Source: SAR324 cluster bacterium (GTDB lineage Bacteria > SAR324 > NAC60-12). Taken from it: a DNA stretch of 64,000 nucleotides. Shown here piece by piece: positions 1 to 64,000 of the stretch. The position numbers and the translations under genes were made by a program. The stretch spans positions 225 to 64,224 of the forward strand of contig JACNJW010000024.1 of the NCBI GenBank assembly GCA_014382365.1, written 5' to 3'. The notes under the pieces were generated by a model, which worked only from the letters and a program-made list of their open reading frames with translations, did not search any database and was not told where the DNA came from. The first letter of the stretch is position 1. Each line of letters opens with the position of its first letter.

Positions 1-929
1 TAAGTAGAATTTTCCACCTGCCTTAAAATACCCATTGGTACAGGAAATTCAGGATAATCAAAACCACTTAACAAGTTTGCCAGTGTACTGTCTGAACTGA
101 ATTGATCATGCTTGAGCAGTTCATTTTCATTTACTCCACTCCCCAATTCCACAATTTCGGGCTTTAAGCCGTTCAAACGAATTCCTTTGTTCTGCTCTTT
201 ACCAAAGACAAAAGGCTCTCCATGTTTGAGACGCAGAATACGATCTTCTCTGACTGATCTGTCCTTAACCGCAGCAAATGTACCATCGTTAAAGATGTTG
301 CAATTCTGATAAATTTCAACAAAAGATGTACCCTTGTGTTTTGCCGCTTCTTTAAATATTTCCTGCATTCCTTTTGTATCCACATCAAAAGTGCGGGCAA
401 TAAAAGTAGCGCCGGCAGAAAGTGCAAACAGCATAGGATTAAGAGGCATATCCGGTGATCCAAAGGGGGTGCTTTTGGTCACCTTCCCCTGCTCAGAAGT
501 TGGTGAATACTGACCTTTTGTCAGTCCGTAAATACGATTATTGAACAACAAAACATTAACATCAAGATTACGACGCAGCATATGTAGTAACTGATTTCCG
601 CCTATACTAAGTCCGTCACCGTCACCGGTGACAATCCAGACGGATAGTTCCGGACGTGCAACCTTCAATCCGGTTGCAAATGCAGGTGCACGACCATGAA
701 GTGTATGCATCCCATACGTGTCCATATAATACGGGAAACGGCTTGAGCAACCAATTCCGGAGACAAAAACGATGTCTTCTTTGGGAATATTCAGTTCAGG
801 CAGCACCTTCTGAATATTAGCCAATATTGAATAATCGCCACAACCTGGACACCAGCGGACTGTCTGCTTTGAAACAAAATCTGCTTTGGTGAGGGCAACT
901 GAGCTCAGCGGTTTAACTGGAATATTCAT
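1..929 (-). CDS. korB: 2-oxoacid:ferredoxin oxidoreductase beta subunit (TPP-binding), 3' partial (runs off window start)
   Basis: Minus-strand translation from the ATG at 929 gives MNIPVKPLSS...WCPGCGDYSILANI...GIGCSSRFPYYMDTYGMHTLHGRAPAFATGLK...TGDGDGLSIGGNQ. This is the typical OFOR beta TPP/Cys motif region. It sits 37 nt upstream of the alpha subunit and has no stop before the window edge. Confidence 0.8.
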   Translation of the reverse strand, partial: MNIPVKPLSSVALTKADFVSKQTVRWCPGCGDYSILANIQKVLPELNIPKEDIVFVSGIGCSSRFPYYMDTYGMHTLHGRAPAFATGLKVARPELSVWIVTGDGDGLSIGGNQLLHMLRRNLDVNVLLFNNRIYGLTKGQYSPTSEQGKVTKSTPFGSPDMPLNPMLFALSAGATFIARTFDVDTKGMQEIFKEAAKHKGTSFVEIYQNCNIFNDGTFAAVKDRSVREDRILRLKHGEPFVFGKEQNKGIRLNGLKPEIVELGSGVNENELLKHDQFSSDSTLANLLSGFDYPEFPVPMGILRQVENST

Positions 930-965
930 ACGAATTTATAAGCTATTCAATAGTTGAAAATATAA

Positions 966-2876
966 TTAAACATCCCTGCAGGGACTGGATGCACCACTTT
1001 CACCCAGCAACTCCAGCACTTGGTTGCGGATTTCTGAAATCAAAAAAGGTCGACCCTGCAATTTAGAAAATGGAATTGCATCGACCAAAAATTCTGCACG
1101 CAACATACGTGATAATTGCCCCAAATTCATTTCAGGCACCAGTACTTTGTTAAAATTGCCCAGTATTTTGCCCAAGTTTTCCTGAAAAGGATACAGGTGC
1201 CTCAGATGCAGCATAGAGACCTGATGACCTTCAGCCTGTAGACTTTTAATTGCTGAAAATGCCGGTCCAAAAACACTACCCCAGGTGACAACCAAAAGCT
1301 CATTAGTTTCCTCACCTATAATTTCCAGAGGCGGCAGATCTTTGGCTATCCCACGAATTTTTTCATCACGCAACAAAACCATTTTTTCGTGATTTTCTGG
1401 ATCATAATTTATTTCTCCAGTATCAAAATCTTTTTCTAAACCACCAATCCGATGTTCCAAACCGGCTGTTCCTGGAATAGCCCAGTTGCGTGCAAGAGTT
1501 TTCTGATTTCGATTGTAGGCAGAAAAGTTTTCAGGGTCAGTATGAAAATTTTGCGTTAGATCCGGCAGTTCATCTTCATCAGGAATTTTCCATGGTTCAG
1601 AAGCATTAGCCAAACCTCCGTCACTGAGTACAATTACAGGTGTCATGTATTTTAACGCAATTCGAAATGCTTCAAGCACCATGAAAAAACAATCTCCCGG
1701 AGTTGCGGCTGCAAGTACCGGAACCGGAGATTCTCCATGTCGTCCATATAACGCTGAAAGTAAATCAGTTTGTTCCGCCTTAGTTGGCAAGCCTGTAGAT
1801 GGTCCACCACGCTGAACATTAAGTACAACTACAGGAAGTTCAGTCATTACGGCATAACCAAGAGCCTCACTTTTCAAGTCAAGTCCTGGACCGCTTGTTC
1901 CAGTAACAGCTAAAACACCTCCAAAGGCTGAACCTATTGTAGAGGACATAGCCGCAATTTCGTCTTCGGCTTGAATTGTTTTTACACCATAATTTTTATA
2001 GTGTGCTAAATCGTGCAGGATATCTGAAGCCGGAGTGATTGGATAACTTGAATAAAGCAGGGAAAGACCGGAACGCAAAGATGCCGCTACGCAGCCTAAA
2101 GCAAGTGCCTGATTCCCAGTGATCTGCCGATACTCCCCTGAAGGTAAAACTGCAGGTGAGACATGATAACGTTCCTGAAATAACTCAATTGTGATCGCAT
2201 AGTTGTAACCAGCCTGCAGTGCAAGTTCATTGGCTTTTGCGATACCCGGTTTATTTTTAAATTTATCTTTAATCCAAACCTGTGTCTGCTCTAAAGAACG
2301 TACAAACAACCATTTAACCACTCCAAGTGCAAAAAAGTTTTTACAGCGGGCACCGTCACGGAAAGATAATCCGGTTTCCTCAACTGCTTTTAAAGTTAAT
2401 TTTGTAATTGGAATCTGCACCACACGATAATCACTCAACTCTCCGCTTTCCAGAGGATTTTCCGAATACTCTGCCTTTAGTAAATCATTCTTTGCAAAAC
2501 TGTCAGAGTTGACAATCAGGATGCCGCCTTTTTCTAAATCAATTAAATTCGCTTTGAGTGCTGCAGGATTCATGGCCACTAAAACTCCCAGACAATCGGC
2601 AGTAGTATATATTTCACTGCTGGAGATACTGAGGTCAAAACCTGACACTCCTGCTAAAGTACCTGCTGGAGCACGTATTTCAGCTGGGAAATCTGGAAAC
2701 GTAATCACATCGTTTCCTGCCATGACAGAAGTTGTAGAGAATTGAGTACCAGTCAGCTGCATACCATCACCAGAGTCCCCGGCGAATCGAATGGTGGCTT
2801 TTTCAAGTTCTGTTTTGGGGAAATTTGCTTGAGCTGAAACTGACTTTGCTTTGGAAGGTGCCTTCACTGAAGACAT
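966..2876 (-). CDS. korA: 2-oxoglutarate/2-oxoacid:ferredoxin oxidoreductase alpha subunit
   Basis: 636-aa ORF whose domain order is the one typical of KorA/PorA-family alpha subunits. It lies immediately upstream of the beta subunit on the same strand. Confidence 0.8.
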   Translation of the reverse strand: MSSVKAPSKAKSVSAQANFPKTELEKATIRFAGDSGDGMQLTGTQFSTTSVMAGNDVITFPDFPAEIRAPAGTLAGVSGFDLSISSSEIYTTADCLGVLVAMNPAALKANLIDLEKGGILIVNSDSFAKNDLLKAEYSENPLESGELSDYRVVQIPITKLTLKAVEETGLSFRDGARCKNFFALGVVKWLFVRSLEQTQVWIKDKFKNKPGIAKANELALQAGYNYAITIELFQERYHVSPAVLPSGEYRQITGNQALALGCVAASLRSGLSLLYSSYPITPASDILHDLAHYKNYGVKTIQAEDEIAAMSSTIGSAFGGVLAVTGTSGPGLDLKSEALGYAVMTELPVVVLNVQRGGPSTGLPTKAEQTDLLSALYGRHGESPVPVLAAATPGDCFFMVLEAFRIALKYMTPVIVLSDGGLANASEPWKIPDEDELPDLTQNFHTDPENFSAYNRNQKTLARNWAIPGTAGLEHRIGGLEKDFDTGEINYDPENHEKMVLLRDEKIRGIAKDLPPLEIIGEETNELLVVTWGSVFGPAFSAIKSLQAEGHQVSMLHLRHLYPFQENLGKILGNFNKVLVPEMNLGQLSRMLRAEFLVDAIPFSKLQGRPFLISEIRNQVLELLGESGASSPCRDV

Positions 2877-3025
2877 TAGTTGTCCTGATTTTACGGTTAA
2901 GATAATGTTTATGAATTTTTTTAAATTAATCCTGCAAGTTCAATCTTAACAAGTAATTCTTTGAACTGCAATTCTGAATTACTCTGAATTAATTTCATAG
3001 CATTGAGATAACTGAATCAGCCAAA

Positions 3026-4033
3026 TCACCCCATGGGTACTAATTTGTGTGATACAGCCAGTCGCACAAGCATGGTCATATCTCCTGCATCGAGCTTGAC
3101 CATCATATTCTGGCGGTGTGCTTCTACAGTACGGTTGCTGATATTCAAATCAAAAGCAATTTCCTTTGTACTTGAGCCGTTCACCATCAACTGCAAAATT
3201 TCTTTTTCACGTGGAGTTAAGGTATTACTTAAAATCTGACGGGCTTCCAATAAATCTAATTCAGCTTTTTTACGTGCAGTAATATCACGCATTGTTAAGA
3301 CTGCACCTACAATTTCATCATTTTCGTTACGGATTGGTGCTGCACTAAAATCAATTACAATTCTCTTACCGTTGCTGTTGACCAATATTGGTTCATTATC
3401 AACAAGACATGCTACAGTTTCACCATCTAATGCCTGATCAATCAGATCAGGTAAAACAGGATAAACTCCCGACTCTTCAACCTGTAGAATTTCCAGTAAA
3501 TCTTTTTTCATTGCTTCCGACTCATTCCAGCCGGTAAGTGTTTCTGCAACAGGACTCATTGAAGTTATTAAACCATCTATACCGACTGTAATCACCCCGT
3601 CACCTATACTGCGGAGCAACGTGTCCAACCAACGCTCATGCTCATGAATGAGCTTTTCCATTTTATATTTATACAGCGAAATTTCTATAGTCGTATGTAG
3701 TTCACGTTCTTTGTATGGTTTAATTAAATATCCGAAAGGTTCAGTCAACTTTGCCCGATTAAGTGTTTCTGAATCAGAATAGGCAGTTAAAAATATAATT
3801 GGAATTCCAAGTAGTTCATGAATTTGCTGGGCTGTATCCACGCCATCCATTTCACCTTCCAGCATAATATCCATCAACACCAAATCCGGTGATTTCTTCT
3901 TTATTTTACGCAACGCTTCTTCACCGGATGCCGCCTGTCCGCTGACGATATAACCCAGAGATTCAAGCTGGTCGTTCAGACTTTCTGCTACTATAGCTTC
4001 GTCTTCCACAATAAATATTTTTGCTGTGGTCAT
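3026..4033 (-). CDS. response regulator with REC, PAS and LuxR-type HTH domains
   Basis: N-terminal receiver (IFIVEDEAIVAESL...DLVLMDIMLEGEMDG). Central PAS-like region. C-terminal LuxR HTH (LTPREKEILQLMVNGSSTKEIAFDLNISNRTVEAHRQNMMVKL). Confidence 0.8.
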   Translation of the reverse strand: MTTAKIFIVEDEAIVAESLNDQLESLGYIVSGQAASGEEALRKIKKKSPDLVLMDIMLEGEMDGVDTAQQIHELLGIPIIFLTAYSDSETLNRAKLTEPFGYLIKPYKERELHTTIEISLYKYKMEKLIHEHERWLDTLLRSIGDGVITVGIDGLITSMSPVAETLTGWNESEAMKKDLLEILQVEESGVYPVLPDLIDQALDGETVACLVDNEPILVNSNGKRIVIDFSAAPIRNENDEIVGAVLTMRDITARKKAELDLLEARQILSNTLTPREKEILQLMVNGSSTKEIAFDLNISNRTVEAHRQNMMVKLDAGDMTMLVRLAVSHKLVPMG

Positions 4034-4070
4034 AATTTTCTTTGATCAAAATGCAATGAAATTTGTTTAA

Positions 4071-5615
4071 TCATTCCAAAGGTATACAAAACACGAAATA
4101 TGTACCTTTGGATTCTGGACAATCCGGATTTTGTTTTAACTCAACTTGTCCTTTTAATTGCCTCGTCAGTACCCGCACAAGCCTGAGTCCCAGGGTCTTT
4201 GCACTGCTGAATTTTATCTCAGCTGGAATCCCCTTCCCATTATCACTAACAGTGAGTATTAACTGTTTCTTATTTTCCAATTTAAGGCCAACAAAGAACA
4301 CACCATTTTCCTGCTCAGTAAATGCATATTTCAAAGCATTTGAAGTTAGTTCGTTTAATATCAATGCACAGGGAATAGCTTTGTTGATATTTAGTGATAC
4401 AGATTCCATATCAAAGGAGAGCCGAACTTTCCCTCTGACAGTTTGGTATGATTGAAATATTTCCGAAACCAAGTCTTTAACATATTGCTGAAAGTGAATT
4501 TGTGCAAGACTTTCTGACTGATATATTTTTTCATGAATCAGGGCCATCGACTGAATCCGGTGCTGACTTTCACGCAGCAATGTAAGACGATCCGGATCAT
4601 CTGTATTGGCCAGCTGCAGTGTAAACAAACTTGAAATTACCTGTAAATTGTTTTTTACACGATGATGTATCTCCTTCAGCAAGACTTCTTTTTCTGATAA
4701 AGATTCCCTGAGTTCATTTTCAACTATTTTGCGATCAGTCACATCACGTAGAATTGCAGTATAAATTTGCTCTCCTTCAATTTCAAATTGCGAAATATTT
4801 GCTTCTGCCGAAAATGTAGTACCATTTTTTCGCTTACCATAAATTTCTGAGCGCTCAGACATTCGGCTTGAAGTTTGCTCAGACTCCCCAAATCGTTGTA
4901 AATGTTTTGAGTGTGAAGCACGATAAACTTCCGGCATTAATAACCCCAAAGGTTTACCCAGTACTTCATCTGCGCAGTAACCAAAAATTTTTTCTGCACC
5001 ATTATTGAACATTGTAATTTGCTGATCTGCATTTACCGAGATGATTGCGTCTTCAGCAGTTTCAAGTATCCCCGATAACCTTGCCTGCGACATTACCAGC
5101 TCAGTATTACGCTGCCTGATTTGCTCTTCAAGACTTGTCCGATGATCCCAAAGCTCTTCCTCCATCTTCCTGAACCTAGTGATATCAAGCCCAGTCACTG
5201 TATAATTAGTGGTCTTAGCAGCACTGTCTCTCAGCGATGAAATGGTAAAAGAAATCAGTCGAGTTCCTCCATTTTGTGTACGCCATGGATCTTCATAAGT
5301 TGTACGAAAAGGAGGTTTAGTAGCTTCTTCAAGTAAACTGTTGATTAATTTGTGTGCTTTGGGTTCAAAAAACAAATCCAAAAATGATTTTCCTTCTGCA
5401 TCTTTCTTACTATAACCCAGTGTTTCACGGCATACCCGGTTAATGAGTAAGATTTTTCCGGCTGTTGATAGAATGAGGAATAAAGTATCAATCGTATCAA
5501 AAAATTCTGGCGAGTTTTCTGGTAACTTAATCATTCGTTTACAGATATTACTGATAAATTTTTGCTGATTATAACTTGGAGAAATGAATATCTTAATTGC
5601 ACAGAAGATCTGCAA
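4071..5615 (-). CDS. sensor histidine kinase, two PAS domains + HisKA_2 + HATPase_c
   Basis: PAS-like segments. HisKA_2-type H-box EIHHRVKNNLQVISSLFTLQ. C-terminal ATPase region (LNELTSNALKYAF...DNGKGIP). Adjacent to the response regulator. Confidence 0.8.
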   Translation of the reverse strand: MQIFCAIKIFISPSYNQQKFISNICKRMIKLPENSPEFFDTIDTLFLILSTAGKILLINRVCRETLGYSKKDAEGKSFLDLFFEPKAHKLINSLLEEATKPPFRTTYEDPWRTQNGGTRLISFTISSLRDSAAKTTNYTVTGLDITRFRKMEEELWDHRTSLEEQIRQRNTELVMSQARLSGILETAEDAIISVNADQQITMFNNGAEKIFGYCADEVLGKPLGLLMPEVYRASHSKHLQRFGESEQTSSRMSERSEIYGKRKNGTTFSAEANISQFEIEGEQIYTAILRDVTDRKIVENELRESLSEKEVLLKEIHHRVKNNLQVISSLFTLQLANTDDPDRLTLLRESQHRIQSMALIHEKIYQSESLAQIHFQQYVKDLVSEIFQSYQTVRGKVRLSFDMESVSLNINKAIPCALILNELTSNALKYAFTEQENGVFFVGLKLENKKQLILTVSDNGKGIPAEIKFSSAKTLGLRLVRVLTRQLKGQVELKQNPDCPESKGTYFVFCIPLE

Positions 5616-5722
5616 CTAAAGTCATTTGTTGTTCAAATTATTAATAATCTGATGGGCAAAAAGGAAGGTGTGGTCTCTACTTTTGTAGTAGCAAACTAAA
5701 GAAAAAATATTTCTCAACAATA

Positions 5723-6244
5723 TTAGTTGATGAAATGATGACCACCGTTTTTTATACTCAAAACAGGACAGTTTGCATAACGCGTCACCTTTTCGGTGAC
5801 GCTTCCTTTCATACTATAGGCAAGTCCTTTGTAACCATGACTACTCATCACAATTAAATCAACCACTTCCTGTTTGGTATAGTTGATAATCTCTGAAACA
5901 ATCTCACCTTCCAAAACCACTAATTTGAATTCTTTTTTACTACAACAAAGAGTCTTTAAAAAATTCTCCAATTCAATGTTAACCTTTCCATTGGTATCAG
6001 ATTCGGCTTTAATTGCAAAGGTATTTGTTTCTTTCGGAATTGGTTGATTATCCACATACAACAAGGTAATGGATGCACCAAACTCTGCCGCCAGACGTTT
6101 AGCATATCGTAATGATATCTTTGAATGCTCTGAACAATCTGTCGGTACAAGAATCGTATTCAACTTCAACATTAATTTACAATAATTAGCAGTTGTTAAT
6201 TTTTTCCGAGTTAGTGAAATAGTTGACAAATGAACACCAATCAT
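5723..6244 (-). CDS. universal stress protein (UspA family)
   Basis: ILVPTDCSEHS...ITLLYV...VMSSHGYKGL...TEKVTRYANCPVLSIK matches the Usp fold signature. Confidence 0.7.
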   Translation of the reverse strand: MIGVHLSTISLTRKKLTTANYCKLMLKLNTILVPTDCSEHSKISLRYAKRLAAEFGASITLLYVDNQPIPKETNTFAIKAESDTNGKVNIELENFLKTLCCSKKEFKLVVLEGEIVSEIINYTKQEVVDLIVMSSHGYKGLAYSMKGSVTEKVTRYANCPVLSIKNGGHHFIN

Positions 6245-6450
6245 AATATTCCCTGCTTCATATTAAAATACGTAAATTTACTGAGAGATTTAGTAATAAT
6301 TTATCATAATCAGGTTTTGCTACCATTATTTGCCGAAAAATCCGATATTTATTTAGGAGGAACTATCTTGACAAAAAACTGATTTTTTTGGAGAATAACC
6401 TGATTCAGGGTCTTGTTTGTTTAATAGAATTTGTTTTTCAGTCCTTATAA

Positions 6451-7386
6451 ATGCCTCTACTTAAAATCTTATTGTCAAGTTCCAGCCTGATATTCTTTTT
6501 TACTATTACTTCCTCAAGTGCCATTGCCGCTAGCAAAAAAGCTTGTTACCTGTTTGCAGTTGGAGAAACAAGCGATAGTTCGCAATTGCTAGATCAACTT
6601 GCAAAGCCTCTTTTCAATGCCTTTGTAAGTCCTCTTGAAAGCATTCCTCCGGAAGGACTCTCCGGGAAAAAGCTGAAAAAATCTTGCATTTTTGAGGTTA
6701 CCTTAAGAATTTCTAATAATCAGCATGCTCTGCAAATCACATCTGAAAGGTCTGAAAAACGAATTAATTCCTCATTACAAATCGATGGCAGTTCGCCAAG
6801 TCAAATTGAGTCCGGAATTTTACAAGCAATTCTGCAGTCTATACCTCAGTCCAAGTCAGAAATTTGTCAGCGTTTCAGTGACAAACTACCCCAGCATTGT
6901 GAAGCTGAGCGGACAATTGCAGTTATTTATGAGTCTTCCCGTGACAATCCTGAGGAAGATGTCCTTGGTGATGCAAGAGGAGTTGTCTGGGAAGAACTTG
7001 ACGAAATAATACAGGAAATGGATTTGCTGAAGCCTTCAGGTAGCAGACAAATACTCCAACCTCAAACAAATCTGGCGTCAACACTTGATTCTGCAAAAAT
7101 TTTTGGAGCAGTATCTTTTCAGATAATGGCACAAAGAGAAAAAAAGAAATCCCTGATGTGGGCCGGAATGGTCGATGTACAGGTTAAAATTAAAGTTTAT
7201 AAGTATAAAAACGGAGCCTGGAATCAAGTTGGTTCCTACACTACTTTGACGCAAAGACGACCTGTTCGTAAATGGGCCAAAAAACCTGAAATGCTACGCA
7301 CACAGTATCAAAGTGCTGTTCATAAAATGATAAAAAAATGGGACAAAAATAATATCTATGAGACAATCTCAAACTTGAAAAATTAA
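6451..7386 (+). CDS. hypothetical secreted protein
   Basis: 311-aa ORF with an N-terminal signal peptide (LLSSSSLIFFFTITSSSAIAAS). No recognisable catalytic motif. Confidence 0.5.
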   Translation: MPLLKILLSSSSLIFFFTITSSSAIAASKKACYLFAVGETSDSSQLLDQLAKPLFNAFVSPLESIPPEGLSGKKLKKSCIFEVTLRISNNQHALQITSERSEKRINSSLQIDGSSPSQIESGILQAILQSIPQSKSEICQRFSDKLPQHCEAERTIAVIYESSRDNPEEDVLGDARGVVWEELDEIIQEMDLLKPSGSRQILQPQTNLASTLDSAKIFGAVSFQIMAQREKKKSLMWAGMVDVQVKIKVYKYKNGAWNQVGSYTTLTQRRPVRKWAKKPEMLRTQYQSAVHKMIKKWDKNNIYETISNLKN

Positions 7387-7387
7387 A

Positions 7388-7903
7388 ATGCGAATCAACT
7401 CGTTTTTTTTACAAAATTACTTTTTATTGCTGCTCCTGCTGGCAGTCTCAGGAAGCTTGTTTTTACATTCCACACCTGCAGAGGCAAAAGAGTTTCAAAG
7501 ATTTTTTATTAAAAATTTGGAAAACAAACGCTTTGATACCAGGAAATATAGGGGCAAGCCTTATGTGATGAGCATTTTTTACACAAAATGCATACCTTGT
7601 ATAAAGGAAATTCCACAACTTTATACTTTCATGTCTGAAAATTTTCCGTATGTCCCTCTACTTTTTGTTGATCCACTGGATGAAGACTCAAAAAACGATA
7701 TCCGAAAATTTGCGAAAAAACTAAATGTACCATCCGAACTGTTTTACAAAGACAGCATGGGCATTGTAAGTAGGCGTTTTTTTGCAGGTGGACAGTATGC
7801 TTTTCCTACAATTTTAGGTTTGCGGGACCTGAGTTATCTTTTTCGTTTTTCTGGAATAGATGCTAATATTCTTGCTGAAATAAAATCTAAATTAAAAGAG
7901 TGA
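7388..7903 (+). CDS. thioredoxin-fold thiol:disulfide oxidoreductase (TlpA/ResA/AhpC-TSA-like)
   Basis: Signal peptide followed by a CIPC (CxxC) motif in a redoxin-like context (YVMSIFYTKCIPCIKEIPQL). Start is 2 nt after the previous stop. Confidence 0.6.
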   Translation: MRINSFFLQNYFLLLLLLAVSGSLFLHSTPAEAKEFQRFFIKNLENKRFDTRKYRGKPYVMSIFYTKCIPCIKEIPQLYTFMSENFPYVPLLFVDPLDEDSKNDIRKFAKKLNVPSELFYKDSMGIVSRRFFAGGQYAFPTILGLRDLSYLFRFSGIDANILAEIKSKLKE

Positions 7904-7937
7904 TCCTCAACTTTGGAAATAACTAATTCAAATTAAT

Positions 7938-8969
7938 ATGTTTAAAATTGTCACATTAACCCTAATATTTTTTGCTCTGTTATCTGCTAATTCACAGGCG
8001 CAGGAAAAAGAGATGGCCGCCCTTACACCGATGGGTGCCCTGGGAGAATTTTCTGAAATGGAGAAGCAAATCATTTTCAATAGTCTGCAGGAATCACTTT
8101 CGACTCATTATGCTCTTGCTTCTCAAAAAGCCTTTGAAGCTGCACTGACACAAGCCTTTGAAGAACTGGATTATGACGAGTGTACTGAAGATCAGTGCTT
8201 TGCCCTGATTCAGCAAATACTACAGGTTGACAATTTGTTTCTCTTTAACATGACACGTGAGGGAAACTTCACCCAACTTTCCCTGACCCGGGTAGACCTT
8301 GACAGTCAGCGACTCGTCCGGACAGCTTTTTGTGAAGACTGCAGTATTGGCCAGCTTAATATGAAGGTTGAAGGACTGGTGCTCAAATTAATTACAGAAG
8401 ATCAATTATCTCTTGCCGGTACAAAATTCATAGAGCAGCCAAAACCAAAAACAGTTCCTGAGCCTGTAAAAAAGAAGGTACAGAAAGCTGTCTCGAAAAT
8501 TAAAAGGGTTCAGAAAGCAGCCCCTACAGTCGATTCTGAACCTGAACCAGTCAGTCCTGAAGGAACTACTTCTGTAGATAAGACCTGGCAATATGTGGCA
8601 ACTACAGTTACCGTAGTTTCGGCTTTGTTGTCATACAATGCTGCCAAGTCTTACAATGACCTTTCTGCAAAAAACAGCACACTGGCTTCACAATATGCAA
8701 ATGCAAGCAGCAGTAGCGAGCAGGCATCTTATAAAAGCGAATACGACAGCAATTCCAGCAAAATGAAGTCCTACAAAAGTAGTTCTCAGACATGGGATTT
8801 ACTGACTCTGGCAGGGCTTGGCTGGACGGCCTATTTGCTGATGACTGAGAATTCAACTGTAACTACCTCAAATCATGTAAAAACAACCTCACCCTTCATT
8901 CCACAACTTGCATTCAGAAACACACTTTCCGGACCACAAGCCATTTTAGACTGGAATCTACGTTTTTAA
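7938..8969 (+). CDS. hypothetical secreted/membrane protein
   Basis: 343-aa ORF. Signal peptide (LIFFALLSANSQAQEKE), a Lys-rich linker, and one predicted TM segment near the C-terminus. Confidence 0.5.
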   Translation: MFKIVTLTLIFFALLSANSQAQEKEMAALTPMGALGEFSEMEKQIIFNSLQESLSTHYALASQKAFEAALTQAFEELDYDECTEDQCFALIQQILQVDNLFLFNMTREGNFTQLSLTRVDLDSQRLVRTAFCEDCSIGQLNMKVEGLVLKLITEDQLSLAGTKFIEQPKPKTVPEPVKKKVQKAVSKIKRVQKAAPTVDSEPEPVSPEGTTSVDKTWQYVATTVTVVSALLSYNAAKSYNDLSAKNSTLASQYANASSSSEQASYKSEYDSNSSKMKSYKSSSQTWDLLTLAGLGWTAYLLMTENSTVTTSNHVKTTSPFIPQLAFRNTLSGPQAILDWNLRF

Positions 8970-8982
8970 TATTTTTGAAATT

Positions 8983-9561
8983 ATGATGAAAATATTCTCT
9001 TTTTTTACAATTGCCTTCACTGTTCTGCTCAGCCTATTGATGATTTCCTGCGGACAAACTACTCTCAAGGATGATGGCCTGGATTCCAAAAGTATTGAAG
9101 AAGCCTCAGGCACAAGCTCTGGAGGTAGTAGCGATGACAGCAGTTCTGGGAATAGTTCTTTCACTGTTACTTCAGTCTCTCCTGCTGATGGTGCAACTGG
9201 AGTAAGTAGAAATGGTGCAAGCATTACAATTACTTTTGGTGACGATGTCAGATTGAAAAACACGGATGGTTCTTGGACAAGTTCCTGGACCACATCATCA
9301 ACTTCAGAAGGTTCCTGTTCCAGCAGTTATGGTTCAAAATTAGTTCACATTTCACGTGATAATTTTACAAATTGTCACCCAAATAATGGTTCCGTTAGTG
9401 ACAAAATAATTACTTTGACTCTGAATGGAACATTATCTTCATCAGGCAATTACAAAGTAAAAGTTCTCAAAACATCACTTGACGGGTCAGCCTCAACTCA
9501 ATCCTCTTCAGGTGTAAATCTTTCCACAGAATACAGTTTTTCTTTCACTGCGGATAATTAA
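8983..9561 (+). CDS. Ser/Gly/Thr-rich lipoprotein, hypothetical
   Basis: Lipobox-like LLMISCGQ after the signal peptide. Low-complexity S/G/T-rich mature part. Confidence 0.5.
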   Translation: MMKIFSFFTIAFTVLLSLLMISCGQTTLKDDGLDSKSIEEASGTSSGGSSDDSSSGNSSFTVTSVSPADGATGVSRNGASITITFGDDVRLKNTDGSWTSSWTTSSTSEGSCSSSYGSKLVHISRDNFTNCHPNNGSVSDKIITLTLNGTLSSSGNYKVKVLKTSLDGSASTQSSSGVNLSTEYSFSFTADN

Positions 9562-9600
9562 GCCTTTTCGTTTTTGAACTAAAACAAATATCGATTCTTA

Positions 9601-10473
9601 ATGCCAAGACTACCCACCCACTCAGACTACATTGCACTTTTTGCCCTTGGTGCATTGTGGGGTTCTTCCTTTGGTGCAATTAAAATTGCTTTACACGGTG
9701 TAACTCCGCTGACAGTCATGAGTGTGAGGATAATTCTGGCCGGCACAGCTTTGTTTATCTTGACCAGAGTCAGACGTACTAAGTTCCCACGTGGAATACA
9801 AAATTGGATTAAAATTGCCTGGATGGCTCTTTTTGGGACTTTAATTCCTTTTTTCCTTGTACCCTGGGGACAACTGCAGATCGACAGCAGCCTCGCGGCA
9901 ATTCTAATGGCAGTCAACCCACTGTTCGCACTGATACTGGGCCATTTTTTTAGCGAAAATGAGCATTTTACTTTACGCCAGTTGCTGGCAATGCTGGTCG
10001 GTTTTACAGGTATTTTGCTGGTATTTGGAGAAAATGCTCTTTCTTCAATAAATGGAAATATCATGGCACAGTTGGCAGTTATCGGTGCCGGATTCTGTTA
10101 TACCATTTCAGGTGTCATAGTGACACGAGTACGAAATCTCTCTGCCGATTCAGTCAGCGCTTCAATATTTATCTGCTCCTCAGTGATAGTGCTTCCGTTC
10201 TGGTTAATAATTGAACAACCCTGGAACCTTCAATTTGAAACTAATAGTATTCTGGCACTGATTCATCTGGGTTTGGTCTCAACCGGAATGGCCTTTTTAA
10301 TGCGCTATTACATTATCCTTAGAGCAGGTGCAGTATTTTTATCCTATGTAGCCTTTATAATTCCAATGTTTGGAATATTATTTGGTATATTGTTTTTAGG
10401 AGAAACTATTTCTGTCAGCACAATGCTTGCTGTAGCCTTGATTCTTTCAGGTGTTTATTTAGGGCGCAAATAA
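9601..10473 (+). CDS. EamA/DMT-family transporter
   Basis: 290 aa, about 10 hydrophobic helices, duplicated EamA-like halves. Confidence 0.65.
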   Translation: MPRLPTHSDYIALFALGALWGSSFGAIKIALHGVTPLTVMSVRIILAGTALFILTRVRRTKFPRGIQNWIKIAWMALFGTLIPFFLVPWGQLQIDSSLAAILMAVNPLFALILGHFFSENEHFTLRQLLAMLVGFTGILLVFGENALSSINGNIMAQLAVIGAGFCYTISGVIVTRVRNLSADSVSASIFICSSVIVLPFWLIIEQPWNLQFETNSILALIHLGLVSTGMAFLMRYYIILRAGAVFLSYVAFIIPMFGILFGILFLGETISVSTMLAVALILSGVYLGRK

Positions 10474-10533
10474 CAAACACATAATTTAATCAATAATCTG
10501 ATCTCCTTTCACAATCCTCTTTTAAAAATTTTC

Positions 10534-11373
10534 ATGTACAGTTCATTGATCACACCTCAAATTGTAAACGAGCATCTTGAAGTACATGACTGGCGTTTTT
10601 TGGATTGCCGCTTTGAGTTGACTGAACCGGAAAAAAAACTGACAGAATTCCTTGATTCTCACCTTCCCGGAGCTTTGTATGCCCATTTGAATCATGATCT
10701 TGCTGTACCACATATTCCCGGAAAAACAGGCAGACATCCTTTACCGGAAAAAGAAAAACTAAAAAATTTATTCTCAAGTTGGGGTATTGACGGCTCTGTT
10801 CAGGTTGTAGTCTATGACGACTGTGGCGGAGCGTACGCCGTGCGTCTCTGGTGGATGCTGCGTTGGCTCGGTCATGATGCGGTTGCTTTAATGGATGGAG
10901 GCTGGCCCCGTTGGATTAAAGAAGGCCGTCCTGTGACTGCAGAACTATTTGTTCCTCAAGAAAAGAACTTTAAAGCAGATCCTCGGCAGAGTTGGCTGGC
11001 CACTGCAGAGGATATTCAGAATAATTTTGATAATCCTGATGTGTGCATCTTAGATGCAAGAAACTCTGACCGTTTTCACGGAAAAAATGAAACGATTGAT
11101 CCTGTTGCCGGTCACATCCCGGGTGCTCTGAGTGCACCATTTGCAGATAATCTGGATGCAGACGGCAACTGGAAACCCAAAGCAGATCTTCGTAGGAGGT
11201 TTGAAAATTTACTTGCTGATTCTCCGGTAGAAAAGACAGTTTCATATTGCGGATCCGGTATCACAGCCTGCCATAACATCCTAGCCATGTACCATGCTGG
11301 TCTGGGAGACTCTCGTCTCTATTGTGGATCCTGGAGTGACTGGATAGCCGACCCTAAACGTCCAGTAGCTTAA
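10534..11373 (+). CDS. sseA: rhodanese-family sulfurtransferase (3-mercaptopyruvate/thiosulfate sulfurtransferase)
   Basis: Two rhodanese domains. Active-site loop CGSGITACH with catalytic Cys. Confidence 0.75.
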   Translation: MYSSLITPQIVNEHLEVHDWRFLDCRFELTEPEKKLTEFLDSHLPGALYAHLNHDLAVPHIPGKTGRHPLPEKEKLKNLFSSWGIDGSVQVVVYDDCGGAYAVRLWWMLRWLGHDAVALMDGGWPRWIKEGRPVTAELFVPQEKNFKADPRQSWLATAEDIQNNFDNPDVCILDARNSDRFHGKNETIDPVAGHIPGALSAPFADNLDADGNWKPKADLRRRFENLLADSPVEKTVSYCGSGITACHNILAMYHAGLGDSRLYCGSWSDWIADPKRPVA

Positions 11374-11548
11374 TTCTAGGCTGCATAGAACAGTCTCATC
11401 TCCCGCTCTATCTTAGCAAATTTGCGTAAGTAAGATTACGAATTGTCAGCAACCTTTCTAAAGGCTATCCTTTAAGAACATCTTGAGTGATTCTTGATAA
11501 AGAAATAATTCTATAAGTAAAAAATCCTCAATTCTCCAGTGAGGTAAT

Positions 11549-14137
11549 ATGCAAAAATCAGTTTGGCTGTTTTCTGAAGGCCGGTCAAAAGACAATGCTT
11601 TATTAGGGAACAAAGGTGCTAATCTCTGTGAAATGACAGCACTCGACCTGCCTGTGCCGTTTGGGTTCATCATCTCAACCGAAACCTGTAATGAGTTCAA
11701 CCGTTTAGGGAAACAACTTCCTGACGGTGTGATGTTACAAGTTATGCAGGCAATTACCGAAATAGAAGTTCAACTCGGTAAAAAATTCGGTGATCCACTG
11801 AATCCTCTCCTGATTTCAGTCCGTTCCGGTGCTGCTGTTTCTATGCCCGGCATGATGGACACAATTCTCAATTTAGGTCTTAACGATGAAATCTGCGCAG
11901 GTCTTTCTCAAAAAACTAACAATCCACGTTTTGCCATAGATACATACCGGCGTTTTCTGCAAATGTACGGAGATGTTACACAAAGTCTGGGCAACGAAAA
12001 ATATGAATCCGTACTTGCAAAATTCAAAACAGATCATAACTACACCAGTGATTTGGAAATGAGAGCTGAGGACTGGAACGAAATTGTTGAATCCTACAAA
12101 AAAATCTTTCAACCACCTGAGGCCCCTCATGTTCAGCTTGAACAATCTATCAAAGCAGTTTTTTCTTCATGGAACAATCCAAGGGCAGTACGCTATCGAA
12201 GTTTCAATAACATTCCTGACAATCTGGGAACTGCAGTCATTGTACAAGCCATGGTATTTGGAAACATGGGTAAAAGCTCCGGAAGCGGAGTTGCTTTCAC
12301 ACGAAACCCTGCCACTGGTGAAAAAAGGTTTTATGGCGAATATTTGATGAATGCTGCAGGAGAAGATGTTGTTGCGGGAACCAGAACCCCTCAGGATTTA
12401 GAACAATTTAATGCGGAACATCCTGATCTTTACGAAAAGTTATTTGTTTTACAGGAAAAACTGGAGTTACATTATCGTGAGATGCAGGACTTGGAATTTA
12501 CGGTTGAAGAGCAAAAGCTATATCTGCTGCAGACACGTACAGGAAAACGAACAGCCAAAGCTTCTGTAAAAATTGCAGTTGATATGGTGAATGAAGGCTT
12601 GATCAGAGAAAGAGCTGCCCTCAAAAGAATTGAACCTGAACGCATGAATTATTTTTTACATCCAATGATTGATCCTGATGCAGAAAAAAATGTGATTGCA
12701 AAGGGGCTTCCGGCCAGTCCTGGAGCAGTTACCGGTCAGGTAGTATTTTCCTCAGAAGAGGCTGAAACTCTGGCAGATAAAGGATTTAAGGTTATTCTGG
12801 TTCGGAAAGAAACAACACCGGAAGATATTCACGGAATGAAAGCCTCAGAAGGCATACTCACTTCACTTGGCGGCATGACTTCTCATGCAGCAGTCGTTGC
12901 CAGAGGAATGGGTAAATGTGGTATTTCAGGCTGCACAGAAATAACAGTTGATTACAAAAAAAAGGAGTTCCGCACGACAGACAATCTTGTTGTGCGCAAA
13001 AAGCAGTTGATCACTCTGGATGGTTCAAGTGGTGAAGTAATGCTGGGTGATGTAAAAAAAATACAGGCTCAATCTGATGATAATTTTCAGACAATTTTAA
13101 AATGGGCAGATGAATACAGAAGGTTAGACGTTCGGGCAAATGCCGAAACTCCCGAAGACGTCCTGAAAGCCCGGGAGCTCGGAGCAGAAGGTATAGGTCT
13201 CTGCCGTACTGAGCACATGTTTTTTGAAGAGGACCGAATTGCAGTAATGCGGGCCATGATTTTAGCGAAAAGTGAGAAAGAACGTCAAACTTATCTTGAC
13301 CGCTTATTTAATTTTCAAAAAGCTGATTTCCGAGAAATATTTAAAATCATGGACGGACTTCCGGTTACCATCCGCTTAATTGATCCTCCGCTACACGAAT
13401 TTCTGCCTCAACAAGACGCAGACCTACATTATTTAGCCAAAATTCTACACCAAAAAGAATCCGAACTTCGAAAAAAGATAAGCAACTTGAGTGAAGCTAA
13501 TCCTATGCTTGGGTTTCGAGGTTGCCGGCTCTCTATTGTCTATCCCGGGATTACCCAGATGCAGGTCCGGGCCATTCTTACAGCCGCAATTGAATGCAAG
13601 CAGGAAGGTATAACTGCTAAACCAGAAATCATGATCCCGCTGATAGCTACAGCCACAGAATTGAAACTAATACTGGCAACCCTGGAAGAAACCGCCAAAG
13701 AAGTTTTTAAGCAGCTTCATAATTCGATTGACTACCAATTCGGCACTATGATGGAGGTCCCGAGGGCCTGTGTGCAGGCCAGGACGATTGCTCCAAATGT
13801 AAGTTTTATGAGTTTTGGGACCAATGATTTGACCCAGATGACTTATGGATTTTCACGTGATGATATAGGAACCTTTCTACCTTCATATTTGGAGAAAAAA
13901 ATATTACCGCATGACCCCTTTGTCACGCTTGACCAGCAAGGGGTAGGCTCTCTGATAAGGACTGCATTAAAACAAAGCCGCAGCGTTAATAAAAAAATTA
14001 ATTTTGGAATTTGCGGAGAGCATGGAGGTGACCCACGTTCAATAGCCTTTTTTCATCAAACCGGTTTTGATTATGTCTCTTGCAGCCCCTTTCGTATTCC
14101 AATTGCCAAAATAGCCGCAGCCCAAGCCAGTTATTAG
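11549..14137 (+). CDS. ppdK: pyruvate, phosphate dikinase
   Basis: 862 aa. N-terminal ATP-grasp. Central phosphohistidine domain (GGMTSHAAVVARGMGKCGISG). C-terminal PEP-utilising TIM barrel (CGEHGGDP). Confidence 0.9.
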   Translation: MQKSVWLFSEGRSKDNALLGNKGANLCEMTALDLPVPFGFIISTETCNEFNRLGKQLPDGVMLQVMQAITEIEVQLGKKFGDPLNPLLISVRSGAAVSMPGMMDTILNLGLNDEICAGLSQKTNNPRFAIDTYRRFLQMYGDVTQSLGNEKYESVLAKFKTDHNYTSDLEMRAEDWNEIVESYKKIFQPPEAPHVQLEQSIKAVFSSWNNPRAVRYRSFNNIPDNLGTAVIVQAMVFGNMGKSSGSGVAFTRNPATGEKRFYGEYLMNAAGEDVVAGTRTPQDLEQFNAEHPDLYEKLFVLQEKLELHYREMQDLEFTVEEQKLYLLQTRTGKRTAKASVKIAVDMVNEGLIRERAALKRIEPERMNYFLHPMIDPDAEKNVIAKGLPASPGAVTGQVVFSSEEAETLADKGFKVILVRKETTPEDIHGMKASEGILTSLGGMTSHAAVVARGMGKCGISGCTEITVDYKKKEFRTTDNLVVRKKQLITLDGSSGEVMLGDVKKIQAQSDDNFQTILKWADEYRRLDVRANAETPEDVLKARELGAEGIGLCRTEHMFFEEDRIAVMRAMILAKSEKERQTYLDRLFNFQKADFREIFKIMDGLPVTIRLIDPPLHEFLPQQDADLHYLAKILHQKESELRKKISNLSEANPMLGFRGCRLSIVYPGITQMQVRAILTAAIECKQEGITAKPEIMIPLIATATELKLILATLEETAKEVFKQLHNSIDYQFGTMMEVPRACVQARTIAPNVSFMSFGTNDLTQMTYGFSRDDIGTFLPSYLEKKILPHDPFVTLDQQGVGSLIRTALKQSRSVNKKINFGICGEHGGDPRSIAFFHQTGFDYVSCSPFRIPIAKIAAAQASY

Positions 14138-14275
14138 CAACGTCCGCTACATCCCATATAATTGACATCTACCTCAGTTTATGCTATGATAAAAGTGCTT
14201 GATTGGCAGTGAAAAGTCGTATCTTTTCCTGCTGATTTTTTCATTATTAATAATTACTCAAGAAAGAAAACAATT

Positions 14276-14644
14276 ATGGCAATTGAACACTTGACAAAGA
14301 AATCATTCAAAGAAAAAGTATATGACTTTGAGGCCTCAAAAGAATGGAATTTTATAGGTAAAAATCCCTGCATCATTGATTTTTATGCTGACTGGTGTGG
14401 ACCTTGTAAAATGGTGGCTCCGGTCCTTGAAGAACTGTCTGAAGAATTTCACTGCAACCTTGATATTTATAAGGTTGATACTGAAGCAGAGCAAGAACTC
14501 GCAGGTATGTTTGGTATCCGCAGCATACCTTCAATTCTTTTTGTGCCTAAAGATGGAAAACCACAAATGAGTATGGGGGCACTGCCCAAGGAAACCTTCC
14601 GTCAACTAATTAAGGAAGCTTTGGGTTTGGAAGAACCCTGCTAA
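14276..14644 (+). CDS. trx: thioredoxin
   Basis: 122 aa with the canonical WCGPCK active site. Confidence 0.85.
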   Translation: MAIEHLTKKSFKEKVYDFEASKEWNFIGKNPCIIDFYADWCGPCKMVAPVLEELSEEFHCNLDIYKVDTEAEQELAGMFGIRSIPSILFVPKDGKPQMSMGALPKETFRQLIKEALGLEEPC

Positions 14645-14903
14645 ATTGAATGGTTCATCCCCTCGGTTTCGTAAATGTCCACAAGAACGGCAATTATTAT
14701 TAACATTTGAATTACAATGTACAATCTTTCGGATAATTACGGAACCGAAAACATCAACATCTTAATTCTCCCTCCCCACTAAAGGTAATTATTTCTTCGG
14801 CATTTCTGCGTTTACTCAAAACAGGAACAAAATTTAGATTGATATATTCCACAGAAATGATAATTCTAAAGCAATAATTACTTTAATATAGCTGAGTTAA
14901 CAA

Positions 14904-16340
14904 ATGAAATTCCGGAGATTTAAAAACATTGCCTGGGGAACCAGTTTAATTTTGGTGCTTATAATTGGGTGTGCTTTAACTTCAGTGGCACAAGAATCTG
15001 CAGAGAACATTTCAACTGTTGTGATCGACAGTGCACCTAAAAAACTCTATTCCGAGCTGTACTCAGACGAAAATGCCAATCAGTTCATGGTGGAAATATA
15101 CGAAGAACCACAAGAAGGCGAAAACATGATTCATTTTCGTTCCTTCAAAAATGGAAAAATAATCGGTCGAAAATCGCAAGCATTGGCAGATGCACATAAT
15201 TTTACATTTTTCATTGATGAAACAGAACAACGCATAATGCGTCAAGACACAGAAAAGTTGCTCTATAACGTGCTCAAAAAATTGATGGAGGAATCTGACC
15301 AAAAACTAAAGACCAATCTTGAAGATCTCTTTGATCAGGAAAAATTGGCTCAAAGCCTCTCAGAAAAGATTACAACTCCTGACAATCAAATTAAAGACAT
15401 GGCCGAGCAGATTTCAAAAAAAATCACATTTGACGGTGGCACTGTTTCAGACATGGCTGAACGGATTTCAAAGCAGATTAAAACTCCGGATGAGCAAATT
15501 TCCGCAATGGCTAAAAGAATCTCAAAAGATATCAAAACTCCGGATGATCAAATTGCTGCTATGGCGTCAAGAATTTCAAAGGAAATTACTTTTGATGGCG
15601 GTACTGTAAAAAACATGGCCGAAAGGATTTCAAAACAAATAAAAACTCCGGAAGAGCAGATTGCTGCTATGGCGGAGCACATATCCAAAAAAATAAAAAC
15701 TCCGGATGAGCAGATTGCAACAATGGCGGAGCAAATTTCCAGTCAAATAAAAACTCCGGATGAGCAGATTACGACAATGGCTGAAAAAATTTCCAGTCAA
15801 ATAAAAACTCCGGATGAGCAGATTGCAGCAATGGCGGAGATAATCTCCAGTCAAATAAAAACTCCGGATGAGCAGATTGCAGCAATGGCGGAGCACATAT
15901 CCAAAAAAATAAAAACTCCAGATGAACAGATTTCGACTATGGCTGAGCAAATCTCGCAGCAAATCAAAACCCCCGAGGCAAGAGTCAACGAAGAATCTCT
16001 GGCACTGACACTGGCCATCAAGCTTACTCAGAAAGAAAATCTGGTGGCAGCCAAAATCCCTCCTTATATGGATTTGTTGAATCAGGTTTCTTCCAGTAAC
16101 GAACAGCAGGATTACGAAAAAACCATCGAGATCCTGGATGAAGATATTGCAAACCGAACTCCGGATGAACAACGAAAAGCATTAAAAATATCCGGGTTGA
16201 TGTCTGTACTTGTTGCATCTAAAAAGTTAAAACGAGCTATCTCAACTATTGAAGATTATGACTTGCCGGATGACCCTGATTTGCGTGAAATATCTGCTGC
16301 ACTTTCTGACTGGCTTAGTAAGAATCTGGTGGTAGATTAG
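14904..16340 (+). CDS. tandem-repeat lipoprotein (18-aa KTPDEQIAAMAEHISKKI-type repeats), function unknown
   Basis: Signal peptide with lipobox LIIGCAL. The central region carries about 11 near-identical 18-aa repeats, two of which are the TFDGGTV variant. Confidence 0.7.
   Translation: MKFRRFKNIAWGTSLILVLIIGCALTSVAQESAENISTVVIDSAPKKLYSELYSDENANQFMVEIYEEPQEGENMIHFRSFKNGKIIGRKSQALADAHNFTFFIDETEQRIMRQDTEKLLYNVLKKLMEESDQKLKTNLEDLFDQEKLAQSLSEKITTPDNQIKDMAEQISKKITFDGGTVSDMAERISKQIKTPDEQISAMAKRISKDIKTPDDQIAAMASRISKEITFDGGTVKNMAERISKQIKTPEEQIAAMAEHISKKIKTPDEQIATMAEQISSQIKTPDEQITTMAEKISSQIKTPDEQIAAMAEIISSQIKTPDEQIAAMAEHISKKIKTPDEQISTMAEQISQQIKTPEARVNEESLALTLAIKLTQKENLVAAKIPPYMDLLNQVSSSNEQQDYEKTIEILDEDIANRTPDEQRKALKISGLMSVLVASKKLKRAISTIEDYDLPDDPDLREISAALSDWLSKNLVVD
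15369..15986 (+). repeat. 54-bp tandem repeat array, ~11.4 copies, in-frame within the CDS 14904..16340
   Basis: aaaactccggatgagcagattgc(a/t)gcaatggcggagca...atatccaaaaaaata recurs with an exact 54-nt phase (15480, 15534, 15588 ... 15966). Confidence 0.9.
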
Positions 16341-16383
16341 TTTCTTAAATTCATTAAAGAAAATGGATTATTTTTCATAATAC

Positions 16384-16420
16384 TAAAACTGACTGCTTGA
16401 ATAATCAGTATTTTTTCTCC
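16384..16420 (+). terminator. possible weak intrinsic terminator after the repeat-lipoprotein gene
   Basis: ACTGA-ctgcttgaataa-TCAGT short stem followed by TATTTTTT. The stem is AT-rich, so confidence is low. Confidence 0.25.
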
Positions 16421-16501
16421 TCCCCGATTGCCTTCTTTTGCTTGTCTTGTTTTGTTAATACATGATAGGATTTACACATGTAATTATTTCAGATTACAAG
16501 T

Positions 16502-18121
16502 TTGATAAACTCAACCTATGGACTTGCCATGAATGACACTTCATTCTCATTGGATCAATACCAAATTCATCCTCGTAACATTATCCGCAATGCCCCTCCA
16601 TCAGCCTTATATGAGGAAGCCTTGACATATGAACCTGATGCAACTATTTCCTCTACCGGAGCCTTGATTGTTTCTTCATATGAAAAAACTGGTAGAAGCC
16701 CCAAAGACAAAAGAATCGTTGAATATCCTGAAATAATGGAAGATGTCTGGTGGGGAGATATTAACATGGGAATGGATGAGGAAACATTCATGATTGCAAG
16801 GGGTCGTGCTGTTGATTATTTAAATACCTGCGAAAGAGTCTATGTCATTGACGGTTTTGCCGGTTGGGATCCTAAATATCGTCTAAAAATTCGGATCATT
16901 GCTACTCGTCCATACCATGCTTTGTTCATGCATAACATGCTGATTCGTCCTACTGCAGAAGAATTAGCAAATTATGGTGAACCGGATTATGTGATTTTCA
17001 ATGCAGGACGATTTCCGGCTAATCCACTAACTAAACACATGACTTCCCGTACCAGTGTTGAGTTGAGTTTTAAACGTAAAGAATTTGTAATTCTAGGGAC
17101 TGAATATGCCGGTGAAATGAAAAAGGGAGTTTTCACCATTATGAATTACATCATGCCCAAGCAAGGAATTCTTTCCATGCACAGCTCTGCAAATGTTGGA
17201 AAATCTGGAGATGTCGCCGTTTTTTTCGGTTTATCAGGAACAGGAAAAACCACACTTTCTGCAGACCCTAAGCGTCAACTTATCGGAGATGATGAGCATT
17301 GCTGGACTGACGATGGGATCTTCAACATTGAAGGCGGTTGCTATGCAAAGTGCATTAATCTCTCTGAAGACAAAGAACCTGATATTTATCGCGCAATTCG
17401 TTTTGGGACCGTCCTGGAAAATGTGGATTATGACCAGGAGACTAGTGTTGTTGATTATGATGGAACATCGCAAACTGAAAACACGCGTGCATCTTATCCG
17501 ATTGAATTTATTTTGAACGCAAAAATACCCTGTATCGGAGGACATCCGCAGAATATAATTTTTCTAACATGTGACGCCTTTGGTGTCTTACCTCCAGTCA
17601 GCAAACTAAATCCTGCACAGGCCATGTATCACTTTATTAGTGGATATACTGCAAAAGTAGCCGGCACAGAAATGGGTGTCACGGAGCCTGAAGCAACTTT
17701 TTCTGCCTGTTTCGGAGCAGCATTCATGGTTTGGCATCCAAGTAAGTATGCAGAACTTCTGGCAAATCGTATTGAACAAAACGGAACTTCTGTCTGGCTG
17801 GTTAATACCGGCTGGAGTGGAGGCGGTTTTGGTGAGGGTGAGCGCATGTCACTAAGTTATACAAGAGCTATCATCGACGCCATTTTAGACGGTTCCTTGA
17901 AAAATTCACCTTCTGCTTACAACGATTTATTCGAATTTGAAGTGCCTACTGCATGCCCGAATGTTCCGGATGAAATAATGCAACCTAAAAAGACTTGGTC
18001 AGATGGAAATGCTTACGATCAGGCTGCACTTAAATTAGCAAAAATGTTCAAAGAAAACTTCAAGCAATTTGAATCAGGCTCCAGTCAGGAAATCATTCAG
18101 GCCGGCCCAAACGTTGCCTGA
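16502..18121 (+). CDS. pckA: phosphoenolpyruvate carboxykinase (ATP)
   Basis: 539 aa. Kinase-1a loop [11 protein letters not shown] and PEPCK-ATP core motifs. Confidence 0.9.
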
Positions 18122-18529
18122 TTTTTTCAAGATTTCTTCCAGCAGGGCACAGCTAAAGCTGCTTGTCCTGCTTAACTGCGACAAATCAGAATACTAAAGA
18201 AATTTGTCTCAGCAGACAAAATGTATAATGCCTGCATTTTCAGTTACAGTTCTAAACACAAATCAATAAATAGACACTTTAACCTAGCTCCTTTTCTATT
18301 ACCATTATCTGGAGATTCACTCCTGCCGTAGAAACTGATTGATTTGTATTTAGTTTGTTATCAACAATCGTTTCCTACAAAATCAGAAATTATTACCCGG
18401 CTATTAAGCTTGTCAACTGCAGAAATTTTGTGCTCAAATTGTTGAATCGTTAAGCACTGGACAATTCAAGCAATCCTTTGGGAATTATTGTAATTAAAGA
18501 AATAATCTAGATTTAAATTTTAATCAAAA

Positions 18530-20338
18530 ATGATTGATAAATTGCTTAAAATGATGAGCAGTCTGGAATTAGACATGTTGATAGTTGTTTCTACTGACGA
18601 ACACCTCAATGAATACCTGCCACTCCAGAACAGACGTTTAAAAGCATCTACAGCAGCGGGTAACTCTGCCGGATTCAGCGGTTCAGCAGGAACTGCAATT
18701 TTTTGTGTAGACGGTCCACATCAGCTTTTTGTTGATTCACGCTATCATTTGCAGGCTGAGCAAACGTGTTCAGAATATTTTACAGTTCAGCGACTGGGAG
18801 TAGAAGGGGTTTTGGAGCCCGCAAAATGGCTTGCTGCCCAATCTAAAAGAGAATTGAAAATTGCTGCAGATCCATTTGTGATGACCACTAAAGAATGGAG
18901 GCGCTTTAAAAATGAGCTTGCTAAATCAGGACACACTCTGATTCCAACCACACCAAATTTGGTGGATGAAGTATGGGATAACCGTCCACCACCACCCAGA
19001 AACGAGATCTATCCACTAGCACTTAAATATACCGGTAAAGCAGGCGGAATTAAGCTGCATGAAGTCAGAAAAGAAATGAATTCTGCAGCAGGGTCTGATA
19101 ATTCAAAAGCAGATGTCTTGTTGCTTACTATGCTGGATGAAGTAGCCTGGCTGACAAATTTACGCGGCAGTGATATTGATCACAACCCGGTCTTTGAAGC
19201 ATATGCAGCAATTTTTGCAGAAAAGGCGATCTGTTTTTGTCATCATCCAGAAGTAGATTTAAGTTCACATTGTCCAGAGTGGGAGTTTCGACATTATGCA
19301 GAATATCCTGAATTTATCAAGAAACTAGCTGAGCAAAAAACTATCAAAGTTTGGCTTGACCCAAGTGCAGTCACTATGGGAACACGCCTGACTTTTTCTG
19401 ATTCGCAGGTAATAGAAAAAGAAAGTCCAATTGTTTTACTAAAAGCACTTAAAAATTCTGTTGAAATTTCTGCCATTAAAAAGGCTCATCAACAGGCCGG
19501 CGCTGGAGTAGTCAGGAGCTTGCGTCGTTTACAACAGACAATAAAGGCTAACCGTCCAATTACAGAAAAAAAGTATGCAGACTGGCTGTTCGAAGAATAC
19601 AAAAAAGCAGATGGTTTTACCGATCTTAGTTTTGGCACCATAGCAGGTTCTGGTGCAAATGGAGCTATTGTTCATTACGAGAAGCCTGATTCAATTAAAC
19701 CAATGCATGCAGGAGAAATGCTGCTTGTTGATTCCGGAATCCAGTGTTCAGGAGGCACCACAGATGCAACCCGGACTCTCATGCTTGGAAAGCACAATCA
19801 AAAACAAAAAAGAATATTTACTTTGGTACTTCAAGCTCATATTCGCTTAGCACGTCAAGTCTTTCCTGCAGGCACAAAAGGATCTGCGCTTGATTCCATT
19901 ACCCGCTCAGGACTCTGGAATGAAGGACTTGATTACGGACACGGCACAGGCCATGGTGTTGGAGCTTTCCTGAACGTTCACGAAGGCCCACAACGTATTT
20001 CGCCCGCTGCTCATGATGTGGATTTGCAGGCTGGAATGGTCATCTCAAATGAACCCGGCTATTACGAAAACGACTGGGGAGGAATTAGACTGGAGAATCT
20101 GTATCTCGTTAAAAAAAATACTGATTTCCCAGTGCATGCTGGTGAAAAAATATGGCTTTGTTTCGAGGCACTGACAATGATACCTTTTGAACGAAGGTTG
20201 ATTGATAAAGATCTCCTCTCAGCAGAAGAACTCCAATGGCTGAATGCCTATCACATTCAGGTGATGGAAAACCTTTCACCTTTACTCGACAATCCTGAAG
20301 ACCTGAAGTGGCTGACTTGGGCTTGTGAAAAAATATAG
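18530..20338 (+). CDS. pepP: Xaa-Pro aminopeptidase (M24B, three-domain aminopeptidase P type)
   Basis: 602 aa. Creatinase-N-like N-terminal domains. M24 metal ligands and the HGTGHGVG motif. Confidence 0.8.
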   Translation: MIDKLLKMMSSLELDMLIVVSTDEHLNEYLPLQNRRLKASTAAGNSAGFSGSAGTAIFCVDGPHQLFVDSRYHLQAEQTCSEYFTVQRLGVEGVLEPAKWLAAQSKRELKIAADPFVMTTKEWRRFKNELAKSGHTLIPTTPNLVDEVWDNRPPPPRNEIYPLALKYTGKAGGIKLHEVRKEMNSAAGSDNSKADVLLLTMLDEVAWLTNLRGSDIDHNPVFEAYAAIFAEKAICFCHHPEVDLSSHCPEWEFRHYAEYPEFIKKLAEQKTIKVWLDPSAVTMGTRLTFSDSQVIEKESPIVLLKALKNSVEISAIKKAHQQAGAGVVRSLRRLQQTIKANRPITEKKYADWLFEEYKKADGFTDLSFGTIAGSGANGAIVHYEKPDSIKPMHAGEMLLVDSGIQCSGGTTDATRTLMLGKHNQKQKRIFTLVLQAHIRLARQVFPAGTKGSALDSITRSGLWNEGLDYGHGTGHGVGAFLNVHEGPQRISPAAHDVDLQAGMVISNEPGYYENDWGGIRLENLYLVKKNTDFPVHAGEKIWLCFEALTMIPFERRLIDKDLLSAEELQWLNAYHIQVMENLSPLLDNPEDLKWLTWACEKI

Positions 20339-21199
20339 ATGATAATTCAGACACCGGCAAAAATAAATCCACTGCTCTATATTTTAAACAAACGTAAAGA
20401 CGCTTTCCATGAAGTGTATATGCATATGCTTCCGGTCAGTTTATTTGATAGAATAACTTTTTGCAAAAATGACGGACAGGGGTTAAATTTTCGGATACTT
20501 GGGGCTGACTTTTCTGAGCCTACTGAAGATAATCTGGTTGTCCGGGCAGTACGATCTTTTGAGCAGGTAAGTGGAATCACAGTGAACTTTGATATTTTAC
20601 TCGAGAAGAACATTCCCTCCGGTGCTGGACTTGGCGGAGGAAGTGGGAATGCTGCCGGTACTATTCAAGCTTTGAATTATTTATTTCGAAAATCACCGGA
20701 AAAAGTAGGTTTATTAGCAGAAAAAAATATTCAATCAATTGCAGCAGAATTAGGTTCTGACGTCCCTTTTTTTCTTAATCCAATTCCAGCTGAAATCAGC
20801 GGACGTGGTGAAAAGACAAAACCACTAAACAGCTATCCAAAACTCTTTCTGATTGTAATTAAACCACAGCTTTCAATCTCCACCAAAGAAGCCTACCAGA
20901 AATGCAATCCAGAAAACCAAAACAAGTTCCCCAAAATACACTCTCTGACTGATTTGAAGAATCATTTACATAACCAGTTTGAAAGCTCTTTGTTAACACA
21001 GTTCCCTGTCTTGTCTGAACTGAAGTCTAGATTGCTCAATTATGGTGCATTTGGTGCATTAGTTTCAGGGAGCGGTTCTGCCGTTTTTGGAATTTATAAG
21101 GATAATATACAGCAATTACAAGCATTTAAAGACCTGTCATGTCTTGCGAACAACGAAACTTTCATTTGCGAAAGCCTGGACTCATATCAATATTTTTGA
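20339..21199 (+). CDS. ispE: 4-diphosphocytidyl-2-C-methyl-D-erythritol kinase
   Basis: GHMP kinase motif PSGAGLGGGSGNAAG. Size 286 aa. Confidence 0.8.
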   Translation: MIIQTPAKINPLLYILNKRKDAFHEVYMHMLPVSLFDRITFCKNDGQGLNFRILGADFSEPTEDNLVVRAVRSFEQVSGITVNFDILLEKNIPSGAGLGGGSGNAAGTIQALNYLFRKSPEKVGLLAEKNIQSIAAELGSDVPFFLNPIPAEISGRGEKTKPLNSYPKLFLIVIKPQLSISTKEAYQKCNPENQNKFPKIHSLTDLKNHLHNQFESSLLTQFPVLSELKSRLLNYGAFGALVSGSGSAVFGIYKDNIQQLQAFKDLSCLANNETFICESLDSYQYF

Positions 21200-21897
21200 G
21201 CGAATATTTTTGCAAAACAAAATTATTAAAACTTCAGTTGCAACTTCTGGTTTTGGCTTTTTTATTTACCGGATGCAGTAGCATCCCTGATAGTTCCCCC
21301 AGAATCAGGCAGTACAGCAATAGTCAGACATGGAACAAAACAAATCCACGGATAAAAAAATACGTTCAGGTTTATAGCAACAATAGACATGTAAAAACCT
21401 GTTTAGATAAAGCTACTTCCAGTCGTTATCTGCATTACATTCATCGTGTTTTTTATAAATATGAATTGCCTCCTGAACTTGCACATTTGCCAATTTTAGA
21501 ATCATGTTTTGATACAAAAGCTGATTCAGGTTCAGCCAGAGGAATGTGGCAGTTCACAAAAGCAACTGCAAAAGATTATGGTTTAAAAGTCGGTTGGTTA
21601 GCAGATGATCGGCTTAACTGGCGAAAATCCACTGATTCTGCAGCTCGTTATTTAAAAAAACTCGGTGAGAGATTCAACCAAAATTGGGAACTGGCTCTGG
21701 CTGGTTATAATGGAGGGCCGGGTTATCTGGAGCGGCAAATAAAATCTCAAGGTACCCGAAACTTCTGGAAACTAAAATTACGAAAAGAGACTCATGAGTA
21801 TGTACCTAAATTTCTGGCAATGTTGAGGGTGGCACGAAAGAGATATCCTGAGCTTTATTTTCAGGGATCTCCTCGCGCATGGGCCACTTCAGGATAA
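21139..21897 (+). CDS. lytic transglycosylase (SLT domain) lipoprotein
   Basis: SLT catalytic motif ESCFDTKADSGSARGMWQF and AGYNGGPG. Lipobox LFTGCSS. The annotated ATG overlaps ispE by 61 nt, so the true start is probably a downstream non-ATG codon. Confidence 0.7.
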   Translation: MSCEQRNFHLRKPGLISIFLSEYFCKTKLLKLQLQLLVLAFLFTGCSSIPDSSPRIRQYSNSQTWNKTNPRIKKYVQVYSNNRHVKTCLDKATSSRYLHYIHRVFYKYELPPELAHLPILESCFDTKADSGSARGMWQFTKATAKDYGLKVGWLADDRLNWRKSTDSAARYLKKLGERFNQNWELALAGYNGGPGYLERQIKSQGTRNFWKLKLRKETHEYVPKFLAMLRVARKRYPELYFQGSPRAWATSG

Positions 21898-22058
21898 CAA
21901 AAGTGCAAACTGTTCTTTAAAAGAGAGGGCTTGATTCTGAGAGATGCAATTGTTACATTTCAAGTTTTGGAAAGAATACACAATAAGAAGATATTTTTTT
22001 CAGATTGTATTTGTTTCTGAAAATTATTTTATAAACACATTTTAGAAAAGGATATGCT

Positions 22059-22562
22059 ATGGCAGATGAAGAGAGTGGGGGAGAAAGCAGCGGAGGTGGC
22101 AAAAAAAAGATGATAATTATTATCGTCGCTGTTGTTCTTTTGTTGGTCATTGGTATTGTAGTGTTTTTAATGATGTCCGGTGGAGAAGAAGAAGAATTAC
22201 CTGAAGAGGAAATACCTGTAACAGGCGCTGCGGAACCTCTCATGGAACCTATTTTTCTTCCGCTGGAAAGCTTTGTTGTTAACCTCAAAGATGGCAGACG
22301 TTTTCTAAAAACAACAATTCAACTCATGCTCAGTGAACCCGGTGCTGCGGCTTACCTCACTATACGCCTGGTTGAGGTTAAGGATATTGTACTGACAGAA
22401 TTGCAGGAATTATCGGTAGAAGATGTTAAGCAGTCTGATGCTCGGGAAGCACTGCGGCAACGTTTAATTAGTTCCATCAGTCGAATCTTTCCTTCTAAGC
22501 CGGAATGGGAAGATCCTGAACCAATTAGAAAAGTTTTATTTGAGGAATTTGTAATCCAGTGA
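22059..22562 (+). CDS. fliL: flagellar basal-body-associated protein FliL
   Basis: N-terminal TM (IIIIVAVVLLLVIGIVVFLM) then the FliL core (LESFVVNLKDGRRFLKTTIQL...). Confidence 0.7.
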   Translation: MADEESGGESSGGGKKKMIIIIVAVVLLLVIGIVVFLMMSGGEEEELPEEEIPVTGAAEPLMEPIFLPLESFVVNLKDGRRFLKTTIQLMLSEPGAAAYLTIRLVEVKDIVLTELQELSVEDVKQSDAREALRQRLISSISRIFPSKPEWEDPEPIRKVLFEEFVIQ

Positions 22563-23179
22563 GCTCAGCATTATATATGAAGAGCAGTGCTGCAGAAACT
22601 GGAGATATAATTATTTTGAATCCATTTAATCAGCATGATGTTTCTCTGTTGGAAGGCAGACCAGGAACGGCAATGATCATTAGTTCAAAGCTAATCTACA
22701 TAGTTCAATATTTATTCTCTGTAGCAAATATCTCAGTCAAGTTTACAATTATCCTTTTGCTTTTGCTGTCAGGATTATTTTTTTCTTCTTCTGCACTGAA
22801 TGCTCAAGAAGAGGTAGTCGAAGAAATAAGAGTAATCCGTGAGGGGCCGCCACCACTAGTAGCGCCACAGTATTTAGACCTTGGCACTTTTGTGGTAAAT
22901 ATGCCTGGTGACAAATATTTTCTTAAAAGCAGTATCCAACTGGCCTTCGAGAATGTTGCTGCCAAGGACTGGCTTCTTGCTCGATTGCCAATTGCTAAAG
23001 ATTTAGTCATTACACATCTAAACTCAATTACGATAGAACAGTTTGATAATATTAAAAACCGTACAGTAATTAAAAACGATTTACAGGTTCGTCTTAATTC
23101 TCTGTTTCCAAACAAATCTCCGTGGGAGGATGCAGTGCCTATTCGGAGAATACTATTCCTGGAATTCTATCGGCAATGA
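22559..23179 (+). CDS. FliL-like protein (second paralog)
   Basis: TM segment then LDLGTFVVNMPGDKYFLKSSIQLAFE..., parallel to the FliL core. GTG start overlaps the fliL stop (GTGA). Confidence 0.6.
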   Translation: MSSALYMKSSAAETGDIIILNPFNQHDVSLLEGRPGTAMIISSKLIYIVQYLFSVANISVKFTIILLLLLSGLFFSSSALNAQEEVVEEIRVIREGPPPLVAPQYLDLGTFVVNMPGDKYFLKSSIQLAFENVAAKDWLLARLPIAKDLVITHLNSITIEQFDNIKNRTVIKNDLQVRLNSLFPNKSPWEDAVPIRRILFLEFYRQ

Positions 23180-23322
23180 TTTTAAAATTCACTTCAATCA
23201 TTTGACTTACAGGATAGTCTGATTTTATTAATATTTTCTTAAGTTATTTGGTTGTGGACTTAGCATTAAACTAGTAACCTGTATAATAACATTTTAAATT
23301 TAACACCATAAAGTACTAATCG

Positions 23323-23781
23323 ATGGCAGAAGTAGAATCTATTGAGAATCTGGATGACTTGGATTGGTCCGATGTTGAAAGTGAGTTAAAAGCCAATAGA
23401 GACCAAATTCTTGCTGAAGTTAAGGGTGATCAAAACAAAGATCCAGATGCAGCTCAAGACGGTGACAGTACACAGGAACAAAGTGGTTTGGATTCTACCG
23501 GAAACACTCCAGTCTCAAGCGGTGACATAGACATCAATTTCCTATTTGATGTACAACTCTCAATAGTTGTTGAGGTGGGACGTGTTCAAATGCTGGTCAG
23601 TGAGCTGTTGGATCTGGATGAAGAGTCGATCATTGAACTTGACAGCATGGTAGGCCAGCCTCTGGACATTCGTGCCAATGACTTACTCGTTGCTCGTGGA
23701 GAAGTCATTGTAGTTAACGAAAAATTTGCGGTACGCATCACGGATATCATAAGTCCGGACAATCGTTTTGCTGCACTCTGA
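23323..23781 (+). CDS. fliN: flagellar motor switch protein FliN
   Basis: C-terminal SpoA/FliN domain (VQLSIVVEVGRVQMLVSELLDLDEESIIELD...LLVARGEVIVVNEKFAVRITDII) with an acidic N-terminus. Confidence 0.8.
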   Translation: MAEVESIENLDDLDWSDVESELKANRDQILAEVKGDQNKDPDAAQDGDSTQEQSGLDSTGNTPVSSGDIDINFLFDVQLSIVVEVGRVQMLVSELLDLDEESIIELDSMVGQPLDIRANDLLVARGEVIVVNEKFAVRITDIISPDNRFAAL

Positions 23782-23792
23782 GAGAATTTAAC

Positions 23793-25019
23793 ATGAGTAT
23801 TGCGAGACCAGCATGGCTCAAATTAGGAATAGCGCTGGTATTATGGGCAAGCTGCTTGATGCTTGCTTCCGCAGCAGAAATACGTACACTCAGAAGTATA
23901 GAAGTAGTTCCTCTTGACAATATTGAAGAGTTACAACTTGAATTTGATACAGATTTTTTAGGAGAGCCACTAGTTAATTTTGAAGCCGGCTCAATGAGCT
24001 TGCGTCTTAATTCTGCTAACACAGCTCCTTCGCTCCCCTTATTGACAATTTCAAAAGACAGTTCTATTACCAAAGCAGTTCGTGTAGTCCAAGTTCCAAA
24101 CACAAATATTGTGCACTTGGATATTCTGTTCAAGTCCTCACGGATGCAGTTGAAGCACCCAGTTATAACCCACTCTAACAATTTTTTACTGATTAGTTTG
24201 ATCAGCAACAGTACTGCCAGCCCCGCTCTTTCCAACTCTGAATTACTGACTGAAGAAATTGAAAACCGTGTCAAGACTGATCCTTCTTTCACATCAACCT
24301 TTGCTCAAGAATCAACTGAAGTGGCACCCTTGAATAAAATAAGTGACCTTCTACCAATGCCTGCACAAAATTGGGGAGAAACTATGCTGACTCTGGTTTT
24401 ATCTCTGTTATTCGTCCTATTGTTGATATATTTAATAGCGTTTCTATACAACCGTTTCCTGAGTGGAAGGTTTCCAGCTATGCAGGGAAATGTAAGAATC
24501 CGTCAGGTATCCAGTTATCATGTTGGTCCAAAGCAAAAAATTGTTGTTTTTGAAATGAACGGTCGAATTTTCGCTTGCGGAGTAACTTCTTCTTCCATAA
24601 ATTTGATTGCTGAATTACATGATGAGTCTGATCAGGAATTTCTAAATTCAATTGAGACAAACGAAAATACTAATGAAATAGACTTGGACCGTACAAGAGC
24701 TAATTTCATAAAAACTCTTGACCCTGCCAAAAATAAAGCCAAAGCTAATATGGAGGAGACTGTCGGTCATAATGAAAACTTAGCGACTTCCATAGAACTA
24801 GAAGGATCTGAAGTTGAGCTGTTTATCAAAACTGGCTCAGAAAAAACACAAAGCCAAGTTAACTCTAAGAAAAACAAAAATGAGTTGTCAACTTCTGTTA
24901 GACCTCTTATTTCAAATAAACTGGCAAACAGAGCCCAGATGACTCATGGAAGCCAAATGATGCTGGACTTTGCCAGCAAATTATCCGAACGTCTAAAATT
25001 TTTAAAACCAATTAAATAA
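23793..25019 (+). CDS. fliO: FliO-domain protein with long N-terminal periplasmic extension and C-terminal tail
   Basis: Signal peptide and ~190 aa of unknown domain. Then a FliO-like TM (LTLVLSLLFVLLLIYLIAFLYNRF) and core (VRIRQVSSYHVGPKQKIVVFEMNGRIFACGVT). Then ~150 aa of polar tail. It occupies the fliO position between fliN and fliP. Confidence 0.6.
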   Translation: MSIARPAWLKLGIALVLWASCLMLASAAEIRTLRSIEVVPLDNIEELQLEFDTDFLGEPLVNFEAGSMSLRLNSANTAPSLPLLTISKDSSITKAVRVVQVPNTNIVHLDILFKSSRMQLKHPVITHSNNFLLISLISNSTASPALSNSELLTEEIENRVKTDPSFTSTFAQESTEVAPLNKISDLLPMPAQNWGETMLTLVLSLLFVLLLIYLIAFLYNRFLSGRFPAMQGNVRIRQVSSYHVGPKQKIVVFEMNGRIFACGVTSSSINLIAELHDESDQEFLNSIETNENTNEIDLDRTRANFIKTLDPAKNKAKANMEETVGHNENLATSIELEGSEVELFIKTGSEKTQSQVNSKKNKNELSTSVRPLISNKLANRAQMTHGSQMMLDFASKLSERLKFLKPIK

Positions 25020-25024
25020 GTCTC

Positions 25025-25870
25025 ATGCAGCAGCCTGACATAAAGAGACTCTTAATCCGCTACTGGGCAAAAACCAGACGATGTTTTGATGACATCAGTC
25101 CGGTTGTTCTCTCAACCTCATCAATGAAAGTTGTACCGGCCAGTTTACTGCTTCTGTTTTGTATTGGCTCTCCACTATTTGCACAATCTCCAATTCCGGG
25201 AATCAACATCAGTGTTGATTCAGCCAGTTCTCCTCAGCAGGTTGCAACTACTTTGCAGATTGTTTTTTTACTGACTGTGCTCACAATGGCACCTGCCATT
25301 TTGATCATGACTACTTCTTTCACACGTTTCGTGATTGTGTTATCATTTTTAAGACAAGCCATTGGTACACCTCAGGCACCTTCAAATCAAATCGTTGTTG
25401 GACTGGCACTGTTTCTTTCTCTTTTTGTAATGATGCCGGTATGGGAAGAAGTCAATCAGATGGCTCTTGCTCCTTATCTGGAGGAAACCATTTCGCAGCA
25501 AGAATTTATGGACCGTGCGGTTGTACCAATTAAACGTTTTATGGGTAATTTTACACGTGAAAAAGATTTGGCTTTGTTTGTTCGTATTGCAAAAATAGAG
25601 CAGCCAAAAAACATTGAAGATGTTCCCATCTGGGTCATGATACCAGCTTTTGTGATTAGCGAACTGAAGGCCGCATTCCAGATTGGTTTTTTACTTTACG
25701 TGCCTTTTCTGGTAATCGACATGGTTATAGCCTCAATCCTGATGGCAATGGGCATGATGATGATGCCGCCAGTGATGATTTCTTTACCATTCAAGCTAAT
25801 GCTATTTGTGCTGGTAGACGGCTGGCATTTGATACTTGGTTCTATGGTAAAAAGCTTTATGGAATTTTAG
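25025..25870 (+). CDS. fliP: flagellar export apparatus protein FliP
   Basis: Conserved FliP core (PAILIMTTSFTRFVIVLSFLRQAIGTPQAPSNQIVVGLALFLSLFVMMPV). Confidence 0.9.
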   Translation: MQQPDIKRLLIRYWAKTRRCFDDISPVVLSTSSMKVVPASLLLLFCIGSPLFAQSPIPGINISVDSASSPQQVATTLQIVFLLTVLTMAPAILIMTTSFTRFVIVLSFLRQAIGTPQAPSNQIVVGLALFLSLFVMMPVWEEVNQMALAPYLEETISQQEFMDRAVVPIKRFMGNFTREKDLALFVRIAKIEQPKNIEDVPIWVMIPAFVISELKAAFQIGFLLYVPFLVIDMVIASILMAMGMMMMPPVMISLPFKLMLFVLVDGWHLILGSMVKSFMEF

Positions 25871-25902
25871 CTTTTCATAAACAATTATTAGTAAGTTTAA
25901 TT

Positions 25903-26175
25903 ATGACAGAAGCACTTGTAGTCTCAATTATGATTGAAGCAATGAGGATGGCCACACTGCTGGCTGCACCAATGTTGATTGGCGCATTAGTAGTTGGTTT
26001 GCTTGTTTCCATCTTTCAAGCTGTGACACAAATTCAGGAACAAACACTGGCTATCATTCCTAAAATGGGTGCAATAATGGTAGTTTTAGCAGTACTATTT
26101 CCCTGGCTCCTTTCACAAGCCACTTCGTATATGGCAGGTATATTCACTAATCTCCCCAGATTCATTGGCGGCTGA
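25903..26175 (+). CDS. fliQ: flagellar export apparatus protein FliQ
   Basis: 90-aa two-TM protein with FliQ-like sequence. Directly follows fliP. Confidence 0.8.
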   Translation: MTEALVVSIMIEAMRMATLLAAPMLIGALVVGLLVSIFQAVTQIQEQTLAIIPKMGAIMVVLAVLFPWLLSQATSYMAGIFTNLPRFIGG

Positions 26176-26382
26176 CAGCGTACAGTCAGTACAAGCACTG
26201 TTTTAGTACAAAACATTCAATAAAATACAATCATAGCTATTTCTGGCTAGACCATCTGTTGCTGATAATGGATAATAAGCCTCTGGAAAGTCAAAATATA
26301 TGTTGTTATATATTTTGACTTGCACACAAAATATAACCATCTATTTAAATACTGTTAAAATTAAACATAGTTAAAATATTTT

Positions 26383-28884
26383 ATGATTAATTCTTCTGAT
26401 CCGGAATTTGAAAAAGAAGATGATCTTCAAGAAGAGATTATCGAAGTCCCAGAAAACATTATTGAGCCGCTTCCTGAAGATAAATCACTTGTCATCAGTG
26501 AAAATGTTTTCCCTGAAACTCTGCTCATAGTTCCCCTTTACGATCGGCCGCTTTTTCCAAAAATGCTGCTGCCGGTAATAATTTCTGATGAGAATTTAGA
26601 AAAAGAACTGCTTGAAGACTTAAAAGGACCAGTACGTTATGTTGGTTTGGTCTACAGCTATGAACCTGAAGCAACAAAAAACACAAATGATGAAGAAGTT
26701 CCTGATAAATTAGCTAAGATAGGAGCAGTTGGTCGAATTGTACAGGCTTCAAAACACGGCAACGATCCTCTACACATTATTGTACAGGTAATGGAGCGCT
26801 TTGAGATTATTGAAATTGTTGATGAAGATCCTGTTACTAAAGCAAAAGTAGAATATTTAGAAGAAATTGAAAGCAAAAAATCTGAAGAAGAATTAAAAGC
26901 CTTTTCCGTTTCGATCATAAACATGATTAAAGAATTGGTGCAGTTGAACCCTTTGTTTAAAGAAGAATTGGGTTTATTGATGGGGCGTATTAATCTCAAA
27001 GATCCTGCAACACTTGCAGATTTTGCAGCATCCATGACAACTGCTTCCGGAAAGGAACTGCAGGAAATACTTGAAACAAAAAGTATAAAAACACGAATTG
27101 AAAAAGCGTTGAATCTGCTGAGGCATGAACTGGAAGTAGCAAAACTACAGGTCAAAATTTCTCAGCGAGTTGAGGACAGGATGTCTCAGCAGCAACGAGA
27201 ATTTTTCTTGCGGGAACAACTGAAGGAAATTAAAAAAGAACTTGGTCTGACTAAGGAAGGTTCTGAGAGTGAGACAGAAAGATACGAAGCCCGCATAAAG
27301 AAACTAAAATTATCTGAAGAGGCCAAAGAACGTATTGATGAGGAACTGGAAAAATTACGTTTAATTGAACCTGCATCACCTGAATATAACGTAACACGAA
27401 CTTATCTGGACTGGCTGACAATTTTGCCATGGGGTATCTACAGCAAAGACTTTTATAATATACAGCGCGCAGCTCGAATTCTCGATCGAGATCATTACGG
27501 ACTAAAAGATGTTAAAGACCGCATTCTGGAACTTATATCTGTGGGAATAATCAATGGTGATTTGGCAGGTTCAATCGTATTACTTGTTGGACCTCCCGGC
27601 ACAGGCAAAACTTCGGTTGGACAATCTATTGCTAGAGCCATAGGCCGTAAGTTTTTTCGTTTTTCGCTTGGTGGCATGCGAGATGAAGCAGAAATAAAAG
27701 GGCATCGAAGAACCTATATTGGAGCACTTCCTGGTAAATTTATTAATGCAATCAAAACTTGCAAAACCTCAAACCCAGTAATAATGCTGGATGAAATTGA
27801 TAAAGTTGGTGCAAGTTTTCATGGTGATCCCGCTTCTGCTTTGCTTGAAGTTTTAGACCCTGAACAGAATAAAGACTTTCTTGACCACTATCTTGATGTT
27901 CGTTTTGACCTTTCAAAAGTACTTTTCATCTGTACTGCAAATCAAACAGACTCTATTCCTCCTGCATTACTAGACCGAATGGAGGTCATCCGGCTTTCAG
28001 GTTACATCCTTGAAGAAAAACTGGAGATTGCAAGAAAACATTTGTTACCAAAGCAACTTAAAACACATGGACTCAAAAAGGCTCAGTTTTCACTGCCAAA
28101 ACCAGTTCTACGTGAAATTATTGATGGCTATGCCCGTGAAGCAGGAGTCAGGAGTTTAGAAAATAATCTTAAAAAACTGTTGAGAAAATCTGCCAGAATA
28201 ATTGTAGAAAATGAAGTTGAACAAGTTAAAATTACTAAAGACGATCTTCCGAAAATGTTAGGAAGAAAGACTTTTGCAGAAGAATCACGCTACAAAAAAC
28301 CTAAAATTGGAGTCATAACCGGCTTGGCATACACCAGCGTCGGCGGTGCAACATTATTCATAGAGGCATCCAGTGTTGAAGCCAAAAATCCTGGATTCAA
28401 GCAAACCGGACAGTTGGGTGACGTGATGGTGGAGTCTACGGAAATCGCCTATACTTTCATCCGTTCCCTGGGAAGTACTGACGAAAAAATAAAGTCTTTC
28501 TTTGCACAAAATTTTGTACACCTGCATGTGCCTGCTGGTGCCACTCCTAAAGATGGTCCTTCTGCAGGAATCACTATGGCTTGTGCACTTCACTCTTTGG
28601 TCTCACAGGAAGCTATTATCTCAAATATTGCCATGACGGGGGAGCTGACACTAACTGGTTTAGTCATGCCGATAGGTGGAGTCAAAGAAAAAACAATTGC
28701 TGCAAGACGTGCCGGTATAACTCAATTAATTTTTCCTGCTGAAAATCAAAAAGATTTTGATGATTTAGATGATAGTATCAAAGTAAACATCACACCGTAT
28801 TTTGTCAAAACTTTTCAAGAAGTCCTGCCAATTTGTTTTCCTGAACTGAAAGGTACTAGTAAAAAGAGAATTCCGAAATCATAA
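26383..28884 (+). CDS. lon: ATP-dependent Lon protease
   Basis: LON N-domain. AAA+ Walker [10 protein letters not shown]. Proteolytic domain with [12 protein letters not shown] (catalytic Ser). Confidence 0.9.
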
Positions 28885-29010
28885 TTTTTTTCTGATTGCT
28901 TCGTTTTAATAACCTGCAAATAAAATGAATTTTGGAAAATAGATACCGCATATCAAATAACTACTACTTTGCAGGTGCATTAATCAGGTGTTAGAAAAAA
29001 ATGAGACTGG

Positions 29011-29838
29011 ATGCTAAGCTCTTTATTAAATTCCGAACTACTTTCTTTGTTTGCTTTATTGTTACTCTCAGGAGCATTTGCGGGATTACTGGCCGGCTTG
29101 TTCGGAGTAGGAGGTGGAATTATTTTAGTACCGGCCCTTTTTTATGTATTTGATGAACTGGGATATGCACAGGCACTGACTACACATCTTGCAGTTGGAA
29201 CTTCATTGGCAATCATTGTTCCAACCTCTATCACATCAGCTTGGTCACACTATAAACATGGTTCCGGCAACATAAAATTATTTCGCAGATTGGCACTTCC
29301 AGTAGCTGCAGGTTCTCTGACCGGCTCATTCCTGGCAGGCAGACTTAGCGGATCAGAACTTAAAGCAATTTTTGCAATACTGGCACTGCTGATTGCCTTA
29401 AACCTGTTTCAAAAAAAGCATTTTGTCCTAGGAACAGAACTACCTGTGCAGCTGAAACTTTGGAGTGTCACTGGAATGATAGGCCTGTTTTCGGCCATGA
29501 TGGGTATTGGTGGTGGAGTCTTTTTTACTTCTTATTTAACTGCTTACAGCTTACCATTGCTTAGTAGCGTTGGTACATCTGCAAGCTTAGGTTTAATGAT
29601 TTCCTTGCCCGGAGTAATCGGATATGTGTTTAGTGGCTGGAACAATCCGGATTTGCCTCCGCTAAGCTATGGATATTTCAATTTAGCCGGTTTTCTGTGC
29701 ATCTTACCAATGACCATAATTATGGTTCCGCAGGGTGCAAAACTAGCTCACAGTCTGAACAAAGACATTCTCAAACGTTGGTTTGCAGTTTTTCTGTTGC
29801 TGATGTCACTGCGCATGTTTTACAAAATATATTATTGA
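29011..29838 (+). CDS. TauE/SafE-family (DUF81) membrane transporter
   Basis: 275 aa, about 8 TM helices, Gly-rich repeats GVGGGIILVP / GIGGGVFF. Confidence 0.65.
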   Translation: MLSSLLNSELLSLFALLLLSGAFAGLLAGLFGVGGGIILVPALFYVFDELGYAQALTTHLAVGTSLAIIVPTSITSAWSHYKHGSGNIKLFRRLALPVAAGSLTGSFLAGRLSGSELKAIFAILALLIALNLFQKKHFVLGTELPVQLKLWSVTGMIGLFSAMMGIGGGVFFTSYLTAYSLPLLSSVGTSASLGLMISLPGVIGYVFSGWNNPDLPPLSYGYFNLAGFLCILPMTIIMVPQGAKLAHSLNKDILKRWFAVFLLLMSLRMFYKIYY

Positions 29839-29852
29839 GATTCCAATTACCT

Positions 29853-30482
29853 ATGAATAACTCTAATTCAAAACCTTTTGTGATGGGAATCAGTGGTGGT
29901 TCTGGTTCAGGAAAGTCAACCATTGTAAATGAGATCATTGAACGCTTAGGTCCGGAAAAAATCGCAGTACTCCACCACGACGCCTATTACCGGCACCGAC
30001 CGGAGCTCTCATTTGAAGAACGTACTAAAATAAATTTTGACCATCCGGATTCTTTGGAAACAAAGCTTTTAGTCAAACATCTCAAGCAATTGATCTCCGG
30101 AAATAAGGTTGAAGTTCCTATTTACGATTTCGCACAACATTTAAGAGATTCCAAAACCAAAAATATAGCACCATGTCAAATATTAATAGTGGATGGTATT
30201 CTGGTTTTGAGTAACAGTCAACTCTGTGAAATGATGGATTTAAAAGTTTTTGTTGATGTTCCTTCTGACTTAAGATTCATCAGGCGTTTGGAGCGGGATT
30301 TAAGTGAGCGAGGACGATCTGTAGAATCTGTGACAGAACAATATCTGACTACTGTGCGTCCAATGCACGAAATATTTGTGGAGCCCAGTAAACAGCAGGC
30401 CAACATTCTTATTCCTGGAGGTGGACATAATCTGAAGGCAGTTCAACTTTTGATAGCACATTTGCAGTCAATTCACTGCTAG
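29853..30482 (+). CDS. udk: uridine kinase
   Basis: P-loop GISGGSGSGKST at the N-terminus when started at the ATG at 29853. The upstream part of track ORF 29697.. overlaps the TauE gene and is rejected. Confidence 0.75.
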   Translation: MNNSNSKPFVMGISGGSGSGKSTIVNEIIERLGPEKIAVLHHDAYYRHRPELSFEERTKINFDHPDSLETKLLVKHLKQLISGNKVEVPIYDFAQHLRDSKTKNIAPCQILIVDGILVLSNSQLCEMMDLKVFVDVPSDLRFIRRLERDLSERGRSVESVTEQYLTTVRPMHEIFVEPSKQQANILIPGGGHNLKAVQLLIAHLQSIHC

Positions 30483-30515
30483 TTATGAAGTTGTTCCCTC
30501 TAATCTTTTGTAGCA

Positions 30516-31889
30516 TTAGCGCTTTGTTTCATTTTCTAATAATTGAAGAATTTCTTTCCGTCGGCTGAAAATGGCATAATTAACTGCTGTTTTCTTCTCA
30601 AAATCAAAAATACTTGAATCCCCTCCATTATTCAGCAGTAAACCTACAGCACCTAATCTTCCACTGCCGGCAGCCAGCATCAATGCTGTTTGCCCTTTAT
30701 TATTCTGCATGTTTACTTCTGCACCACGTTTTAACAATTCCCATAAGGCCTGCAAATTTCCTCTCTCTGCGGCCCACATGAGAGCAGTCCAACCTTCATG
30801 AGTTCTGGCATTCAAATTTGCCCTGGCTTTTAATAGCATCGTCAGCATCGAATAATTTCCGTGAAATGCCGCCCACATCAGCGGAGAAAAATTACCCTTA
30901 TCCGGATTAGCACCATGACTCAACAATAATTTTGCGATTGAAACATCTTCCAGTGAAGTGGCCCAAACTAGTGGTGATTCATTCACATCGTCTACTATAT
31001 CTACATTTGCTCCATGAACAACCAGTAGTTTGACCAGTTCTTTATTTTGCAGTTTGACTGCCTGCATCAAAGGTGTGTATCCATTCTGATCCCTTAATTC
31101 CAAGTCAACACCTGCGTCAAGTAAGAGTTGGACTTTAACCAGGTTTTGTTTTTTAACTTCCAGCATCAGAGAACTATTTGTCGCTACTTGAGCAATTTCA
31201 TTTTTCTGCAATATCTTATTTTCTGCCAAAGTAGATGAGTTGTCTTTGAGGAGCACTTGCTCTATTTTTCCTGACTGATAATCCGGCCAGAGCAAAACCA
31301 GTAGCACAATGGAAACGCCAGTTAAACTAAAAAACATAATCCAACCAAACAGCATCCAGCTTGTATATTTTACTGGTACTGTTTCCACTACAGTACTTAC
31401 TGCGTCAGGCTGATTTTCAACTAGTTCTGGTTCCAGCATTTCAGCAGAATTTCGTTTTATTTGAATCTCTTCAATTAGTTGATTTCCTGAACTTGTCTGC
31501 TCTTTAGAAAAGAAGGGTGTTGAAAAACGAGAAAAATATTTTGGTTTAATCGTAAACGTGTCTTTTAACTGTTGTTGCTGTTCAATAATTTGTGGTCTTC
31601 CTTCAGAAATAGACAACAGAATTGCCGGGTCAAGCTGAGAACTTCCTGAAATTGTAATTGGGATATTTTGAAGGCGAACATGCCTGATAAGTAATCCCAG
31701 TAACTCCTGAGTATCATGGCTTATGACTTGCAGATTGTTTAAATCAAGATTAACCTTTTGTGAGTTACTTGAAGCTATACTCCCTTCAAGAGCATGCATT
31801 GCCGGCTGAATGTCAACATGCCTCAACTCATCAACTACTTTCAAAGTTGCAATTTGATTTTTTTCAGTGAGAACAATGCGATTCAACAT
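30516..31889 (-). CDS. STAS-like domain / single TM / ankyrin-repeat protein
   Basis: N-terminal ~95 aa resembles an anti-sigma-antagonist-like STAS fold (LKVVDELRHVDIQPAMHALEG...KVNLDLNNLQVISHDTQELLGLL). One TM (MLFGWIMFFSLTGVSIVLLVLLW). At least 5 C-terminal ankyrin repeats (TPLMQAVK..., SPLVWAT..., SPLMWAAFHGN..., TALMWAAERGN..., TALMLAAGSGR). Confidence 0.65.
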   Translation of the reverse strand: MLNRIVLTEKNQIATLKVVDELRHVDIQPAMHALEGSIASSNSQKVNLDLNNLQVISHDTQELLGLLIRHVRLQNIPITISGSSQLDPAILLSISEGRPQIIEQQQQLKDTFTIKPKYFSRFSTPFFSKEQTSSGNQLIEEIQIKRNSAEMLEPELVENQPDAVSTVVETVPVKYTSWMLFGWIMFFSLTGVSIVLLVLLWPDYQSGKIEQVLLKDNSSTLAENKILQKNEIAQVATNSSLMLEVKKQNLVKVQLLLDAGVDLELRDQNGYTPLMQAVKLQNKELVKLLVVHGANVDIVDDVNESPLVWATSLEDVSIAKLLLSHGANPDKGNFSPLMWAAFHGNYSMLTMLLKARANLNARTHEGWTALMWAAERGNLQALWELLKRGAEVNMQNNKGQTALMLAAGSGRLGAVGLLLNNGGDSSIFDFEKKTAVNYAIFSRRKEILQLLENETKR

Positions 31890-31999
31890 AGGGATTGGTC
31901 TGTAATGGCAGGAAGGTTGCAGAGTTGAGAAAGCCCAAATTAATTATTTCTCTTTAAGAGAATCAGCAAAAAACACACCAAATTTTAGACATTTTTCAA

Positions 32000-32998
32000 A
32001 TGGAAAAGTTTATGCGCAGATATCTTGTGCTGCAATGCATCTTTGCTTTAATAATGACTACTGCACAGGCAGAAGAAGCAGTTTTTTGGAAAGACAGGCA
32101 AATCTCTCAATTAGAACAGTTGACACCCAGTCTAGTTGAAGCAGTTCAAAGTATGCAGTCAAAGATTAGTTCAGTTGCAATTTCAAGCATTTCTTATGGA
32201 GATGCACTGCCAGCTAGTTTTCGCAAAGTTGCTAATGCCCGTTTACAACAAACACTAACTAATCTCCTTAAGTTAAAAGTCAGTATTTGCGAACCGTGCA
32301 GTCAAATTCGAACCGACATTTCCGGTAGTTTCCTTAAAATAAGCCGCGGAATTGCTGATGACAAATATCGCCGTGAAGCTGCCAAAGAATTGAATGTAAA
32401 GGGGTTTTTAGATATTGCTATATTTACCAGTGATGGAGACCAACTTTCAATTTCACTAAATGCATACGAGGCAAAAGATGGAGAAATTGTATTTTCTAAA
32501 ATAGTTACGGGTATGCCGCCCAAAAGTGGTTCCTACATTCACGCCTTTTACGGTAAAATGACAGTCCCTATTACATACACTAGCACATCAACTGGAAGCA
32601 GTACCTCAGTAGATCACCAGGCCAGAGTTTTGGGTGCAGAAAAGATGGTGAGACTTACAGATGACTGGAGTTTTACCGGAGGCGGAGCAATGTTGAGCGA
32701 TGATAATTCCAATCTAACAGAAAAATACGAAAAAGCAATTACAGGATTTTTAATTGATGGCACTATCAGTTATGATGTTTTCAATTTTGGTGGTGATCAG
32801 GTTGCATTATCTATGATTGCAGGACTGGGTATGATGACCGTGACACCTTTTAACAATCCTTCTTATTTCAAAACAGGTTTCAGTTTCTCAGTAGCAGAAC
32901 AATTAACTCTTAATTACCATTACCTGGCAATGCTGACAACTGATACAAGCGCCACAGCCTCTGGTGCATCAATTATTTCAATTGGCTGGAAATTCTAA
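32000..32998 (+). CDS. hypothetical secreted protein, probable outer-membrane beta-barrel
   Basis: Signal peptide (IFALIMTTAQAEEA). Alternating hydrophobic pattern toward the C-terminus. C-terminal ...SIGWKF ending in Phe, as in OM beta-barrels. Confidence 0.5.
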   Translation: MEKFMRRYLVLQCIFALIMTTAQAEEAVFWKDRQISQLEQLTPSLVEAVQSMQSKISSVAISSISYGDALPASFRKVANARLQQTLTNLLKLKVSICEPCSQIRTDISGSFLKISRGIADDKYRREAAKELNVKGFLDIAIFTSDGDQLSISLNAYEAKDGEIVFSKIVTGMPPKSGSYIHAFYGKMTVPITYTSTSTGSSTSVDHQARVLGAEKMVRLTDDWSFTGGGAMLSDDNSNLTEKYEKAITGFLIDGTISYDVFNFGGDQVALSMIAGLGMMTVTPFNNPSYFKTGFSFSVAEQLTLNYHYLAMLTTDTSATASGASIISIGWKF

Positions 32999-33006
32999 TT
33001 TCAATC

Positions 33007-34359
33007 TTGAATTGTAACCAAATAAGTCGTGTCATGAAACTAACTGGCAAATTTAAATCATTTAGATCATTTTTAGCATATTTTTTAGTCAGTCTTATAC
33101 TGCTGAATGTACTTAACGGCTGCAAAACTACAGAAGAAACTGTAGAACCTGAGGTAGATCTTCCGGTAAAGAAAAAAGTGCTCTTCAATCAACAAACTGA
33201 TGGCGGCAAAAACTCTGTAACTGTGATTGAAGAAACACAAGGAAACAAAAGACTGCTGCGTGTGGTTTTACAACGCGGAGAACTGCAGTCAAACTTAATT
33301 CATCCAATTGACAGTCCAAACTTTGTAATAGCAGTACCTCTTCAGGATGCAACCAGCAAACGTTTAAGTTTAAAAACTGCTGCCTTCGAACAAAGTCTCA
33401 AAGTTAATATCGATCAATTGTTGTCACGTTATCTTTCGCCGGAACGTTTTAACGTATCTGTGATCATAAATTGGGACAAAAAATTGCTGCAGGAAGTACA
33501 GTTAAAAAACTTGCCCCTCAATTCTGATGCAGCAAAAAGTGATACTGATGATGATTTAACTGATGACGGTACAATTTCAGAAAGCACAAAGCGAAACCAT
33601 GAATTAAAAGAAGCCCTTAAAACAATTCAGGTTAGTGTCTTGCTCGATAACACTTTACCTGAAACGCAGGAACAATTTTTACGAAAATTAATACCTGCAC
33701 AGGAATTCTATTTTGCAGAACGTGGTGATACTGTTTCAGTCGAACGGACATCTTTTCCAAAACCATTTTCTGACAGTATTGCTCCATACGAGGAACAGAT
33801 TGTCCGGAGAAAATTACATGAGTTATTGGTAAAATATATTGCCAAAACTGATTTTGTGGTCAATGTAAAATTTTCTTTGATCCAAAGCAATGAAGAAACT
33901 AAAAATGCTCCACCTGCGTCCAGTAATATAAAAATGGAGATAAACTTACTCCTTGATGATACGGTTCTGCCAACTGTAGACACTTTCCTGAAAGAAGCAG
34001 TTCCACTGGCAATTAATTTTGATGCAGAGCGCGGAGATTCTCTTGCAATTATTCGTAAAAGTTTTCCTGAACGTTCTGACAGTTCAATCTCTCCAGAACA
34101 ACGAAGTGCACTAAAAGATTATCGAGTAAAAATACTTGAAGCTTTCCAGACAGGAGACTATGTTGCAGGACTCGAATGGGCAGAAAAGGGGTTGAAAGTA
34201 GCAGTGAAACGAACTGACAAAATTTTTATCTTAAAAATGAAAGGGTCTTTGCATTTTCTACTCGAAGAAAAAGATGAAGCTTTGGAGATGTGGCAGCATG
34301 TTCAGCGTTTAGATCCAAAAGATGAAGAAGTACGTCAAATGTTAAACAATCTGGAGTAA
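33007..34359 (+). CDS. hypothetical lipoprotein with internally duplicated domain and C-terminal TPR-like motif
   Basis: Probable start at the ATG at 33034 (MKLTGKF...LILLNVLNGC lipobox). Two copies of a ~90-aa module containing AERGD (FYFAERGDTVSVERTSFP / INFDAERGDSLAIIRKSFP). Terminus ALEMWQHVQRLDPKDEEVRQMLNNLE. Confidence 0.55.
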   Translation: MNCNQISRVMKLTGKFKSFRSFLAYFLVSLILLNVLNGCKTTEETVEPEVDLPVKKKVLFNQQTDGGKNSVTVIEETQGNKRLLRVVLQRGELQSNLIHPIDSPNFVIAVPLQDATSKRLSLKTAAFEQSLKVNIDQLLSRYLSPERFNVSVIINWDKKLLQEVQLKNLPLNSDAAKSDTDDDLTDDGTISESTKRNHELKEALKTIQVSVLLDNTLPETQEQFLRKLIPAQEFYFAERGDTVSVERTSFPKPFSDSIAPYEEQIVRRKLHELLVKYIAKTDFVVNVKFSLIQSNEETKNAPPASSNIKMEINLLLDDTVLPTVDTFLKEAVPLAINFDAERGDSLAIIRKSFPERSDSSISPEQRSALKDYRVKILEAFQTGDYVAGLEWAEKGLKVAVKRTDKIFILKMKGSLHFLLEEKDEALEMWQHVQRLDPKDEEVRQMLNNLE

Positions 34360-34362
34360 GGA

Positions 34363-35580
34363 ATGAGAAAATATACCGTTTCGGCTGCAGAGACATTTCT
34401 TTACAGAGTGCTGTTCCTGTCTCTGCTCATTTTTTGTTTGGCAGCTAATGCATCTGCACAGGTCACTTCAGAATCTGAAGATGAAGTACAAGCAGAAGAT
34501 CCTTCACCCGAAAAAGCTGCTGAAGCTGCTGAAAAAAAACAAACCCTTGAAGAATTACTTGCTGTTCCGTTTAACCAGATCAAGAAAGAGCAGGAAGAAG
34601 AAATTAGCAAATTTACTGATGGAAAAAGCGGAGATCTTCCAAACAGTAGTAAAAATGGAGATGTTAAATTACCTCCACCTCCGGAACAAAGAAAAGTAGA
34701 GCACGATTTAGAAAAACAGTTGGACGTTATTTTTCGGGAAAAGTTACCAAAGGAGTACGTTGGAGTTTCAGTAAGCATTCGTTATATTCTGGAAACCGTA
34801 CCTGTCACTAAACAGGACAAGAATATCTCAAAAATTAAATTACCTGGATTTGACAACAATGTCTGGGTGCCGACACAAACTGAAAAAATTGTTGGTATCG
34901 TAAATCAAGTACGTCCATACACTACAATTTTTGCAGTTGTAAACACTCCAGTTTCGTTGTTCAATGTTGAAGTACTGAGACAAACTCTCGATGAAAATAT
35001 TAAATTTCTCAATTTAACCGGCCGCGATGTACTCAAAATGGTGCATGTGCCTTTTACAACTCCAGCAAAATCTTCTGTAAATACTCTTGATAATGCAGCT
35101 GTTGAACTGGTTGAGACTGAGAATGATGATGCTGAAGAAGAAAAGTCAGCAGATTCTGAACTTGATAATAGTACTGAAAAAGAAGCTGAGACTAAAGAGT
35201 ATGCAGGGACATTAAATACAGAAGAGCCGGATGCAGCTAATAAAGAAAATGCTGGAGAAAAAACAGAAGAAAATACTGACGCAGTTTTGGAATCTGATCC
35301 TGAACCCCGTCGAATAGACATGAAAGCCAAAGTTGAAACCACACGCTATTTGCTGCAGGCACGAAAAACATACATGCAGGAAGACTATGATGCAGCAATT
35401 ACAGCACTCCGTAGAGCAATAGAACTTAATCCATTTTCTTCACAAGCTTTTGCCATGCTGGGTTCAATCTACTATAGACTTGGATGGAACAGAATGGCAT
35501 TAGAGAACTGGCAGCATGCTCTTAAACTTGATCCAACAAATGAGGGTCTGAAAAAATATCTCATGCGTTTTTCCAGGTAA
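34363..35580 (+). CDS. hypothetical periplasmic protein, acidic linker and C-terminal TPR-like motif
   Basis: Signal peptide (LLIFCLAANASAQV). Acidic low-complexity region (DDAEEEKSADSELDNSTEKEAETKE...). The terminus ALENWQHALKLDPTNEGLKKYLMRF is paralogous to the terminus of the preceding gene. Start is 4 nt after the previous stop. Confidence 0.55.
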   Translation: MRKYTVSAAETFLYRVLFLSLLIFCLAANASAQVTSESEDEVQAEDPSPEKAAEAAEKKQTLEELLAVPFNQIKKEQEEEISKFTDGKSGDLPNSSKNGDVKLPPPPEQRKVEHDLEKQLDVIFREKLPKEYVGVSVSIRYILETVPVTKQDKNISKIKLPGFDNNVWVPTQTEKIVGIVNQVRPYTTIFAVVNTPVSLFNVEVLRQTLDENIKFLNLTGRDVLKMVHVPFTTPAKSSVNTLDNAAVELVETENDDAEEEKSADSELDNSTEKEAETKEYAGTLNTEEPDAANKENAGEKTEENTDAVLESDPEPRRIDMKAKVETTRYLLQARKTYMQEDYDAAITALRRAIELNPFSSQAFAMLGSIYYRLGWNRMALENWQHALKLDPTNEGLKKYLMRFSR

Positions 35581-35582
35581 GA

Positions 35583-37544
35583 ATGACAACCAAATTTTAT
35601 TTTTATCAAATTAATAACAAACCAATTAAGCTACCTGTTATTTTCCTTCAGATATTTATCTGCACACTATTTTTGTTATGGCTCAGTCCATTTACCTCTG
35701 TACAGGCACAGGAACGTGTCAAGTCACTCAGTATCCGTCAATTTGAAATAGAAGAAGCAATCCGTAACGGACTCAAATATTATCTTGAACCCAAAGATTA
35801 TGTTTTACGGGTAAAATTGTTTGGTCAGGAGCGTGCAGTAAGTATGGCAAATGAAACCCTTCCGGGATTTGGTCAACTTAACGAACCTCCGAGTACCAGT
35901 AGTGCTAAATACTGGCAAATTACTCGAATGCGCGTAGATTTGGTCATGCATAAAGAAGTTTCACCTTCAGTAAATACTTATATTGGAGAAATCGTTCCAA
36001 TCCTCAGTGGACTTGATTATGAGCGTGGAGATGAGCTAATTTTTGTTCCAATTTTACCCAGCGATCCATTTCCTGGACAACTGGGCTCTGCTGCTGAGGA
36101 TTTACCTGACCCACTGGCTAAAGCTGTTCCTGAAGAAGTTCCTGCCGCAAAAATATCAGAAAAAGATAAAAAGCCGACAGAGGAAGAGGTAGATCCTCTT
36201 ACCGAAGAGACTGGTGAACCAAAAGAAGAATCACCAATTTGGCAGAGAATGAATGACATTGAAAAAATTCTTGCTGGAATGCTGCTCTTTTTGATCCTCT
36301 TATTTTTCTGGGTTCTCTGGAAACTGAGAAGAGTAAAAGCCGAGTCAACTGAACAAGCTGATTTGCCGGCCCTGATGCCGCCGAATCAACATACTCCACA
36401 ACTGCCTGCAGCAACTCCGCATGGTTTTGTCTCCTTTCCTGATCCAAATGATAAACTACTGGAAAATCAAGATCAACAGGAATCACAACTGAATGATGCT
36501 CTGCTCACAGCAGATAATGAGCGTCTCATACAGGAGATTGTTAAGCAACTCATAGGTCGAGATGACTGGAAACAAGAATTAGTCCATGAAATGTCCCGGG
36601 ACAAGCAGTCGATGGATATGTTGACACAGCTTATTGCTATTTTGGGAATGAATACTTCCAGAAAACTTTTTACAGGAACAATTCCACAAAAAACATTTTT
36701 GGATCTGGAAAAATTGGCTGAAGATGCCTCTCCTTCTCCAGAGGATGAAAATGCTGTTTTAAAAGATGTGCAGAAGTTTTTTCTCACCAAGCAGTTGACA
36801 GATCCTGAACAGAACAAAACAAACCCCTTTGGCTTCATGGACCAGTTGGCAACAGCTCAAATAGGATTTCTGGTAAAAGATGAGCCTGCAAAAATAAAAG
36901 CTTTTGTATTTGGACGTATGGAAAGTGAAGAGGCCGCAGAGTTGTTACGTGAACTTCCAAAAGATGAGCGTACAAAAGTTGCCTTAGAACTTGGTAAACT
37001 TCATGAATTTCCTCTGGAACTGGTTGAAAAAATTGGTTACAACCTTGCAGAAAAAGCTCGGCATGTTCCGGATCAGGGAACAGTTGGAGTTGATGGAATA
37101 AAATTCATTGCTGATGTTCTTGGCGACTTAGACTACAATACAAGACAAGAATTGATCAACGGATTAAGAACATCAGATATAAAACTTAGCGAAAATATTG
37201 AAAGTCATTGTTTTATTTTTGAGTCGATACCTGATGTCCCAAAAGATATTTTGCTGGAAGTTGTGCGAAAATTAAAACCTGATGATGTTATTACTGCAAT
37301 TTCAGGTTCAACTTCAAAAATCAAAGAAGCTGCAATCATGTGTTTTCCTGAAAAAAGCCGTGCTGCGCTAGTTTCCTCTTTAAAAACTAAATCTCCGGAT
37401 TCAGAAGAAATTCGTTCTGCACGAAAATTATTTACACAATCTATGCGGGATATGGCTGATGCAGGTCGGCTTAATCTTCAGGAAGTGAATACAAATTTTG
37501 CTAACAGCAGCAAAGAGCCTGAATCCAAAAAAGGACAATCCTAA
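35583..37544 (+). CDS. inner-membrane protein with periplasmic N-domain and cytoplasmic FliG-like (rotor middle/C-terminal) domain
   Basis: Signal peptide (…LSPFTSVQAQE). ~190-aa periplasmic part with DYERGDELIFVPILP. TM (ILAGMLLFLILLFFWVLWKL+RRVK). Cytoplasmic part has armadillo-like segments matching the FliG pattern: GRMESEEAAELLRELPKDERTKVALELGKL resembles the FliG N/middle G.E.AA.LL..L pattern, and DGIKFIADVLGDLDYNTRQELINGL...IESHCFIFESIPDVPKDILLEVVRKLKPDDVITAISGSTSKIKEAAIMCFPEKSRAALVSSL resembles the FliG GG...LN.LD...MFVFEDI...LLREV...L..AL.G....L...IL.NMS.R.A..L tract. Confidence 0.55.
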   Translation: MTTKFYFYQINNKPIKLPVIFLQIFICTLFLLWLSPFTSVQAQERVKSLSIRQFEIEEAIRNGLKYYLEPKDYVLRVKLFGQERAVSMANETLPGFGQLNEPPSTSSAKYWQITRMRVDLVMHKEVSPSVNTYIGEIVPILSGLDYERGDELIFVPILPSDPFPGQLGSAAEDLPDPLAKAVPEEVPAAKISEKDKKPTEEEVDPLTEETGEPKEESPIWQRMNDIEKILAGMLLFLILLFFWVLWKLRRVKAESTEQADLPALMPPNQHTPQLPAATPHGFVSFPDPNDKLLENQDQQESQLNDALLTADNERLIQEIVKQLIGRDDWKQELVHEMSRDKQSMDMLTQLIAILGMNTSRKLFTGTIPQKTFLDLEKLAEDASPSPEDENAVLKDVQKFFLTKQLTDPEQNKTNPFGFMDQLATAQIGFLVKDEPAKIKAFVFGRMESEEAAELLRELPKDERTKVALELGKLHEFPLELVEKIGYNLAEKARHVPDQGTVGVDGIKFIADVLGDLDYNTRQELINGLRTSDIKLSENIESHCFIFESIPDVPKDILLEVVRKLKPDDVITAISGSTSKIKEAAIMCFPEKSRAALVSSLKTKSPDSEEIRSARKLFTQSMRDMADAGRLNLQEVNTNFANSSKEPESKKGQS

Positions 37545-37599
37545 CCACAGCAACTGTCAAATATTGTAATGATCTGTGGTGCTGTTTTATCTACAGTTT

Positions 37600-38640
37600 C
37601 TATTTCTCTGCCAATGTGGTAAACACCCTTTCCGGTGAAATAGCCTTCAAACAACGCAAAACATCCGGATTTCTGCAATGACCTCGACCATCCTTGGAAC
37701 AAGGTCTGCATCTCAACCTCTCCTTTGTTTCCAGCATTTTACTACCTTCTAAGAAAGGTGCATAACCAAATTCTTTCACAGTCGCGCCAAATAACACAAC
37801 TGCAGGAGTACGCATTGCTTCAGCAAGGTGACTGACAGCAGAGTCGTTGGTGACAACAATTCTTGCGTGTCGCAACAACTCAGCAGATTCAAGTGGAGAA
37901 AACTTAGCAGCAGCATTTATTATTTTTCCAGCAAAATTTTCTTCAAGTTGAGATGTCTCACTTTCATCAGGTCCTCCAACCAGTACAATCGATAAACCCT
38001 GTTCAAGTACATTTGAAATCAGTATTTCAAAATAATCCAGAGGCCAACATTTTAAACCATAAGAAGCAGAAGGACTAACCGCAACAAATTTCTTGGATTG
38101 CAATTTGTTTTTCTTCAGATAGTTCTGGATCTGAGTGACAACTCTTTGGTCCGGAAACAGTTCTGTCTGATTTTGAAGTTCTAAGGTGGTATTTTGCTGC
38201 AAAGGCTCCAGCAGATGAACTCGTTGAGGTACTGTATTTCTAAGCAGATTCAGCTTAAAACTAAGCAACAAAGCACGTCGCCAACTGCGTTTGTTGATTG
38301 ACCATACTTTGGGAGTTTGGAACAAACTAAATCCGGAGAGATTCAGTGCAACCCAAATACTTCTCAAAGAACGGTGAGCATCATAAATTAGATCATATTT
38401 TTCCTTGCGCAATTGTTTAATCAATGAGTTAAGTTCTGAAAATGACTCATTTCTGTTGTGCATTATGAAATTGTCTATGTGGGGGTTATTATCCAAAACG
38501 GAACCAAAACCACTGGATGTGAGCAGTGTAACATCTGCATCCGGATAAACACGCTTTATTTCTCTAAATACCGGCGTCGTCAGCACTAAGTCACCCAGTG
38601 CGCTAAAACGAATTATGAGTATTTTTCGTGGATTAAACAA
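37600..38640 (-). CDS. glycosyltransferase family 9 (LPS heptosyltransferase-like)
   Basis: N-terminal ILIIRFSALGDLVLTTPVFREIKRVYPDADVTLL is typical of GT9 (WaaC/WaaF/WaaQ). Size 346 aa. Confidence 0.75.
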   Translation of the reverse strand: MFNPRKILIIRFSALGDLVLTTPVFREIKRVYPDADVTLLTSSGFGSVLDNNPHIDNFIMHNRNESFSELNSLIKQLRKEKYDLIYDAHRSLRSIWVALNLSGFSLFQTPKVWSINKRSWRRALLLSFKLNLLRNTVPQRVHLLEPLQQNTTLELQNQTELFPDQRVVTQIQNYLKKNKLQSKKFVAVSPSASYGLKCWPLDYFEILISNVLEQGLSIVLVGGPDESETSQLEENFAGKIINAAAKFSPLESAELLRHARIVVTNDSAVSHLAEAMRTPAVVLFGATVKEFGYAPFLEGSKMLETKERLRCRPCSKDGRGHCRNPDVLRCLKAISPERVFTTLAEK

Positions 38641-38732
38641 ATAACCTTTTAAAAATGTGTTAAATTTTCATGGAGCTTGCATCACATTGAAGCTCGATAG
38701 ACACTACTTTAACCAACAACCAGTCTACTAGT

Positions 38733-39113
38733 ATGAATGTAAATCAAGCCAGTAACTCATTTCTGCATGAAAAATCTGTGAATGGTGTTCAGCAACTTTC
38801 TCCATTTTCCGGATCTCACAAACTATCATTTGAAAATATCCGCAGTTTTCGCCAACAGTTTGAAGAAGGAAGTACCACATTGCGCTCTGTTTTAGGCGAT
38901 GCTCAACATCAGACAATGCTTGTTGCAATGTATGAAGGCACAGAAAAATTGTTAAATCAGGAGATTCCAGAATTTGCCGTACTTACTTATCTTGAAGGAC
39001 TAAAACTGACTGCCAGAGATTTGCGACAACAAGGACTATCAGGAGAAAATTTCCGTACATCTCTGCTTGAACATTCAGCCTCAACTGTTCGTGATCTGGT
39101 CCGCTCTTCTTAA
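38733..39113 (+). CDS. hypothetical protein
   Basis: 126-aa ORF on the opposite strand between two minus-strand genes. No recognisable motif. Coding status uncertain. Confidence 0.3.
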   Translation: MNVNQASNSFLHEKSVNGVQQLSPFSGSHKLSFENIRSFRQQFEEGSTTLRSVLGDAQHQTMLVAMYEGTEKLLNQEIPEFAVLTYLEGLKLTARDLRQQGLSGENFRTSLLEHSASTVRDLVRSS

Positions 39114-39118
39114 TCACG

Positions 39119-40477
39119 TCAAGTTCCACTCACAGTCAATGTTTCAATTTTAAAAGCTGGTGTGAGAATCGAACTCCGCTCATCGACTTCACTGCCAATC
39201 ATTTTTATATTTTTCAACATCTCGGAAAAAGTACCAGCAATTGTGAATTCGCTTACCGGCTCCGCCAATTTACCGTCACGAATCCAAATCCCCTGTGCAC
39301 CACGAGAAAAATCACCTGTCGCTATATTTGCTCCCTGACCAGACATGGATGTCAAATATAAGCCATTTTTCACACTTCCAATCAACTCCTCTTCAGAATA
39401 ATCCCCAAGTTTTAGAATCAGGTTGGAGATTCCTCCTGAATGTCCATTGGAAGTCATACCTAGTTTGTTTGCTGAATATGTTGAAAGCATATAATTTTTC
39501 AACACTCCATTTTCAATCAAAATCAATGGTTTTGCCTCTACTCCTTCATTGTCAAAATGACGACTGCCCAGCTTTCCGGGCAACAGAGGGTTGTCACTCA
39601 AATTGATTGTTGAAGCAGCAATTGACTCATTTAGCATGTTCAATAGGAATGACTGCTTACGGAATAAATTCTCTCCCATGAGTGCAGACGCAATTTTACC
39701 CAAAAAACTTTGTGCCATTTCAGGACTGAAAATTACCGGAACTTCCTGACTCAAAGGTTTAACTGCTCCAAGTTTTCGTAAAGTTCTATGGCAGGCTTTT
39801 TCAACAATTTCCTGGGCAGGTATCAAATTATTGTGAAATCGAGCGGCACTGTACCAACCGTCTGTTTGCTTACGTCCAATATTGGTTGAATCACTTGAAC
39901 CGGTTGACGTTGATTCAACATCATCTGCAATCATTGAGACACCGAGACTGTAGAGAGTTTTTGTCTCACCCTCAAGAAAGCCATTTGAATCTGCATGTAC
40001 CATGTGAGAAATACTGTCAGAGTAGAATGACTGATCTGTTCTTAGTCTTTTGTCAGAATTAACTGCCAGCATTTCCAAATCTAATGGAATTTGCACTTTT
40101 TCTTCTGTTGACAGTTTGTCAAAATTTGGATCTAGAAATTCTAGGTTAACCGCTGCACGACCTTGCAATTTAGGATCAGGCAGGCTGTAACAATCATCTT
40201 TTCCCATGTGAGGCAGCGCATCCAAAGTTGAACGAATTAACGGTGCCAGAGTCTCGAGCCGCAGATCATTGGAGGAAACCGTGGACCTTCGCTTGTTCAC
40301 AGAAACTGTCAGGTGAACTCCTGAAGAACCTGATTCCTGAAGAGATTCAATTTTCTTGTCACGGACATCAACTTGAAAAGAGGTTGAGTTGGCAAGCGAT
40401 ACCGAAACTAGATCGGCTCCATCACTGACTGCCAAGTCAATGATGTCTCTTGCAACAGTTTTATATTTTTCTAACAT
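39119..40477 (-). CDS. pmbA: TldD/PmbA-family metalloprotease
   Basis: 452 aa with the PmbA/TldD architecture. Conserved C-terminal region (GDFSRGAQGIWIRDGKL...). Confidence 0.75.
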   Translation of the reverse strand: MLEKYKTVARDIIDLAVSDGADLVSVSLANSTSFQVDVRDKKIESLQESGSSGVHLTVSVNKRRSTVSSNDLRLETLAPLIRSTLDALPHMGKDDCYSLPDPKLQGRAAVNLEFLDPNFDKLSTEEKVQIPLDLEMLAVNSDKRLRTDQSFYSDSISHMVHADSNGFLEGETKTLYSLGVSMIADDVESTSTGSSDSTNIGRKQTDGWYSAARFHNNLIPAQEIVEKACHRTLRKLGAVKPLSQEVPVIFSPEMAQSFLGKIASALMGENLFRKQSFLLNMLNESIAASTINLSDNPLLPGKLGSRHFDNEGVEAKPLILIENGVLKNYMLSTYSANKLGMTSNGHSGGISNLILKLGDYSEEELIGSVKNGLYLTSMSGQGANIATGDFSRGAQGIWIRDGKLAEPVSEFTIAGTFSEMLKNIKMIGSEVDERSSILTPAFKIETLTVSGT

Positions 40478-40710
40478 CTATATTTGTTTTTGAGAATGAT
40501 TTAAGAACCTGTGAAGTTTGTTTGTTTATCTTAAGACGACATTTTAGAGACTGAAGATATCTCATTTTATATGCAGAATATAATTCAAATCAGATGCTGT
40601 TGATCATTAATTCATCCAGCCTGCATTGAGTTTTATTTATATTTGTTGTCTTGATTTTTATTGGCAATTCTATGCTTAATAAATTAGCTGATCTTACCTG
40701 ATATATTTCT

Positions 40711-40786
40711 GCTCCCATAGTTTAACTGGATAAAACAGGGGTTTCCTAAACCCTAGCTCCGTGTTCGAGTCACGGTGGGAGCGCCA
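40711..40786 (+). tRNA. tRNA-Arg (anticodon CCT), CCA encoded
   Basis: GCTCCCA / TGGGAGC acceptor stem. D-arm GTTT..AAAC. Anticodon stem GGGGT/ACCCT with loop TTCCTAA (anticodon CCT). T-arm CCGTG-TTCGAGT-CACGG. Discriminator G followed by CCA. Confidence 0.85.
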
Positions 40787-41041
40787 ATACAATATTTTCA
40801 AGTTTCTAGCAGTTCTGTTTTTCATGGTTGTTGATTTTACAATCTGCAGTAGACTAAGCAGTTTTCGTTGATTAATCAAGCATATTTAGCTATTAGCATC
40901 TGCTAATAACTAGATACATAATCAAAACCACACTAATAATAATACAACATTAATAAAAAAAGGGTTGCCTTTTTCAGGTCTACATGATCTCATATTTCAT
41001 TGTAATTTAATGAAAACTCTAGTCACAAATTTAGCGAGTAC

Positions 41042-41791
41042 ATGTTGGGAAAGAAAGTCATAAATTTAAAACAATACTTCTTGGTAGGCTTGTTTGTATC
41101 AGCATTTTTTTTGGCATTAAATACTACCACAGCATACGCAGAAGAACAGCCCATTGCCTTCAGTCATAAACTTCACACAGTACAAAACGGAATTGCCTGT
41201 CAATATTGCCACCTTTATGCACGCCGCTCTTTTTCATCAGGAGTTCCACCTGTCAGTACCTGTATCGGTTGTCATGGTCCCAAAGAACAAAAATTAGTGC
41301 AGCCTGACAGCAAAGAGGTCAATAAGATGCGAACTTTTTGGTCTGATAAAGAACCTATTCCATGGGTCAAAATACATGACGTACCGGATTTTGTTCGTTT
41401 CCCTCATAAAGAGCACATTAATGCCGACAGCAATCGATTACTGGATGATGCCGGAGCAGGATGTGACACTAAAAATGCACCTCGCAGTTTAGAATGCAAG
41501 TTGGCTCAGTTCAGGACTGGAGGTGACCAACGTTGTCTGGCCTGTCATGGAGATGTTCGTCAAATGGAAGTAATCACACAGGTTGATGAAAATTTTGGTA
41601 AAATGGGCTGGTGTATGGAGTGTCACCTGCAGGTGAAAGGTGCCAAAGAAAGGAAACGTACAGGAAGTACAATTGCCGGTTGGTATCACGCCAAAGAAAT
41701 GGACAAAAAACGTGAAGCTGCAATTGGATTAGTAAATGAAAAAGGTTATCACAACCCAAATATGCTTGACTGCTACACCTGCCATTATTAA
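41042..41791 (+). CDS. actA: alternative complex III subunit ActA, pentaheme cytochrome c
   Basis: N-terminal TM anchor and five CxxCH motifs (CQYCH, CIGCH, CLACH, CMECH, CYTCH). First gene of the actABCDEF series. Confidence 0.85.
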   Translation: MLGKKVINLKQYFLVGLFVSAFFLALNTTTAYAEEQPIAFSHKLHTVQNGIACQYCHLYARRSFSSGVPPVSTCIGCHGPKEQKLVQPDSKEVNKMRTFWSDKEPIPWVKIHDVPDFVRFPHKEHINADSNRLLDDAGAGCDTKNAPRSLECKLAQFRTGGDQRCLACHGDVRQMEVITQVDENFGKMGWCMECHLQVKGAKERKRTGSTIAGWYHAKEMDKKREAAIGLVNEKGYHNPNMLDCYTCHY

Positions 41792-41806
41792 AGCTAAGAG
41801 AGAAAA

Positions 41807-44779
41807 ATGAAGAAGGGCCTCAGCCGAAGAAATTTATTCAAATATGTGGGTGCCGGCAGTGCAACTGCTGTTGTTGCTGGTTGTGAAAACAAACCGGAAA
41901 AATTAATCCCCATGTTGGTTCCGCCAACGGATTATGAATATACTCCGCAGACTGCATACCAATACATGACCACCTGCAGAGAATGTGATGCAGCTTGTGG
42001 AATGATGGTCACAACCCGGGAACATCGAGCCCAGAAAGCAGAAGGAAACCCCAATCACCCGCTAAATCAAGGGGCACTCTGCGCAAAAGGGCAAGCTTCA
42101 TTACAAACTCTCTACAATCCCAGCAGACATGCCTATCCACTGGCAGATGGGAAAAAGATTCCATGGCAAGAAGGCCTGCAACAGTTTTCTGCACTGACTC
42201 AAACAGCAGCAGGTGCAATAGCTTACCTGGGTAAACCTGCCGTTGGCAGTGAGGGAGACTTTCTGGACGAATGGCTGCAGGCGGCAGGCGGAGGAAAACG
42301 TGTAGATTTTGAGCTGTTGTCACAAAACAGTCAGGTTGAGGCAAATCAAATTGCTTTTAACCGTGCCGATGTTCCAGAATACGCTTTTGAAAAAGCAGGT
42401 TTAATCCTCAATTTCAGTGCCGATTTTCTCGAAACGTGGGGGAATCCTGTCGAAAATGCACGACGTTTTGCAGATATGCATGCCTACCAAAAAGGCAACA
42501 AAAATAAATTCGTCCATATCTCTCCACACGTTTCTCTGACAGGAGCAAAAGCTGACCGTTGGGTAGTAATTAATCCGGGAACCGAAGGCTTGGTCGCTTT
42601 AGCAATTGCTGCAGTTATTCAGCAGGAAAATGGAAGTCACACATTCCTCAAGGCTTACCTCGAATCATACTCTCCGGAAAACGTGGCAGAGGAAACAGGA
42701 GTTTCTGCTGAAGCCATTAGAGGTCTTGCAAAAGAGGCACTGGAACATGGACCTTTACTGGCAATTGGCGGTGGCAATGTATCTGCAACAAAGCAGAGTG
42801 TTGAAACTCTGGTTGCAGTAAATATATTAAATGCTGTCTCCGGAGCACTTGACAAGACACTTCGTTTTTATAACCAAACTGCTGTTAAAAAATCAACTCA
42901 TCAGGATCTGTTAGAGTTAATCAGTGATCTCGATGCCGGAAAAATAAAACTACTCATCATTGACGATTCCAATCCTGTTTATGCTCTTCCTCCTTCAATG
43001 GGATTTGCCGAAGCTATAAAGAAGACTTTCGTGGTCAGCCTGGCCTCCCAAAAGAGTGAAACAACACACGAGGCAAATCTGGTTTTACCTGCATTGACAG
43101 CCTATGAAAGCTGGGGAGATGCATTCCCGCGAAGTGGAGTAAAAAGTATTCAACAGCCTGTGATGTCAGCAGTGAATACCTTTGACGCAAAAGCCCGTGA
43201 AGATATTTTAATAAATACAGTTCAAAGCATAGATAAAACGGCATTCTCTGGAAATTCGAATTATCTGGATTTTCTTCAAGATAAATGGAGTAAAATTCAA
43301 CGTGAACTTGGAGACACAAGAAGTTTCGAAAATTTCTGGATTAGTATTTTAGAAAACGGTGGGATCTATGAGAAACCAAAATTCGCTCGAACAGCTTTAA
43401 GCAGAAAAGTTACTGCTGTCAAAGTCAGTAGTCCTGAGTTAGTCGGCCAAGAAGGTTTGACGCTGTTGCCCACAACTTCACTTCTTCTAGGAGACGGTAG
43501 TGGCGCCAACAAGCCCTGGTTGCAGGAAGTTCCCAACCCGATGAGTCAGATTGTATGGGATTCATGGGTTGAAATTAATCCGGACACAGCACAAAAACTT
43601 GGAATCAATGACCGTGCGATAATTGAGGTAAAGACACCTCATGGCTCTGTACAGGCTACTGCTTATTATCATTTTGGTATTCACAGGGATGCAATTGCAA
43701 TCCCTATGGGACAAGGACATCAACATTCCGGAGAAGTGGCTGACGGTTTCGGAATCAATGTGATGCAACTCTTGCCTGGCGAATTTGACAACGCCGGTAA
43801 TCTAAGCTTCGTTGGTGTACAAGCTGAGCTGAAGCTGATCAATGAAAAATCGTACACCGTTAATACAGACGGAAATGCCAGACAGTTGGGTCGGGAGATT
43901 GCTGCAGCAACTACTGTTGAAGAATTGGCACATCCTGAAAATCATGGAAGTGCACACAAGCGTCCAACTGAATTTTATCCTGACCGTTCAGAAACAGCTG
44001 GTTATTACAAACCATACCGCTGGGGAATGACGATTGATTTGGACCGTTGTAACGGTTGTTCCGCCTGTGTTGTTGCCTGCTATGCAGAAAACAATATACC
44101 AGTTGTTGGAAAAATCAGAACTGCAATTGGGCGAGAAATGTCCTGGATTCGTATGGAACGTTACATTGAAGGCTATGGCGACGATTTTGAAACACGTTTT
44201 TCTCCAATGCTTTGTCAGCAATGCGGAAATGCCGGTTGCGAAACAGTATGTCCTGTCTATGCCACATATCATAATCCTGAAGGATTGAACGCAATGATCT
44301 ATAACCGTTGTGTTGGTACACGCTACTGTTCTAATAACTGTGCATATAAGGTGAGACGATTCAACTGGTTTAACTACGAATTTCCTGCTCCGCTGGATCA
44401 ACAATTGAATTCGACAATCACTACACGAGAAGTTGGAGTGATGGAAAAATGTACATTCTGTGTACAGCGTATTAAAACTGCAAAATATGATGCAAAAGAT
44501 CTTAGCCGTGATTTGGAAGATGGTGAAGTTTTGACAGCATGTCAGCAGACTTGTCCCACGAAAGCCATTACCTTTGGAAACTTGATGGATCCGGAGAGTA
44601 AGGTTGCCAAAAGCGCTTTGCGGGAAACTGCAGATAAAAGGGACCGCCAATATGAAGTGCTTGCTGAATTAAATTACAAACCTGCCATTACCTACCTGAA
44701 AAAAGTTAACACCAGAGAGGTTCTCGGTCACAATTCAGAAAACCACGATTCTCATCAAAATTCAGAAAATCACGGATAA
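41807..44779 (+). CDS. actB: alternative complex III subunit ActB (fused molybdopterin-oxidoreductase-like B1 + 4Fe-4S ferredoxin-like B2)
   Basis: Tat signal RRNLFKYVGAGSATAVVAGC. MopB-like domain without an obvious Mo-ligand context. C-terminal multi-cluster Cys motifs (CNGCSACVVAC, CQQCGNAGCETVCP, CVGTRYCSNNC, CTFCVQRI). Confidence 0.85.
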   Translation: MKKGLSRRNLFKYVGAGSATAVVAGCENKPEKLIPMLVPPTDYEYTPQTAYQYMTTCRECDAACGMMVTTREHRAQKAEGNPNHPLNQGALCAKGQASLQTLYNPSRHAYPLADGKKIPWQEGLQQFSALTQTAAGAIAYLGKPAVGSEGDFLDEWLQAAGGGKRVDFELLSQNSQVEANQIAFNRADVPEYAFEKAGLILNFSADFLETWGNPVENARRFADMHAYQKGNKNKFVHISPHVSLTGAKADRWVVINPGTEGLVALAIAAVIQQENGSHTFLKAYLESYSPENVAEETGVSAEAIRGLAKEALEHGPLLAIGGGNVSATKQSVETLVAVNILNAVSGALDKTLRFYNQTAVKKSTHQDLLELISDLDAGKIKLLIIDDSNPVYALPPSMGFAEAIKKTFVVSLASQKSETTHEANLVLPALTAYESWGDAFPRSGVKSIQQPVMSAVNTFDAKAREDILINTVQSIDKTAFSGNSNYLDFLQDKWSKIQRELGDTRSFENFWISILENGGIYEKPKFARTALSRKVTAVKVSSPELVGQEGLTLLPTTSLLLGDGSGANKPWLQEVPNPMSQIVWDSWVEINPDTAQKLGINDRAIIEVKTPHGSVQATAYYHFGIHRDAIAIPMGQGHQHSGEVADGFGINVMQLLPGEFDNAGNLSFVGVQAELKLINEKSYTVNTDGNARQLGREIAAATTVEELAHPENHGSAHKRPTEFYPDRSETAGYYKPYRWGMTIDLDRCNGCSACVVACYAENNIPVVGKIRTAIGREMSWIRMERYIEGYGDDFETRFSPMLCQQCGNAGCETVCPVYATYHNPEGLNAMIYNRCVGTRYCSNNCAYKVRRFNWFNYEFPAPLDQQLNSTITTREVGVMEKCTFCVQRIKTAKYDAKDLSRDLEDGEVLTACQQTCPTKAITFGNLMDPESKVAKSALRETADKRDRQYEVLAELNYKPAITYLKKVNTREVLGHNSENHDSHQNSENHG

Positions 44780-44810
44780 CAAAATGATTCAAGGAGCATA
44801 CGGAGCATAA

Positions 44811-46268
44811 ATGGGAACAACTGCGGAATATAACGCAACCGCCGGAAAGGTGGTCATTGATGAGCATCAAGGGCATCCTGGAATCAAGGCTACCACCTTG
44901 GATTACGGACAGATTAATGATGAGATGCTGGCAATGCTGGACAAGCCGCGTCCTTCATACTACCTTTTGCTGCTTGGTTTTTTAATGGCTTTGGGACTTG
45001 GTGCATTGAGTCTGGCTATTCAAGTAGATGTAGGTATTGGCTACAGCGGAATCAGTCATCCTATTGCCTGGGGTTTTTATATTACAAACTTCGTTTTCTG
45101 GATTGGAATTGGCCACGCAGGAACTTTGATATCTGCAGTATTTTATCTGACTCGAGCACCATGGAGAACAGCAATTTACCGCAGTGCAGAAGCCATGACA
45201 GTTTTTGCCGTGATGACAGCAGGGCTTTTCCCCTTGCTGCACACAGGACGCCCATGGCTGGCCTACTGGTTGATTCCATATCCAAATGAAAGGATGCTCT
45301 GGGTCAATTTCAAGTCTCCACTTGTCTGGGATGTCTTTGCAGTCACAACCTACATGTCCGTTTCAATCATGTTTTTCATGCTGGGTTTGATTCCGGACAT
45401 GGCAATTTTACGTGATGAAGCAATTCGAAAAGGTAAAAAACTAAAAGCTCTGATTTATGCCCCAATGGCTTTAGCCTGGCGAGGTACTAACCATCAGTGG
45501 ATACATTACATGCGTGGATATTTAATTTTTGCCGCATTGGCAACACCGCTTGTATTTTCGGTACACTCCATTGTTTCCTGGGACTTTGCAATGTCTTCTG
45601 TTCCAGGTTGGCACACCACCATCTTTGCACCATATTTTGTAGCTGGAGCAATTTTTTCCGGACTTTCCATGGTAATGACTGTTTTGATTCCAATGCGAGC
45701 AGTCTTTGGTTTACAGGATTACATCACAAATCATGTAATACAAAGCGTTTCAAAGATGATTATTTTTACTTCAATGATTGTCGGCTACGCTTATGCTTCT
45801 GAATTTTTCATTGGTTATTACAGCGGAAGTCCTTTTGAGCGGGCGATTTTTTACTACCGTCCTTTTGGTGAAATGGAAAGTTGGACTTTATTAGGAGAAA
45901 ATCAAATCAACTTTCCACAAATTGCATTTTGGCTGATGGTTTTTTGCAACGTGATTGCACCAATACCTCTCTGGCGCTGGAAAATCAGAAACAATGCCTT
46001 AGCAGTTTGGATAATCACAATTTTTGTCAATATTGGAATGTGGTTTGAGCGTTTTAATATTGTCGGCAGTTCATTACAACACGAATACGATCCTGCAGCC
46101 TGGGGTGAATACTGGCCAACTGTAGTTGAAGTAGGCATCACTGTTGGCAGTTTCGGATTCTTTTTTACACTTTTTACTTTATTTGCCAAGAGTTTACCAC
46201 CAATGGCAATAATGGAGTTGAAAGAAGCAACTAATCCTCCTATGAGAAACGCTGCAAAAGGTCACTAA
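44811..46268 (+). CDS. actC: alternative complex III subunit ActC (NrfD/PsrC-like polytopic membrane, quinone-interacting)
   Basis: 485 aa, about 10 TM helices, NrfD-family-like. Position in the operon. Confidence 0.8.
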   Translation: MGTTAEYNATAGKVVIDEHQGHPGIKATTLDYGQINDEMLAMLDKPRPSYYLLLLGFLMALGLGALSLAIQVDVGIGYSGISHPIAWGFYITNFVFWIGIGHAGTLISAVFYLTRAPWRTAIYRSAEAMTVFAVMTAGLFPLLHTGRPWLAYWLIPYPNERMLWVNFKSPLVWDVFAVTTYMSVSIMFFMLGLIPDMAILRDEAIRKGKKLKALIYAPMALAWRGTNHQWIHYMRGYLIFAALATPLVFSVHSIVSWDFAMSSVPGWHTTIFAPYFVAGAIFSGLSMVMTVLIPMRAVFGLQDYITNHVIQSVSKMIIFTSMIVGYAYASEFFIGYYSGSPFERAIFYYRPFGEMESWTLLGENQINFPQIAFWLMVFCNVIAPIPLWRWKIRNNALAVWIITIFVNIGMWFERFNIVGSSLQHEYDPAAWGEYWPTVVEVGITVGSFGFFFTLFTLFAKSLPPMAIMELKEATNPPMRNAAKGH

Positions 46269-46786
46269 TGAGTAAATTTACAGGAGTATGGGCAATTTTT
46301 GAATATCTGGATGAGACCACAGAAACCATTGAACAAGTTCGTAAAGAGGGTGTTCAACCAACTGTGATCTCTCCATGTCCGCGCCACGAAATTGACCATG
46401 CATTGGGAGAACCAACTACAATTGTTCCCTGGATTGCTTTGGCGTTTGGGGCACTAGGTTGTTTTATTGGTTACAGTTTACCAGCCTGGACTGCTTCAGA
46501 CTGGGTTTTGCCTGTCAGTGGAAAGCCCATCGTAGCAATTCCGCCATTCACTATAATTGGTTTTGAGTTAACAATTTTGTTTGCAGCAATCCACACATTA
46601 GCAGGTCTGGCACTTTTAGGAATAATAGACTCATTTCGTTTCCCTATACCAAAAGGGGCAAAAGACTATCCTCGTTTTCAGCGAGATCGTTTTGGAGTTG
46701 TGGTTCGGTGTGAAGAATCCAAACTGGAAGAGTTTGAGAACCTCATGAAAAAGAATGGTGCAGAGGAGGTTCATGTTGAAAAATAG
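46268..46786 (+). CDS. actD: alternative complex III subunit ActD
   Basis: 172 aa with TM helices. Overlapping start/stop (ATGA) with actC. Position in the operon. Confidence 0.7.
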   Translation: MSKFTGVWAIFEYLDETTETIEQVRKEGVQPTVISPCPRHEIDHALGEPTTIVPWIALAFGALGCFIGYSLPAWTASDWVLPVSGKPIVAIPPFTIIGFELTILFAAIHTLAGLALLGIIDSFRFPIPKGAKDYPRFQRDRFGVVVRCEESKLEEFENLMKKNGAEEVHVEK

Positions 46787-47459
46787 TAGACATTACCCAA
46801 ATAAATATTTTTTGATAACCATCATTGCAGCGATTTTATTGACCTCCGCTTCAGTTGGAGCAATGGAACAGTATCCATACTTTGATCCACAAAAAGGTTA
46901 TGGAATTGAAAACGATGCTCTCCCCTGGTTTGACGGTAAGGACTATCCTTTCTTTCGCGAAATGTATGATGGAAAAAGTATCAAACCACAAGAAGAAGGA
47001 AGTTATCAGAAGTTTCCTGAAAAGTCAGTACCAGTGCGTCTGGTTTTGGGGAAAGTAGTTAAGATTTTTGATCCATTTGTTCCTGCAGTTTTCGGTGATG
47101 GTGCAGGTACTAGAGGTAATCCGAGAGAATTTACACCAAAAAATCCAACACAGGCAAGTGCAGATTCTCTTGCAAGAGGAAAAACACTTTATAATACTTA
47201 CTGTGCAGCCTGTCACGGTGAAGATGGACAGTCGCAGACAGTGGTAGTTGAAAAAGGTGTTCCGGCACCACCAATCACTGCATTTTTTAAAATGTCAACT
47301 GCTGCTCCGCACCTCTACAATAAAATTAAATACGGTAGTTTTTTCCAGGAACCACGCGGTTTTATGCCTTCATACGGAGCACAAACTTCGGTAAGGGATC
47401 GTTGGGACATGGTCAACTATATGATGAGTGATACGTTCGGTAAAGGTTCCAGTCAATGA
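46755..47459 (+). CDS. actE: alternative complex III subunit ActE, monoheme cytochrome c
   Basis: Single CAACHG heme motif. Signal/anchor N-terminus. Position in the operon. Confidence 0.75.
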   Translation: MVQRRFMLKNSRHYPNKYFLITIIAAILLTSASVGAMEQYPYFDPQKGYGIENDALPWFDGKDYPFFREMYDGKSIKPQEEGSYQKFPEKSVPVRLVLGKVVKIFDPFVPAVFGDGAGTRGNPREFTPKNPTQASADSLARGKTLYNTYCAACHGEDGQSQTVVVEKGVPAPPITAFFKMSTAAPHLYNKIKYGSFFQEPRGFMPSYGAQTSVRDRWDMVNYMMSDTFGKGSSQ

Positions 47460-48733
47460 AAGATATAGCAGAAAAATCTCTTTTTACAATTCCAGATAAT
47501 ATTAAACGACTCCTATGGGTCTTCATAATTTTGGGTGCAGGCATGTTTTTCGTAGGCCTCTTAACAGGAGGTGAAGCTGGACTGGAAAGAACGTGGCAGG
47601 CATTTTTGATTAACACTGTCTTTTGGGCAGGAATTGCGCATGCAGGAATATTTTTTAGTGTGATCTGGCAACTGACGGATGCAAAATGGGGACGTCCCTT
47701 CAAACGTCTGGCAGAAGCATGTGCTGGCTTTCTTCCTTATTCATTCGTAATGTTCATCATAGTGTTTTTTGGCAGCGGAGTTCTTTATGAATGGACTTAC
47801 AACCCCTTTTTACATCATGGTGTTGCAGTTAAAGCCGGCTGGTTAAATTTACCGTTCTTTGTTAGCCGTAACATCGCCTGGCTCCTTTTAATCTATGCTG
47901 TTTCCTGGTGGTTTGTAAAAACATCAATCAAGCCGGACATTGCACTAGCCCGCAAATTGTTGGGTTCAGATTGGGGTGGAAAATTTGCGGACAAAATGTT
48001 GGATGGATACGGAGATCACGAAGAAGAAGTGATACGTCTTGAATTACTGTCCAGAAAAATTGCTCCTGCACTGGCTTTACTTTATGCTTTTGGTGGATCA
48101 TTTTTGGCTTGGGATTTTATCATGACTCTGGATCAGGAATGGTTCAGTACACTTTTTGGAGTTTTTTTCATCGTCGGCAATATGCATGCATTTATGGGAC
48201 TTTTGCTGGTCATTGCTGTTACAGTGAGAAACCGATTTGGAATTGAAGAATACATTACAATTAACCGTCTGCATGACTTAGCAAAGATGGTATTTGCATT
48301 TTCGTTGCTTTGGGCCTATATGGGCTATTCACAATACATTGTAATCTGGTATGCAGATTTGCCGGAAGAAACACCTTATTTGGTAATTCGCTCCATGGAG
48401 CAGCCATGGGCTACAATGTTTTTGCTGATTATAATTGGTGTTTTTGCAATTCCATTTCTGGGTCTGCTGCCTAAAACATTGTGCCGCATTCCGAATTACA
48501 TTCGGGTAATGGGTATCTGGGTCGTTATTGGACAGTGGTTCGTAGTTTACCTGATGGTGGTACCTTCACTGCAGGATTTTGGTCATTATCACGTTAGTAT
48601 GGGCATGCACGAATTACTGATCACTCTTGGGTTTATCGGTATATTTTTCCTCAGTTACCTAACTTTCCTCGGCAAAGTACCTATTATACCCATTTCAGAC
48701 AAACACTTGTGCCGTACCTGGCATGGCCATTGA
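47456..48733 (+). CDS. actF: alternative complex III subunit ActF (NrfD-like membrane subunit)
   Basis: 425 aa, about 10 TM helices, paralogous in character to ActC. Overlaps the actE stop. Confidence 0.75.
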   Translation: MKDIAEKSLFTIPDNIKRLLWVFIILGAGMFFVGLLTGGEAGLERTWQAFLINTVFWAGIAHAGIFFSVIWQLTDAKWGRPFKRLAEACAGFLPYSFVMFIIVFFGSGVLYEWTYNPFLHHGVAVKAGWLNLPFFVSRNIAWLLLIYAVSWWFVKTSIKPDIALARKLLGSDWGGKFADKMLDGYGDHEEEVIRLELLSRKIAPALALLYAFGGSFLAWDFIMTLDQEWFSTLFGVFFIVGNMHAFMGLLLVIAVTVRNRFGIEEYITINRLHDLAKMVFAFSLLWAYMGYSQYIVIWYADLPEETPYLVIRSMEQPWATMFLLIIIGVFAIPFLGLLPKTLCRIPNYIRVMGIWVVIGQWFVVYLMVVPSLQDFGHYHVSMGMHELLITLGFIGIFFLSYLTFLGKVPIIPISDKHLCRTWHGH

Positions 48734-48856
48734 TCTGTTGCATTGCTACGCAGCAAATAACTTAAACTGAAGCAGAATACCTTTTTTCGGCCTGGATTAT
48801 TTTTTCTGCATTCAGCTGAGTTATTTTCGCTGCGTGTACCTTCTCCATTTTTTTTA

Positions 48857-49594
48857 ATGAAATATTTTCAGCTGCAAACACTGCTGATTGCTTTATCCTC
48901 TTTCCTGCTGTTAACATCCACAGTGCTTGCTCAGGACGTCACTATTGATGAAGACGACTCTGATAACCCCTATCTTGATCCTGCTGCTGCAAGTGAAGCT
49001 CTTCAACCTACAAAACGTACTGATTCAGTCAGAGCTTATATGCTCGGCATCAGTTATGGATTAAACCCGATCATCATTCTTGCACCTGCTGTTAGTCTTG
49101 GAGTGTATTGGGATCCGTTTGTGATTGGTACGGAAATCAGTGATTCAGAGCTCTTTGGAATTTGGGAAAAAGAGCGACGGGAAAACTTCGGCACATCCAG
49201 ATTCAGAGAAGAAACGCTGTTTTTAAAATGGTTTTATGGAGAGAATTTTTACCTCATGGCTGCCAGAGAACACCGTACGATCAATTTGTACAACAGAACT
49301 TTCAACCGCATTACTGGGAAAGCATTGTTTGACATGCATTTTGAGACTACTGTAGCCAGTCTGGGAGCAGGTCTACTGCGCTTCAATGATATCGGCTTTT
49401 TAGCAATCGATATTCTACGTTACAATCTCACGCACAAACAGTCCGTAAAAGTAGTAGAATATTGGGAAACATGGAGTCTACTATCAGGCTCAAGAGCAGA
49501 TCTTGATGCAAATATAAAATCACGCACCGACAAATGGAATGACATTCTGAAAGCACCAAGTGGATTTGTGGTCACATTTGGATTCTACTTTTGA
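48857..49594 (+). CDS. hypothetical secreted protein, probable small OM beta-barrel
   Basis: Signal peptide (LLLTSTVLAQD). C-terminal ...VVTFGFYF with terminal Phe. Confidence 0.5.
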   Translation: MKYFQLQTLLIALSSFLLLTSTVLAQDVTIDEDDSDNPYLDPAAASEALQPTKRTDSVRAYMLGISYGLNPIIILAPAVSLGVYWDPFVIGTEISDSELFGIWEKERRENFGTSRFREETLFLKWFYGENFYLMAAREHRTINLYNRTFNRITGKALFDMHFETTVASLGAGLLRFNDIGFLAIDILRYNLTHKQSVKVVEYWETWSLLSGSRADLDANIKSRTDKWNDILKAPSGFVVTFGFYF

Positions 49595-49600
49595 AATCAG

Positions 49601-50818
49601 TCATATTTCTTGTTCCACGAATGAGAGTCCTTTTTTTCCTGAATAACCAAATGTATACCAAAGAAGTGCAATTACTACCAATCCCAGCAATGGAATCGCA
49701 CTGAGATTTACTACCTCCCACCCCATAGTTGTCTGGAGTACCCCTGCAAGCAATGATGAAAAAGCAGAAAAGCCAAAAACAAGAAAGTCATTAACACCCT
49801 GTACAATGGCTTTTTCTGCAGGGTAATAGGTTTCTGTGACCATAGTTGTGCCGGCCACAAACATGAAGTTCCAGCCTATACCTAACAATATCAAGGCCGA
49901 CCAAAAATTAAGTACATCAGTTCCGGAAAAATTTATTATTACGCATAATATATTCAACAGTATCCCTGTAAAGATAATCGGAACTGCACCAAAACGATGG
50001 ATTAAGGAGCCGGTAAAAAAAGAAGGAGCAAACATGCCTACAACATGCCACTGAATAACGAATGCTGCATCACTGAATGGATGACCACTGCCTTCAGTCA
50101 TTGCCAGTGGAGTGGCGGTCATTATCATAGCCATCACTCCGTAGCCCGCCATTGAGGTCAATACAGCAACTAGAAATTTTGGCTGGCTGAAGATTTCTTT
50201 CAATGGACGAGTTTTCCCCTTTTGCTCTGCCTCGCTTGGCTTAGGTAGTTTAGTTACAGACAAAACCATGACTGTAAGTACAAAAAACAGTATAACAAAC
50301 AGATAACTTCCTGCAAACTGAGCATTTGGTATAAGATCTTTGGCCATCGAAGCGACAGTCGGTCCAATAAAACCCGCAATAATTCCTCCAAACATGACCA
50401 ATGAGACTGCTTTTGTTTTAAACTCATTGGTAGCTACATCTGCTGCAGCAAAACGATACAGTTGGCCAAAACCACTCAAAGTTCCCAAACAGAATATGCT
50501 TAGACAAAAAAAGAAAAAACTGGCATAAATAATTGATGCTGCTGCAGAAATAGCACCTATAGCACCGATTCCGGTACCAATCATAAAACCGTACTTGCGG
50601 CCTACGCGTTTCATCAGTAAGGAAGCCGGAATTCCAGCCAGCATGGTACCAATCAAATGAATTGAAATCGGTAAGGTCGCCAGTGCTTTGTTGTCAGCAA
50701 GTTGAAACCCAACCAAAGAAGAGGCAGAAATCGTAAGGCTGCTTGTGGATCCTGTAAGGGCAAAACAAACACTTAACAAAAAAACTGTTCTCAATAAATT
50801 TGGATCTGACTTATACAT
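49601..50818 (-). CDS. MFS transporter
   Basis: 405 aa, 12 predicted TM helices. MFS-like loop motif (GRKYGFMIGTG region). Confidence 0.7.
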   Translation of the reverse strand: MYKSDPNLLRTVFLLSVCFALTGSTSSLTISASSLVGFQLADNKALATLPISIHLIGTMLAGIPASLLMKRVGRKYGFMIGTGIGAIGAISAAASIIYASFFFFCLSIFCLGTLSGFGQLYRFAAADVATNEFKTKAVSLVMFGGIIAGFIGPTVASMAKDLIPNAQFAGSYLFVILFFVLTVMVLSVTKLPKPSEAEQKGKTRPLKEIFSQPKFLVAVLTSMAGYGVMAMIMTATPLAMTEGSGHPFSDAAFVIQWHVVGMFAPSFFTGSLIHRFGAVPIIFTGILLNILCVIINFSGTDVLNFWSALILLGIGWNFMFVAGTTMVTETYYPAEKAIVQGVNDFLVFGFSAFSSLLAGVLQTTMGWEVVNLSAIPLLGLVVIALLWYTFGYSGKKGLSFVEQEI

Positions 50819-50923
50819 GTAAAATAACTAATAATTTTGTTTAAATTAAAGACTGATTATTCTAACATAATTATATCCTTCCTCCAAGCTGGGGACTACT
50901 AACATTAAACAATAAATAATTTT

Positions 50924-52060
50924 ATGAACGAGTATCTTGAGCAATATTGGTCCTTTTATCATGCGGCAGTATTAATTTTCCTTTTTGCTGGTCTGTCTCT
51001 GGTGCTAAAACTTATTTTTTTTAAACGTAAACGCAGAAAAAAGGAACCACATTTGTCCTTCAAACATTGGAATAATCGCTTTGACAGTGATTTTGAACGC
51101 CTGGAAAAAGAACTGCATTTTTCACCTTATTTACCCAAAGAAGCCACAAAGCTCTTGAAAAAAGCCAGGAAAAAGGAAGAGAAAGCAGAAAAATCAAAAG
51201 ACAAGGAAGAGAGTGCCAAAACAGTCAGTACCATCCGCGAAAAATTAAAAGGAGGACTGAAAACTGTGGATGTTCTCAAAGATCACTCTAATTGCGTTTA
51301 TGTGTTGACATTCATCGGCAACGTGATGGCTTCAGAAGTAGAACAGCTTCGGGATCAAATTTCATTTCTCCTGCAGGTAGCACAACCAGCCGACGAAATT
51401 GTTATCCGTCTGACCAGTCCGGGGGGTGCAGTGCCCCAGTACGGTTTGGCAAGTTCTCAACTTGAACGTCTCAAACAGGCAGGTTTGCGCAGTGTGGTTT
51501 GTGTAGACACTGTTGCGGCAAGTGGAGGTTATATGATGGCTGCAGTAGCAGATAAAATAATTGCTGCACCATTTGCTATTATTGGCTCGATTGGAGTAGT
51601 AGCCGGCATTCCAAATTTTCATCGTGTTTTACAAAAAAATGAGGTAGATTATCACCTATTCACGGCTGGTAAATACAAACGAACTGTCACACCATTTACT
51701 GAAGTTACTGATGAAGGTAAACAAAAACTGCAGGACGACATTGCAGCTATTCATGAAGCTTTCAAAACCCTTATTAAAAATGGCCGCCCAGATGTAGATA
51801 TTGAAGATATTTCTACAGGAGAATATTGGCTGGCATCACAGGCAAAAGAAAAAGGTTTAGTAGACGAAATCATGACCAGCGATGATTATCTGAGCGCTAA
51901 ACTGGATACATGTGAGGTAATTGAAATTACGACTGAGACTGAACAAAATCGGATTGAAAAACTAATCGAAGGCGGAACATCACTTTTTAAGCAGTGGACC
52001 AGTTCCAAAATACCCGGTGTTGGAGAAGAGCTTGAGGATGTACGTCAACGTTTCCGCTGA
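50924..52060 (+). CDS. sohB: S49-family serine peptidase SohB-like (SppA family)
   Basis: N-terminal TM, a Lys-rich linker, then an S49/ClpP-fold domain (…AASGGYMMAAVADKIIAAPFAIIGSIGVV…). Confidence 0.7.
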   Translation: MNEYLEQYWSFYHAAVLIFLFAGLSLVLKLIFFKRKRRKKEPHLSFKHWNNRFDSDFERLEKELHFSPYLPKEATKLLKKARKKEEKAEKSKDKEESAKTVSTIREKLKGGLKTVDVLKDHSNCVYVLTFIGNVMASEVEQLRDQISFLLQVAQPADEIVIRLTSPGGAVPQYGLASSQLERLKQAGLRSVVCVDTVAASGGYMMAAVADKIIAAPFAIIGSIGVVAGIPNFHRVLQKNEVDYHLFTAGKYKRTVTPFTEVTDEGKQKLQDDIAAIHEAFKTLIKNGRPDVDIEDISTGEYWLASQAKEKGLVDEIMTSDDYLSAKLDTCEVIEITTETEQNRIEKLIEGGTSLFKQWTSSKIPGVGEELEDVRQRFR

Positions 52061-52151
52061 AATGATCATAACTGTGATACCGTTACTTTAAAGGTTGTCG
52101 ATCAATAGAATTGTATTATTGAGTTTTTAGACAAACAAATTGCGTGATGCC

Positions 52152-53819
52152 TCATATCATTCCTAAAAAATAGCCGCAACCAGGTAAATTCAATTTATCA
52201 CCACTTAGTGAGCAACGACGTTTCAATGTGGTTGGAGTCAATTCTTTGACGACTTTGCTTGGTAAGTTAATAATCTGTTCCTCTGCAGAAAAATTAGCAG
52301 CAATCAACATTGATTGATTTTCAGTTTTCCTTTCAAAAACAAAACATTCGCCTTCTATCAAGAGTTCCCTGAAACTTCCTTTTTGTAATGCAGAATATTG
52401 TTTGCGGATTGTCAACATTTCCTTTAGTACATAAAATGTACTATTAGGATCAGCAACTACCTGATCAAGAGTTAAAGTGTTTTTGGCAGGAAGCCAGGGT
52501 TTTGTTCCCTCATTAAACCCTTGATTTGAGGCCTTGGAATCCCATGGGAATGGAAGTCGGCAGCCATCTCGTCCTTTAATTTCAGGCCAGAAACGAATAC
52601 CCTGAGGGTCCTTAACTTCTGCTTTTGAAATTGGATATTCTTCCATATCAATTTCTTCACCGTAGTAAATAATCGGTGTACCTCTTAAAGAAAGCATTAA
52701 GAGCAGCATCATTTGTTGAAATCCATCTCTCTCTGCAAAACAATCGTAACGGGTCATCATGCGGGTACAATCATGATTACTCAAAGACCAACAGGGCCAG
52801 CCATCTTCAATTGAATCTTCAGTAACTCGCACTATGTGATCAAAGTACTCTGCACTCATTTCTTTATTCAACATTGCAAAGGTATATGCCATATGCAGTC
52901 CGTCACCATGCTTGACATAATCTGCACCGAGTTTTAGGGTTTCGTCCAAGCCTTCACTGCTTCCAATTTCTCCAACAGAGGTAATTGCACTGCCTTCGTC
53001 AAATATTCTGCGTAAATAATGAATAATTTCAATATTTTCTGGTCTATCTTTTGAGTATTTTGTAATGTAACTGCTGAGTGGGTTTGCTTCCTGACCATCC
53101 TCCAACGGTCGTGAATTAGGAGGCCTTTTAGGGTTATCGCGTAACTTTTTATCATAGGCATAATAATTTGCAGTATCTAAACGAAATCCATCAACACCAC
53201 GCTTCATCCAGAAACGGACCACATCAGCTAGTGCCTCTCTTACCTCAGGATTGTACCAGTTCAAATCAGGTTGCTCAGGTAAAAAGTTATGTAAATAATA
53301 CTGTTCCCTTTGCGGTTCGTAAGTCCAAGCTGCGCCGCCAAATACAGCAAGCCAATTGTTCGGTGGAGAACCATCCGGTTTAGGATCCGCCCAAACATAC
53401 CAATCTGCTTTAGGATTGAACTGGTTTTTTCTAGATTCCTGAAACCATTTATGCTGATCTGAAGAGTGGTTGAGCACCAAATCCAAAACCACCTTAATAT
53501 TACGCTTGTGTGCTTCTGCCAGCAAATTATCAAAATCTGTCAGCGTTCCATAATCTACATCAATATCACAATAGTCACTGACATCATAACCAAAATCAGC
53601 TTGTGGAGATGGGAAAAATGGAGAAAACCAAATAGCATCAATACCAAGTCCACCACCTTTACCGTCATTTAGATGATCCAGTTTTTCAATTACCCCCTGT
53701 AAATCTCCAATACCGTCGTTATCAGCATCATAAAAACTACGAGGATATATTTGATAGAACACTGCAGATTTCCACCAGTCTTCAGTTGACATCATATTTG
53801 AATTACCTACAGAACTCAT
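52152..53819 (-). CDS. GH13 alpha-glucosidase/oligo-1,6-glucosidase-family glycoside hydrolase
   Basis: GH13 conserved regions: DAIWFSPFF, GVDGFRLDTANYY (region II Asp), SLSNHDCTR (region IV). Confidence 0.8.
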   Translation of the reverse strand: MSSVGNSNMMSTEDWWKSAVFYQIYPRSFYDADNDGIGDLQGVIEKLDHLNDGKGGGLGIDAIWFSPFFPSPQADFGYDVSDYCDIDVDYGTLTDFDNLLAEAHKRNIKVVLDLVLNHSSDQHKWFQESRKNQFNPKADWYVWADPKPDGSPPNNWLAVFGGAAWTYEPQREQYYLHNFLPEQPDLNWYNPEVREALADVVRFWMKRGVDGFRLDTANYYAYDKKLRDNPKRPPNSRPLEDGQEANPLSSYITKYSKDRPENIEIIHYLRRIFDEGSAITSVGEIGSSEGLDETLKLGADYVKHGDGLHMAYTFAMLNKEMSAEYFDHIVRVTEDSIEDGWPCWSLSNHDCTRMMTRYDCFAERDGFQQMMLLLMLSLRGTPIIYYGEEIDMEEYPISKAEVKDPQGIRFWPEIKGRDGCRLPFPWDSKASNQGFNEGTKPWLPAKNTLTLDQVVADPNSTFYVLKEMLTIRKQYSALQKGSFRELLIEGECFVFERKTENQSMLIAANFSAEEQIINLPSKVVKELTPTTLKRRCSLSGDKLNLPGCGYFLGMI

Positions 53820-53873
53820 ATTTTTCTTTCTAATTTCAATTACAATTAATATTTTATCTTTTCATTTACTTAA

Positions 53874-55025
53874 TCAGGCCTTTACGGAGCCAGTTACTAA
53901 TCCACGTACGAAGTAACGCTGAAGAGCAAAAAAAACAAATAAAGGCACGATGATTGAGATAAAAGCACTGCTGGTTAAAATTTCCCAATTATCGCCGCGT
54001 GAGCCAAGTAGTTCACGGAGTTTTGAGGTGAGGACAATTTGATCGTCTTGTTTACCAAGAAATACTAGGGCCACCAACAAATCATTCCATACCCATAAAA
54101 ATTGGAAAATGCAAAATGAAGCTAACGCCGGAACTGAAAGCGGTAAAACAAGTTTTGTGAAAATTTGGAAATGCGATGCACCGTCAATTCGGGCGGATTC
54201 GATAATGTCACGCGGAAGACTGCCCATATAGTTCCGGAGTAAATAAATGGCGAGCGGCAAACCAAAGCCTGTATGAGCGAGCCAAATTCCTAAATACGAT
54301 TTTCCTTCTGTGCCGAAAAATGCACCAATTTTGTTGTACATCGTCAACAACGGAATCAGCGACATTTGCAAAGGCACGACCAGTAATCCGACAACGCAGA
54401 CAAAAAGAAATTGCCGTCCCGGAAACTCCATCCAGGCAAAAGCATAAGCCGCAAAAGCAGCAATCATAATCGGAATAATCGTGGCCGGAATGGTAACGGT
54501 GAAGGTGTTGACAAAAGATTGACCGACATTTTCTGAAGCCAATACTTCACGGTAATTGTCCAACGAAAACATGGGAGGAACTTCGGCTACGTAAAAAATA
54601 CGTTTTCCCCGTTTATGAGTGAAAGGTTTTTGCGAAATCCATTCGTACTTTCCGTCGGACTCCAAAGTAAAAAGAGAGCCGTCTTTGAAAATCATACTTT
54701 CTCCGGATTTGTAGGCGGAAAGGTTTTTGAAATTGGTATTGTAAGTTAGAATTGTTTTTTCATTGGAAGTTAAAATTGTTCCGGAAATCAGGAACTTTCC
54801 GTCTTTTTTAACTTGATCTTCGGCAGTTCCGGTTCGTCCCCACGCATTTTGTTCAGAAGTTGAAAGTGCTGTCCACCAGCCGGTGTAGGCGAGTTGTTCT
54901 TTGTCGCGAAATGAACTGATGAGCAAGCCGATGGTCGGCGTAATCCAAAGTAAAACTAAGGCTAGCAAAGCTAAGTGATTAAAGACTTTTCCGAAAGTCA
55001 GTGATTTCGGTTTCCGGATTATCAT
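53874..55025 (-). CDS. ABC sugar transporter permease (MalG-like)
   Basis: EAA-like loop (IIESARIDGASHFQIFTKLVLP). 6 TM helices. Overlaps the upstream permease by 4 nt. Confidence 0.75.
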   Translation of the reverse strand: MIIRKPKSLTFGKVFNHLALLALVLLWITPTIGLLISSFRDKEQLAYTGWWTALSTSEQNAWGRTGTAEDQVKKDGKFLISGTILTSNEKTILTYNTNFKNLSAYKSGESMIFKDGSLFTLESDGKYEWISQKPFTHKRGKRIFYVAEVPPMFSLDNYREVLASENVGQSFVNTFTVTIPATIIPIMIAAFAAYAFAWMEFPGRQFLFVCVVGLLVVPLQMSLIPLLTMYNKIGAFFGTEGKSYLGIWLAHTGFGLPLAIYLLRNYMGSLPRDIIESARIDGASHFQIFTKLVLPLSVPALASFCIFQFLWVWNDLLVALVFLGKQDDQIVLTSKLRELLGSRGDNWEILTSSAFISIIVPLFVFFALQRYFVRGLVTGSVKA

Positions 55026-56026
55026 CTTGCCTCCTCTTCTTTGCGGAAGTTACGGATATTCCAAATCATAATCGGGATCACCGCCAACATAATCATCAAA
55101 GCGACGATGCTTCCTCGTCCGGAATCTCCGCCGCCCCGAAACATCCAGTCAAACATCAAATTCGCTAAAACTTCAGTGTTCCATTGGCCGTTGGTCATGG
55201 CTAAAACAATATCAAATATTTTGAGGACTATAATGGTGATAGTTGTCCAAACGACCATGATTGTCCCCATAATTTGCGGAACCATTATTTTGAAAAAAAT
55301 CTGTATTTCACCTGCTCCGTCAATGCGTGCGGCTTCCAAAGTTGCTTCCGGAATTCCGCGTAAAGCAGCACTGAAAATGACCATTGCAAATCCGGTTTGA
55401 ATCCAAACCAAAATTACCATCAAGAAAAAATTATTCCAAAACGGAAGTGTTATCCAGGCTTGCGGCTCAAAACCGAACATCATTACAAAAGCATTCAAAC
55501 TGCCGATTTGATCAGTATCCGGCCCCCGATAATCATAAACGAATTTCCAAATCACACTTGCGCCGACAAATGAAATAGCCATCGGCATAAAAATCAAAGA
55601 TTTGGCCAGCGTTCCCCACCAAAGTTTGTCCGCTAAAACCGCAACCGCCAAACCGAAAGCCACGCTCAACGACGGCACAACCAGCAACCACATAAAATTA
55701 TTACCGATGGCTAGTAAAAATTCCGGATTTTTGGTGGCCCAAATATAATTGTTCAGGCCGACAAATTCAAATCCGCCGAAATTGTAAAAACTCAAACGCA
55801 GTGTTTCAAAAACGGGATAAACGAGATAAATGGAAAGAATCAAAAGGGCGGGAGCTAAAAATAACCACGGACGAATGGCGCCCCGTTGACGGCTGTTGCG
55901 AACCGCATTTTCTCCGGAATCGGTAAATGCCAAATCGAGCAGAAAATTAGAACCGACATAATAAAGCGTACAAGCTCCAACGCCTAAAACAACGGCGAGG
56001 AAAGCGCTTAGAAGTTGTGTGACCAT
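55022..56026 (-). CDS. ABC sugar transporter permease (MalF-like)
   Basis: EAA loop (LEAARIDGAGEIQIFFKIMVP). Multiple TM helices. Confidence 0.75.
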   Translation of the reverse strand: MVTQLLSAFLAVVLGVGACTLYYVGSNFLLDLAFTDSGENAVRNSRQRGAIRPWLFLAPALLILSIYLVYPVFETLRLSFYNFGGFEFVGLNNYIWATKNPEFLLAIGNNFMWLLVVPSLSVAFGLAVAVLADKLWWGTLAKSLIFMPMAISFVGASVIWKFVYDYRGPDTDQIGSLNAFVMMFGFEPQAWITLPFWNNFFLMVILVWIQTGFAMVIFSAALRGIPEATLEAARIDGAGEIQIFFKIMVPQIMGTIMVVWTTITIIVLKIFDIVLAMTNGQWNTEVLANLMFDWMFRGGGDSGRGSIVALMIMLAVIPIMIWNIRNFRKEEEAR

Positions 56027-56179
56027 TCCGGACTATTGAAGTTAAAGGAAATATCTGTTTTATTTTCCGGATTTAATTAAAGTACATCTCCGGAAACAGG
56101 AGGACGATCCGTAACATCATTCAGAATTTCAGCAAAGTAATTTGATTGCTCGACACGCCTTTTTTTTGTAGCAATGTCC

Positions 56180-56848
56180 TTAATATTCTAGCACTTCAAT
56201 CGCATGCTCTTTTACGATATTTTCAAGACGAGTTTGAAATTGCACTAATTTTACTTTTCGTTCATCATCAGAAAGTTGTGCTGCTCCATAGACAATATGG
56301 GGAGACAAAACATCAAATCCGGTAAATTTCAACATTCCCCGCTGAATCGGTTTCAAAATACTGTCAATATCTCCGTTGAAACCGCCTTTATTATAAGCCG
56401 GTTCTGGGCCTCCGGTGGTCAATGACAAAAGTGCGCGTTTTCCTTTAAAAGCTCCAGTGTCGTAAATTTTGCCCATCCCATAAACGCGCCCCATAACAAA
56501 GGTTCGATCAACCCAACCTTTCAAAACAGCCGGAAGGCTAAACCACCAAAGCGGAAATTGCCAAATCATCAAATCGCACCATTCTATTTTCTGAATTTCT
56601 GTTTCTACATCTTCCGCAAAGCCATCGTTTTCAGAAGCATGTTTTTCTTCGACTTGTGGCTTGAAATAGTCGTTATCTTTGACTGTTTTAAAATTTGAGC
56701 GGTTCGAAAGTGGATCGAAACCCATTTGATTCAGTTCCGAAATTTTGACTTCATTTCCAGGTGTTTTGAGGACAGTTTTTGCAGTATCCAGCATTGCACC
56801 ATTAAAACTATTTCTTTCTGGATGTGCAAAGACAATGAGTGTTTTCAT
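56180..56848 (-). CDS. flavodoxin-like-fold NAD(P)H:quinone oxidoreductase (Flavodoxin_2 family)
   Basis: MKTLIVFAHPERNSFNGAMLD N-terminus is typical of NQO1/MdaB-like FMN/FAD reductases. Confidence 0.65.
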   Translation of the reverse strand: MKTLIVFAHPERNSFNGAMLDTAKTVLKTPGNEVKISELNQMGFDPLSNRSNFKTVKDNDYFKPQVEEKHASENDGFAEDVETEIQKIEWCDLMIWQFPLWWFSLPAVLKGWVDRTFVMGRVYGMGKIYDTGAFKGKRALLSLTTGGPEPAYNKGGFNGDIDSILKPIQRGMLKFTGFDVLSPHIVYGAAQLSDDERKVKLVQFQTRLENIVKEHAIEVLEY

Positions 56849-57030
56849 GCTATCTTTTATTTTACGTAAAATCTTTTAATTTTATCTTTTTTGTTACAAT
56901 TCAAACATCTAAAAACAAACATATATAATTGCGACGACATTTAGTGCGAAGAGGGACTTTTTTTAATGTAATGCTACTGGCTGGAATTAGTACTTAATCG
57001 AATCTCCAGTTGCTTGGACATGATCCGCTA

Positions 57031-57267
57031 CTAATCCTCAGGTAATGAGTCATAATCTTTTTTCATATTCTCAAACCACTCTTTCATTGCCTCCGGTTTT
57101 TGCATAAGTTCCTGCATTTCATTCATGGCTTTAAGATGTGCTTCATCATTTAGCTGAAACATTTCCATGCCATGTTGTTTGCTCATTTCCGCTATTTCAT
57201 CAAAAGAGGCCGCTTGAAATTCTTTATCGCACGCTCCTCCAAGTTGTCTACAGGTCATAGTTTTCAC
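57031..57267 (-). CDS. DUF1059-like small protein
   Basis: 78 aa. MTCRQLGGACDKEFQAASFDEIAEMSKQHGMEM matches the C-x(5)-C...H pattern of DUF1059 small proteins. Confidence 0.5.
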   Translation of the reverse strand: MKTMTCRQLGGACDKEFQAASFDEIAEMSKQHGMEMFQLNDEAHLKAMNEMQELMQKPEAMKEWFENMKKDYDSLPED

Positions 57268-57352
57268 AATATTCTCCGCAATTTAATTTATTACACCAGT
57301 GGATGGATCACAAAGAAGGCCGCATTTTAATGCGGCCCTCTCGTAGGGACTA

Positions 57353-58669
57353 TTACTTAATTGAATCCCAAGTAGCTTGGACATTATCAGCAACTTTTTT
57401 GGCTGATGCGCCACTTACATAATAAACCATTTGGCTCCAAAATGCACCTGCGCCGATTGCTCCCGGCATCAGGTCGGAACCGTCAAAACGGAAGGTGGTT
57501 GCGTTTTGCAAAATTTCACCTTGTTTACGCAAAGTCGCGCTGGAATACTTGCTCAAGTCCACGCCTTTGTGCGGAGTTAAAAATCCGGCACGGGCCATCC
57601 AAATTTCGTGAGATTTCGGATGTTGCAAATACTTGATGAACTCGCGGGTGGCTTTGCTGTCTTTGGCCATAGCCAATAAAGTTCCACCGCCTAAAACCGG
57701 GTTACCCAATTTTTTAGTGGAATAAGACGGGAAATAGAAGAAATCCGCATCTTCACCGACCTTCACGCTTTTCGGGAAAAAAGCCGGAATGAAACTGGCT
57801 TGACGGTGCATATAGCATCGTGGAGGCACAGTGAACAAACCTTTGGGGCTGTCCCGGAAATCGGTCGAACCGACGGCCGCCATTCCGCCGTCAACATATT
57901 TGCCGTTTTTGGCGAATTGGCCGAAAGTTTCAATCGCCGCAACCACGCGTGGATCGTTGAACTTGACATCGTTAGTTACCCAACCGTCATAAACTGAAGG
58001 CGGTTGTGTGCGCAACATCAGGTCTTCAACCCAGTCAGTTGCCGGCCACCCGGTTGCATCTCCAGAACCAAGTCCGATACACCAGGGAGTACCACCATCT
58101 TTAACGATTTGATCGCTCAAGGCAATCAATTCTTCCATCGTTTTCGGTACAGCATATCCGCCGTCTGAAAAGTTTTCCGGAGAATACCAAACTAAAGATT
58201 TGACATTCACATTAAAGAAAAAGCCATAAAACTCTTTCTTTCCGCTTTTGCTGGGATAAGTCCCCAGATCTACCCAGGACTGTCCTGCTGCATAATTGCT
58301 TTTGACCCAATTTGCGGTAGCACTTCCCAAAGGCACTAAACCGCCGATGGCCGCCATATTTGCCGCAAGGCCCGGCTGTGGAAATGCCGCCAGGTTCGGT
58401 GGACTACCCGCCTTGATGTCGATGACGATTTGTTGCTCGAAGCTGTCTGATCCAGCATATTCGACTTTGGCCCCCGTGGCCTTCTCGAAATATGCAGTAA
58501 CTGCTTCAAAACTTTCTTCGTCCGCCGTCAACCATGGACCTGAGATAGTGACCGTTTGTCCACTAAGATTAGGCCCCTTGTATTCACCTGCCATTGCAGG
58601 CACATTAATCAATGCAGCACAAATAACTGCCAGTAATGCTCCTTGCATTACTTTCAAGTAATGTTTCAT
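57353..58669 (-). CDS. ABC transporter extracellular solute-binding protein (carbohydrate, family 1)
   Basis: Signal peptide. 438 aa. SBP_bac_1-like architecture. In an operon with two permeases. Confidence 0.75.
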   Translation of the reverse strand: MKHYLKVMQGALLAVICAALINVPAMAGEYKGPNLSGQTVTISGPWLTADEESFEAVTAYFEKATGAKVEYAGSDSFEQQIVIDIKAGSPPNLAAFPQPGLAANMAAIGGLVPLGSATANWVKSNYAAGQSWVDLGTYPSKSGKKEFYGFFFNVNVKSLVWYSPENFSDGGYAVPKTMEELIALSDQIVKDGGTPWCIGLGSGDATGWPATDWVEDLMLRTQPPSVYDGWVTNDVKFNDPRVVAAIETFGQFAKNGKYVDGGMAAVGSTDFRDSPKGLFTVPPRCYMHRQASFIPAFFPKSVKVGEDADFFYFPSYSTKKLGNPVLGGGTLLAMAKDSKATREFIKYLQHPKSHEIWMARAGFLTPHKGVDLSKYSSATLRKQGEILQNATTFRFDGSDLMPGAIGAGAFWSQMVYYVSGASAKKVADNVQATWDSIK

Positions 58670-58986
58670 AGACTTACTCCTTCATTCTATGGATTAGCAA
58701 TTCAGGAATGGCAACAAACCACACCATTTTGTGTTGTCTAAATTTTTTCCCAAAACGTTTTGGAAAATAATTCAAACACTACACGGTGCAAGAATATTGA
58801 TAATATAATTAACTGTCAACATAAAAATTAACTTTTCTTTATTTTATCTAAAAAATAGTTCGAGATACCTTGACAGTAGAAGGATAAAACTGCATAACTA
58901 AAGGCTCAAAACGATTTGAACAAATTTTATCTTTATCAACAATTAATAATAATTGTCTTAATAATCAACATTACTACTGACATTTT

Positions 58987-60012
58987 ATGACTGTAAATTT
59001 ACGCCAACTTGCAAAATTGTTGGAACTTTCACCCACAACCGTATCAAGAGCACTGGCTGGTTATTCTGACGTCAGCACTAAGACCCGTAACCGAGTTAGA
59101 GTAGCAGCCAAAAAGCATAACTATCATCCTAGTCCTGTAGCACAAAGATTACAGAAAGGAAAAACGGAAACCATCGGGATTGCTCTTTCACCCGGTCAAA
59201 ATTATTTTAAAGACACTTTTTTTCTGGATTTACTGGCTGGAATAAGCGTTAGTCTGAGCAAAGTAGGGTACGACTTAACCATTTCTGTTGCACCTGACTC
59301 TGAACATGAAATAGATTCTCTTCGAAGAATGGTACAGGGTAAGCGTGTTGATGGTATGATATTAACACTGACAAAAGCCAGTGATGAACGAATCTCTTAT
59401 CTGCTTGATCAGGAGTTCCCTTTTGTATTGTATGGAAGAACCGAAGATAAGCGTCCGCATGCTTTTCTCGACATGGACGGAGAACTGGCATTTAAAGAAG
59501 CCTGTACATATTTAACTGAACTCGGCCATCAGAGGATAGCATTGATTAATGGCGAGCCGGATTACATGTTTCCAGCTTTTTGTTTTGATGGTTATAGAAA
59601 CGGATTAAAATCTGCTGGACTTGCTTTTGATGCTGAACTTGTAAAGGAATGGCGCCACGGTGATGCCGAATTGAGTAGTTATCAACAAACATTGGAACTG
59701 ATGCAACTACCGGAACCTCCCTCAGCAATCGTTTTCCAAACAGAAGCCGCCACGGGAATCTTGCAGGCTCTCCAACAACTTCAACTGAAAGTTGGTGCTG
59801 ATATTTCATTGATAGGTTATGATGATTTGGAAATAGCAAAAACTAATATTCCACCTTTGACAACTATGCGTCCTCAGGCAAGCAATGCAGGTGTGAGGTT
59901 AGTTGGAATACTTATGAAAATTTTGAATGGTTGTTCCGCAGAAAATTTTCAGGAGGTTTGGCAGGCAGAAATGGTTCAAAGGAACTCCACCTGTAGAATA
60001 AACAAAAACTAA
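58987..60012 (+). CDS. LacI-family transcriptional regulator
   Basis: N-terminal HTH (LRQLAKLLELSPTTVSRALAGYSDVSTKTRNRVRVAAKKHNYHPSPVAQRL) plus periplasmic-binding-like sugar domain. Confidence 0.85.
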   Translation: MTVNLRQLAKLLELSPTTVSRALAGYSDVSTKTRNRVRVAAKKHNYHPSPVAQRLQKGKTETIGIALSPGQNYFKDTFFLDLLAGISVSLSKVGYDLTISVAPDSEHEIDSLRRMVQGKRVDGMILTLTKASDERISYLLDQEFPFVLYGRTEDKRPHAFLDMDGELAFKEACTYLTELGHQRIALINGEPDYMFPAFCFDGYRNGLKSAGLAFDAELVKEWRHGDAELSSYQQTLELMQLPEPPSAIVFQTEAATGILQALQQLQLKVGADISLIGYDDLEIAKTNIPPLTTMRPQASNAGVRLVGILMKILNGCSAENFQEVWQAEMVQRNSTCRINKN

Positions 60013-60020
60013 ATTATAAA

Positions 60021-61334
60021 ATGGCATATTTTCCTGAAAATTTTGTCTGGGGTGTTTCTACTTCAAGCTACCAAATTGAAGGTTCCGTGAATGCAGATGG
60101 ACGCGGAAAAACGATTTGGGATACATTTTGTGAGAATCCGCAAAACATCGTTGATCAAAGCAGCGGTGCAGTGGCCTGTGAGCATTATCAGCGTTATCCT
60201 GAAGATATTCGTTTAATGTCGGAACTTGGTGCAAAAGCCTATCGTTTTTCCACTGCCTGGTCCCGCGTTCAACCTGAAGGTTTCGGAAAGGTCAATCAAG
60301 CCGGAATCGATTTTTATAAACGTCTAGTGGATTCTTTGTTGGAGCATAACATTGAACCGTGGCTTTGCCTTAATCACTGGGATTTACCACAAGGATTAGA
60401 AAATCTCGGAGGTTGGCGCAACAGAGAAACTGCTTTCCAATTTGCGGAATATGCAGAAATTATGGGTAGAAATTTTGGAGATCGCATTCCAAATTTCATC
60501 ACACACAATGAACCGAATGTTGTCGCTCTCTTGGGACACGGTTGGGGTAGACATGCACCAGGAATGCAGTCTGCAGCTGCGGTGATGGCCGTAACGCATC
60601 ACCTGAATCTGGCGCATGGACTTGCGGTTTCCAAACTACGTGAAACAGTTCCTGATACAAAGATAGGCACGGTAATCGTCATGCATCCTGTAGTAGACTG
60701 GGAGAATGATCCTGCTGGAAGTGCCAGACTGGATGCGCTCTCAAACCGGGCTTTCACTGATCCGGCATTGCTGGGCACCTATCCGCAATTACTTGAAGCA
60801 GAACTTGCTCCATTTATACAGCAAGGTGATTTGGAGTTAATTCAGCAGCCGCTAGATTTTTTTGGACTGAACCATTACACCACCATGCGAGCCCGTTCTG
60901 CACAGGACACTGCACTGGGAGTGGAAATCCTACAACCTCCAGCGGAAGTTCCACAAACCATCAAAGGTTGGGAAATCAATCCTGAAATGCTTTATCAACA
61001 ACTTCTTGAGCTCAAGAATCGTTACGGGAATCTCCCTGTCTACATTACTGAAAGTGGATGTGCTGCTCCGGACAAACTGGACTCCGAGGGAAAGGTTTCT
61101 GATCCTGAACGTGTTGCGTATTTCCGGGATTATTTACGTGCCGCTGCGCGTGCTCTTGAAGACGGGGTGAATTTGAAAGGCTATTTTGCCTGGTCACTTA
61201 TGGATAATTTTGAATGGGCAGAGGGTTACACCCAACGTTTCGGTATCGTTTATGTGGATTTTGCAACTCAAAAACGAATTCCAAAAGATTCTTTTTATTC
61301 TTTGAAACATATTTTTCAAAATAATTATTTATAA
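60021..61334 (+). CDS. bglA: GH1 beta-glucosidase
   Basis: GH1 signatures FxWGxSTSSYQIEG, ITHNEPNV (acid/base Glu), YITESGCA (nucleophile Glu). Confidence 0.85.
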   Translation: MAYFPENFVWGVSTSSYQIEGSVNADGRGKTIWDTFCENPQNIVDQSSGAVACEHYQRYPEDIRLMSELGAKAYRFSTAWSRVQPEGFGKVNQAGIDFYKRLVDSLLEHNIEPWLCLNHWDLPQGLENLGGWRNRETAFQFAEYAEIMGRNFGDRIPNFITHNEPNVVALLGHGWGRHAPGMQSAAAVMAVTHHLNLAHGLAVSKLRETVPDTKIGTVIVMHPVVDWENDPAGSARLDALSNRAFTDPALLGTYPQLLEAELAPFIQQGDLELIQQPLDFFGLNHYTTMRARSAQDTALGVEILQPPAEVPQTIKGWEINPEMLYQQLLELKNRYGNLPVYITESGCAAPDKLDSEGKVSDPERVAYFRDYLRAAARALEDGVNLKGYFAWSLMDNFEWAEGYTQRFGIVYVDFATQKRIPKDSFYSLKHIFQNNYL

Positions 61335-61463
61335 TTTTCTCATACTAAGGCATTCTAAAGACTACTTGACAGAATCACCTGTATGTGGAGATACTAAGCA
61401 GTATAGTTTTAGTTTTTTCAGATCACTAAACCTTTTAAAATTAGGCGAAAGCAGGAGTAAGAA

Positions 61464-62561
61464 ATGGCAGATGTAAAAATGCAGTCAATCTATAAGCAAT
61501 TTGGTGATACAGAAGTAATTCACGGAGTTGACCTTGAAGTCAAAGACAACGAATTTGTCGTCTTTGTTGGGCCCTCCGGTTGCGGCAAATCAACTCTTCT
61601 GCGTTTGATTGCAGGATTGGAGGACGTAACCAGCGGTGAGATTGAAATCGACGGTACCCAAGTAAATTTTTTGCCGCCCGCTAAGCGTGGGATTGCGATG
61701 GTTTTTCAATCATATGCTCTGTACCCGCACATGAATGTTTACCAAAATATGTCATTTGGTTTGAAACTGGCCAAGACTGACAAACAGATTGTTGATCAAA
61801 AAGTCCGGGAAGCCGCAGAGGTTTTACAGATTACAGAATTACTGGAACGCAAACCGAAGGAACTTTCCGGTGGTCAAAGACAACGAGTTGCCATCGGACG
61901 GGCCATTGTCAGAGATCCAAAGGTTTTTCTTTTCGATGAACCACTTTCAAATCTGGACGCAAAACTCAGAGTTCAAATGCGGATTGAACTGACGAAACTG
62001 CACCGTGAACTGAATGCAACCATGATTTATGTCACTCACGATCAGGTTGAAGCCATGACTATGGCAGACAAAATTGTGGTTCTGCGTGACGGTTATGTGG
62101 AACAAGTCGGTGCACCACTGGACTTGTACCACAACCCAGCAAATTTATTTGTTGCAGGATTTATCGGCTCGCCATCAATGAATTTTATGGATGGAAAAAT
62201 TTCAGGAATTTCTGAAAAAGCTGTTGAATTTGAGATTGACCAAAAACTCAAAATTAAAATCCCCTGCTCACCTGGTGATAATGCTACAACGGGTAACATA
62301 GTTCGTTTTGGAGTGCGACCGGAGCATCTGGAATTGACTGGAGAAGAAAACGCAAAATTACGTGGAGAGGTTTTTGCCGTGGAAAGACTTGGTGGTGAAA
62401 CTTATCTCTATTTGCGGACCGAGGGAGACAAAGAACTAACAGTACATTCGCCTGGTGATAAAATGGTACATGAAGGTGATCAGGTTTCAATCGGGTTCTC
62501 ACCAGACACCTGCCATTTATTTGACAATCAGGGGCAGGTATTTGATAAGTTAGCGGCCTGA
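61464..62561 (+). CDS. ABC sugar transporter ATP-binding protein (MalK/UgpC-like)
   Basis: Walker A GPSGCGKST. Signature LSGGQRQRVA. Walker B FLFDEPLS. C-terminal TOBE/MalK regulatory domain. Confidence 0.85.
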   Translation: MADVKMQSIYKQFGDTEVIHGVDLEVKDNEFVVFVGPSGCGKSTLLRLIAGLEDVTSGEIEIDGTQVNFLPPAKRGIAMVFQSYALYPHMNVYQNMSFGLKLAKTDKQIVDQKVREAAEVLQITELLERKPKELSGGQRQRVAIGRAIVRDPKVFLFDEPLSNLDAKLRVQMRIELTKLHRELNATMIYVTHDQVEAMTMADKIVVLRDGYVEQVGAPLDLYHNPANLFVAGFIGSPSMNFMDGKISGISEKAVEFEIDQKLKIKIPCSPGDNATTGNIVRFGVRPEHLELTGEENAKLRGEVFAVERLGGETYLYLRTEGDKELTVHSPGDKMVHEGDQVSIGFSPDTCHLFDNQGQVFDKLAA

Positions 62562-62574
62562 ATTTTAGTAACTG

Positions 62575-63405
62575 TTAAAAAAACTCCGCTTCTGCGGAAA
62601 CTGCAAGTTGATACTGGTGATCCAGCACACGCAAACTTGCTGAATCGTTACCGCTCTTTTTTCCGGTGAGCATAAAATGATGTGAATCGAAAACCGGCCT
62701 TTTCCCTCTGAAACGGAATTTCTTCAGCTGACGTCCGGATTTGCCTGCAGCAAATAATGAGAGCCAGGTTGCCAACAGAGGACCGTGGATAACAAGTCCG
62801 GGATAGCCCTCAACTTCGGTTGCATAGCTTCTGTCATAGTGGATACGATGACCGTTGAAAGTCAGAGCTGAGTAGCGGAACAGTTGAATTGGATCAGTGT
62901 TCATCTCCTCGATCCACTCTCCTGGTATTTCCCGATCCTTAAGCTCACTCTTCTTTGGTTCAGAATCAGTGTAAACTATTGTACGATTTTCTGTTGCACA
63001 AAGAGTTTCACTAACATGGAACTCACGTAATATATTGACAAAAATCAGCTCACCACTTTCTCCTTGCTTCAAGTTAACATCTGTAATTTTCCAGCTTATC
63101 TTTACCAAATCTCCGACCCGTAAAGGCTGAAAAAACTCATATTCTCCTCCAGCAAACATTCGACGTTTTAAAGGAATCGGTGGCATAAATTCTCCCCGTA
63201 CAGGATGTCCGTCTTCCCCAAGTTGATTTGGCGGTAAGGACGGTTCACCAAGGATTAACAATGCCAGCGGAAAGACCTCTTCTCCTAAAGATAGTGGTTT
63301 AGCATCTAAATTAAGCGTATGCTGAAGTCGTTTAATATTTAATTCTGAGAGCTGCTCCTTAAAAACCTCAGTTTTGCCAATCCATGCATCGTATTCCGTA
63401 TTCAT
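62575..63405 (-). CDS. MaoC/hot-dog-fold (R)-hydratase-like protein, double hot-dog
   Basis: 276 aa. N-terminal FAS1-dehydratase-like segment and C-terminal MaoC-like segment (…LVIHGPLLATWL…). Translationally coupled (ATGA) to the CoA-transferase. Confidence 0.55.
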   Translation of the reverse strand: MNTEYDAWIGKTEVFKEQLSELNIKRLQHTLNLDAKPLSLGEEVFPLALLILGEPSLPPNQLGEDGHPVRGEFMPPIPLKRRMFAGGEYEFFQPLRVGDLVKISWKITDVNLKQGESGELIFVNILREFHVSETLCATENRTIVYTDSEPKKSELKDREIPGEWIEEMNTDPIQLFRYSALTFNGHRIHYDRSYATEVEGYPGLVIHGPLLATWLSLFAAGKSGRQLKKFRFRGKRPVFDSHHFMLTGKKSGNDSASLRVLDHQYQLAVSAEAEFF

Positions 63406-64000
63406 TAATTATTCTCAGAATTATTATAGTATTGCGAAAATTCTTCACGTATTGCGGCACCATGCTGATTCAGGGCAGGGACTTCTCCAAGTGAGTTCTT
63501 TGGAGAATTATCAAATATTGCTGGAGGAGCTGGTATATTAATTCTGACTTCCTGATCCGCAATTTCAACGCGCCGCAGAACAGGATGAGAGGACAGTCCC
63601 TGTAAATCATTTAGCGTTCCAAAGGCAATTTCAAACTTTTTCAATTTTGCTGCTGCATCAGTATGATTCAGTTTTCCAAGTACATCTGCAACGCGTTTAT
63701 CCACACTTGAACGGTTTAATAAGCGGATTGAATTGTCAGGAAATTGTTTTGCAAAACCTGCATCTTTAAGAATTTCCTCACAAAAACGTTTCCATTCCCG
63801 CTCATTCTGAATCGAGAGCAAAAGCGTTTTTCCGTCTGCTGTTTTGAAAGCGCCATAAGGACAAATCGACGGATGAGATAAACCGACCCTTTCCGGAGCT
63901 TTTCCGCCATAATCATACCACAATAAGGGAACAGCCATCCAGTCTGCTAAGGCATCAAAGAGCGAAACCTCAATGTGTTTCCCGCAACCGTTTATGCCTC
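63405..64000 (-). CDS. family III CoA-transferase (CaiB/BaiF), 5' partial (N-terminus beyond window end)
   Basis: Minus-strand frame continues open to position 64000 (…GINGCGKHIEVSLFDALADWMAVPLLWYDYGG…). The C-terminal part looks like a CaiB/BaiF-type CoA-transferase. Confidence 0.6.
   Translation of the reverse strand, partial: GINGCGKHIEVSLFDALADWMAVPLLWYDYGGKAPERVGLSHPSICPYGAFKTADGKTLLLSIQNEREWKRFCEEILKDAGFAKQFPDNSIRLLNRSSVDKRVADVLGKLNHTDAAAKLKKFEIAFGTLNDLQGLSSHPVLRRVEIADQEVRINIPAPPAIFDNSPKNSLGEVPALNQHGAAIREEFSQYYNNSENN

Follow-up and report, generated by a model that had tools for sequence, protein, structure and literature searches.

The open reading frame (ORF) considered in this study lies at 23793-25019 on the forward strand of a 64-kb window (the whole stretch of 64,000 nucleotides that was analysed) from a SAR324-cluster genome. 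It runs from ATG to stop, encodes 408 amino acids (aa) and is located between fliN and fliP. The stop codon of fliN is separated from its ATG by 11 nt, and a purine-rich, Shine-Dalgarno-like stretch (GAGAG) is found upstream of the ORF. An identical protein from a SAR324 MAG is named 'flagellar biosynthetic protein FliO [SAR324 cluster bacterium]' at NCBI.

The surrounding flagellar genes are encoded on the same strand. Upstream, a conserved block at 21139-23179, whose order is common to SAR324 loci, comprises a gene for an SLT lytic transglycosylase at its head (21139-21897; Pfam SLT, E 7.9e-21) and a tandem pair of fliL paralogues (22059-22562 and 22559-23179; Pfam FliL, E 3.9e-18 and 3.2e-10, respectively). 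These are followed by fliN (23323-23781; Pfam FliMN_C, E 3.3e-21), which belongs to the same operon as fliO, and downstream of fliO are located fliP (25025-25870; Pfam FliP, E 4.1e-81) and fliQ (25903-26175; Pfam Bac_export_3, E 5.7e-25). The two fliL paralogues, fliN, fliP and fliQ each scored above their own Pfam thresholds. In the case of fliP, an internal methionine that opens a signal peptide (MKVVPASLLLL) is probably the true start. A gene for Lon protease, judged by its sequence alone, comes after fliQ. FliF-like and FliG-like genes of atypical size are also present in the 64-kb window, in which fliR, flhB and flhA were not found.

A genome scan with one genome per species yielded 36 related loci, all of them from MAGs or isolates and labelled as SAR324, Candidatus Lambdaproteobacteria, 'Deltaproteobacteria/Proteobacteria bacterium' or just 'bacterium'. 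The fliN gene adjoins fliO in every related locus where that flank is present, fliP is found directly 3' of fliO in 28 of the 36 loci, and the order SLT-fliL-fliL-fliN-fliO-fliP-fliQ is kept in most of them. This context bears on the possibility that this FliO homologue has been repurposed for a non-flagellar function. The absence of fliR, flhB and flhA from the window and the unusual sizes of the FliF-like and FliG-like genes are in its favour, as are some FliO homologues with non-flagellar roles that a published survey describes from virulence T3SS and from organisms without flagella (PMC12403147). However, the gene resides within a conserved fliL-fliL-fliN-fliO-fliP-fliQ block, with neighbours over their Pfam thresholds, and we consider a non-flagellar function very unlikely.

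An earlier note on this DNA had placed a FliO-like transmembrane (TM) segment and core in the centre of the protein, and this assignment was upheld: the two strings that it quoted were found at aa 199-217 (LTLVLSLLFVLLLIYLIAF) and aa 234-264 (VRIRQVSS...FACGV) of the ORF, and the cut-offs of both FliO family models were passed. Pfam FliO (PF04347) matched aa 218-292 with 41.4 bits (cut-off 22) and the equivalog model TIGR03500 matched aa 205-275 with 58.6 bits (cut-off 55.25); the FliO family models were also matched by 20 of 20 and 14 of 14 relatives in two scanned sets. When the profile of 20 diverse family members was compared with E. coli FliO by hhalign, aa 199-277 aligned with residues 19-95 (Prob 94.8%, E 5e-8). 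The TM helix (24372-24464; aa 194-224) was modelled as a helix by AF2 with a pLDDT of about 80, and the adjoining cytoplasmic beta core (24465-24623; aa 225-277, VSSYHVGPKQKIVVFEMNGRIFACGVTSSSINLIAEL), delimited by Pfam, TIGR03500 and hhalign, contains three strands at aa 249-275 that AF2 predicted with low confidence (pLDDT 45-52). With top-residue frequencies of 0.61 (TM helix) and 0.63 (beta core), they are the most conserved segments of the protein. At the level of sequence profiles, the TM helix and small beta core were shown to be homologous to those of canonical FliO. The same region has been described as the functionally important part of FliO (PMC2947984) and as its conserved core (PMC12403147). 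In Salmonella, FliO promotes the stability of FliP and the assembly of the FliPQR gate (PMC2947984, PMC5542435).

Net charge is 0 in the 15 residues that precede the TM helix and +4 in the 20 that follow it, which fits an N-out/C-in topology, with aa 28-193 predicted to be periplasmic, a single TM segment, and the core and tail predicted to be cytoplasmic. This is also the topology expected by comparison with Salmonella FliO, for which N-out/C-in was established by PhoA and GFP fusions (PMC2947984).

The N-terminal part begins with a putative signal peptide (23793-23873; aa 1-27, MSIARPAWLKLGIALVLWASCLMLASA followed by AE), read from the sequence and a modelled helix. Its n-region is basic and is followed by a hydrophobic core and an AxA-type site (A-S-A before A-E), in the manner of a Sec signal peptide. 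Cleavage would be expected after aa 27; an uncleaved signal anchor would equally put the following domain in the periplasm. About 165 aa lie between the signal peptide motif and the TM helix, in agreement with the signal peptide and large N-terminal extension described earlier. In the full-length AF2 model, aa 30-138 form an all-beta domain (pLDDT about 80), and a domain-only model built from 20 diverse sequences reached a pLDDT of 92.7 and a pTM of 0.85, with about nine strands. By AF2, Foldseek and hhalign, this AMIN-like periplasmic beta-sandwich was assigned to 23874-24206 (aa 28-138). It is followed by a periplasmic linker of 55 aa (24207-24371; delimited by the alignments of closer relatives, A1, and of 20 diverse relatives, A3, and by AF2 secondary structure). 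The linker contains a conserved helix at aa 149-162 (...LTxEIExRVK..(F)PSTF) and then a variable spacer, poorly conserved at aa 171-193 (top-residue frequency 0.26), which leads to a D-W before the membrane.

The unusual length of the protein compared with the 121-aa FliO of E. coli raises the possibility of an assembly or sequencing artefact, in which a frameshift or read-through had joined a short fliO to a periplasmic accessory gene upstream of it; length is the sole point in its favour. An identical protein is present on 12 contigs, and the full-length homologues listed from independent samples number more than 100, with 63% to 47% identity and lengths of 401-409 aa (mostly exactly 408). 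Conservation is continuous over the full length in A1 and A3, with no break where the N-terminal part meets the TM helix. Among the 36 related loci, all 26 that were translated in full carry a single uninterrupted ORF with the same layout, and no separate short fliO was found between fliN and fliP in the window or in the related loci. A frameshift joining two genes, as the earlier note had suspected, is therefore excluded by the single ORF and the layout kept in homologues and related loci, and the comparison with orthologues that it had proposed revealed one gene in the relatives, not two. The chance that the long form is artefactual is practically negligible. To judge from these alignments, the 408-aa protein is a genuine long form of FliO, conserved across the SAR324 phylum. 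The statement that FliO normally has 100-150 aa holds for model organisms; beyond them, published FliO proteins have between 80 and over 500 aa (PMC12403147).

The N-terminal extension had been considered to be of unknown fold, and the proposed structure prediction gave it one. Foldseek searches against the PDB with the full-length and the domain-only models returned the same top three entries: 4aqz (B2/AMIN domain of N. meningitidis PilQ; TMq 0.67), 4av2 (PilQ model; TMq 0.64) and 4bin (E. coli AmiC; TMq 0.66), with 3jc8 (M. xanthus PilQ model; TMq 0.66) lower in the list. The rmsd was 2.7-3.6 Å for the top three and 2.7-3.9 Å when 3jc8 was included; other matches were at about 8 Å or more. 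E. coli AmiC carries the archetypal AMIN domain, and the AMIN fold, as in AmiC and PilQ, is a beta sandwich of two four-stranded sheets. The predicted models thus show an AMIN fold for the beta domain. A small heat-shock-protein fold was also considered for this domain and ruled out (Foldseek rmsd 9-14 Å).

At the level of sequence, the similarity to AMIN is much more distant. The Pfam AMIN model (PF11741; gathering threshold 20.5 bits) did not match the protein studied here, even with the limit relaxed to E≤10; its threshold was passed by none of about 40 relatives scanned, among which the short variants gave no match. Sub-threshold matches were obtained in two relatives (14.2-14.4 bits, E about 0.04), and in one of them (P0142) aa 37-135 span positions 2-100 of the 101 in the model. 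A profile of the N-terminal domain (28 sequences, including long and short variants of the family) was then compared by hhalign with an AmiC-AMIN profile (21 AmiC relatives at 48-100% identity, all Pfam-annotated as PF11741), which resulted in 83 in-register columns covering about 70% of the domain (Prob 64%, E 6.4e-5, score 30.2). In the controls, the reversed AMIN profile scored 13.6 and 30 column shuffles scored 10.4±2.2 (maximum 16.3). Against the single AmiC AMIN sequence, the N-domain profile gave a Prob of 6.5%, too weak alone. The profile similarity of the beta domain to AmiC-type AMIN appears to be weak but real; the sequence support is weaker than the structural support and points in the same direction.

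A HMMER search of 1.84 billion representatives with the N-domain profile retrieved 35 proteins and no AMIN protein outside the SAR324-type FliO family. Because essentially all of the matches share the same architecture, the domain appears to be confined to that family. The giant repeat proteins P0126, P0151, P0153 and P0154 were rejected as homologues of the domain: only short stretches were matched, and in P0126 the scores of a short NFEEGS-like repeat add up. A profile search with the diverse N-domain alignment A4 returned nothing at E≤1, its own family not being recovered either, and the full-length family profile searched against PDB sequences gave a noise match only (METTL6, E 1.5).

These data must be weighed against convergence, that is, a beta sandwich that merely resembles AMIN, does not bind peptidoglycan and either docks onto another periplasmic flagellar component (such as the periplasmic domain of FliP, FliF or a scaffold specific to the lineage) or works like a chaperone. 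Such a reading would account for the unpassed Pfam AMIN threshold and the restriction of the domain family to SAR324-type FliO proteins; the Foldseek E-values of the beta domain matches are also modest (6.7e-4 to 8e-3), and small heat-shock-protein and PflA-type beta-sandwich entries occur lower in the Foldseek list. Against it, AMIN entries alone combine a low rmsd (about 3 Å) with a TM score of at least 0.64, the profile-profile score lies about 9 SD over the shuffles and is in register with AmiC AMIN, and the position of the domain, after a signal peptide and before the FliO TM helix, is that of AMIN in published AMIN-FliO proteins (PMC12403147). We regard convergence as unlikely. In the preferred reading, the beta domain is of the AMIN type, has diverged strongly and occurs in the SAR324-type FliO family alone.

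A fusion of FliO with a FliZ-like gene or with another upstream flagellar accessory gene had also been suggested. The NCBIfam FliZ models PRK13415 and PRK13414 gave 29.9 and 23.6 bits (cut-offs 242 and 306), and both matches are limited to aa 198-334, on the TM helix and core and not on the N-terminal domain. Bacillus FliZ is itself a FliO homologue, which is why the weak FliZ matches fall there. With scores far under threshold and located on the FliO core, a FliZ-like fusion was ruled out. Nor does a fusion with another flagellar accessory gene agree with the data: since the N-terminal domain has the fold of an AMIN-type beta sandwich, the protein is best seen as an ancient fusion with a periplasmic targeting module and not with a flagellar gene.

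The cytoplasmic tail (24624-24944) starts with a short helix (aa 298-308, RANFIKTLD) and continues as a low-complexity region rich in N, E, K, T and S that is predicted to be disordered (pLDDT 27-45). It varies in length across the family (top-residue frequency 0.23, 33% gaps) and is much shorter in relatives of 314-341 aa. The long polar tail noted earlier is thus present, with a length of about 130 aa and not the 150 aa estimated. The last segment, including the stop codon, occupies 24945-25019 (aa 385-408, ending in DFASKLSERLKFLKPIK) and was defined by the alignments and AF2, which predicted a helix at aa 388-401. Its roughly 24 residues have a top-residue frequency of 0.56 and are conserved like the TM helix and core, and this conservation extends over the SAR324 phylum. 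The C-terminus of SAR324 FliO carries the motif F-A-x-K-L-x-x-R-L-K-x-L-K-P-I, and each of the 27 family sequences inspected closes with a version of F-[AS]-x-[KE]-L-x-x-[KR]-[LV]-K-x-L-K-P-I-x; the short variants of 314-341 aa keep it as F[AS]xELxxKVKxLKPID. In the 20 diverse relatives (A3), F393, L397, L404 and P406 never vary, K402, K405 and I407 hardly vary, and F403 is invariant in the closer set (A1) only. The hydrophobic residues of the motif are spaced at i, i+4, i+8 and i+11 and flanked by Lys/Arg, a pattern that points to an amphipathic helix which would dock or lie on the membrane surface. We know of no such C-terminal docking motif for FliO. Judged by eye, the C-terminus of E. coli FliO (DFQSVMKNLLKRSGRS) is loosely similar, so the motif may be the ancestral C-terminal helix of FliO, displaced by an inserted disordered region.

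The architecture was compared with those of known systems. FliO proteins of over 30,000 genomes were surveyed by Andrianova et al. (PNAS 2025; PMC12403147), who give the same range of lengths and report AMIN or LysM domains that are specific to lineages and lie at the extracytoplasmic N-terminus, with AMIN-FliO known in Nitrospinota, Myxococcota, Deferribacterota, Campylobacterota and Bdellovibrionota. In C. jejuni, the AMIN domain occupies about codons 21-118 and is needed for normal FlhB levels, efficient amphitrichous flagellation and chick colonisation; FliO deleted for AMIN restored amphitrichous flagellation only partly, and the deletion phenotypes were modest (PMC12403147). SAR324 FliO has this published architecture, with AMIN, TM helix and cytoplasmic beta sheet in one polypeptide. 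As in the AMIN-FliO of C. jejuni and other phyla, a signal sequence, a periplasmic AMIN-type domain, one TM helix and a small beta sheet on the cytoplasmic side follow one another, and in both cases fliO is next to fliN, C. jejuni having a fliNO promoter (PMC12403147). Unlike in those proteins, with C. jejuni FliO compared by its published description (PMC12403147), the domain in SAR324 has diverged too far to be picked up by the Pfam AMIN model; beside them, SAR324 FliO has as extras the linker of about 55 aa with its conserved helix and the tail of about 130 aa with its C-terminal motif. The name SAR324 does not occur in the main text or dataset parts of the survey considered here, nor do the passages used in this study mention a conserved C-terminal motif of FliO (PMC12403147).

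Canonical FliO of Salmonella and E. coli (121-125 aa) shares with the SAR324 protein the homologous TM helix and core and the position of the gene between fliN and fliP. The periplasmic part has 18 aa in E. coli FliO versus about 165 aa with a folded domain in SAR324, and the cytoplasmic tail has 26 aa versus about 130 aa. In the case of AmiC (4bin) and PilQ (4aqz, 4av2 and 3jc8), the modelled AMIN domain has the same fold (TM 0.64-0.67, rmsd 2.7-3.9 Å), a predicted periplasmic location like theirs and the same N-terminal position in a protein of an envelope machine; it differs in its low identity to them (13-15%), below the Pfam threshold, and in sitting on an inner-membrane export-gate chaperone, whereas the AMIN domains of AmiC and PilQ sit on an amidase and a secretin, respectively. 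With B. subtilis FliZ, SAR324 FliO has in common a signal sequence and the weak similarity of aa 198-334; unlike it, SAR324 FliO lies far under the FliZ cut-offs and carries an N-terminal extension without similarity, the extracytoplasmic N-terminal part of B. subtilis FliZ being short.

We consider it fairly likely that the gene is the fliO of the SAR324 cluster in the AMIN-FliO architecture and that it acts as follows. The signal peptide would export aa 28-193 to the periplasm, with the TM helix crossing the inner membrane. By analogy with Salmonella FliO, the TM helix and core may serve as a transient scaffold or chaperone by which FliP is stabilised and the FliPQR export gate is assembled. 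The AMIN domains of AmiC and PilQ bind septal or polar peptidoglycan and localise the protein (PMC12403147). By analogy with these and with C. jejuni FliO, the AMIN-like domain could contact peptidoglycan by means of the linker of about 55 aa, and this contact could confine the export gate, as it forms, to the site of the flagellum, probably the pole, or stabilise it there. The disordered tail would present the C-terminal amphipathic helix to a cytoplasmic partner or to the membrane surface. As for the gene context, the lytic transglycosylase gene that heads the conserved block fits local remodelling of the cell wall at the assembly site. A more ambitious scheme, which we hold to be quite unlikely, is a three-part coupling in which the AMIN domain reads a peptidoglycan landmark, the core nucleates FliPQR and the tail motif recruits a cytoplasmic partner, candidates being FlhA/FlhB, the FliN-containing sorting platform and a polar landmark such as FlhF/FlhG. 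If true, one protein would tie together cell-wall position, export gate and cytoplasmic machinery.

SAR324 is an abundant, mostly uncultured lineage of the deep ocean. This analysis extends the AMIN-FliO architecture to the SAR324 phylum, a modest addition in that the gene was already annotated as fliO and the domain pairing is published. Two features are possibly new: the AMIN domain is strongly diverged, and the disordered tail ends in a conserved C-terminal motif. Because the AMIN domain has diverged past the reach of the Pfam model, domain surveys would score such proteins as 'FliO plus unknown extension'. To our knowledge, the cytoplasmic contacts of FliO are still poorly understood, and the conserved C-terminal motif on the disordered tail provides a testable handle on them.

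The extreme C-terminus of the 408-aa FliO (24945-25016, forward strand) was found to carry the motif F-[AS]-x-[KE]-L-x-x-[KR]-[LV]-K-x-L-K-P-I-x, which is kept family-wide, also in the variants of 314-341 aa; it was noted in the window and in L015-L037 of the related loci collected by scanning one genome per species. In contrast to this conserved motif, the tail that precedes it is variable and predicted to be disordered. Judged by eye, the C-terminus of E. coli FliO (DFQSVMKNLLKRSGRS) is loosely similar to the SAR324 motif. Shorter FliO proteins of 314-341 aa are encoded in L029-L037, whose hosts are Lambdaproteobacteria and unclassified MAGs; the C-terminal motif is present in these variants, as are the core, the TM helix and the beta domain at the N-terminus. 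What they lack is the linker's conserved helix (…PSTF) together with the greater part of the tail. For the majority of these loci, fliP does not lie directly downstream of fliO.

The fliP ORF of the window, as listed (25025-25870, forward strand), encodes 281 aa with about 80 aa ahead of the FliP domain, and an internal Met opens a typical signal peptide (MKVVPASLLLLFCIGSPLFAQSP); this Met is more likely to be the fliP start than the listed one. In the related loci, tblastn matches to fliP mostly begin 40-150 nt, and at most about 500 nt, past the fliO stop. Two fliL paralogues overlapping by 4 nt are arranged in tandem at 22059-23179 (forward strand), and this pair is kept across the SAR324 loci. 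The second fliL, listed with a GTG start and 206 aa in length, has a long N-terminal stretch ahead of its TM segment, and its true start may therefore be located further downstream.

Directly after fliQ, the place of fliR-flhB is taken by a gene for Lon protease (26383-28884, forward strand), and no fliR, flhB or flhA was found within the 64-kb window. Lon likewise comes after fliQ in the majority of the nearest SAR324 relatives (L002-L018), but this order was not detected in the more distant loci.

Other genes of the window include an Alternative Complex III-like operon (41042-48733, forward strand), comprising a multihaem cytochrome c, a molybdopterin/4Fe-4S subunit, an NrfD-like protein, ActD and a cytochrome c, and a gene for a 457-aa ankyrin-repeat protein (30516-31889, reverse strand). 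Ankyrin-repeat proteins are uncommon among free-living bacteria.

A second flagellar-like block was observed at 33007-37544 (forward strand), preceded by an ORF (32000-32998) with a weak OMP beta-barrel match. The block consists of a 450-aa ORF with only a weak match to YscJ_FliF_C (33007-34359, E 4.5e-6), a TPR protein (34363-35580) and a 653-aa FliG-like ORF (35583-37544), all on the forward strand. Since FliG_M and FliG_C are confined to the last ~230 aa of the latter, this ORF would represent a FliG bearing an N-terminal extension of ~420 aa.

Follow-up and report, generated by a model that had tools for sequence, protein, structure and literature searches.

The window, that is, the whole 64-kb stretch of DNA from a marine SAR324 bacterium that was analysed, carries a four-gene operon whose genes, here called A to D, all lie on the plus strand, with A first and D last:

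32000..32998, plus strand: gene A, a predicted open reading frame of 332 aa
33007..34359, plus strand: gene B, 450 aa from a TTG start, more likely 441 aa from the Met codon at 33034
34363..35580, plus strand: gene C, 405 aa (open reading frame, Pfam, hhalign)
35583..37544, plus strand: gene D, 653 aa (open reading frame, Pfam, PDB, AlphaFold2, Foldseek)

The gaps are 2-4 nt at B/C and C/D and 8 nt at A/B, the latter becoming 35 nt if B starts at Met10 (33034), as it probably does, like the identical 441-aa database protein P0001. A flagellar operon (fliL twice, fliN, fliO, fliP and fliQ) lies only ~6 kb upstream of A-D, with Lon, TauE, Udk and an opposite-strand ankyrin gene in between, and no motA or motB was found in the 64-kb window. 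The real unit at this locus is the four-gene operon A-B-C-D and its key protein is D, a fusion of a FliF ring-building motif (RBM) of the RBM3 type with FliG.

Protein B runs from a lipobox (LNGC here and L-S-G-C as the consensus of its orthologs, with the cysteine at position 39, kept in the marine clade) through a β-rich N-domain and two successive RBM modules to a C-terminal TPR region. Protein C comprises a signal peptide (ASA/Q), an N-terminal linker, one RBM, an acidic low-complexity linker and a C-terminal TPR. The modules and TPR regions, together with the single module of D, map as follows:

33367..33786, plus strand: B module 1, aa 121-260, a split RBM whose β1 and β2 are separated by a long acidic insert, ending in AERGDTVSVERTSFP (Pfam, hhalign)
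33778..34089, plus strand: B module 2, aa 258-361, a compact RBM ending in AERGDSLAIIRKSFP (shuffle test, hhalign)
34093..34356, plus strand: B TPR region, about two repeats, ending in ALEMWQHVQRLDPKDEE (PDB consensus TPR, hhalign)
34684..35073, plus strand: C module, aa 108-237, a diverged RBM whose insert loop carries LPGF and which reads TGRDVLKMVHVPF where the others have ERGD (hhalign)
35305..35577, plus strand: C TPR, ending in ALENWQHALKLDPTNEG (Pfam TPR_2, TPR_11)
35718..36086, plus strand: D RBM, aa 46-168, with α49-64, β73-85, an LPGF loop, β109-122, α128-142 and β151-155, the last carrying DYERGDELIFVP

An earlier note on this DNA had claimed that a module marked by AERGD is duplicated inside B, that a related element (DYERGD) recurs in the FliG-like protein downstream and that B and C share a TPR-like C-terminus. 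We compared the sequences by Smith-Waterman alignment against 500 shuffles and by profile-profile alignment of ortholog alignments with hhalign, and all three similarities lay far above those of shuffled sequences, the check that the note itself had proposed. Aligning B 141-270 with B 271-385, which carry AERGDTV at aa 237 and AERGDSL at aa 340, gave a score of 112 against 29.8 ± 5.2 for shuffled sequences (z = 16; 0 of 500 shuffles reached the score), and hhalign joined the two modules with 98.7% probability (E = 2.6e-16). D 41-170 scored 104 against B module 2 (26.6 ± 4.5 when shuffled; z = 17), for which hhalign gave 98% probability. A further copy, which the note had missed, lies in C, where ERGD has diverged to TGRD; it escaped pairwise alignment with the other modules and required profiles, which matched it to B module 1 (95%, E = 3.6e-8) and to D (90.7%, E = 1.3e-6), and it occurs once in every C ortholog. 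The three adjacent proteins hold four modules, two in B and one each in C and D, all with the order α-β-[variable insert]-β-α-β. The proteins are thus paralogous through a common periplasmic module, as the note had it, and the module measures about 105-140 aa instead of the ~90 aa it had given.

The C-termini of B and C scored 75 against 23.7 ± 4.3 for shuffled sequences (z = 12; hhalign 98.9%, E = 1.2e-17). B 380-448 matched consensus TPR proteins in the PDB (E = 4e-15) and reached 16.8 bits with Pfam TPR profiles, below their cut-offs; C passed the cut-offs for TPR_2 (40.5 bits, cut-off 27), TPR_11 (39 bits) and TPR_1 (36 bits). The shared WQH-x-L-x-LDP ending is real, and it is the end of the last TPR repeat, not a special motif; it is conserved in all C orthologs, and the last repeat is kept in the TPR partner of every clade (e.g. 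WNRALELDP in locus L043). Since acidic low-complexity linkers exist in B, C and D and TPR repeats match one another widely, similarity by chance or composition was considered as well. The z-scores of 12-17 refute it, as do the profile-profile comparisons, whose E-values run from 1e-6 to 1e-17 and whose negative controls stayed clean (0.04-3.3% for TPR against module and for N-terminal regions against module), and the conserved LPG and RGD residues sit in ordered, confidently modelled regions; we regard its probability as negligible.

Pfam, AlphaFold2 and Foldseek identify the AERGD module, by profile and by predicted fold, as an RBM of the FliF RBM3 type. The Pfam search recommended in the earlier note did find a known domain, PF08345 (YscJ_FliF_C), and the module is not new. 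This profile matched B 174-250 with 27.6 bits (cut-off 23.8; E = 4.5e-6) and 7 of 40 D-family members at E ≤ 0.01 (best 7e-8); the window's D and C alone gave no Pfam match to it. The HMM of B module 1 also matched the RBM3 region (aa 244-415) of a 538-aa open reading frame, presumably FliF, located ~0.3 kb upstream of a canonical FliG-like match in the Firmicutes locus L039. In the AlphaFold2 model of D (pLDDT 82 overall, >90 in the RBM outside the loop) the insert lies between β1 and β2, and Foldseek matched the RBM to FliF S-ring/RBM3 structures (8z5v, 8z4g, 8z4d, 6sd1, 7bk0 and others; E = 2e-3 to 2e-2, probability 1.00, target TM-score 0.4-0.5), which make up all of the best non-FliG PDB matches of the D model. 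The low-confidence model of B (pLDDT 47) presents the α-β-β-α-β order twice, as α-β-insert-β-α-β in module 1 and as H250-269, E274-282, E299-308, H314-326 and E336-342 (model numbering) in module 2, and its first Foldseek match was Salmonella FliF (7bk0_B; E = 6e-5, 295 columns). Together, the alignments and the predicted folds show that the modules are homologous to each other and to FliF RBM3.

Orthologous FliF has two TM helices flanking RBM1-RBM2-RBM3 and the β-collar, and a C-terminal FliG-binding tail. The proteins described here share with RBM3 the α-β-β-α-β fold with its insert between β1 and β2 and the ending (E/K)RGD-x-hydrophobic-x-hydrophobic ... F-P, and the D domain likewise stands just before a TM helix. 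They differ in that D has one RBM and no RBM1/RBM2, in that the inserts span 20-50 aa (~23 aa in the D loop) as against the ~110-aa β-collar of FliF, and in a signature LPG(F/L) loop; among 116 D-family members LPG is 97-99% and RGD 80-97% conserved. B and C, moreover, are soluble or lipid-anchored proteins with TPR tails, hydropathy detecting no TM helix beyond the signal peptide in either. Pfam YscJ_FliF (RBM1/RBM2) matched none of A, B, C or D and no long β-collar insert was found in B, C or D; FliF orthology was rejected.

Protein D is a natural FliF(RBM3)-TM-FliG fusion, composed of a signal peptide, one RBM3-like periplasmic domain, one TM helix and the N, M and C domains of FliG. The signal peptide, probably cleavable, stands where FliF has TM1. 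The rest of the protein is arranged as follows:

36249..36356, plus strand: D TM helix, aa 223-258, followed by KLRRVK (hydropathy; helix 225-258 in the model)
36444..37514, plus strand: D FliG part, with an N-like helical domain at aa 288-406, FliG_M at 417-498 and FliG_C at 505-644

Because the TM helix precedes KLRRVK, the C-terminal part is predicted to be cytoplasmic; the TM region weakly matches the TM2 region (445-487) of Salmonella FliF (E = 0.12). Pfam detected FliG_C (49.9 bits, cut-off 23.3; E = 4.3e-13) and FliG_M (41.7 bits, cut-off 25; E = 1.4e-10), a PDB search retrieved T. maritima FliG-MC (E = 1e-13) and Foldseek aligned the D model with full-length A. aeolicus FliG (3hjl; E = 3e-10, 333 columns), showing on profile and model grounds that the predicted cytoplasmic part of D is FliG; the NCBIfam equivalog TIGR00207 scored 61 bits on D and did not reach its cut-off of 226.7. 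Besides the three domain folds, D retains the MFxF-type hinge as CFIF (F546 87% conserved). In the torque helix, at a register uncertain by two residues, K591 aligns to E. coli R281, and a basic residue stands there in 89% of 116 members; R593 hardly varies within the SAR324 clade. It departs from FliG in its covalent fusion to a membrane ring module and at two further sites: the positions of the E. coli acidic pair D288/D289 hold Ser-Ser (Ser/Ala-type), again within a two-residue uncertainty of register, and the FliM-binding EHPQ of T. maritima aligns to D433-E434-P435-A436, of which E434 is conserved in 95% of the D family while the His and Gln have been lost. The cluster contains neither fliM nor fliN. 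As EHPQ reads DEPA and the acidic pair is replaced, any contact of D with a stator would probably not be the canonical one. The D family numbers 1875 representatives at E ≤ 1e-3 and 281 at E ≤ 1e-10, and its best 150 members are mostly 550-780 aa long and RBM-bearing.

The nearest precedent for D is the Chlamydiaceae FliF-FliG fusion (Bergeron 2016), a ~330-aa protein with an RBM2-like domain, a second RBM and only a FliG_M-like region, for which no linked MotAB was reported (PMC4768692). In both, a single natural polypeptide carries periplasmic RBM(s), a TM helix and a FliG-like region on the cytoplasmic side, and both occur outside complete flagellar systems. Compared by description, D differs in its size (~650 aa), its one RBM3-like domain, its full FliG and the linkage of its family to MotAB, TPR and outer-membrane partners.

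Protein A carries a signal peptide (AQA/EE), a periplasmic N-domain with a CxxC motif (C97/C100, nearly invariant) and a β-rich C-terminal half ending in IGWKF, and is probably an outer-membrane β-barrel protein. A C-terminal FGxxF with terminal Phe was found in 24 of 25 SAR324-phylum orthologs and also in locus L041. Matches to Pfam OMP_b-brl were weak (E = 0.003 for the window's A; 3 of 13 orthologs, best 8.7e-5), as were those to FlgO (2 of 13 orthologs, best E = 0.006) and CsgG (1 of 13, 0.02), all three below the curated cut-offs, and a profile search of the PDB with A returned no match. A always adjoins B-C-D, and its homologs adjoin D-like genes in other clades.

The order A-B-C-D is kept in every sufficiently long SAR324-phylum locus, down to 25-30% identity, and in 11 divergent loci of this phylum motA-motB lies directly upstream of A or downstream of D. 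Three sequence clades were distinguished, of which only the SAR324 phylum can be named; two further metagenomic clades hold the same parts (a D-like protein, a TPR protein, an A-like outer-membrane protein, MotA and MotB) in other orders. Clade I has the arrangement TPR-D-MotA-MotB (L040, L041, L051, L052, L053) and clade II that of D, A-like, TPR, MotA and MotB (L043, L047). The cluster MotA matches flagellar MotA/PomA structures (1e-25), with the equivalent of E98 kept in all cluster MotAs and that of R90 in all but the clade II MotA of L043, and the cluster MotB has a plug and an OmpA domain. Both in divergent SAR324 members and in the two metagenomic clades the cluster is tightly linked to a flagellar-type motA-motB. 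The clade of the window lacks an adjacent motAB, and its stator genes would have to lie elsewhere. PADLOC gave no match on A-D, the cluster MotB matched ZorB only as a generic MotB and the cluster MotA gave a marginal match (E = 0.0017) or none. With no ZorA, ZorC, ZorD or other PADLOC match in A-D, Zorya and the known MotAB-like anti-phage systems were rejected. So was the Agl-Glt gliding machinery, to which the sole match was C against GltC (17 bits, cut-off 450), through its TPR. We found no published description of this gene cluster in the literature and it is apparently undescribed.

We consider it rather likely that these genes encode a rotor-stator machine lacking rod and export apparatus, derived from or ancestral to the flagellar motor, with D as a membrane ring and B and C as periplasmic ring and TPR scaffolds. 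The ring, its rotation and the MotA-FliG contact are predicted here, as is the whole mechanism, from homology and gene order. The RBM of D would drive its oligomerisation into a ring in the inner membrane, as in FliF, so that MotA/MotB stator units would face a circle of FliG domains, and ion flow through the stators would exert torque on the D ring. B and C may form RBM rings stacked on or around that of D, and their TPR tails may contact further components, conceivably A or the periplasmic domain of MotB. The outcome would be an envelope-spanning, motor-like machine that has no rod, hook or filament and no type III export apparatus. The earlier note's interpretation, a repeated interaction domain building a periplasmic scaffold, is partly supported and remains a reasonable description of this arrangement. 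We tentatively take it to be quite possible, further, that the machine is a free-standing rotary motor, with a minimal FliF(RBM3)-FliG ring driven by its own flagellar-type MotA/MotB, periplasmic RBM-TPR rings and an outer-membrane partner, widespread in SAR324 and other uncultivated bacteria, and either a surviving relative of the rotor-stator core that preceded the flagellum or a former flagellar motor now put to driving an envelope process.

The flagellar genes 6 kb upstream and the lack of motAB beside the operon in the window's clade are what would be expected if A-D were instead accessory parts of an ordinary SAR324 flagellar motor, that is, a lineage-specific periplasmic and outer-membrane scaffold around the canonical MS-ring that holds extra stators and in which D forms one more ring bearing FliG. 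Most flagellar genes are present in marine SAR324 genomes, dispersed between conserved hypothetical ones (PMC4782131; PMC4749706), and known scaffolds also pair a lipoprotein, an outer-membrane protein and TPR proteins (PMC13023049). In PflA/PflB with FlgP/FlgQ, in FlgO/P/T, in the FlcA collar and in MotC/MotK such proteins surround the rotor and stator, and A, B and C may work in the same way; those systems, however, belong to true flagella and share no sequence membership with A-C except the weak FlgO matches of A. PflA/PflB with FlgP/FlgQ occur in Campylobacter, FlgO/P/T in Vibrio and the collar in spirochetes; we know of no accessory scaffold that contains a FliG or RBM3 paralog, nor, among imaged motors, of any precedent for a second, membrane-anchored FliG ring. 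Lon, TauE, Udk and the ankyrin gene intervene between the operon and the fli genes, and divergent relatives have the cluster's own motAB among non-flagellar genes: the scanned flanks of L028, L020, L038, L040, L051 and L052 contained no flagellar genes. An accessory role appears unlikely to us.

Four RBMs together with a full FliG could also form the organism's real MS-ring and rotor in split form, with D, B and C taking the place of canonical FliF and FliG in the flagellum of SAR324. As a lipoprotein that carries two RBMs in tandem, B resembles SctJ (PrgK) in architecture (PMC4768692) and JGI labels B-like proteins FliF/YscJ; it differs from SctJ in its RBM3-type modules with no Pfam YscJ_FliF match, its TPR tail and the lack of an injectisome context. 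The missing RBM1/RBM2 match and long β-collar insert, the lost FliM-binding EHPQ, the TIGR00207 score (61 bits against 226.7) and the non-flagellar neighbourhoods all speak against this reading, and in the examined loci there was no linkage to fliE/flgB/flgC, flhA or fliM. We regard it as highly improbable.

MotB is followed directly in L020 by two large secreted proteins of adhesin-like type (CarboxypepD_reg, Calx-beta and LapA domains), and in clade I it is followed by MoxR-DUF58-VWA genes. These neighbours, an outer-membrane A with TPR and lipoprotein partners but no axial parts, and a lipid-anchored B, which argues against a freely spinning stack, would suit a machine that does not turn continuously, in which MotAB acts as in Tol-Pal, TonB or GldLM and the FliG of D catches the rotation and passes it via D, B and C to A, the work being outer-membrane maintenance, transport or surface-protein movement. 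The stator, however, is of the flagellar and not the ExbB/TolQ type (plug, OmpA domain, torque interface with E98 always and R90 nearly always kept), and it is partnered by an RBM3 ring module that bears a complete FliG; to our knowledge, these have been parts of a true rotor in every studied case. We hold this reading to be quite unlikely.

The origin of the flagellar motor, and the role of FliF, FliG and MotAB before the export apparatus, rod and filament, is an old open question, and the cluster holds a torque-generating core (ring module, FliG, flagellar-type stator) with envelope partners and no secretion or axial parts. If autonomous, the rotor-stator machine that we favour would be a new kind of ion-driven envelope machine and would allow ring assembly and the coupling of rotor to stator to be studied in a small system, with one rotor protein as against FliF, FliG, FliM and FliN; if the cluster is part of the SAR324 flagellum, it would represent an elaboration of the motor without known precedent, built of MS-ring paralogs. 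In either case the labels 'hypothetical' and 'FliG C-terminal domain-containing' can be improved. Free rotation would be hard to picture if the lipid-anchored B bound D rigidly, which counts against that machine.

Four neighbouring genes, called A to D here, occupy the following positions:

Genes A to D (window positions)
32000-32998, + strand: gene A, ORF of 332 aa
33007-34359, + strand: gene B, 450 aa from TTG; 441 aa from Met10 at 33034 is more likely
34363-35580, + strand: gene C, ORF of 405 aa
35583-37544, + strand: gene D, ORF of 653 aa

B follows A after 8 nt if it begins at the TTG and after 35 nt if it begins at Met10, the start that is favoured by an identical database protein of 441 aa (P0001); C follows B after 3 nt, and D follows C after 2 nt. 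No terminator-like sites were found on the + strand within the block, and a promoter/terminator scan of the region gave no informative signal. GCA_016784405.1 (marine SAR324) encodes a protein 100% identical to B, and a homolog search with B was filled by marine SAR324 sequences >82% identical to the query. The earlier note had described B and C as periplasmic paralogs with an internally duplicated AERGD module in B, a common C-terminal motif and a related element in D. Tested against 500 shuffles, local alignment of the two module copies inside B (AERGDTV at aa 237, AERGDSL at aa 340) reached z = 16; D 41-170 aligned to B module 2 reached z = 17, and the common C-terminus of B and C z = 12. 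Comparing segment profiles by hhalign, using orthologs of A-D from 35 SAR324-phylum loci, we obtained 98.7% (E = 2.6e-16) for B module 1 against B module 2, 98% for the D module against each of the two B modules and 98.9% for the TPR regions of B and C. The profiles also revealed an extra module copy at aa 108-237 of C (motif TGRD), which pairwise alignment alone did not pick up (95% to B module 1, E = 3.6e-8; 90.7% to the D module), while control pairs (TPR or N-terminal regions against the module) remained at 0.04-3.3%. Together, the shuffle scores and the controlled profile comparisons confirm the duplicated module and extend it to four copies in three proteins. The TPR-like end motif (W-x-x-A-L-x-L-D-P), noted before in B and C, recurs in the TPR partner of each clade of D-like proteins. 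Depending on the lineage, B carries two modules or a single one, indicating that the duplication is lineage-specific; a lipobox marks its N-terminus in the marine clade and in some other clades, and the remainder have a plain signal peptide. A four-strand beta-rich N-terminal domain of B (aa 54-121, window 33166-33369), seen in part of the SAR324 phylum only, is AMIN-like by eye, yet had no Pfam or other family match; as a further module copy it was ruled out (hhalign <4%).

In Pfam, B 174-250 scores above the gathering score as YscJ_FliF_C ("Flagellar M-ring protein C-terminal"). AlphaFold2 on a diverse 40-sequence alignment of D (mean pLDDT 82) predicted the module confidently as an alpha-beta-[loop]-beta-alpha-beta domain (aa 49-155), followed by a single TM helix (aa 225-258) and a cytoplasmic part that is helical throughout. 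In Foldseek searches of this model against PDB the top match was full-length FliG (3hjl; E = 3e-10, 333 columns), and the periplasmic domain matched solely the S-ring domain RBM3 (ring-building motif 3) of the flagellar MS-ring protein FliF (8z5v, 8z4g, 6sd1, 7bk0 and others; E = 2e-3 to 2e-2, probability 1.00). The B model, made with 34 close homologs, reached a pLDDT of 47 and was used for secondary structure and weak support only; in it the module's order of elements appears twice, and its best PDB matches were Salmonella FliF chains (E = 6e-5, 295 columns). Furthermore, an HMM of B module 1 found residues 244-415 of a 538-aa ORF, presumably FliF, just upstream of a canonical FliG-like match in a Firmicutes locus. 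These data indicate that the module is a FliF RBM3-type motif, a known fold occurring in new paralogs. It has the typical beta1-beta2 insert, of which B module 1 carries a long acidic version and C and D a short one containing LPGF.

D carries Pfam FliG_M and FliG_C and aligned to T. maritima FliG-MC at E = 1e-13, and the fold of the model points to an N-like FliG domain as well. D is a naturally occurring fusion protein in which a signal peptide (VQA|QE) precedes one RBM3-like domain, a TM helix and full FliG. Relative to canonical FliG, the hinge MFxF is retained (as CFIF), whereas EHPQ is replaced by DEPA and the torque helix lacks its acidic pair; the residue aligned to E. coli R281, in a register uncertain by two residues, is basic in 89% of 116 D-family members. 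With the TIGR00207 equivalog model D scored 61 bits, far under the cut-off of 226.7. Searching 1.84 billion representatives with D yielded 1875 proteins at E <= 1e-3 and 281 at <= 1e-10, the best 150 being mostly of 550-780 aa versus ~330 aa for FliG. FliG_M and FliG_C were present in 40 of 40 sampled members, in seven of which YscJ_FliF_C was also reached. Among the 116 members, conservation peaks at LPG (97-99%) and RGD (80-97%), both periplasmic, and at a few FliG positions. NCBI names these proteins "FliG C-terminal domain-containing protein". The family splits into at least three larger sequence clades, including two metagenomic ones (clades I and II) besides the SAR324-phylum set; a profile search with distant D-like proteins gave 11 proteins, and labels among D-like proteins include 'Deltaproteobacteria bacterium TL4' and 'Pseudomonadota bacterium'. 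Among natural precedents the Chlamydiaceae FliF-FliG fusion comes closest; by its published description it is much shorter than D, has a FliG_M-like region only and is reported with no linked MotAB (PMC4768692). Engineered FliF-FliG fusions of Salmonella and Vibrio form rings (8z4d; PMC11481574), indicating that such a fusion can be ring-competent.

Exploring the gene context, we found that the order A-B-C-D is retained in all sufficiently long SAR324-phylum loci, down to 25-30% identity, and that 11 divergent ones have motA-motB immediately before A or after D. The genome-collection scan returned SAR324-phylum loci and one canonical FliG locus, since its patterns came from the SAR324-type alignment only. 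In locus L028 the order is motA-motB-A-TPR lipoprotein-B-C-D with overlapping stops and starts, flanked by HlyD, flavoprotein and RF3 genes; the flanks of L020 and L038 are likewise non-flagellar. Clade I has the order TPR lipoprotein-D-MotA-MotB, with an A-like gene preceding the TPR gene in the subclade of L041 and L053, and clade II has D, A-like, signal-peptide TPR protein, MotA and MotB. That the same parts are conserved in differing orders argues for one functional system. Cluster MotAs resemble flagellar MotA/PomA structures (about 1e-25) rather than ExbB/TolQ; all carry the E98 equivalent and all except that of L043 (clade II) the R90 equivalent, and cluster MotB has a plug and an OmpA-like domain. 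None of the clusters contains export apparatus, rod, hook or filament genes. The MotB of L043 (5259-6356, 365 aa) carries an additional C-terminal TPR past the OmpA-like domain, which suggests that the system involves TPR-TPR or TPR-stator contacts. In a further clade I subclade, MoxR-type AAA and DUF58 genes come directly after MotB in three otherwise different neighbourhoods:

MoxR-DUF58 stretches after MotB (positions in each locus)
L040, 13496-17039
L051, 12534-14386
L052, 12672-16302

The stretch continues with DUF4381, VWA and pilin-like (N_methyl) genes in L040 and L052, and this Bat/MoxR-VWA-like set may belong to the same system. L020 ('Deltaproteobacteria bacterium TL4') encodes, starting at the motB end, a pair of large secreted proteins of 789 and 693 aa (11296-15904) that have CarboxypepD_reg, Calx-beta and LapA domains and may serve the machine as cargo or surface partners.

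Besides its signal peptide, A shows a C-terminal FGxxF with the terminal Phe typical of outer-membrane barrels; its profile matches (OMP_b-brl, FlgO, CsgG) are all weak. A nearly invariant CxxC in its periplasmic N-domain (aa 97-100, window 32288-32299; ortholog alignment), kept across the SAR324 phylum and clade I and absent from the clade II sequence of L043, could be a disulfide or metal site. None of A-D matched anti-phage defence models. Module homology, the FliF RBM3 and FliG identity, operon conservation and the linkage to MotAB outside flagellar neighbourhoods are established by these data, and from them we infer that A-D and MotAB form a motor-like envelope machine. In the inner membrane, rings of D would display FliG to MotAB stators, B and C would build additional RBM rings bearing TPR arms, and A would be located in the outer membrane. 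A possible variant, not separated from the rotary reading by these data, is Tol/Ton-like force transduction without continuous rotation. The A-D finding itself is real, and what is new here is apparently an undescribed variant of the flagellar rotor-stator core: we found no description of the A-D system in the literature, and the D family is not mentioned in work on MotAB evolution (PMC12505986), the E-ring (PMC13023049) or the LBCA flagellum (preprint).

The window itself holds a small flagellar operon and no motAB within its 64 kb:

Flagellar operon (window positions)
21139-26175, + strand: SLT lytic transglycosylase, fliL x2, fliN, fliO, fliP, fliQ

Since this operon lies ~6 kb upstream of A-D and motAB is absent from the window, a role of A-D as accessory to the SAR324 flagellar motor stays a live rival to the motor-like machine. 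The supplementary tables of PMC4782131 hold no fliF/fliG list for SAR324. The operon encodes tandem FliL paralogs (167 and 206 aa), FliN (152 aa) and an unusually long FliO (408 aa), with no fliM between fliL and fliN and, after fliQ, lon in place of fliR or flhB; lon, tauE, udk and an ankyrin gene separate it from A-D.

Other features of the window (window positions)
14904-16340, + strand: coiled-coil protein, 478 aa
30516-31889, - strand: ankyrin membrane protein, divergent from gene A, ~5 ankyrin repeats and ~230-aa N-terminal domain
38733-39113, + strand: 126-aa ORF between heptosyltransferase and PmbA/TldD genes
41042-48733, + strand: Alternative Complex III-like cluster (multihaem cytochrome c, molybdopterin/Fe-S subunit, NrfD-like, ActD, cytochrome c, one further membrane protein)

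The coiled-coil protein, for which weak sub-threshold matches including FliD_C (E = 3e-5) are the only hints, is a tentative candidate for a flagellar cap or hook-associated protein. All close marine SAR324 relatives share the N-domain and position of the ankyrin protein; conservation is weaker in L016 and ends there, and a further ankyrin gene, located near the L051 cluster, matched through its repeats alone. The 126-aa ORF had no Pfam match and occupies the same position in marine SAR324 relatives at 62-74% identity.

What the first reader, a model, noticed from the sequence alone, without database searches (positions are those of the whole stretch)
35583..37544. Signal peptide, periplasmic domain, TM and FliG-like cytoplasmic domain in one polypeptide
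Canonical FliG is a ~330-aa soluble rotor protein with no TM. This 653-aa protein places a FliG middle/C-like region (CFIFESI-PDVPKDILLEVVRKLK..., analogous to the torque-helix-proximal part) behind one TM helix. An N-terminal ~190-aa periplasmic domain shares an ERGD-containing motif with the two upstream periplasmic proteins. The closest conceptual relatives are the MgtE N-domain and a FliF-FliG fusion, but the topology and length fit neither.
Basis: partly seen in the sequence, partly recalled or inferred. Interest (0 to 1): 0.8.

Follow-up and report, generated by a model that had tools for sequence, protein, structure and literature searches.

The report
Membrane-anchored FliF–FliG fusion rotor protein
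This gene encodes a natural fusion of a cut-down flagellar MS-ring protein (FliF) to the rotor protein FliG; in relatives across uncultured bacteria it sits in a conserved cluster with MotA/MotB stator, TPR and outer-membrane proteins but no other flagellar genes, which suggests an undescribed small rotary machine related to the flagellar motor.

Summary
The 653-aa ORF at 35583-37544 (+) is real, in a SAR324 bacterium. The protein is a truncated FliF fused to a complete FliG. The periplasmic domain is a single FliF RBM3-type ring-building motif. The cytoplasmic part aligns to full-length FliG (N, M and C). It is the last gene of a tight four-gene operon with an outer-membrane-type protein (orf1), a lipoprotein holding two more RBM3-like domains plus TPR (orf2), and a TPR protein (orf3).

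About 280 representative relatives (E<=1e-10) share the architecture. In divergent relatives the gene is next to a flagellar-type MotA/MotB pair, an orf1 homolog and a TPR protein, and never next to flagellar export, rod or hook genes. Two loci carry an unfused version with separate FliF-like and FliG-like genes.

Best reading: the rotor subunit of an undescribed MotAB-driven envelope-spanning machine.

Caveats:
- This window has no MotAB; the ortholog lies elsewhere in marine SAR324, near a flagellin gene.
- This protein has lost most torque-helix charges.
- The output of the machine is unknown.

The parts
32000..32998 (+). orf1 (332 aa), first gene of the operon. It has a signal peptide (…TAQA|EE), an N-terminal periplasmic domain with a conserved CxxC, and a C-terminal half that looks like an outer-membrane beta-barrel (it ends …GWKF). 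It belongs to the 'X' family found in the module in other lineages.
   Evidence: sequence. (weak OMP_b-brl hit, E 0.003, below threshold). (hhalign of SAR324 orf1 homologs against the ~360-aa X proteins of L037-L043: probability 99%, E 4e-18). (conserved position).
33007..34359 (+). orf2 (450 aa): a lipoprotein-type signal (…LNGC), two FliF-RBM3-like domains each ending in ERGD (aa 110-255 = nt 33334-33771; aa 264-363 = nt 33796-34095), and a C-terminal TPR (aa ~380-448 = nt 34144-34350).
   Evidence: Pfam YscJ_FliF_C, 27.6 bits against a gathering score of 23.8, aa 174-250. (ERGD at 238 and 341; blastp to the target's periplasmic domain E 2.8e-10). (family RBM HMM E 5.6e-18 and 1e-12). (TPR).
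34363..35580 (+). orf3 (405 aa): a signal peptide (…ANASA|Q), a degenerate RBM3-like domain (aa 108-237 = nt 34684-35073; LPGF at 160, TGRD at 219), an acidic low-complexity stretch, and a C-terminal TPR (aa 328-396 = nt 35344-35550).
   Evidence: TPR_2, TPR_11 and TPR_1 above threshold. (RBM HMM only E 0.011; the LPGF and GRD motifs). (conserved position directly upstream of the fusion gene in all loci).
35583..37544 (+). The target: a 653-aa FliF(RBM3)-FliG fusion and the last gene of the operon. Its ATG is 2 nt after the orf3 stop, with an AGG 8 nt upstream.
35634..35708 (+). N-terminal hydrophobic segment (aa 18-42) ending in VQA|QE. It is either a signal peptide or the equivalent of FliF TM1.
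   Evidence: hydropathy, charge. (the A-Q-E-R/K junction is conserved in the clade). Cleavage itself was not testable.
35709..36071 (+). Periplasmic FliF RBM3-type ring-building motif (aa 43-163), with alpha-beta-beta-alpha-beta topology. It has two long strands (73-85, 109-122), an invariant LPG loop (93-95) and an RGD strand (148-150).
   Evidence: pLDDT mostly >90, secondary structure. (Foldseek to FliF RBM3/S-ring structures, probability 1.0, target TM-score 0.45-0.5). (L93, P94, G95, G149 and D150 are invariant or nearly so in 56 diverse members)..
36255..36332 (+). Transmembrane helix (aa 225-250), the equivalent of FliF TM2, followed by KLRRVK. It is flanked by disordered Pro/Glu-rich linkers (aa 164-222 periplasmic, 251-287 cytoplasmic).
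36444..36812 (+). Helical cytoplasmic domain (aa 288-410). It corresponds to the FliF C-terminal FliG-binding segment plus a FliG_N-like domain.
   Evidence: 322-column alignment to full-length FliG 3hjl. (hhalign to the canonical FliG_N start, E 5e-5, low probability). (FliF-C-like motif [GS]xP…W in at least 25/105 relatives; weak in this protein).
36822..37076 (+). FliG middle domain (aa 414-498). The Glu of EHPQ is kept (E434, family-invariant), but HPQ is replaced by P-A-K.
   Evidence: FliG_M E 1.4e-10. (1lkv alignment)..
37161..37478 (+). FliG C-terminal domain (aa 527-632), including the CFIF hinge (the MFxF equivalent) and the torque-helix equivalent FPEKSRAALVSSLK. That helix lacks the canonical acidic pair.
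   Evidence: FliG_C E 4.3e-13..

Best explanation
The gene encodes the rotor subunit of a small envelope-spanning machine that is a homolog of the flagellar rotor/stator core but lacks the flagellar export apparatus, rod, hook and switch.

Shown:
- The protein is an end-to-end fusion: (signal/TM1), one FliF RBM3 ring-building domain, TM2, then FliG N-M-C.
- The architecture is shared by a large family.
- The gene always travels with a TPR protein, and usually with an orf1-type outer-membrane protein and a flagellar-type MotA/MotB pair.
- An unfused FliF-like plus FliG-like form of the same module exists.

Inferred:
- Like FliF, the RBM3 domains oligomerise into a periplasmic ring on the inner membrane, placing a ring of FliG domains under the membrane.
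- MotA5B2 units anchored to peptidoglycan push on the FliG_C torque helix and turn the ring.
- The ring's LPG-tipped beta-hairpins and the extra RBM3/TPR proteins (orf2, orf3) couple this motion, or the force, across the periplasm to the orf1 outer-membrane protein.
- Loss of the HPQ part of EHPQ means there is no FliM/FliN switch, so the device would be unidirectional and unregulated by CheY.

The output is unknown. Surface or adhesin movement, envelope maintenance and transport are all possible.

In this marine SAR324 lineage the stator genes have moved elsewhere in the genome, and the torque-helix charges have diverged.
For: Identity:
- Pfam FliG_M and FliG_C above their gathering scores.
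- PDB phmmer to T. maritima FliG_MC, E 1e-13 over residues 414-630.
- AF2 model with mean pLDDT 83.
- Foldseek to full-length FliG (E 4e-10, 322 columns) and to FliF RBM3 rings (probability 1.0).
- Family RBM HMM against the RBM3 of a true FliF-FliG fusion, E 1.9e-7.

Family: 281 representatives at 50% identity with E<=1e-10. Nearly all full-length ones show the layout signal, RGD, TM, FliG.

Module:
- The orf1-orf2-orf3-fusion order is kept in every SAR324-type locus with enough DNA, down to 28% identity.
- MotA_ExbB plus MotB_plug/OmpA genes abut the cassette in 11 of those loci and in L046.
- In 6 of 8 very distant members (~19-26% identical to the target where reported) the cluster is fusion + X + TPR + MotA + MotB in shuffled orders.
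- orf1 is homologous to X (hhalign 99%).
- An unfused FliF-like/FliG-like version with MotAB and TPR genes occurs in L049 and L050.

Stator type:
- Full-length matches to MotP/PomA/MotA and to MotD/MotS, not to ExbB/TolQ/ZorA.
- Channel residues and the MotB Asp are kept.
- The L037 MotA keeps PomA R88 K89 E96 E97 exactly.

Rotor interface:
- The R281 equivalent is R/K in 88/92 non-SAR324 fusions.
- Unfused FliG-likes keep K264, R281, D288 and D289.

No flagellar context: tblastn with FliL/N/O/P/Q, flagellin and full FliF finds nothing in about 24 non-marine module loci, while the positive control L036 lights up.

Operon: 2-8 nt gene spacing and no internal terminators.
Against: - No MotA/MotB gene lies in this 64-kb window or next to the cassette in the close marine clade.
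- The marine ortholog of the module-type MotAB lies 1.3 kb from a flagellin gene, and the window's cassette is 6 kb from fliL-fliL-fliN-fliO-fliP-fliQ. The stator could therefore simply be the flagellar one.
- In this protein and its SAR324 clade the torque-helix acidic pair is Ser/Ala/Thr, and the R281 equivalent is K/Q/N. No clean charge covariation with the linked MotA proteins was seen.
- Ring formation, rotation and the rotor-stator contact are inferred from homology. No multimer modelling was possible.
- The taxonomy of most family members is unknown, so independence from flagella at genome level is not shown.
- orf1's beta-barrel is only a weak prediction.
Confidence: 0.6

Rival explanations
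1. Flagellar-motor accessory. The cassette builds periplasmic and outer-membrane scaffolds and an extra inner-membrane ring around the true flagellar basal body. Analogues would be Vibrio FlgO/FlgP/FlgT plus MotX/MotY, or Campylobacter/Helicobacter FlgP/PflA/PflB. The FliG-like ring would recruit, park or stabilise the ordinary flagellar stators.
For: - In marine SAR324 the module-type motAB lies next to a flagellin gene.
- The cassette is 6 kb downstream of fliL-fliL-fliN-fliO-fliP-fliQ, an arrangement conserved in L001-L015.
- TPR proteins, lipoproteins and OM proteins are typical motor accessories (established knowledge of PflA/PflB, FlgP, FlgO).
- The stators are flagellar-type with a plug.
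Against: - Outside the marine clade, no flagellar gene lies within 8-10 kb of about 24 module loci.
- The protein carries a complete FliF-RBM3 plus FliG N-M-C, that is, a second rotor rather than a scaffold, and an unfused FliF-like/FliG-like pair exists.
- No known motor accessory contains FliG or FliF domains; literature searches found none.
- Two Bacteroidota-like contexts (a Por_Secre_tail neighbour in L040, HmuY in L043) hint at non-flagellates.
Confidence: 0.2
2. Static stator-docking platform. The ring does not rotate. The FliG-like domains hold MotAB units so that their proton-driven rotation or conformational work is delivered to the TPR/OM partners in a Tol-Pal or TonB-like way. Alternatively, the protein sequesters stators as a brake or reservoir.
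For: - The overall design of IM motor, TPR protein and OM protein resembles Tol-Pal/CpoB and Agl-Glt (established knowledge).
- Torque-helix charges are poorly conserved in the SAR324 clade.
- L047 links the module to MoxR-DUF58-VWA genes.
Against: - The FliG hinge elements are strongly conserved (second Gly of the GG hinge 102/104; final Phe of MFxF 89/104). So is the R281 equivalent outside SAR324, and so are all the main torque charges in the unfused branch. This is what is expected of a working rotor-stator interface.
- The RBM3 ring is the rotating part in flagella.
Confidence: 0.12
3. It is the organism's real, if unusual, flagellar FliF/FliG: the MS ring and the upper C-ring of the swimming flagellum are made by one polypeptide.
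For: Engineered FliF-FliG fusions work in Salmonella and Vibrio (PMC10941966, PMC11481574). A natural full-length fusion exists (P0260). The organism has flagellar genes.
Against: - RBM1 and RBM2, which seat the export gate, are absent.
- The HPQ part of the FliM-binding EHPQ motif is lost family-wide, while a FliN gene is present in the window.
- The gene is never in a fliE-fliF-fliG-fliH type cluster.
- TIGR00207 scores 61 against a cutoff of 226.7.
Confidence: 0.04
4. MgtE-type Mg2+-sensing or other non-motor use of the FliG/MgtE_N armadillo-like fold.
For: A sub-threshold Pfam MgtE_N hit (24.3 against 25.9, 49 residues). Precomputed MgtE_N labels appear on many homologs.
Against: FliG_M and FliG_C are above threshold, and PDB and Foldseek hits are all FliG. 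There are no CBS or MgtE channel domains. MotAB linkage is seen in relatives.
Confidence: 0.01

Closest known systems
Flagellar MS-ring protein FliF plus rotor protein FliG (canonical, separate proteins)
   Same: The RBM3 ring-building fold with long beta-strands and an RGD strand just before TM2. FliG N, M and C domains, including the conserved Glu of EHPQ, a Gly hinge and an MFxF-type hinge. Relatives are linked to flagellar-type MotA/MotB.
   Different: One polypeptide rather than two. RBM1 and RBM2 are absent. The N-terminal segment looks cleavable. HPQ (FliM binding) is lost. Torque-helix charges are largely lost in this protein. It is not encoded with export-gate, rod, hook or switch genes. 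Its partners are TPR and OM proteins.
FliF-FliG fusions: engineered in Salmonella and Vibrio (PDB 8z4d/8z4g; PMC10941966, PMC11481574) and natural full-length (P0260, 887 aa)
   Same: End-to-end FliF then FliG in one chain. The engineered ones form rings and, from established knowledge, support motility.
   Different: Those keep the whole FliF periplasmic region (RBM1-3) and canonical FliG motifs (EHPQTIA, MFTFEDI), and they belong to real flagella.
Chlamydiaceae short FliF with a C-terminal FliG_M-like domain (Bergeron 2015, bioRxiv 10.1101/023564)
   Same: A truncated FliF periplasmic region fused to a FliG-like cytoplasmic domain, proposed to act outside a flagellum.
   Different: About 330 aa, with RBM2 plus one more RBM and only a FliG_M-like segment. 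It is proposed to work with the T3SS, and no MotAB/TPR/OM module is described. Direct sequence comparison was not done here.
Envelope-spanning ion-driven motor systems with TPR and OM partners: Tol-Pal/CpoB, Myxococcus Agl-Glt, Bacteroidota GldLM-GldKN
   Same: The general design is an inner-membrane 5:2-type ion motor, periplasmic TPR or lipoprotein adaptors, and an outer-membrane component.
   Different: Those use TolQR/ExbBD/GldL-type motors and have no FliG or FliF domains. Here the motor is flagellar-type MotAB with a plug, and the partner is a FliG ring. The similarity is one of design, not of family membership.
RBM ring proteins of T3SS and sporulation (SctJ/PrgK, SctD/PrgH, SpoIIIAG)
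   Same: The alpha-beta-beta-alpha-beta ring-building motif that oligomerises into membrane-proximal rings.
   Different: The best structural matches here are to FliF RBM3 specifically. None of those proteins carries FliG.

Membership tests
FliG (flagellar rotor/switch protein) | FliG middle domain (Pfam PF14841) | tested here: met
   41.7 bits against a gathering score of 25, aa 426-498.
FliG (flagellar rotor/switch protein) | FliG C-terminal domain (Pfam PF01706) | tested here: met
   49.9 bits against 23.3, aa 527-632. 1lkv alignment E 1e-13.
FliG (flagellar rotor/switch protein) | FliG N-terminal domain that binds the FliF C-terminus | tested here: inconclusive
   The Pfam FliG_N hit is sub-threshold and falls on the M region. 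However, Foldseek aligns about 320 columns to full-length FliG, and hhalign of aa 330-410 to the canonical FliG_N start gives E 5e-5 at low probability.
FliG (flagellar rotor/switch protein) | Equivalog-level score (TIGR00207 fliG) | tested here: not met
   61 bits against a cutoff of 226.7.
FliG (flagellar rotor/switch protein) | EHPQR motif that binds FliM | tested here: not met
   The Glu is kept (94/104 in the family) but HPQ becomes P-A-K here and is variable family-wide.
FliG (flagellar rotor/switch protein) | Charged torque-helix residues contacting MotA (E. coli K264, R281, D288, D289, R297) | tested here: not met
   They are S, K, S, S and gap/D in this protein. The family outside SAR324 has R/K at the R281 position in 88/92 and acidic residues at 288/289 in about 40%. 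The unfused branch keeps four of the five.
FliG (flagellar rotor/switch protein) | Soluble protein of about 330 aa with no membrane segment | tested here: not met
   653 aa with two hydrophobic segments.
FliF (MS-ring protein) | RBM3 / S-ring domain | tested here: met
   Foldseek to 8z4g, 6sd1, 8ftf, 6scn and others at probability 1.0. Family HMM against the RBM3 region of FliF-FliG P0260, E 1.9e-7. The target itself gets no Pfam YscJ_FliF_C hit, but its paralogous domain in orf2 does.
FliF (MS-ring protein) | RBM1 and RBM2 (the PrgK-homology region that seats the export gate) | tested here: not met
   Only one structured periplasmic domain of about 120 aa.
FliF (MS-ring protein) | Two transmembrane helices flanking the periplasmic region | tested here: inconclusive
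   Two hydrophobic segments are present. The first ends in an AxA-like site and may be cleaved. No signal-peptide predictor was available.
FliF (MS-ring protein) | C-terminal cytoplasmic helix that binds FliG_N | tested here: inconclusive
   The motif [GS]xP..h...hh..W occurs in at least 25/105 relatives and in the unfused FliF-like tails. It is weak in this protein (IGRDDWKQELV). Its resemblance to the Salmonella FliF C-terminus is recalled from memory, not tested.
MgtE N-terminal domain | Pfam PF03448 above its gathering score, with CBS and MgtE channel domains | tested here: not met
   24.3 bits against 25.9, over 49 residues. No CBS or MgtE domains.
MotAB-FliG rotor-stator pair | A cognate MotA/MotB encoded with the rotor gene | tested here: inconclusive
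   Absent from this window and from the close marine clade. Adjacent in 12 SAR324-type loci, in 6/8 distant loci and in both unfused loci. Marine SAR324 has the ortholog elsewhere in the genome.
MotAB-FliG rotor-stator pair | Physical contact and torque transfer between MotA and FliG_C | not testable with these tools
   No multimer modelling or experiment was available.
Chlamydiaceae FliF-FliG fusion | About 330 aa, RBM2 plus a second RBM, and a FliG_M-only cytoplasmic domain | not tested
   Known only from the paper. No Chlamydia sequence was compared. The lengths and domain content differ from the description.

The most novel reading that the evidence does not exclude
The fusion, its TPR and outer-membrane partners and a dedicated MotAB form an autonomous rotary nanomachine independent of the flagellum. 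It would be a 'minimal motor' made only of an MS-ring-like/FliG rotor and a stator, widespread in uncultured diderm bacteria. It is either a surviving relative of the pre-flagellar rotor-stator core or a stripped-down derivative put to a new envelope function.
Probability: 0.4. Interest if true: 0.9.

Novelty: new variant of a known kind. Interest (0 to 1): 0.8.

Why it matters
How the flagellar rotor and stator came together, and whether FliG/FliF/MotAB can work without the type III export apparatus, rod and filament, are long-standing questions. Recent surveys note rotor proteins in non-motile genomes and ask whether they have another function (PMC12199754), without naming a system.

This family offers a concrete gene set on which that question can be tested: FliF-RBM3/FliG (fused or split), MotA, MotB, a TPR protein and an OM protein. 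It has hundreds of divergent members and is very abundant in the ocean through SAR324.

If the module is autonomous, it adds a new class of ion-driven envelope machine and a comparison point for flagellar evolution. If it is a flagellar accessory, it would be the first known accessory ring built from FliF and FliG domains.

It also corrects automated 'flagellar motor switch protein FliG' annotations of these proteins.

Tried and rejected
- The profile search with the 56-sequence family alignment against the 5.8-billion-protein set returned only marine SAR324 sequences and no taxonomy.
- Three cluster look-ups on 30 representatives gave only automated names and three vague organism labels.
- The genome scan with the very diverse alignment failed for lack of conserved stretches. 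The narrower alignment reached only SAR324-type genomes.
- PADLOC gave no hit to the fusion, its partners or the MotA proteins, only generic ZorB/MotB similarity, so a Zorya-type defence system is rejected.
- NCBIfam has no model for the fusion, X or the TPR partners.
- The plasmid collection holds only canonical FliGs.
- Promoter and terminator scans were at or below chance.
- A search for charge covariation between the MotA rotor-facing helix and the FliG-like torque helix across linked pairs gave no clean pattern.
- PDB profile search of the orf1/X family gave only non-significant LpoB-like hints.
- MgtE_N membership was considered and rejected.
- A true-flagellar FliF/FliG role was considered and judged unlikely.
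Full report
THE OBSERVATION

An identical protein is deposited as a hypothetical protein of a SAR324 cluster bacterium MAG, and hundreds of marine sequences are 76-81% identical.

Hydropathy shows two hydrophobic segments. Residues ~18-42 follow a Lys-rich start and end in VQA|QE. Residues ~225-250 are followed by KLRRVK. This places residues 43-222 in the periplasm and 251-653 in the cytoplasm.

Pfam finds FliG_M (aa 426-498) and FliG_C (aa 527-632) above their gathering scores, and MgtE_N just below its own. The fliG equivalog model scores 61 bits against a cutoff of 226.7. The described layout is therefore real and far beyond chance.

WHAT THE PROTEIN IS

An AlphaFold2 model built on a 56-sequence family alignment is confident (mean pLDDT 83).
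- The periplasmic domain folds alpha-beta-beta-alpha-beta, with two long strands and a loop carrying a family-invariant L-P-G.
- A disordered Pro/Glu-rich linker, a long TM helix and a second disordered linker follow.
- Residues 288-647 are all-helical.

Foldseek against the PDB gives two sets of matches.
- Full-length FliG: 3hjl at E 4e-10 over 322 aligned columns, plus 8vib_G, 8umx_B and others.
- The RBM3/S-ring part of FliF: 8z4g, 6sd1, 8ftf, 6scn and others, at probability 1.0 and target TM-score 0.45-0.5.

Sequence agrees with structure.
- PDB phmmer aligns residues 414-630 to T. maritima FliG_MC at E 1e-13.
- An HMM of the family's periplasmic domain hits the RBM3 region of a genuine 887-aa FliF-FliG fusion (P0260) at E 1.9e-7.
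- Residues ~330-410 align with the start of canonical FliG_N.

The order RGD strand, TM, FliG is the order found in FliF followed by FliG. The protein is therefore a truncated FliF, with RBM3 only and no RBM1 or RBM2, fused end-to-end to a complete FliG.

WHICH FliG FEATURES SURVIVE

Counts are from 104 representative family members aligned to T. maritima FliG.

Kept:
- the Glu of EHPQ, in 94/104;
- the second Gly of the Gly-Gly hinge, in 102/104;
- the last Phe of the MFxF hinge, in 89/104.

Not conserved: the HPQ residues that bind FliM.

Torque helix:
- The R281 equivalent is R/K in 88/92 members outside the SAR324 clade.
- The D288/D289 equivalents are acidic in about 40% of those members.
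- In this protein the five classical charges read S, K, S, S and gap/D, and the whole SAR324 clade lacks the acidic pair.

THE OPERON IN THE WINDOW

The target is the last of four + strand genes separated by 8, 3 and 2 nt, with no internal terminator-like sites.
- orf1 (32000-32998) has a signal peptide, a conserved CxxC, a weak OMP beta-barrel hit and a C-terminal Phe.
- orf2 (33007-34359) has a lipobox. It holds two copies of the same RBM3-like domain, each ending in ERGD (HMM E 5.6e-18 and 1e-12; Pfam YscJ_FliF_C above threshold), and a C-terminal TPR.
- orf3 (34363-35580) has a signal peptide, a degenerate copy of the domain (LPGF and TGRD; E 0.011) and a TPR.

The 'shared ERGD motif' is thus a shared FliF-type ring-building domain. 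It is clear in orf2 and marginal in orf3.

THE FAMILY AND ITS GENE NEIGHBOURHOOD

An exhaustive search of 1.84 billion representative proteins finds 1875 hits at E<=1e-3 and 281 at E<=1e-10. Most are 550-730 aa. Nearly all full-length ones have the same layout: N-terminal signal, RGDxhxh, TM, FliG-like region.

SAR324-type genomes. A genome scan recovered 35 related loci. The orf1-orf2-orf3-fusion order is kept wherever enough DNA is available, down to 28-30% identity. The flanking genes are kept only in the close marine clade.

In 11 of the more divergent loci a MotA_ExbB gene and a MotB_plug/OmpA gene lie directly upstream of orf1 or directly downstream of the fusion. A twelfth case is L046.

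Eight very distant members (~19-26% identical to the target where reported) were looked up individually.
- Six have fusion + an X protein of ~360-390 aa + a TPR protein + MotA + MotB, in shuffled orders (L037, L039, L040, L041, L043; L047 lacks X).
- Two lack an adjacent MotAB (L042, L048).
- X is homologous to orf1 (hhalign 99%, E 4e-18).

The unfused form. Two further loci carry a split version: X-like, three TPR proteins, MotA, MotB, a FliF-like protein (504 or 630 aa; family RBM HMM E 1e-18 and 4e-14), then a 310-aa FliG-like protein whose start overlaps the FliF-like stop. These unfused FliG-like proteins keep K264, R281, D288 and D289, and have also lost HPQ.

THE STATORS

The linked MotA proteins match MotP/PomA/MotA models over their full length. 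The linked MotB proteins match MotD/MotS models and include the plug. All score below the equivalog cutoffs, and none resembles ExbB, TolQ or ZorA.

Channel-lining motifs and the MotB Asp are conserved. The L037 MotA reproduces PomA's rotor-contact motif exactly (R88 K89 … E96 E97). Other lineages keep a basic-then-acidic pattern in more variable form. I found no clean charge covariation between paired MotA and FliG-like sequences.

IS IT PART OF THE FLAGELLUM?

The evidence points both ways.

For a flagellar link:
- The window also encodes fliL, fliL, fliN, fliO, fliP and fliQ about 6 kb upstream, and this arrangement is conserved in the marine clade.
- Marine SAR324 encodes orthologs of the module-type MotA (63-67% identical, same 322-aa length). 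They form a separate motAB operon 1.3 kb from a flagellin gene.

Against a flagellar link:
- tblastn with FliL/N/O/P/Q, flagellin and full-length FliF finds nothing in about 24 module loci outside the marine clade. The same queries light up the one true flagellar locus that was fetched by accident, L036.
- The module encodes a second complete FliF-type/FliG-type rotor, fused or split, which is not what known motor accessories look like.
- The FliM-binding motif is lost family-wide.

On balance I favour an autonomous machine that uses a flagellar-type stator. In marine SAR324, sharing of the stator with the flagellum cannot be excluded.

MECHANISM

Shown: the domain identities, the family-wide architecture, the conserved module and the flagellar-type stator.

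Inferred from the known behaviour of FliF RBM3, FliG and MotAB:
- The RBM3 domains form a periplasmic ring.
- The tethered FliG domains form a ring under the membrane.
- MotA5B2 units turn that ring.
- The LPG-tipped hairpins and the extra RBM3/TPR proteins connect it to the orf1 outer-membrane protein.

With no FliM/FliN site the device would lack a switch. The output is unknown. The static-platform model, in which the ring holds stators that do work on the TPR/OM partners, remains possible, especially for the SAR324 clade with its altered torque helix.

COMPARISON WITH WHAT IS KNOWN

The closest relatives by descent are FliF and FliG themselves.

Engineered FliF-FliG fusions form rings (PMC10941966, PMC11481574; PDB 8z4d/8z4g appeared among the hits). 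One natural full-length fusion was seen (P0260).

The nearest published precedent for a truncated FliF carrying a FliG-like domain outside a flagellum is the ~330-aa Chlamydiaceae protein (Bergeron 2015). It differs in length and domain content, and no MotAB/TPR/OM module is described for it.

By design, though not by family, the module recalls Tol-Pal/CpoB, Agl-Glt and GldLM-GldKN.

Six literature searches found no description of this module.
- A 2025 survey notes rotor proteins in non-motile genomes and leaves their function open.
- A 2025 MotAB phylogeny does not discuss FliG-like partners, as far as a term search of the paper shows.
- Databases label these proteins 'FliG' or 'FliG C-terminal domain-containing protein'.

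VERDICT

Novelty: a new variant of a known kind (the flagellar rotor-stator core in a new architecture and context). There is a substantial chance that the module is a new kind of machine.

Main uncertainties:
- independence from the flagellum;
- whether the ring rotates;
- the output of the machine;
- the taxonomy of most members;
- in this particular organism, the remote stator genes and the diverged torque helix.

Noticed in passing
window 22059-26175 (+): A partial flagellar block: fliL, a second fliL paralog, fliN (152 aa), an unusually long fliO-like gene (408 aa), fliP and fliQ (25903-26175). It is followed directly by lon. There is no fliM between fliL and fliN, and no fliR or flhB after fliQ.
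   Followed up: partly
L049 6487-8933 and L050 6109-8930: An unfused form of the module. A separate FliF-like protein (RBM3 domain, then a 100-200-aa charged coiled-coil-like periplasmic stretch, TM, then a FliG-binding-like tail) is followed by an overlapping 310-aa soluble FliG-like gene. That gene keeps most torque-helix charges but lacks HPQ. Three TPR genes and motAB lie upstream.
   Followed up: partly
L044/L045 10001-11609; L018 4139-5107: The SAR324 module-type MotA is 319-322 aa and carries an extra segment of about 45-55 aa between TM1 and TM2, which is a short periplasmic loop in PomA/MotA. In marine SAR324 this motAB pair is a stand-alone operon 1.3 kb from a 536-aa flagellin gene.
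   Followed up: partly
window 30516-31889 (-): A 457-aa protein with an N-terminal region, one TM helix (~177-204) and five or more ankyrin repeats. It is transcribed divergently from the operon, and the neighbourhood is conserved in the marine clade (L001-L015), with a partial copy in L013.
   Followed up: no
L047 13496-17039: In one distant member the module (TPR, fusion, MotA, MotB) is followed on the same strand by MoxR-type AAA ATPase, DUF58, DUF4381, VWA and a pilin-like N_methyl protein. This is a Bat/MoxR-VWA-type set. L046 also has an N_methyl pilin-like gene just after motB.
   Followed up: no
window 39119-40477 (-) and L047 7527-8858 (-): A PmbA/TldD-family metallopeptidase lies close to the module both in the marine SAR324 clade and in a very distant member. 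This may be coincidence.
   Followed up: no
L018 7082-7723 and equivalents in L021-L034; window 33094-33342: Divergent SAR324-type loci have an extra TPR lipoprotein of about 213 aa between orf1 and orf2. Its N-terminal part weakly matches the N-terminus of window orf2 (E 5e-4), so window orf2 may be a fusion of two ancestral genes.
   Followed up: partly
window 41042-48733 (+): A complete-looking Alternative Complex III (act) gene set: a multihaem cytochrome c, a 990-aa molybdopterin-type/FeS fusion, NrfD-like ActC, ActD, a cytochrome c and one further membrane protein.
   Followed up: no
window 29697-30482 (+): The listed GTG-started uridine kinase ORF overlaps the end of the TauE gene by about 140 nt. 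The kinase domain starts at about residue 62, so the real start is probably the internal Met near 29850.
   Followed up: no
window 6451-9561 (+): Four consecutive + strand ORFs (311, 171, 343 and 192 aa). Three have no Pfam match at E<=1e-5 and the last has a bacterial Ig-like (Big_5) domain. Their function is unknown.
   Followed up: no
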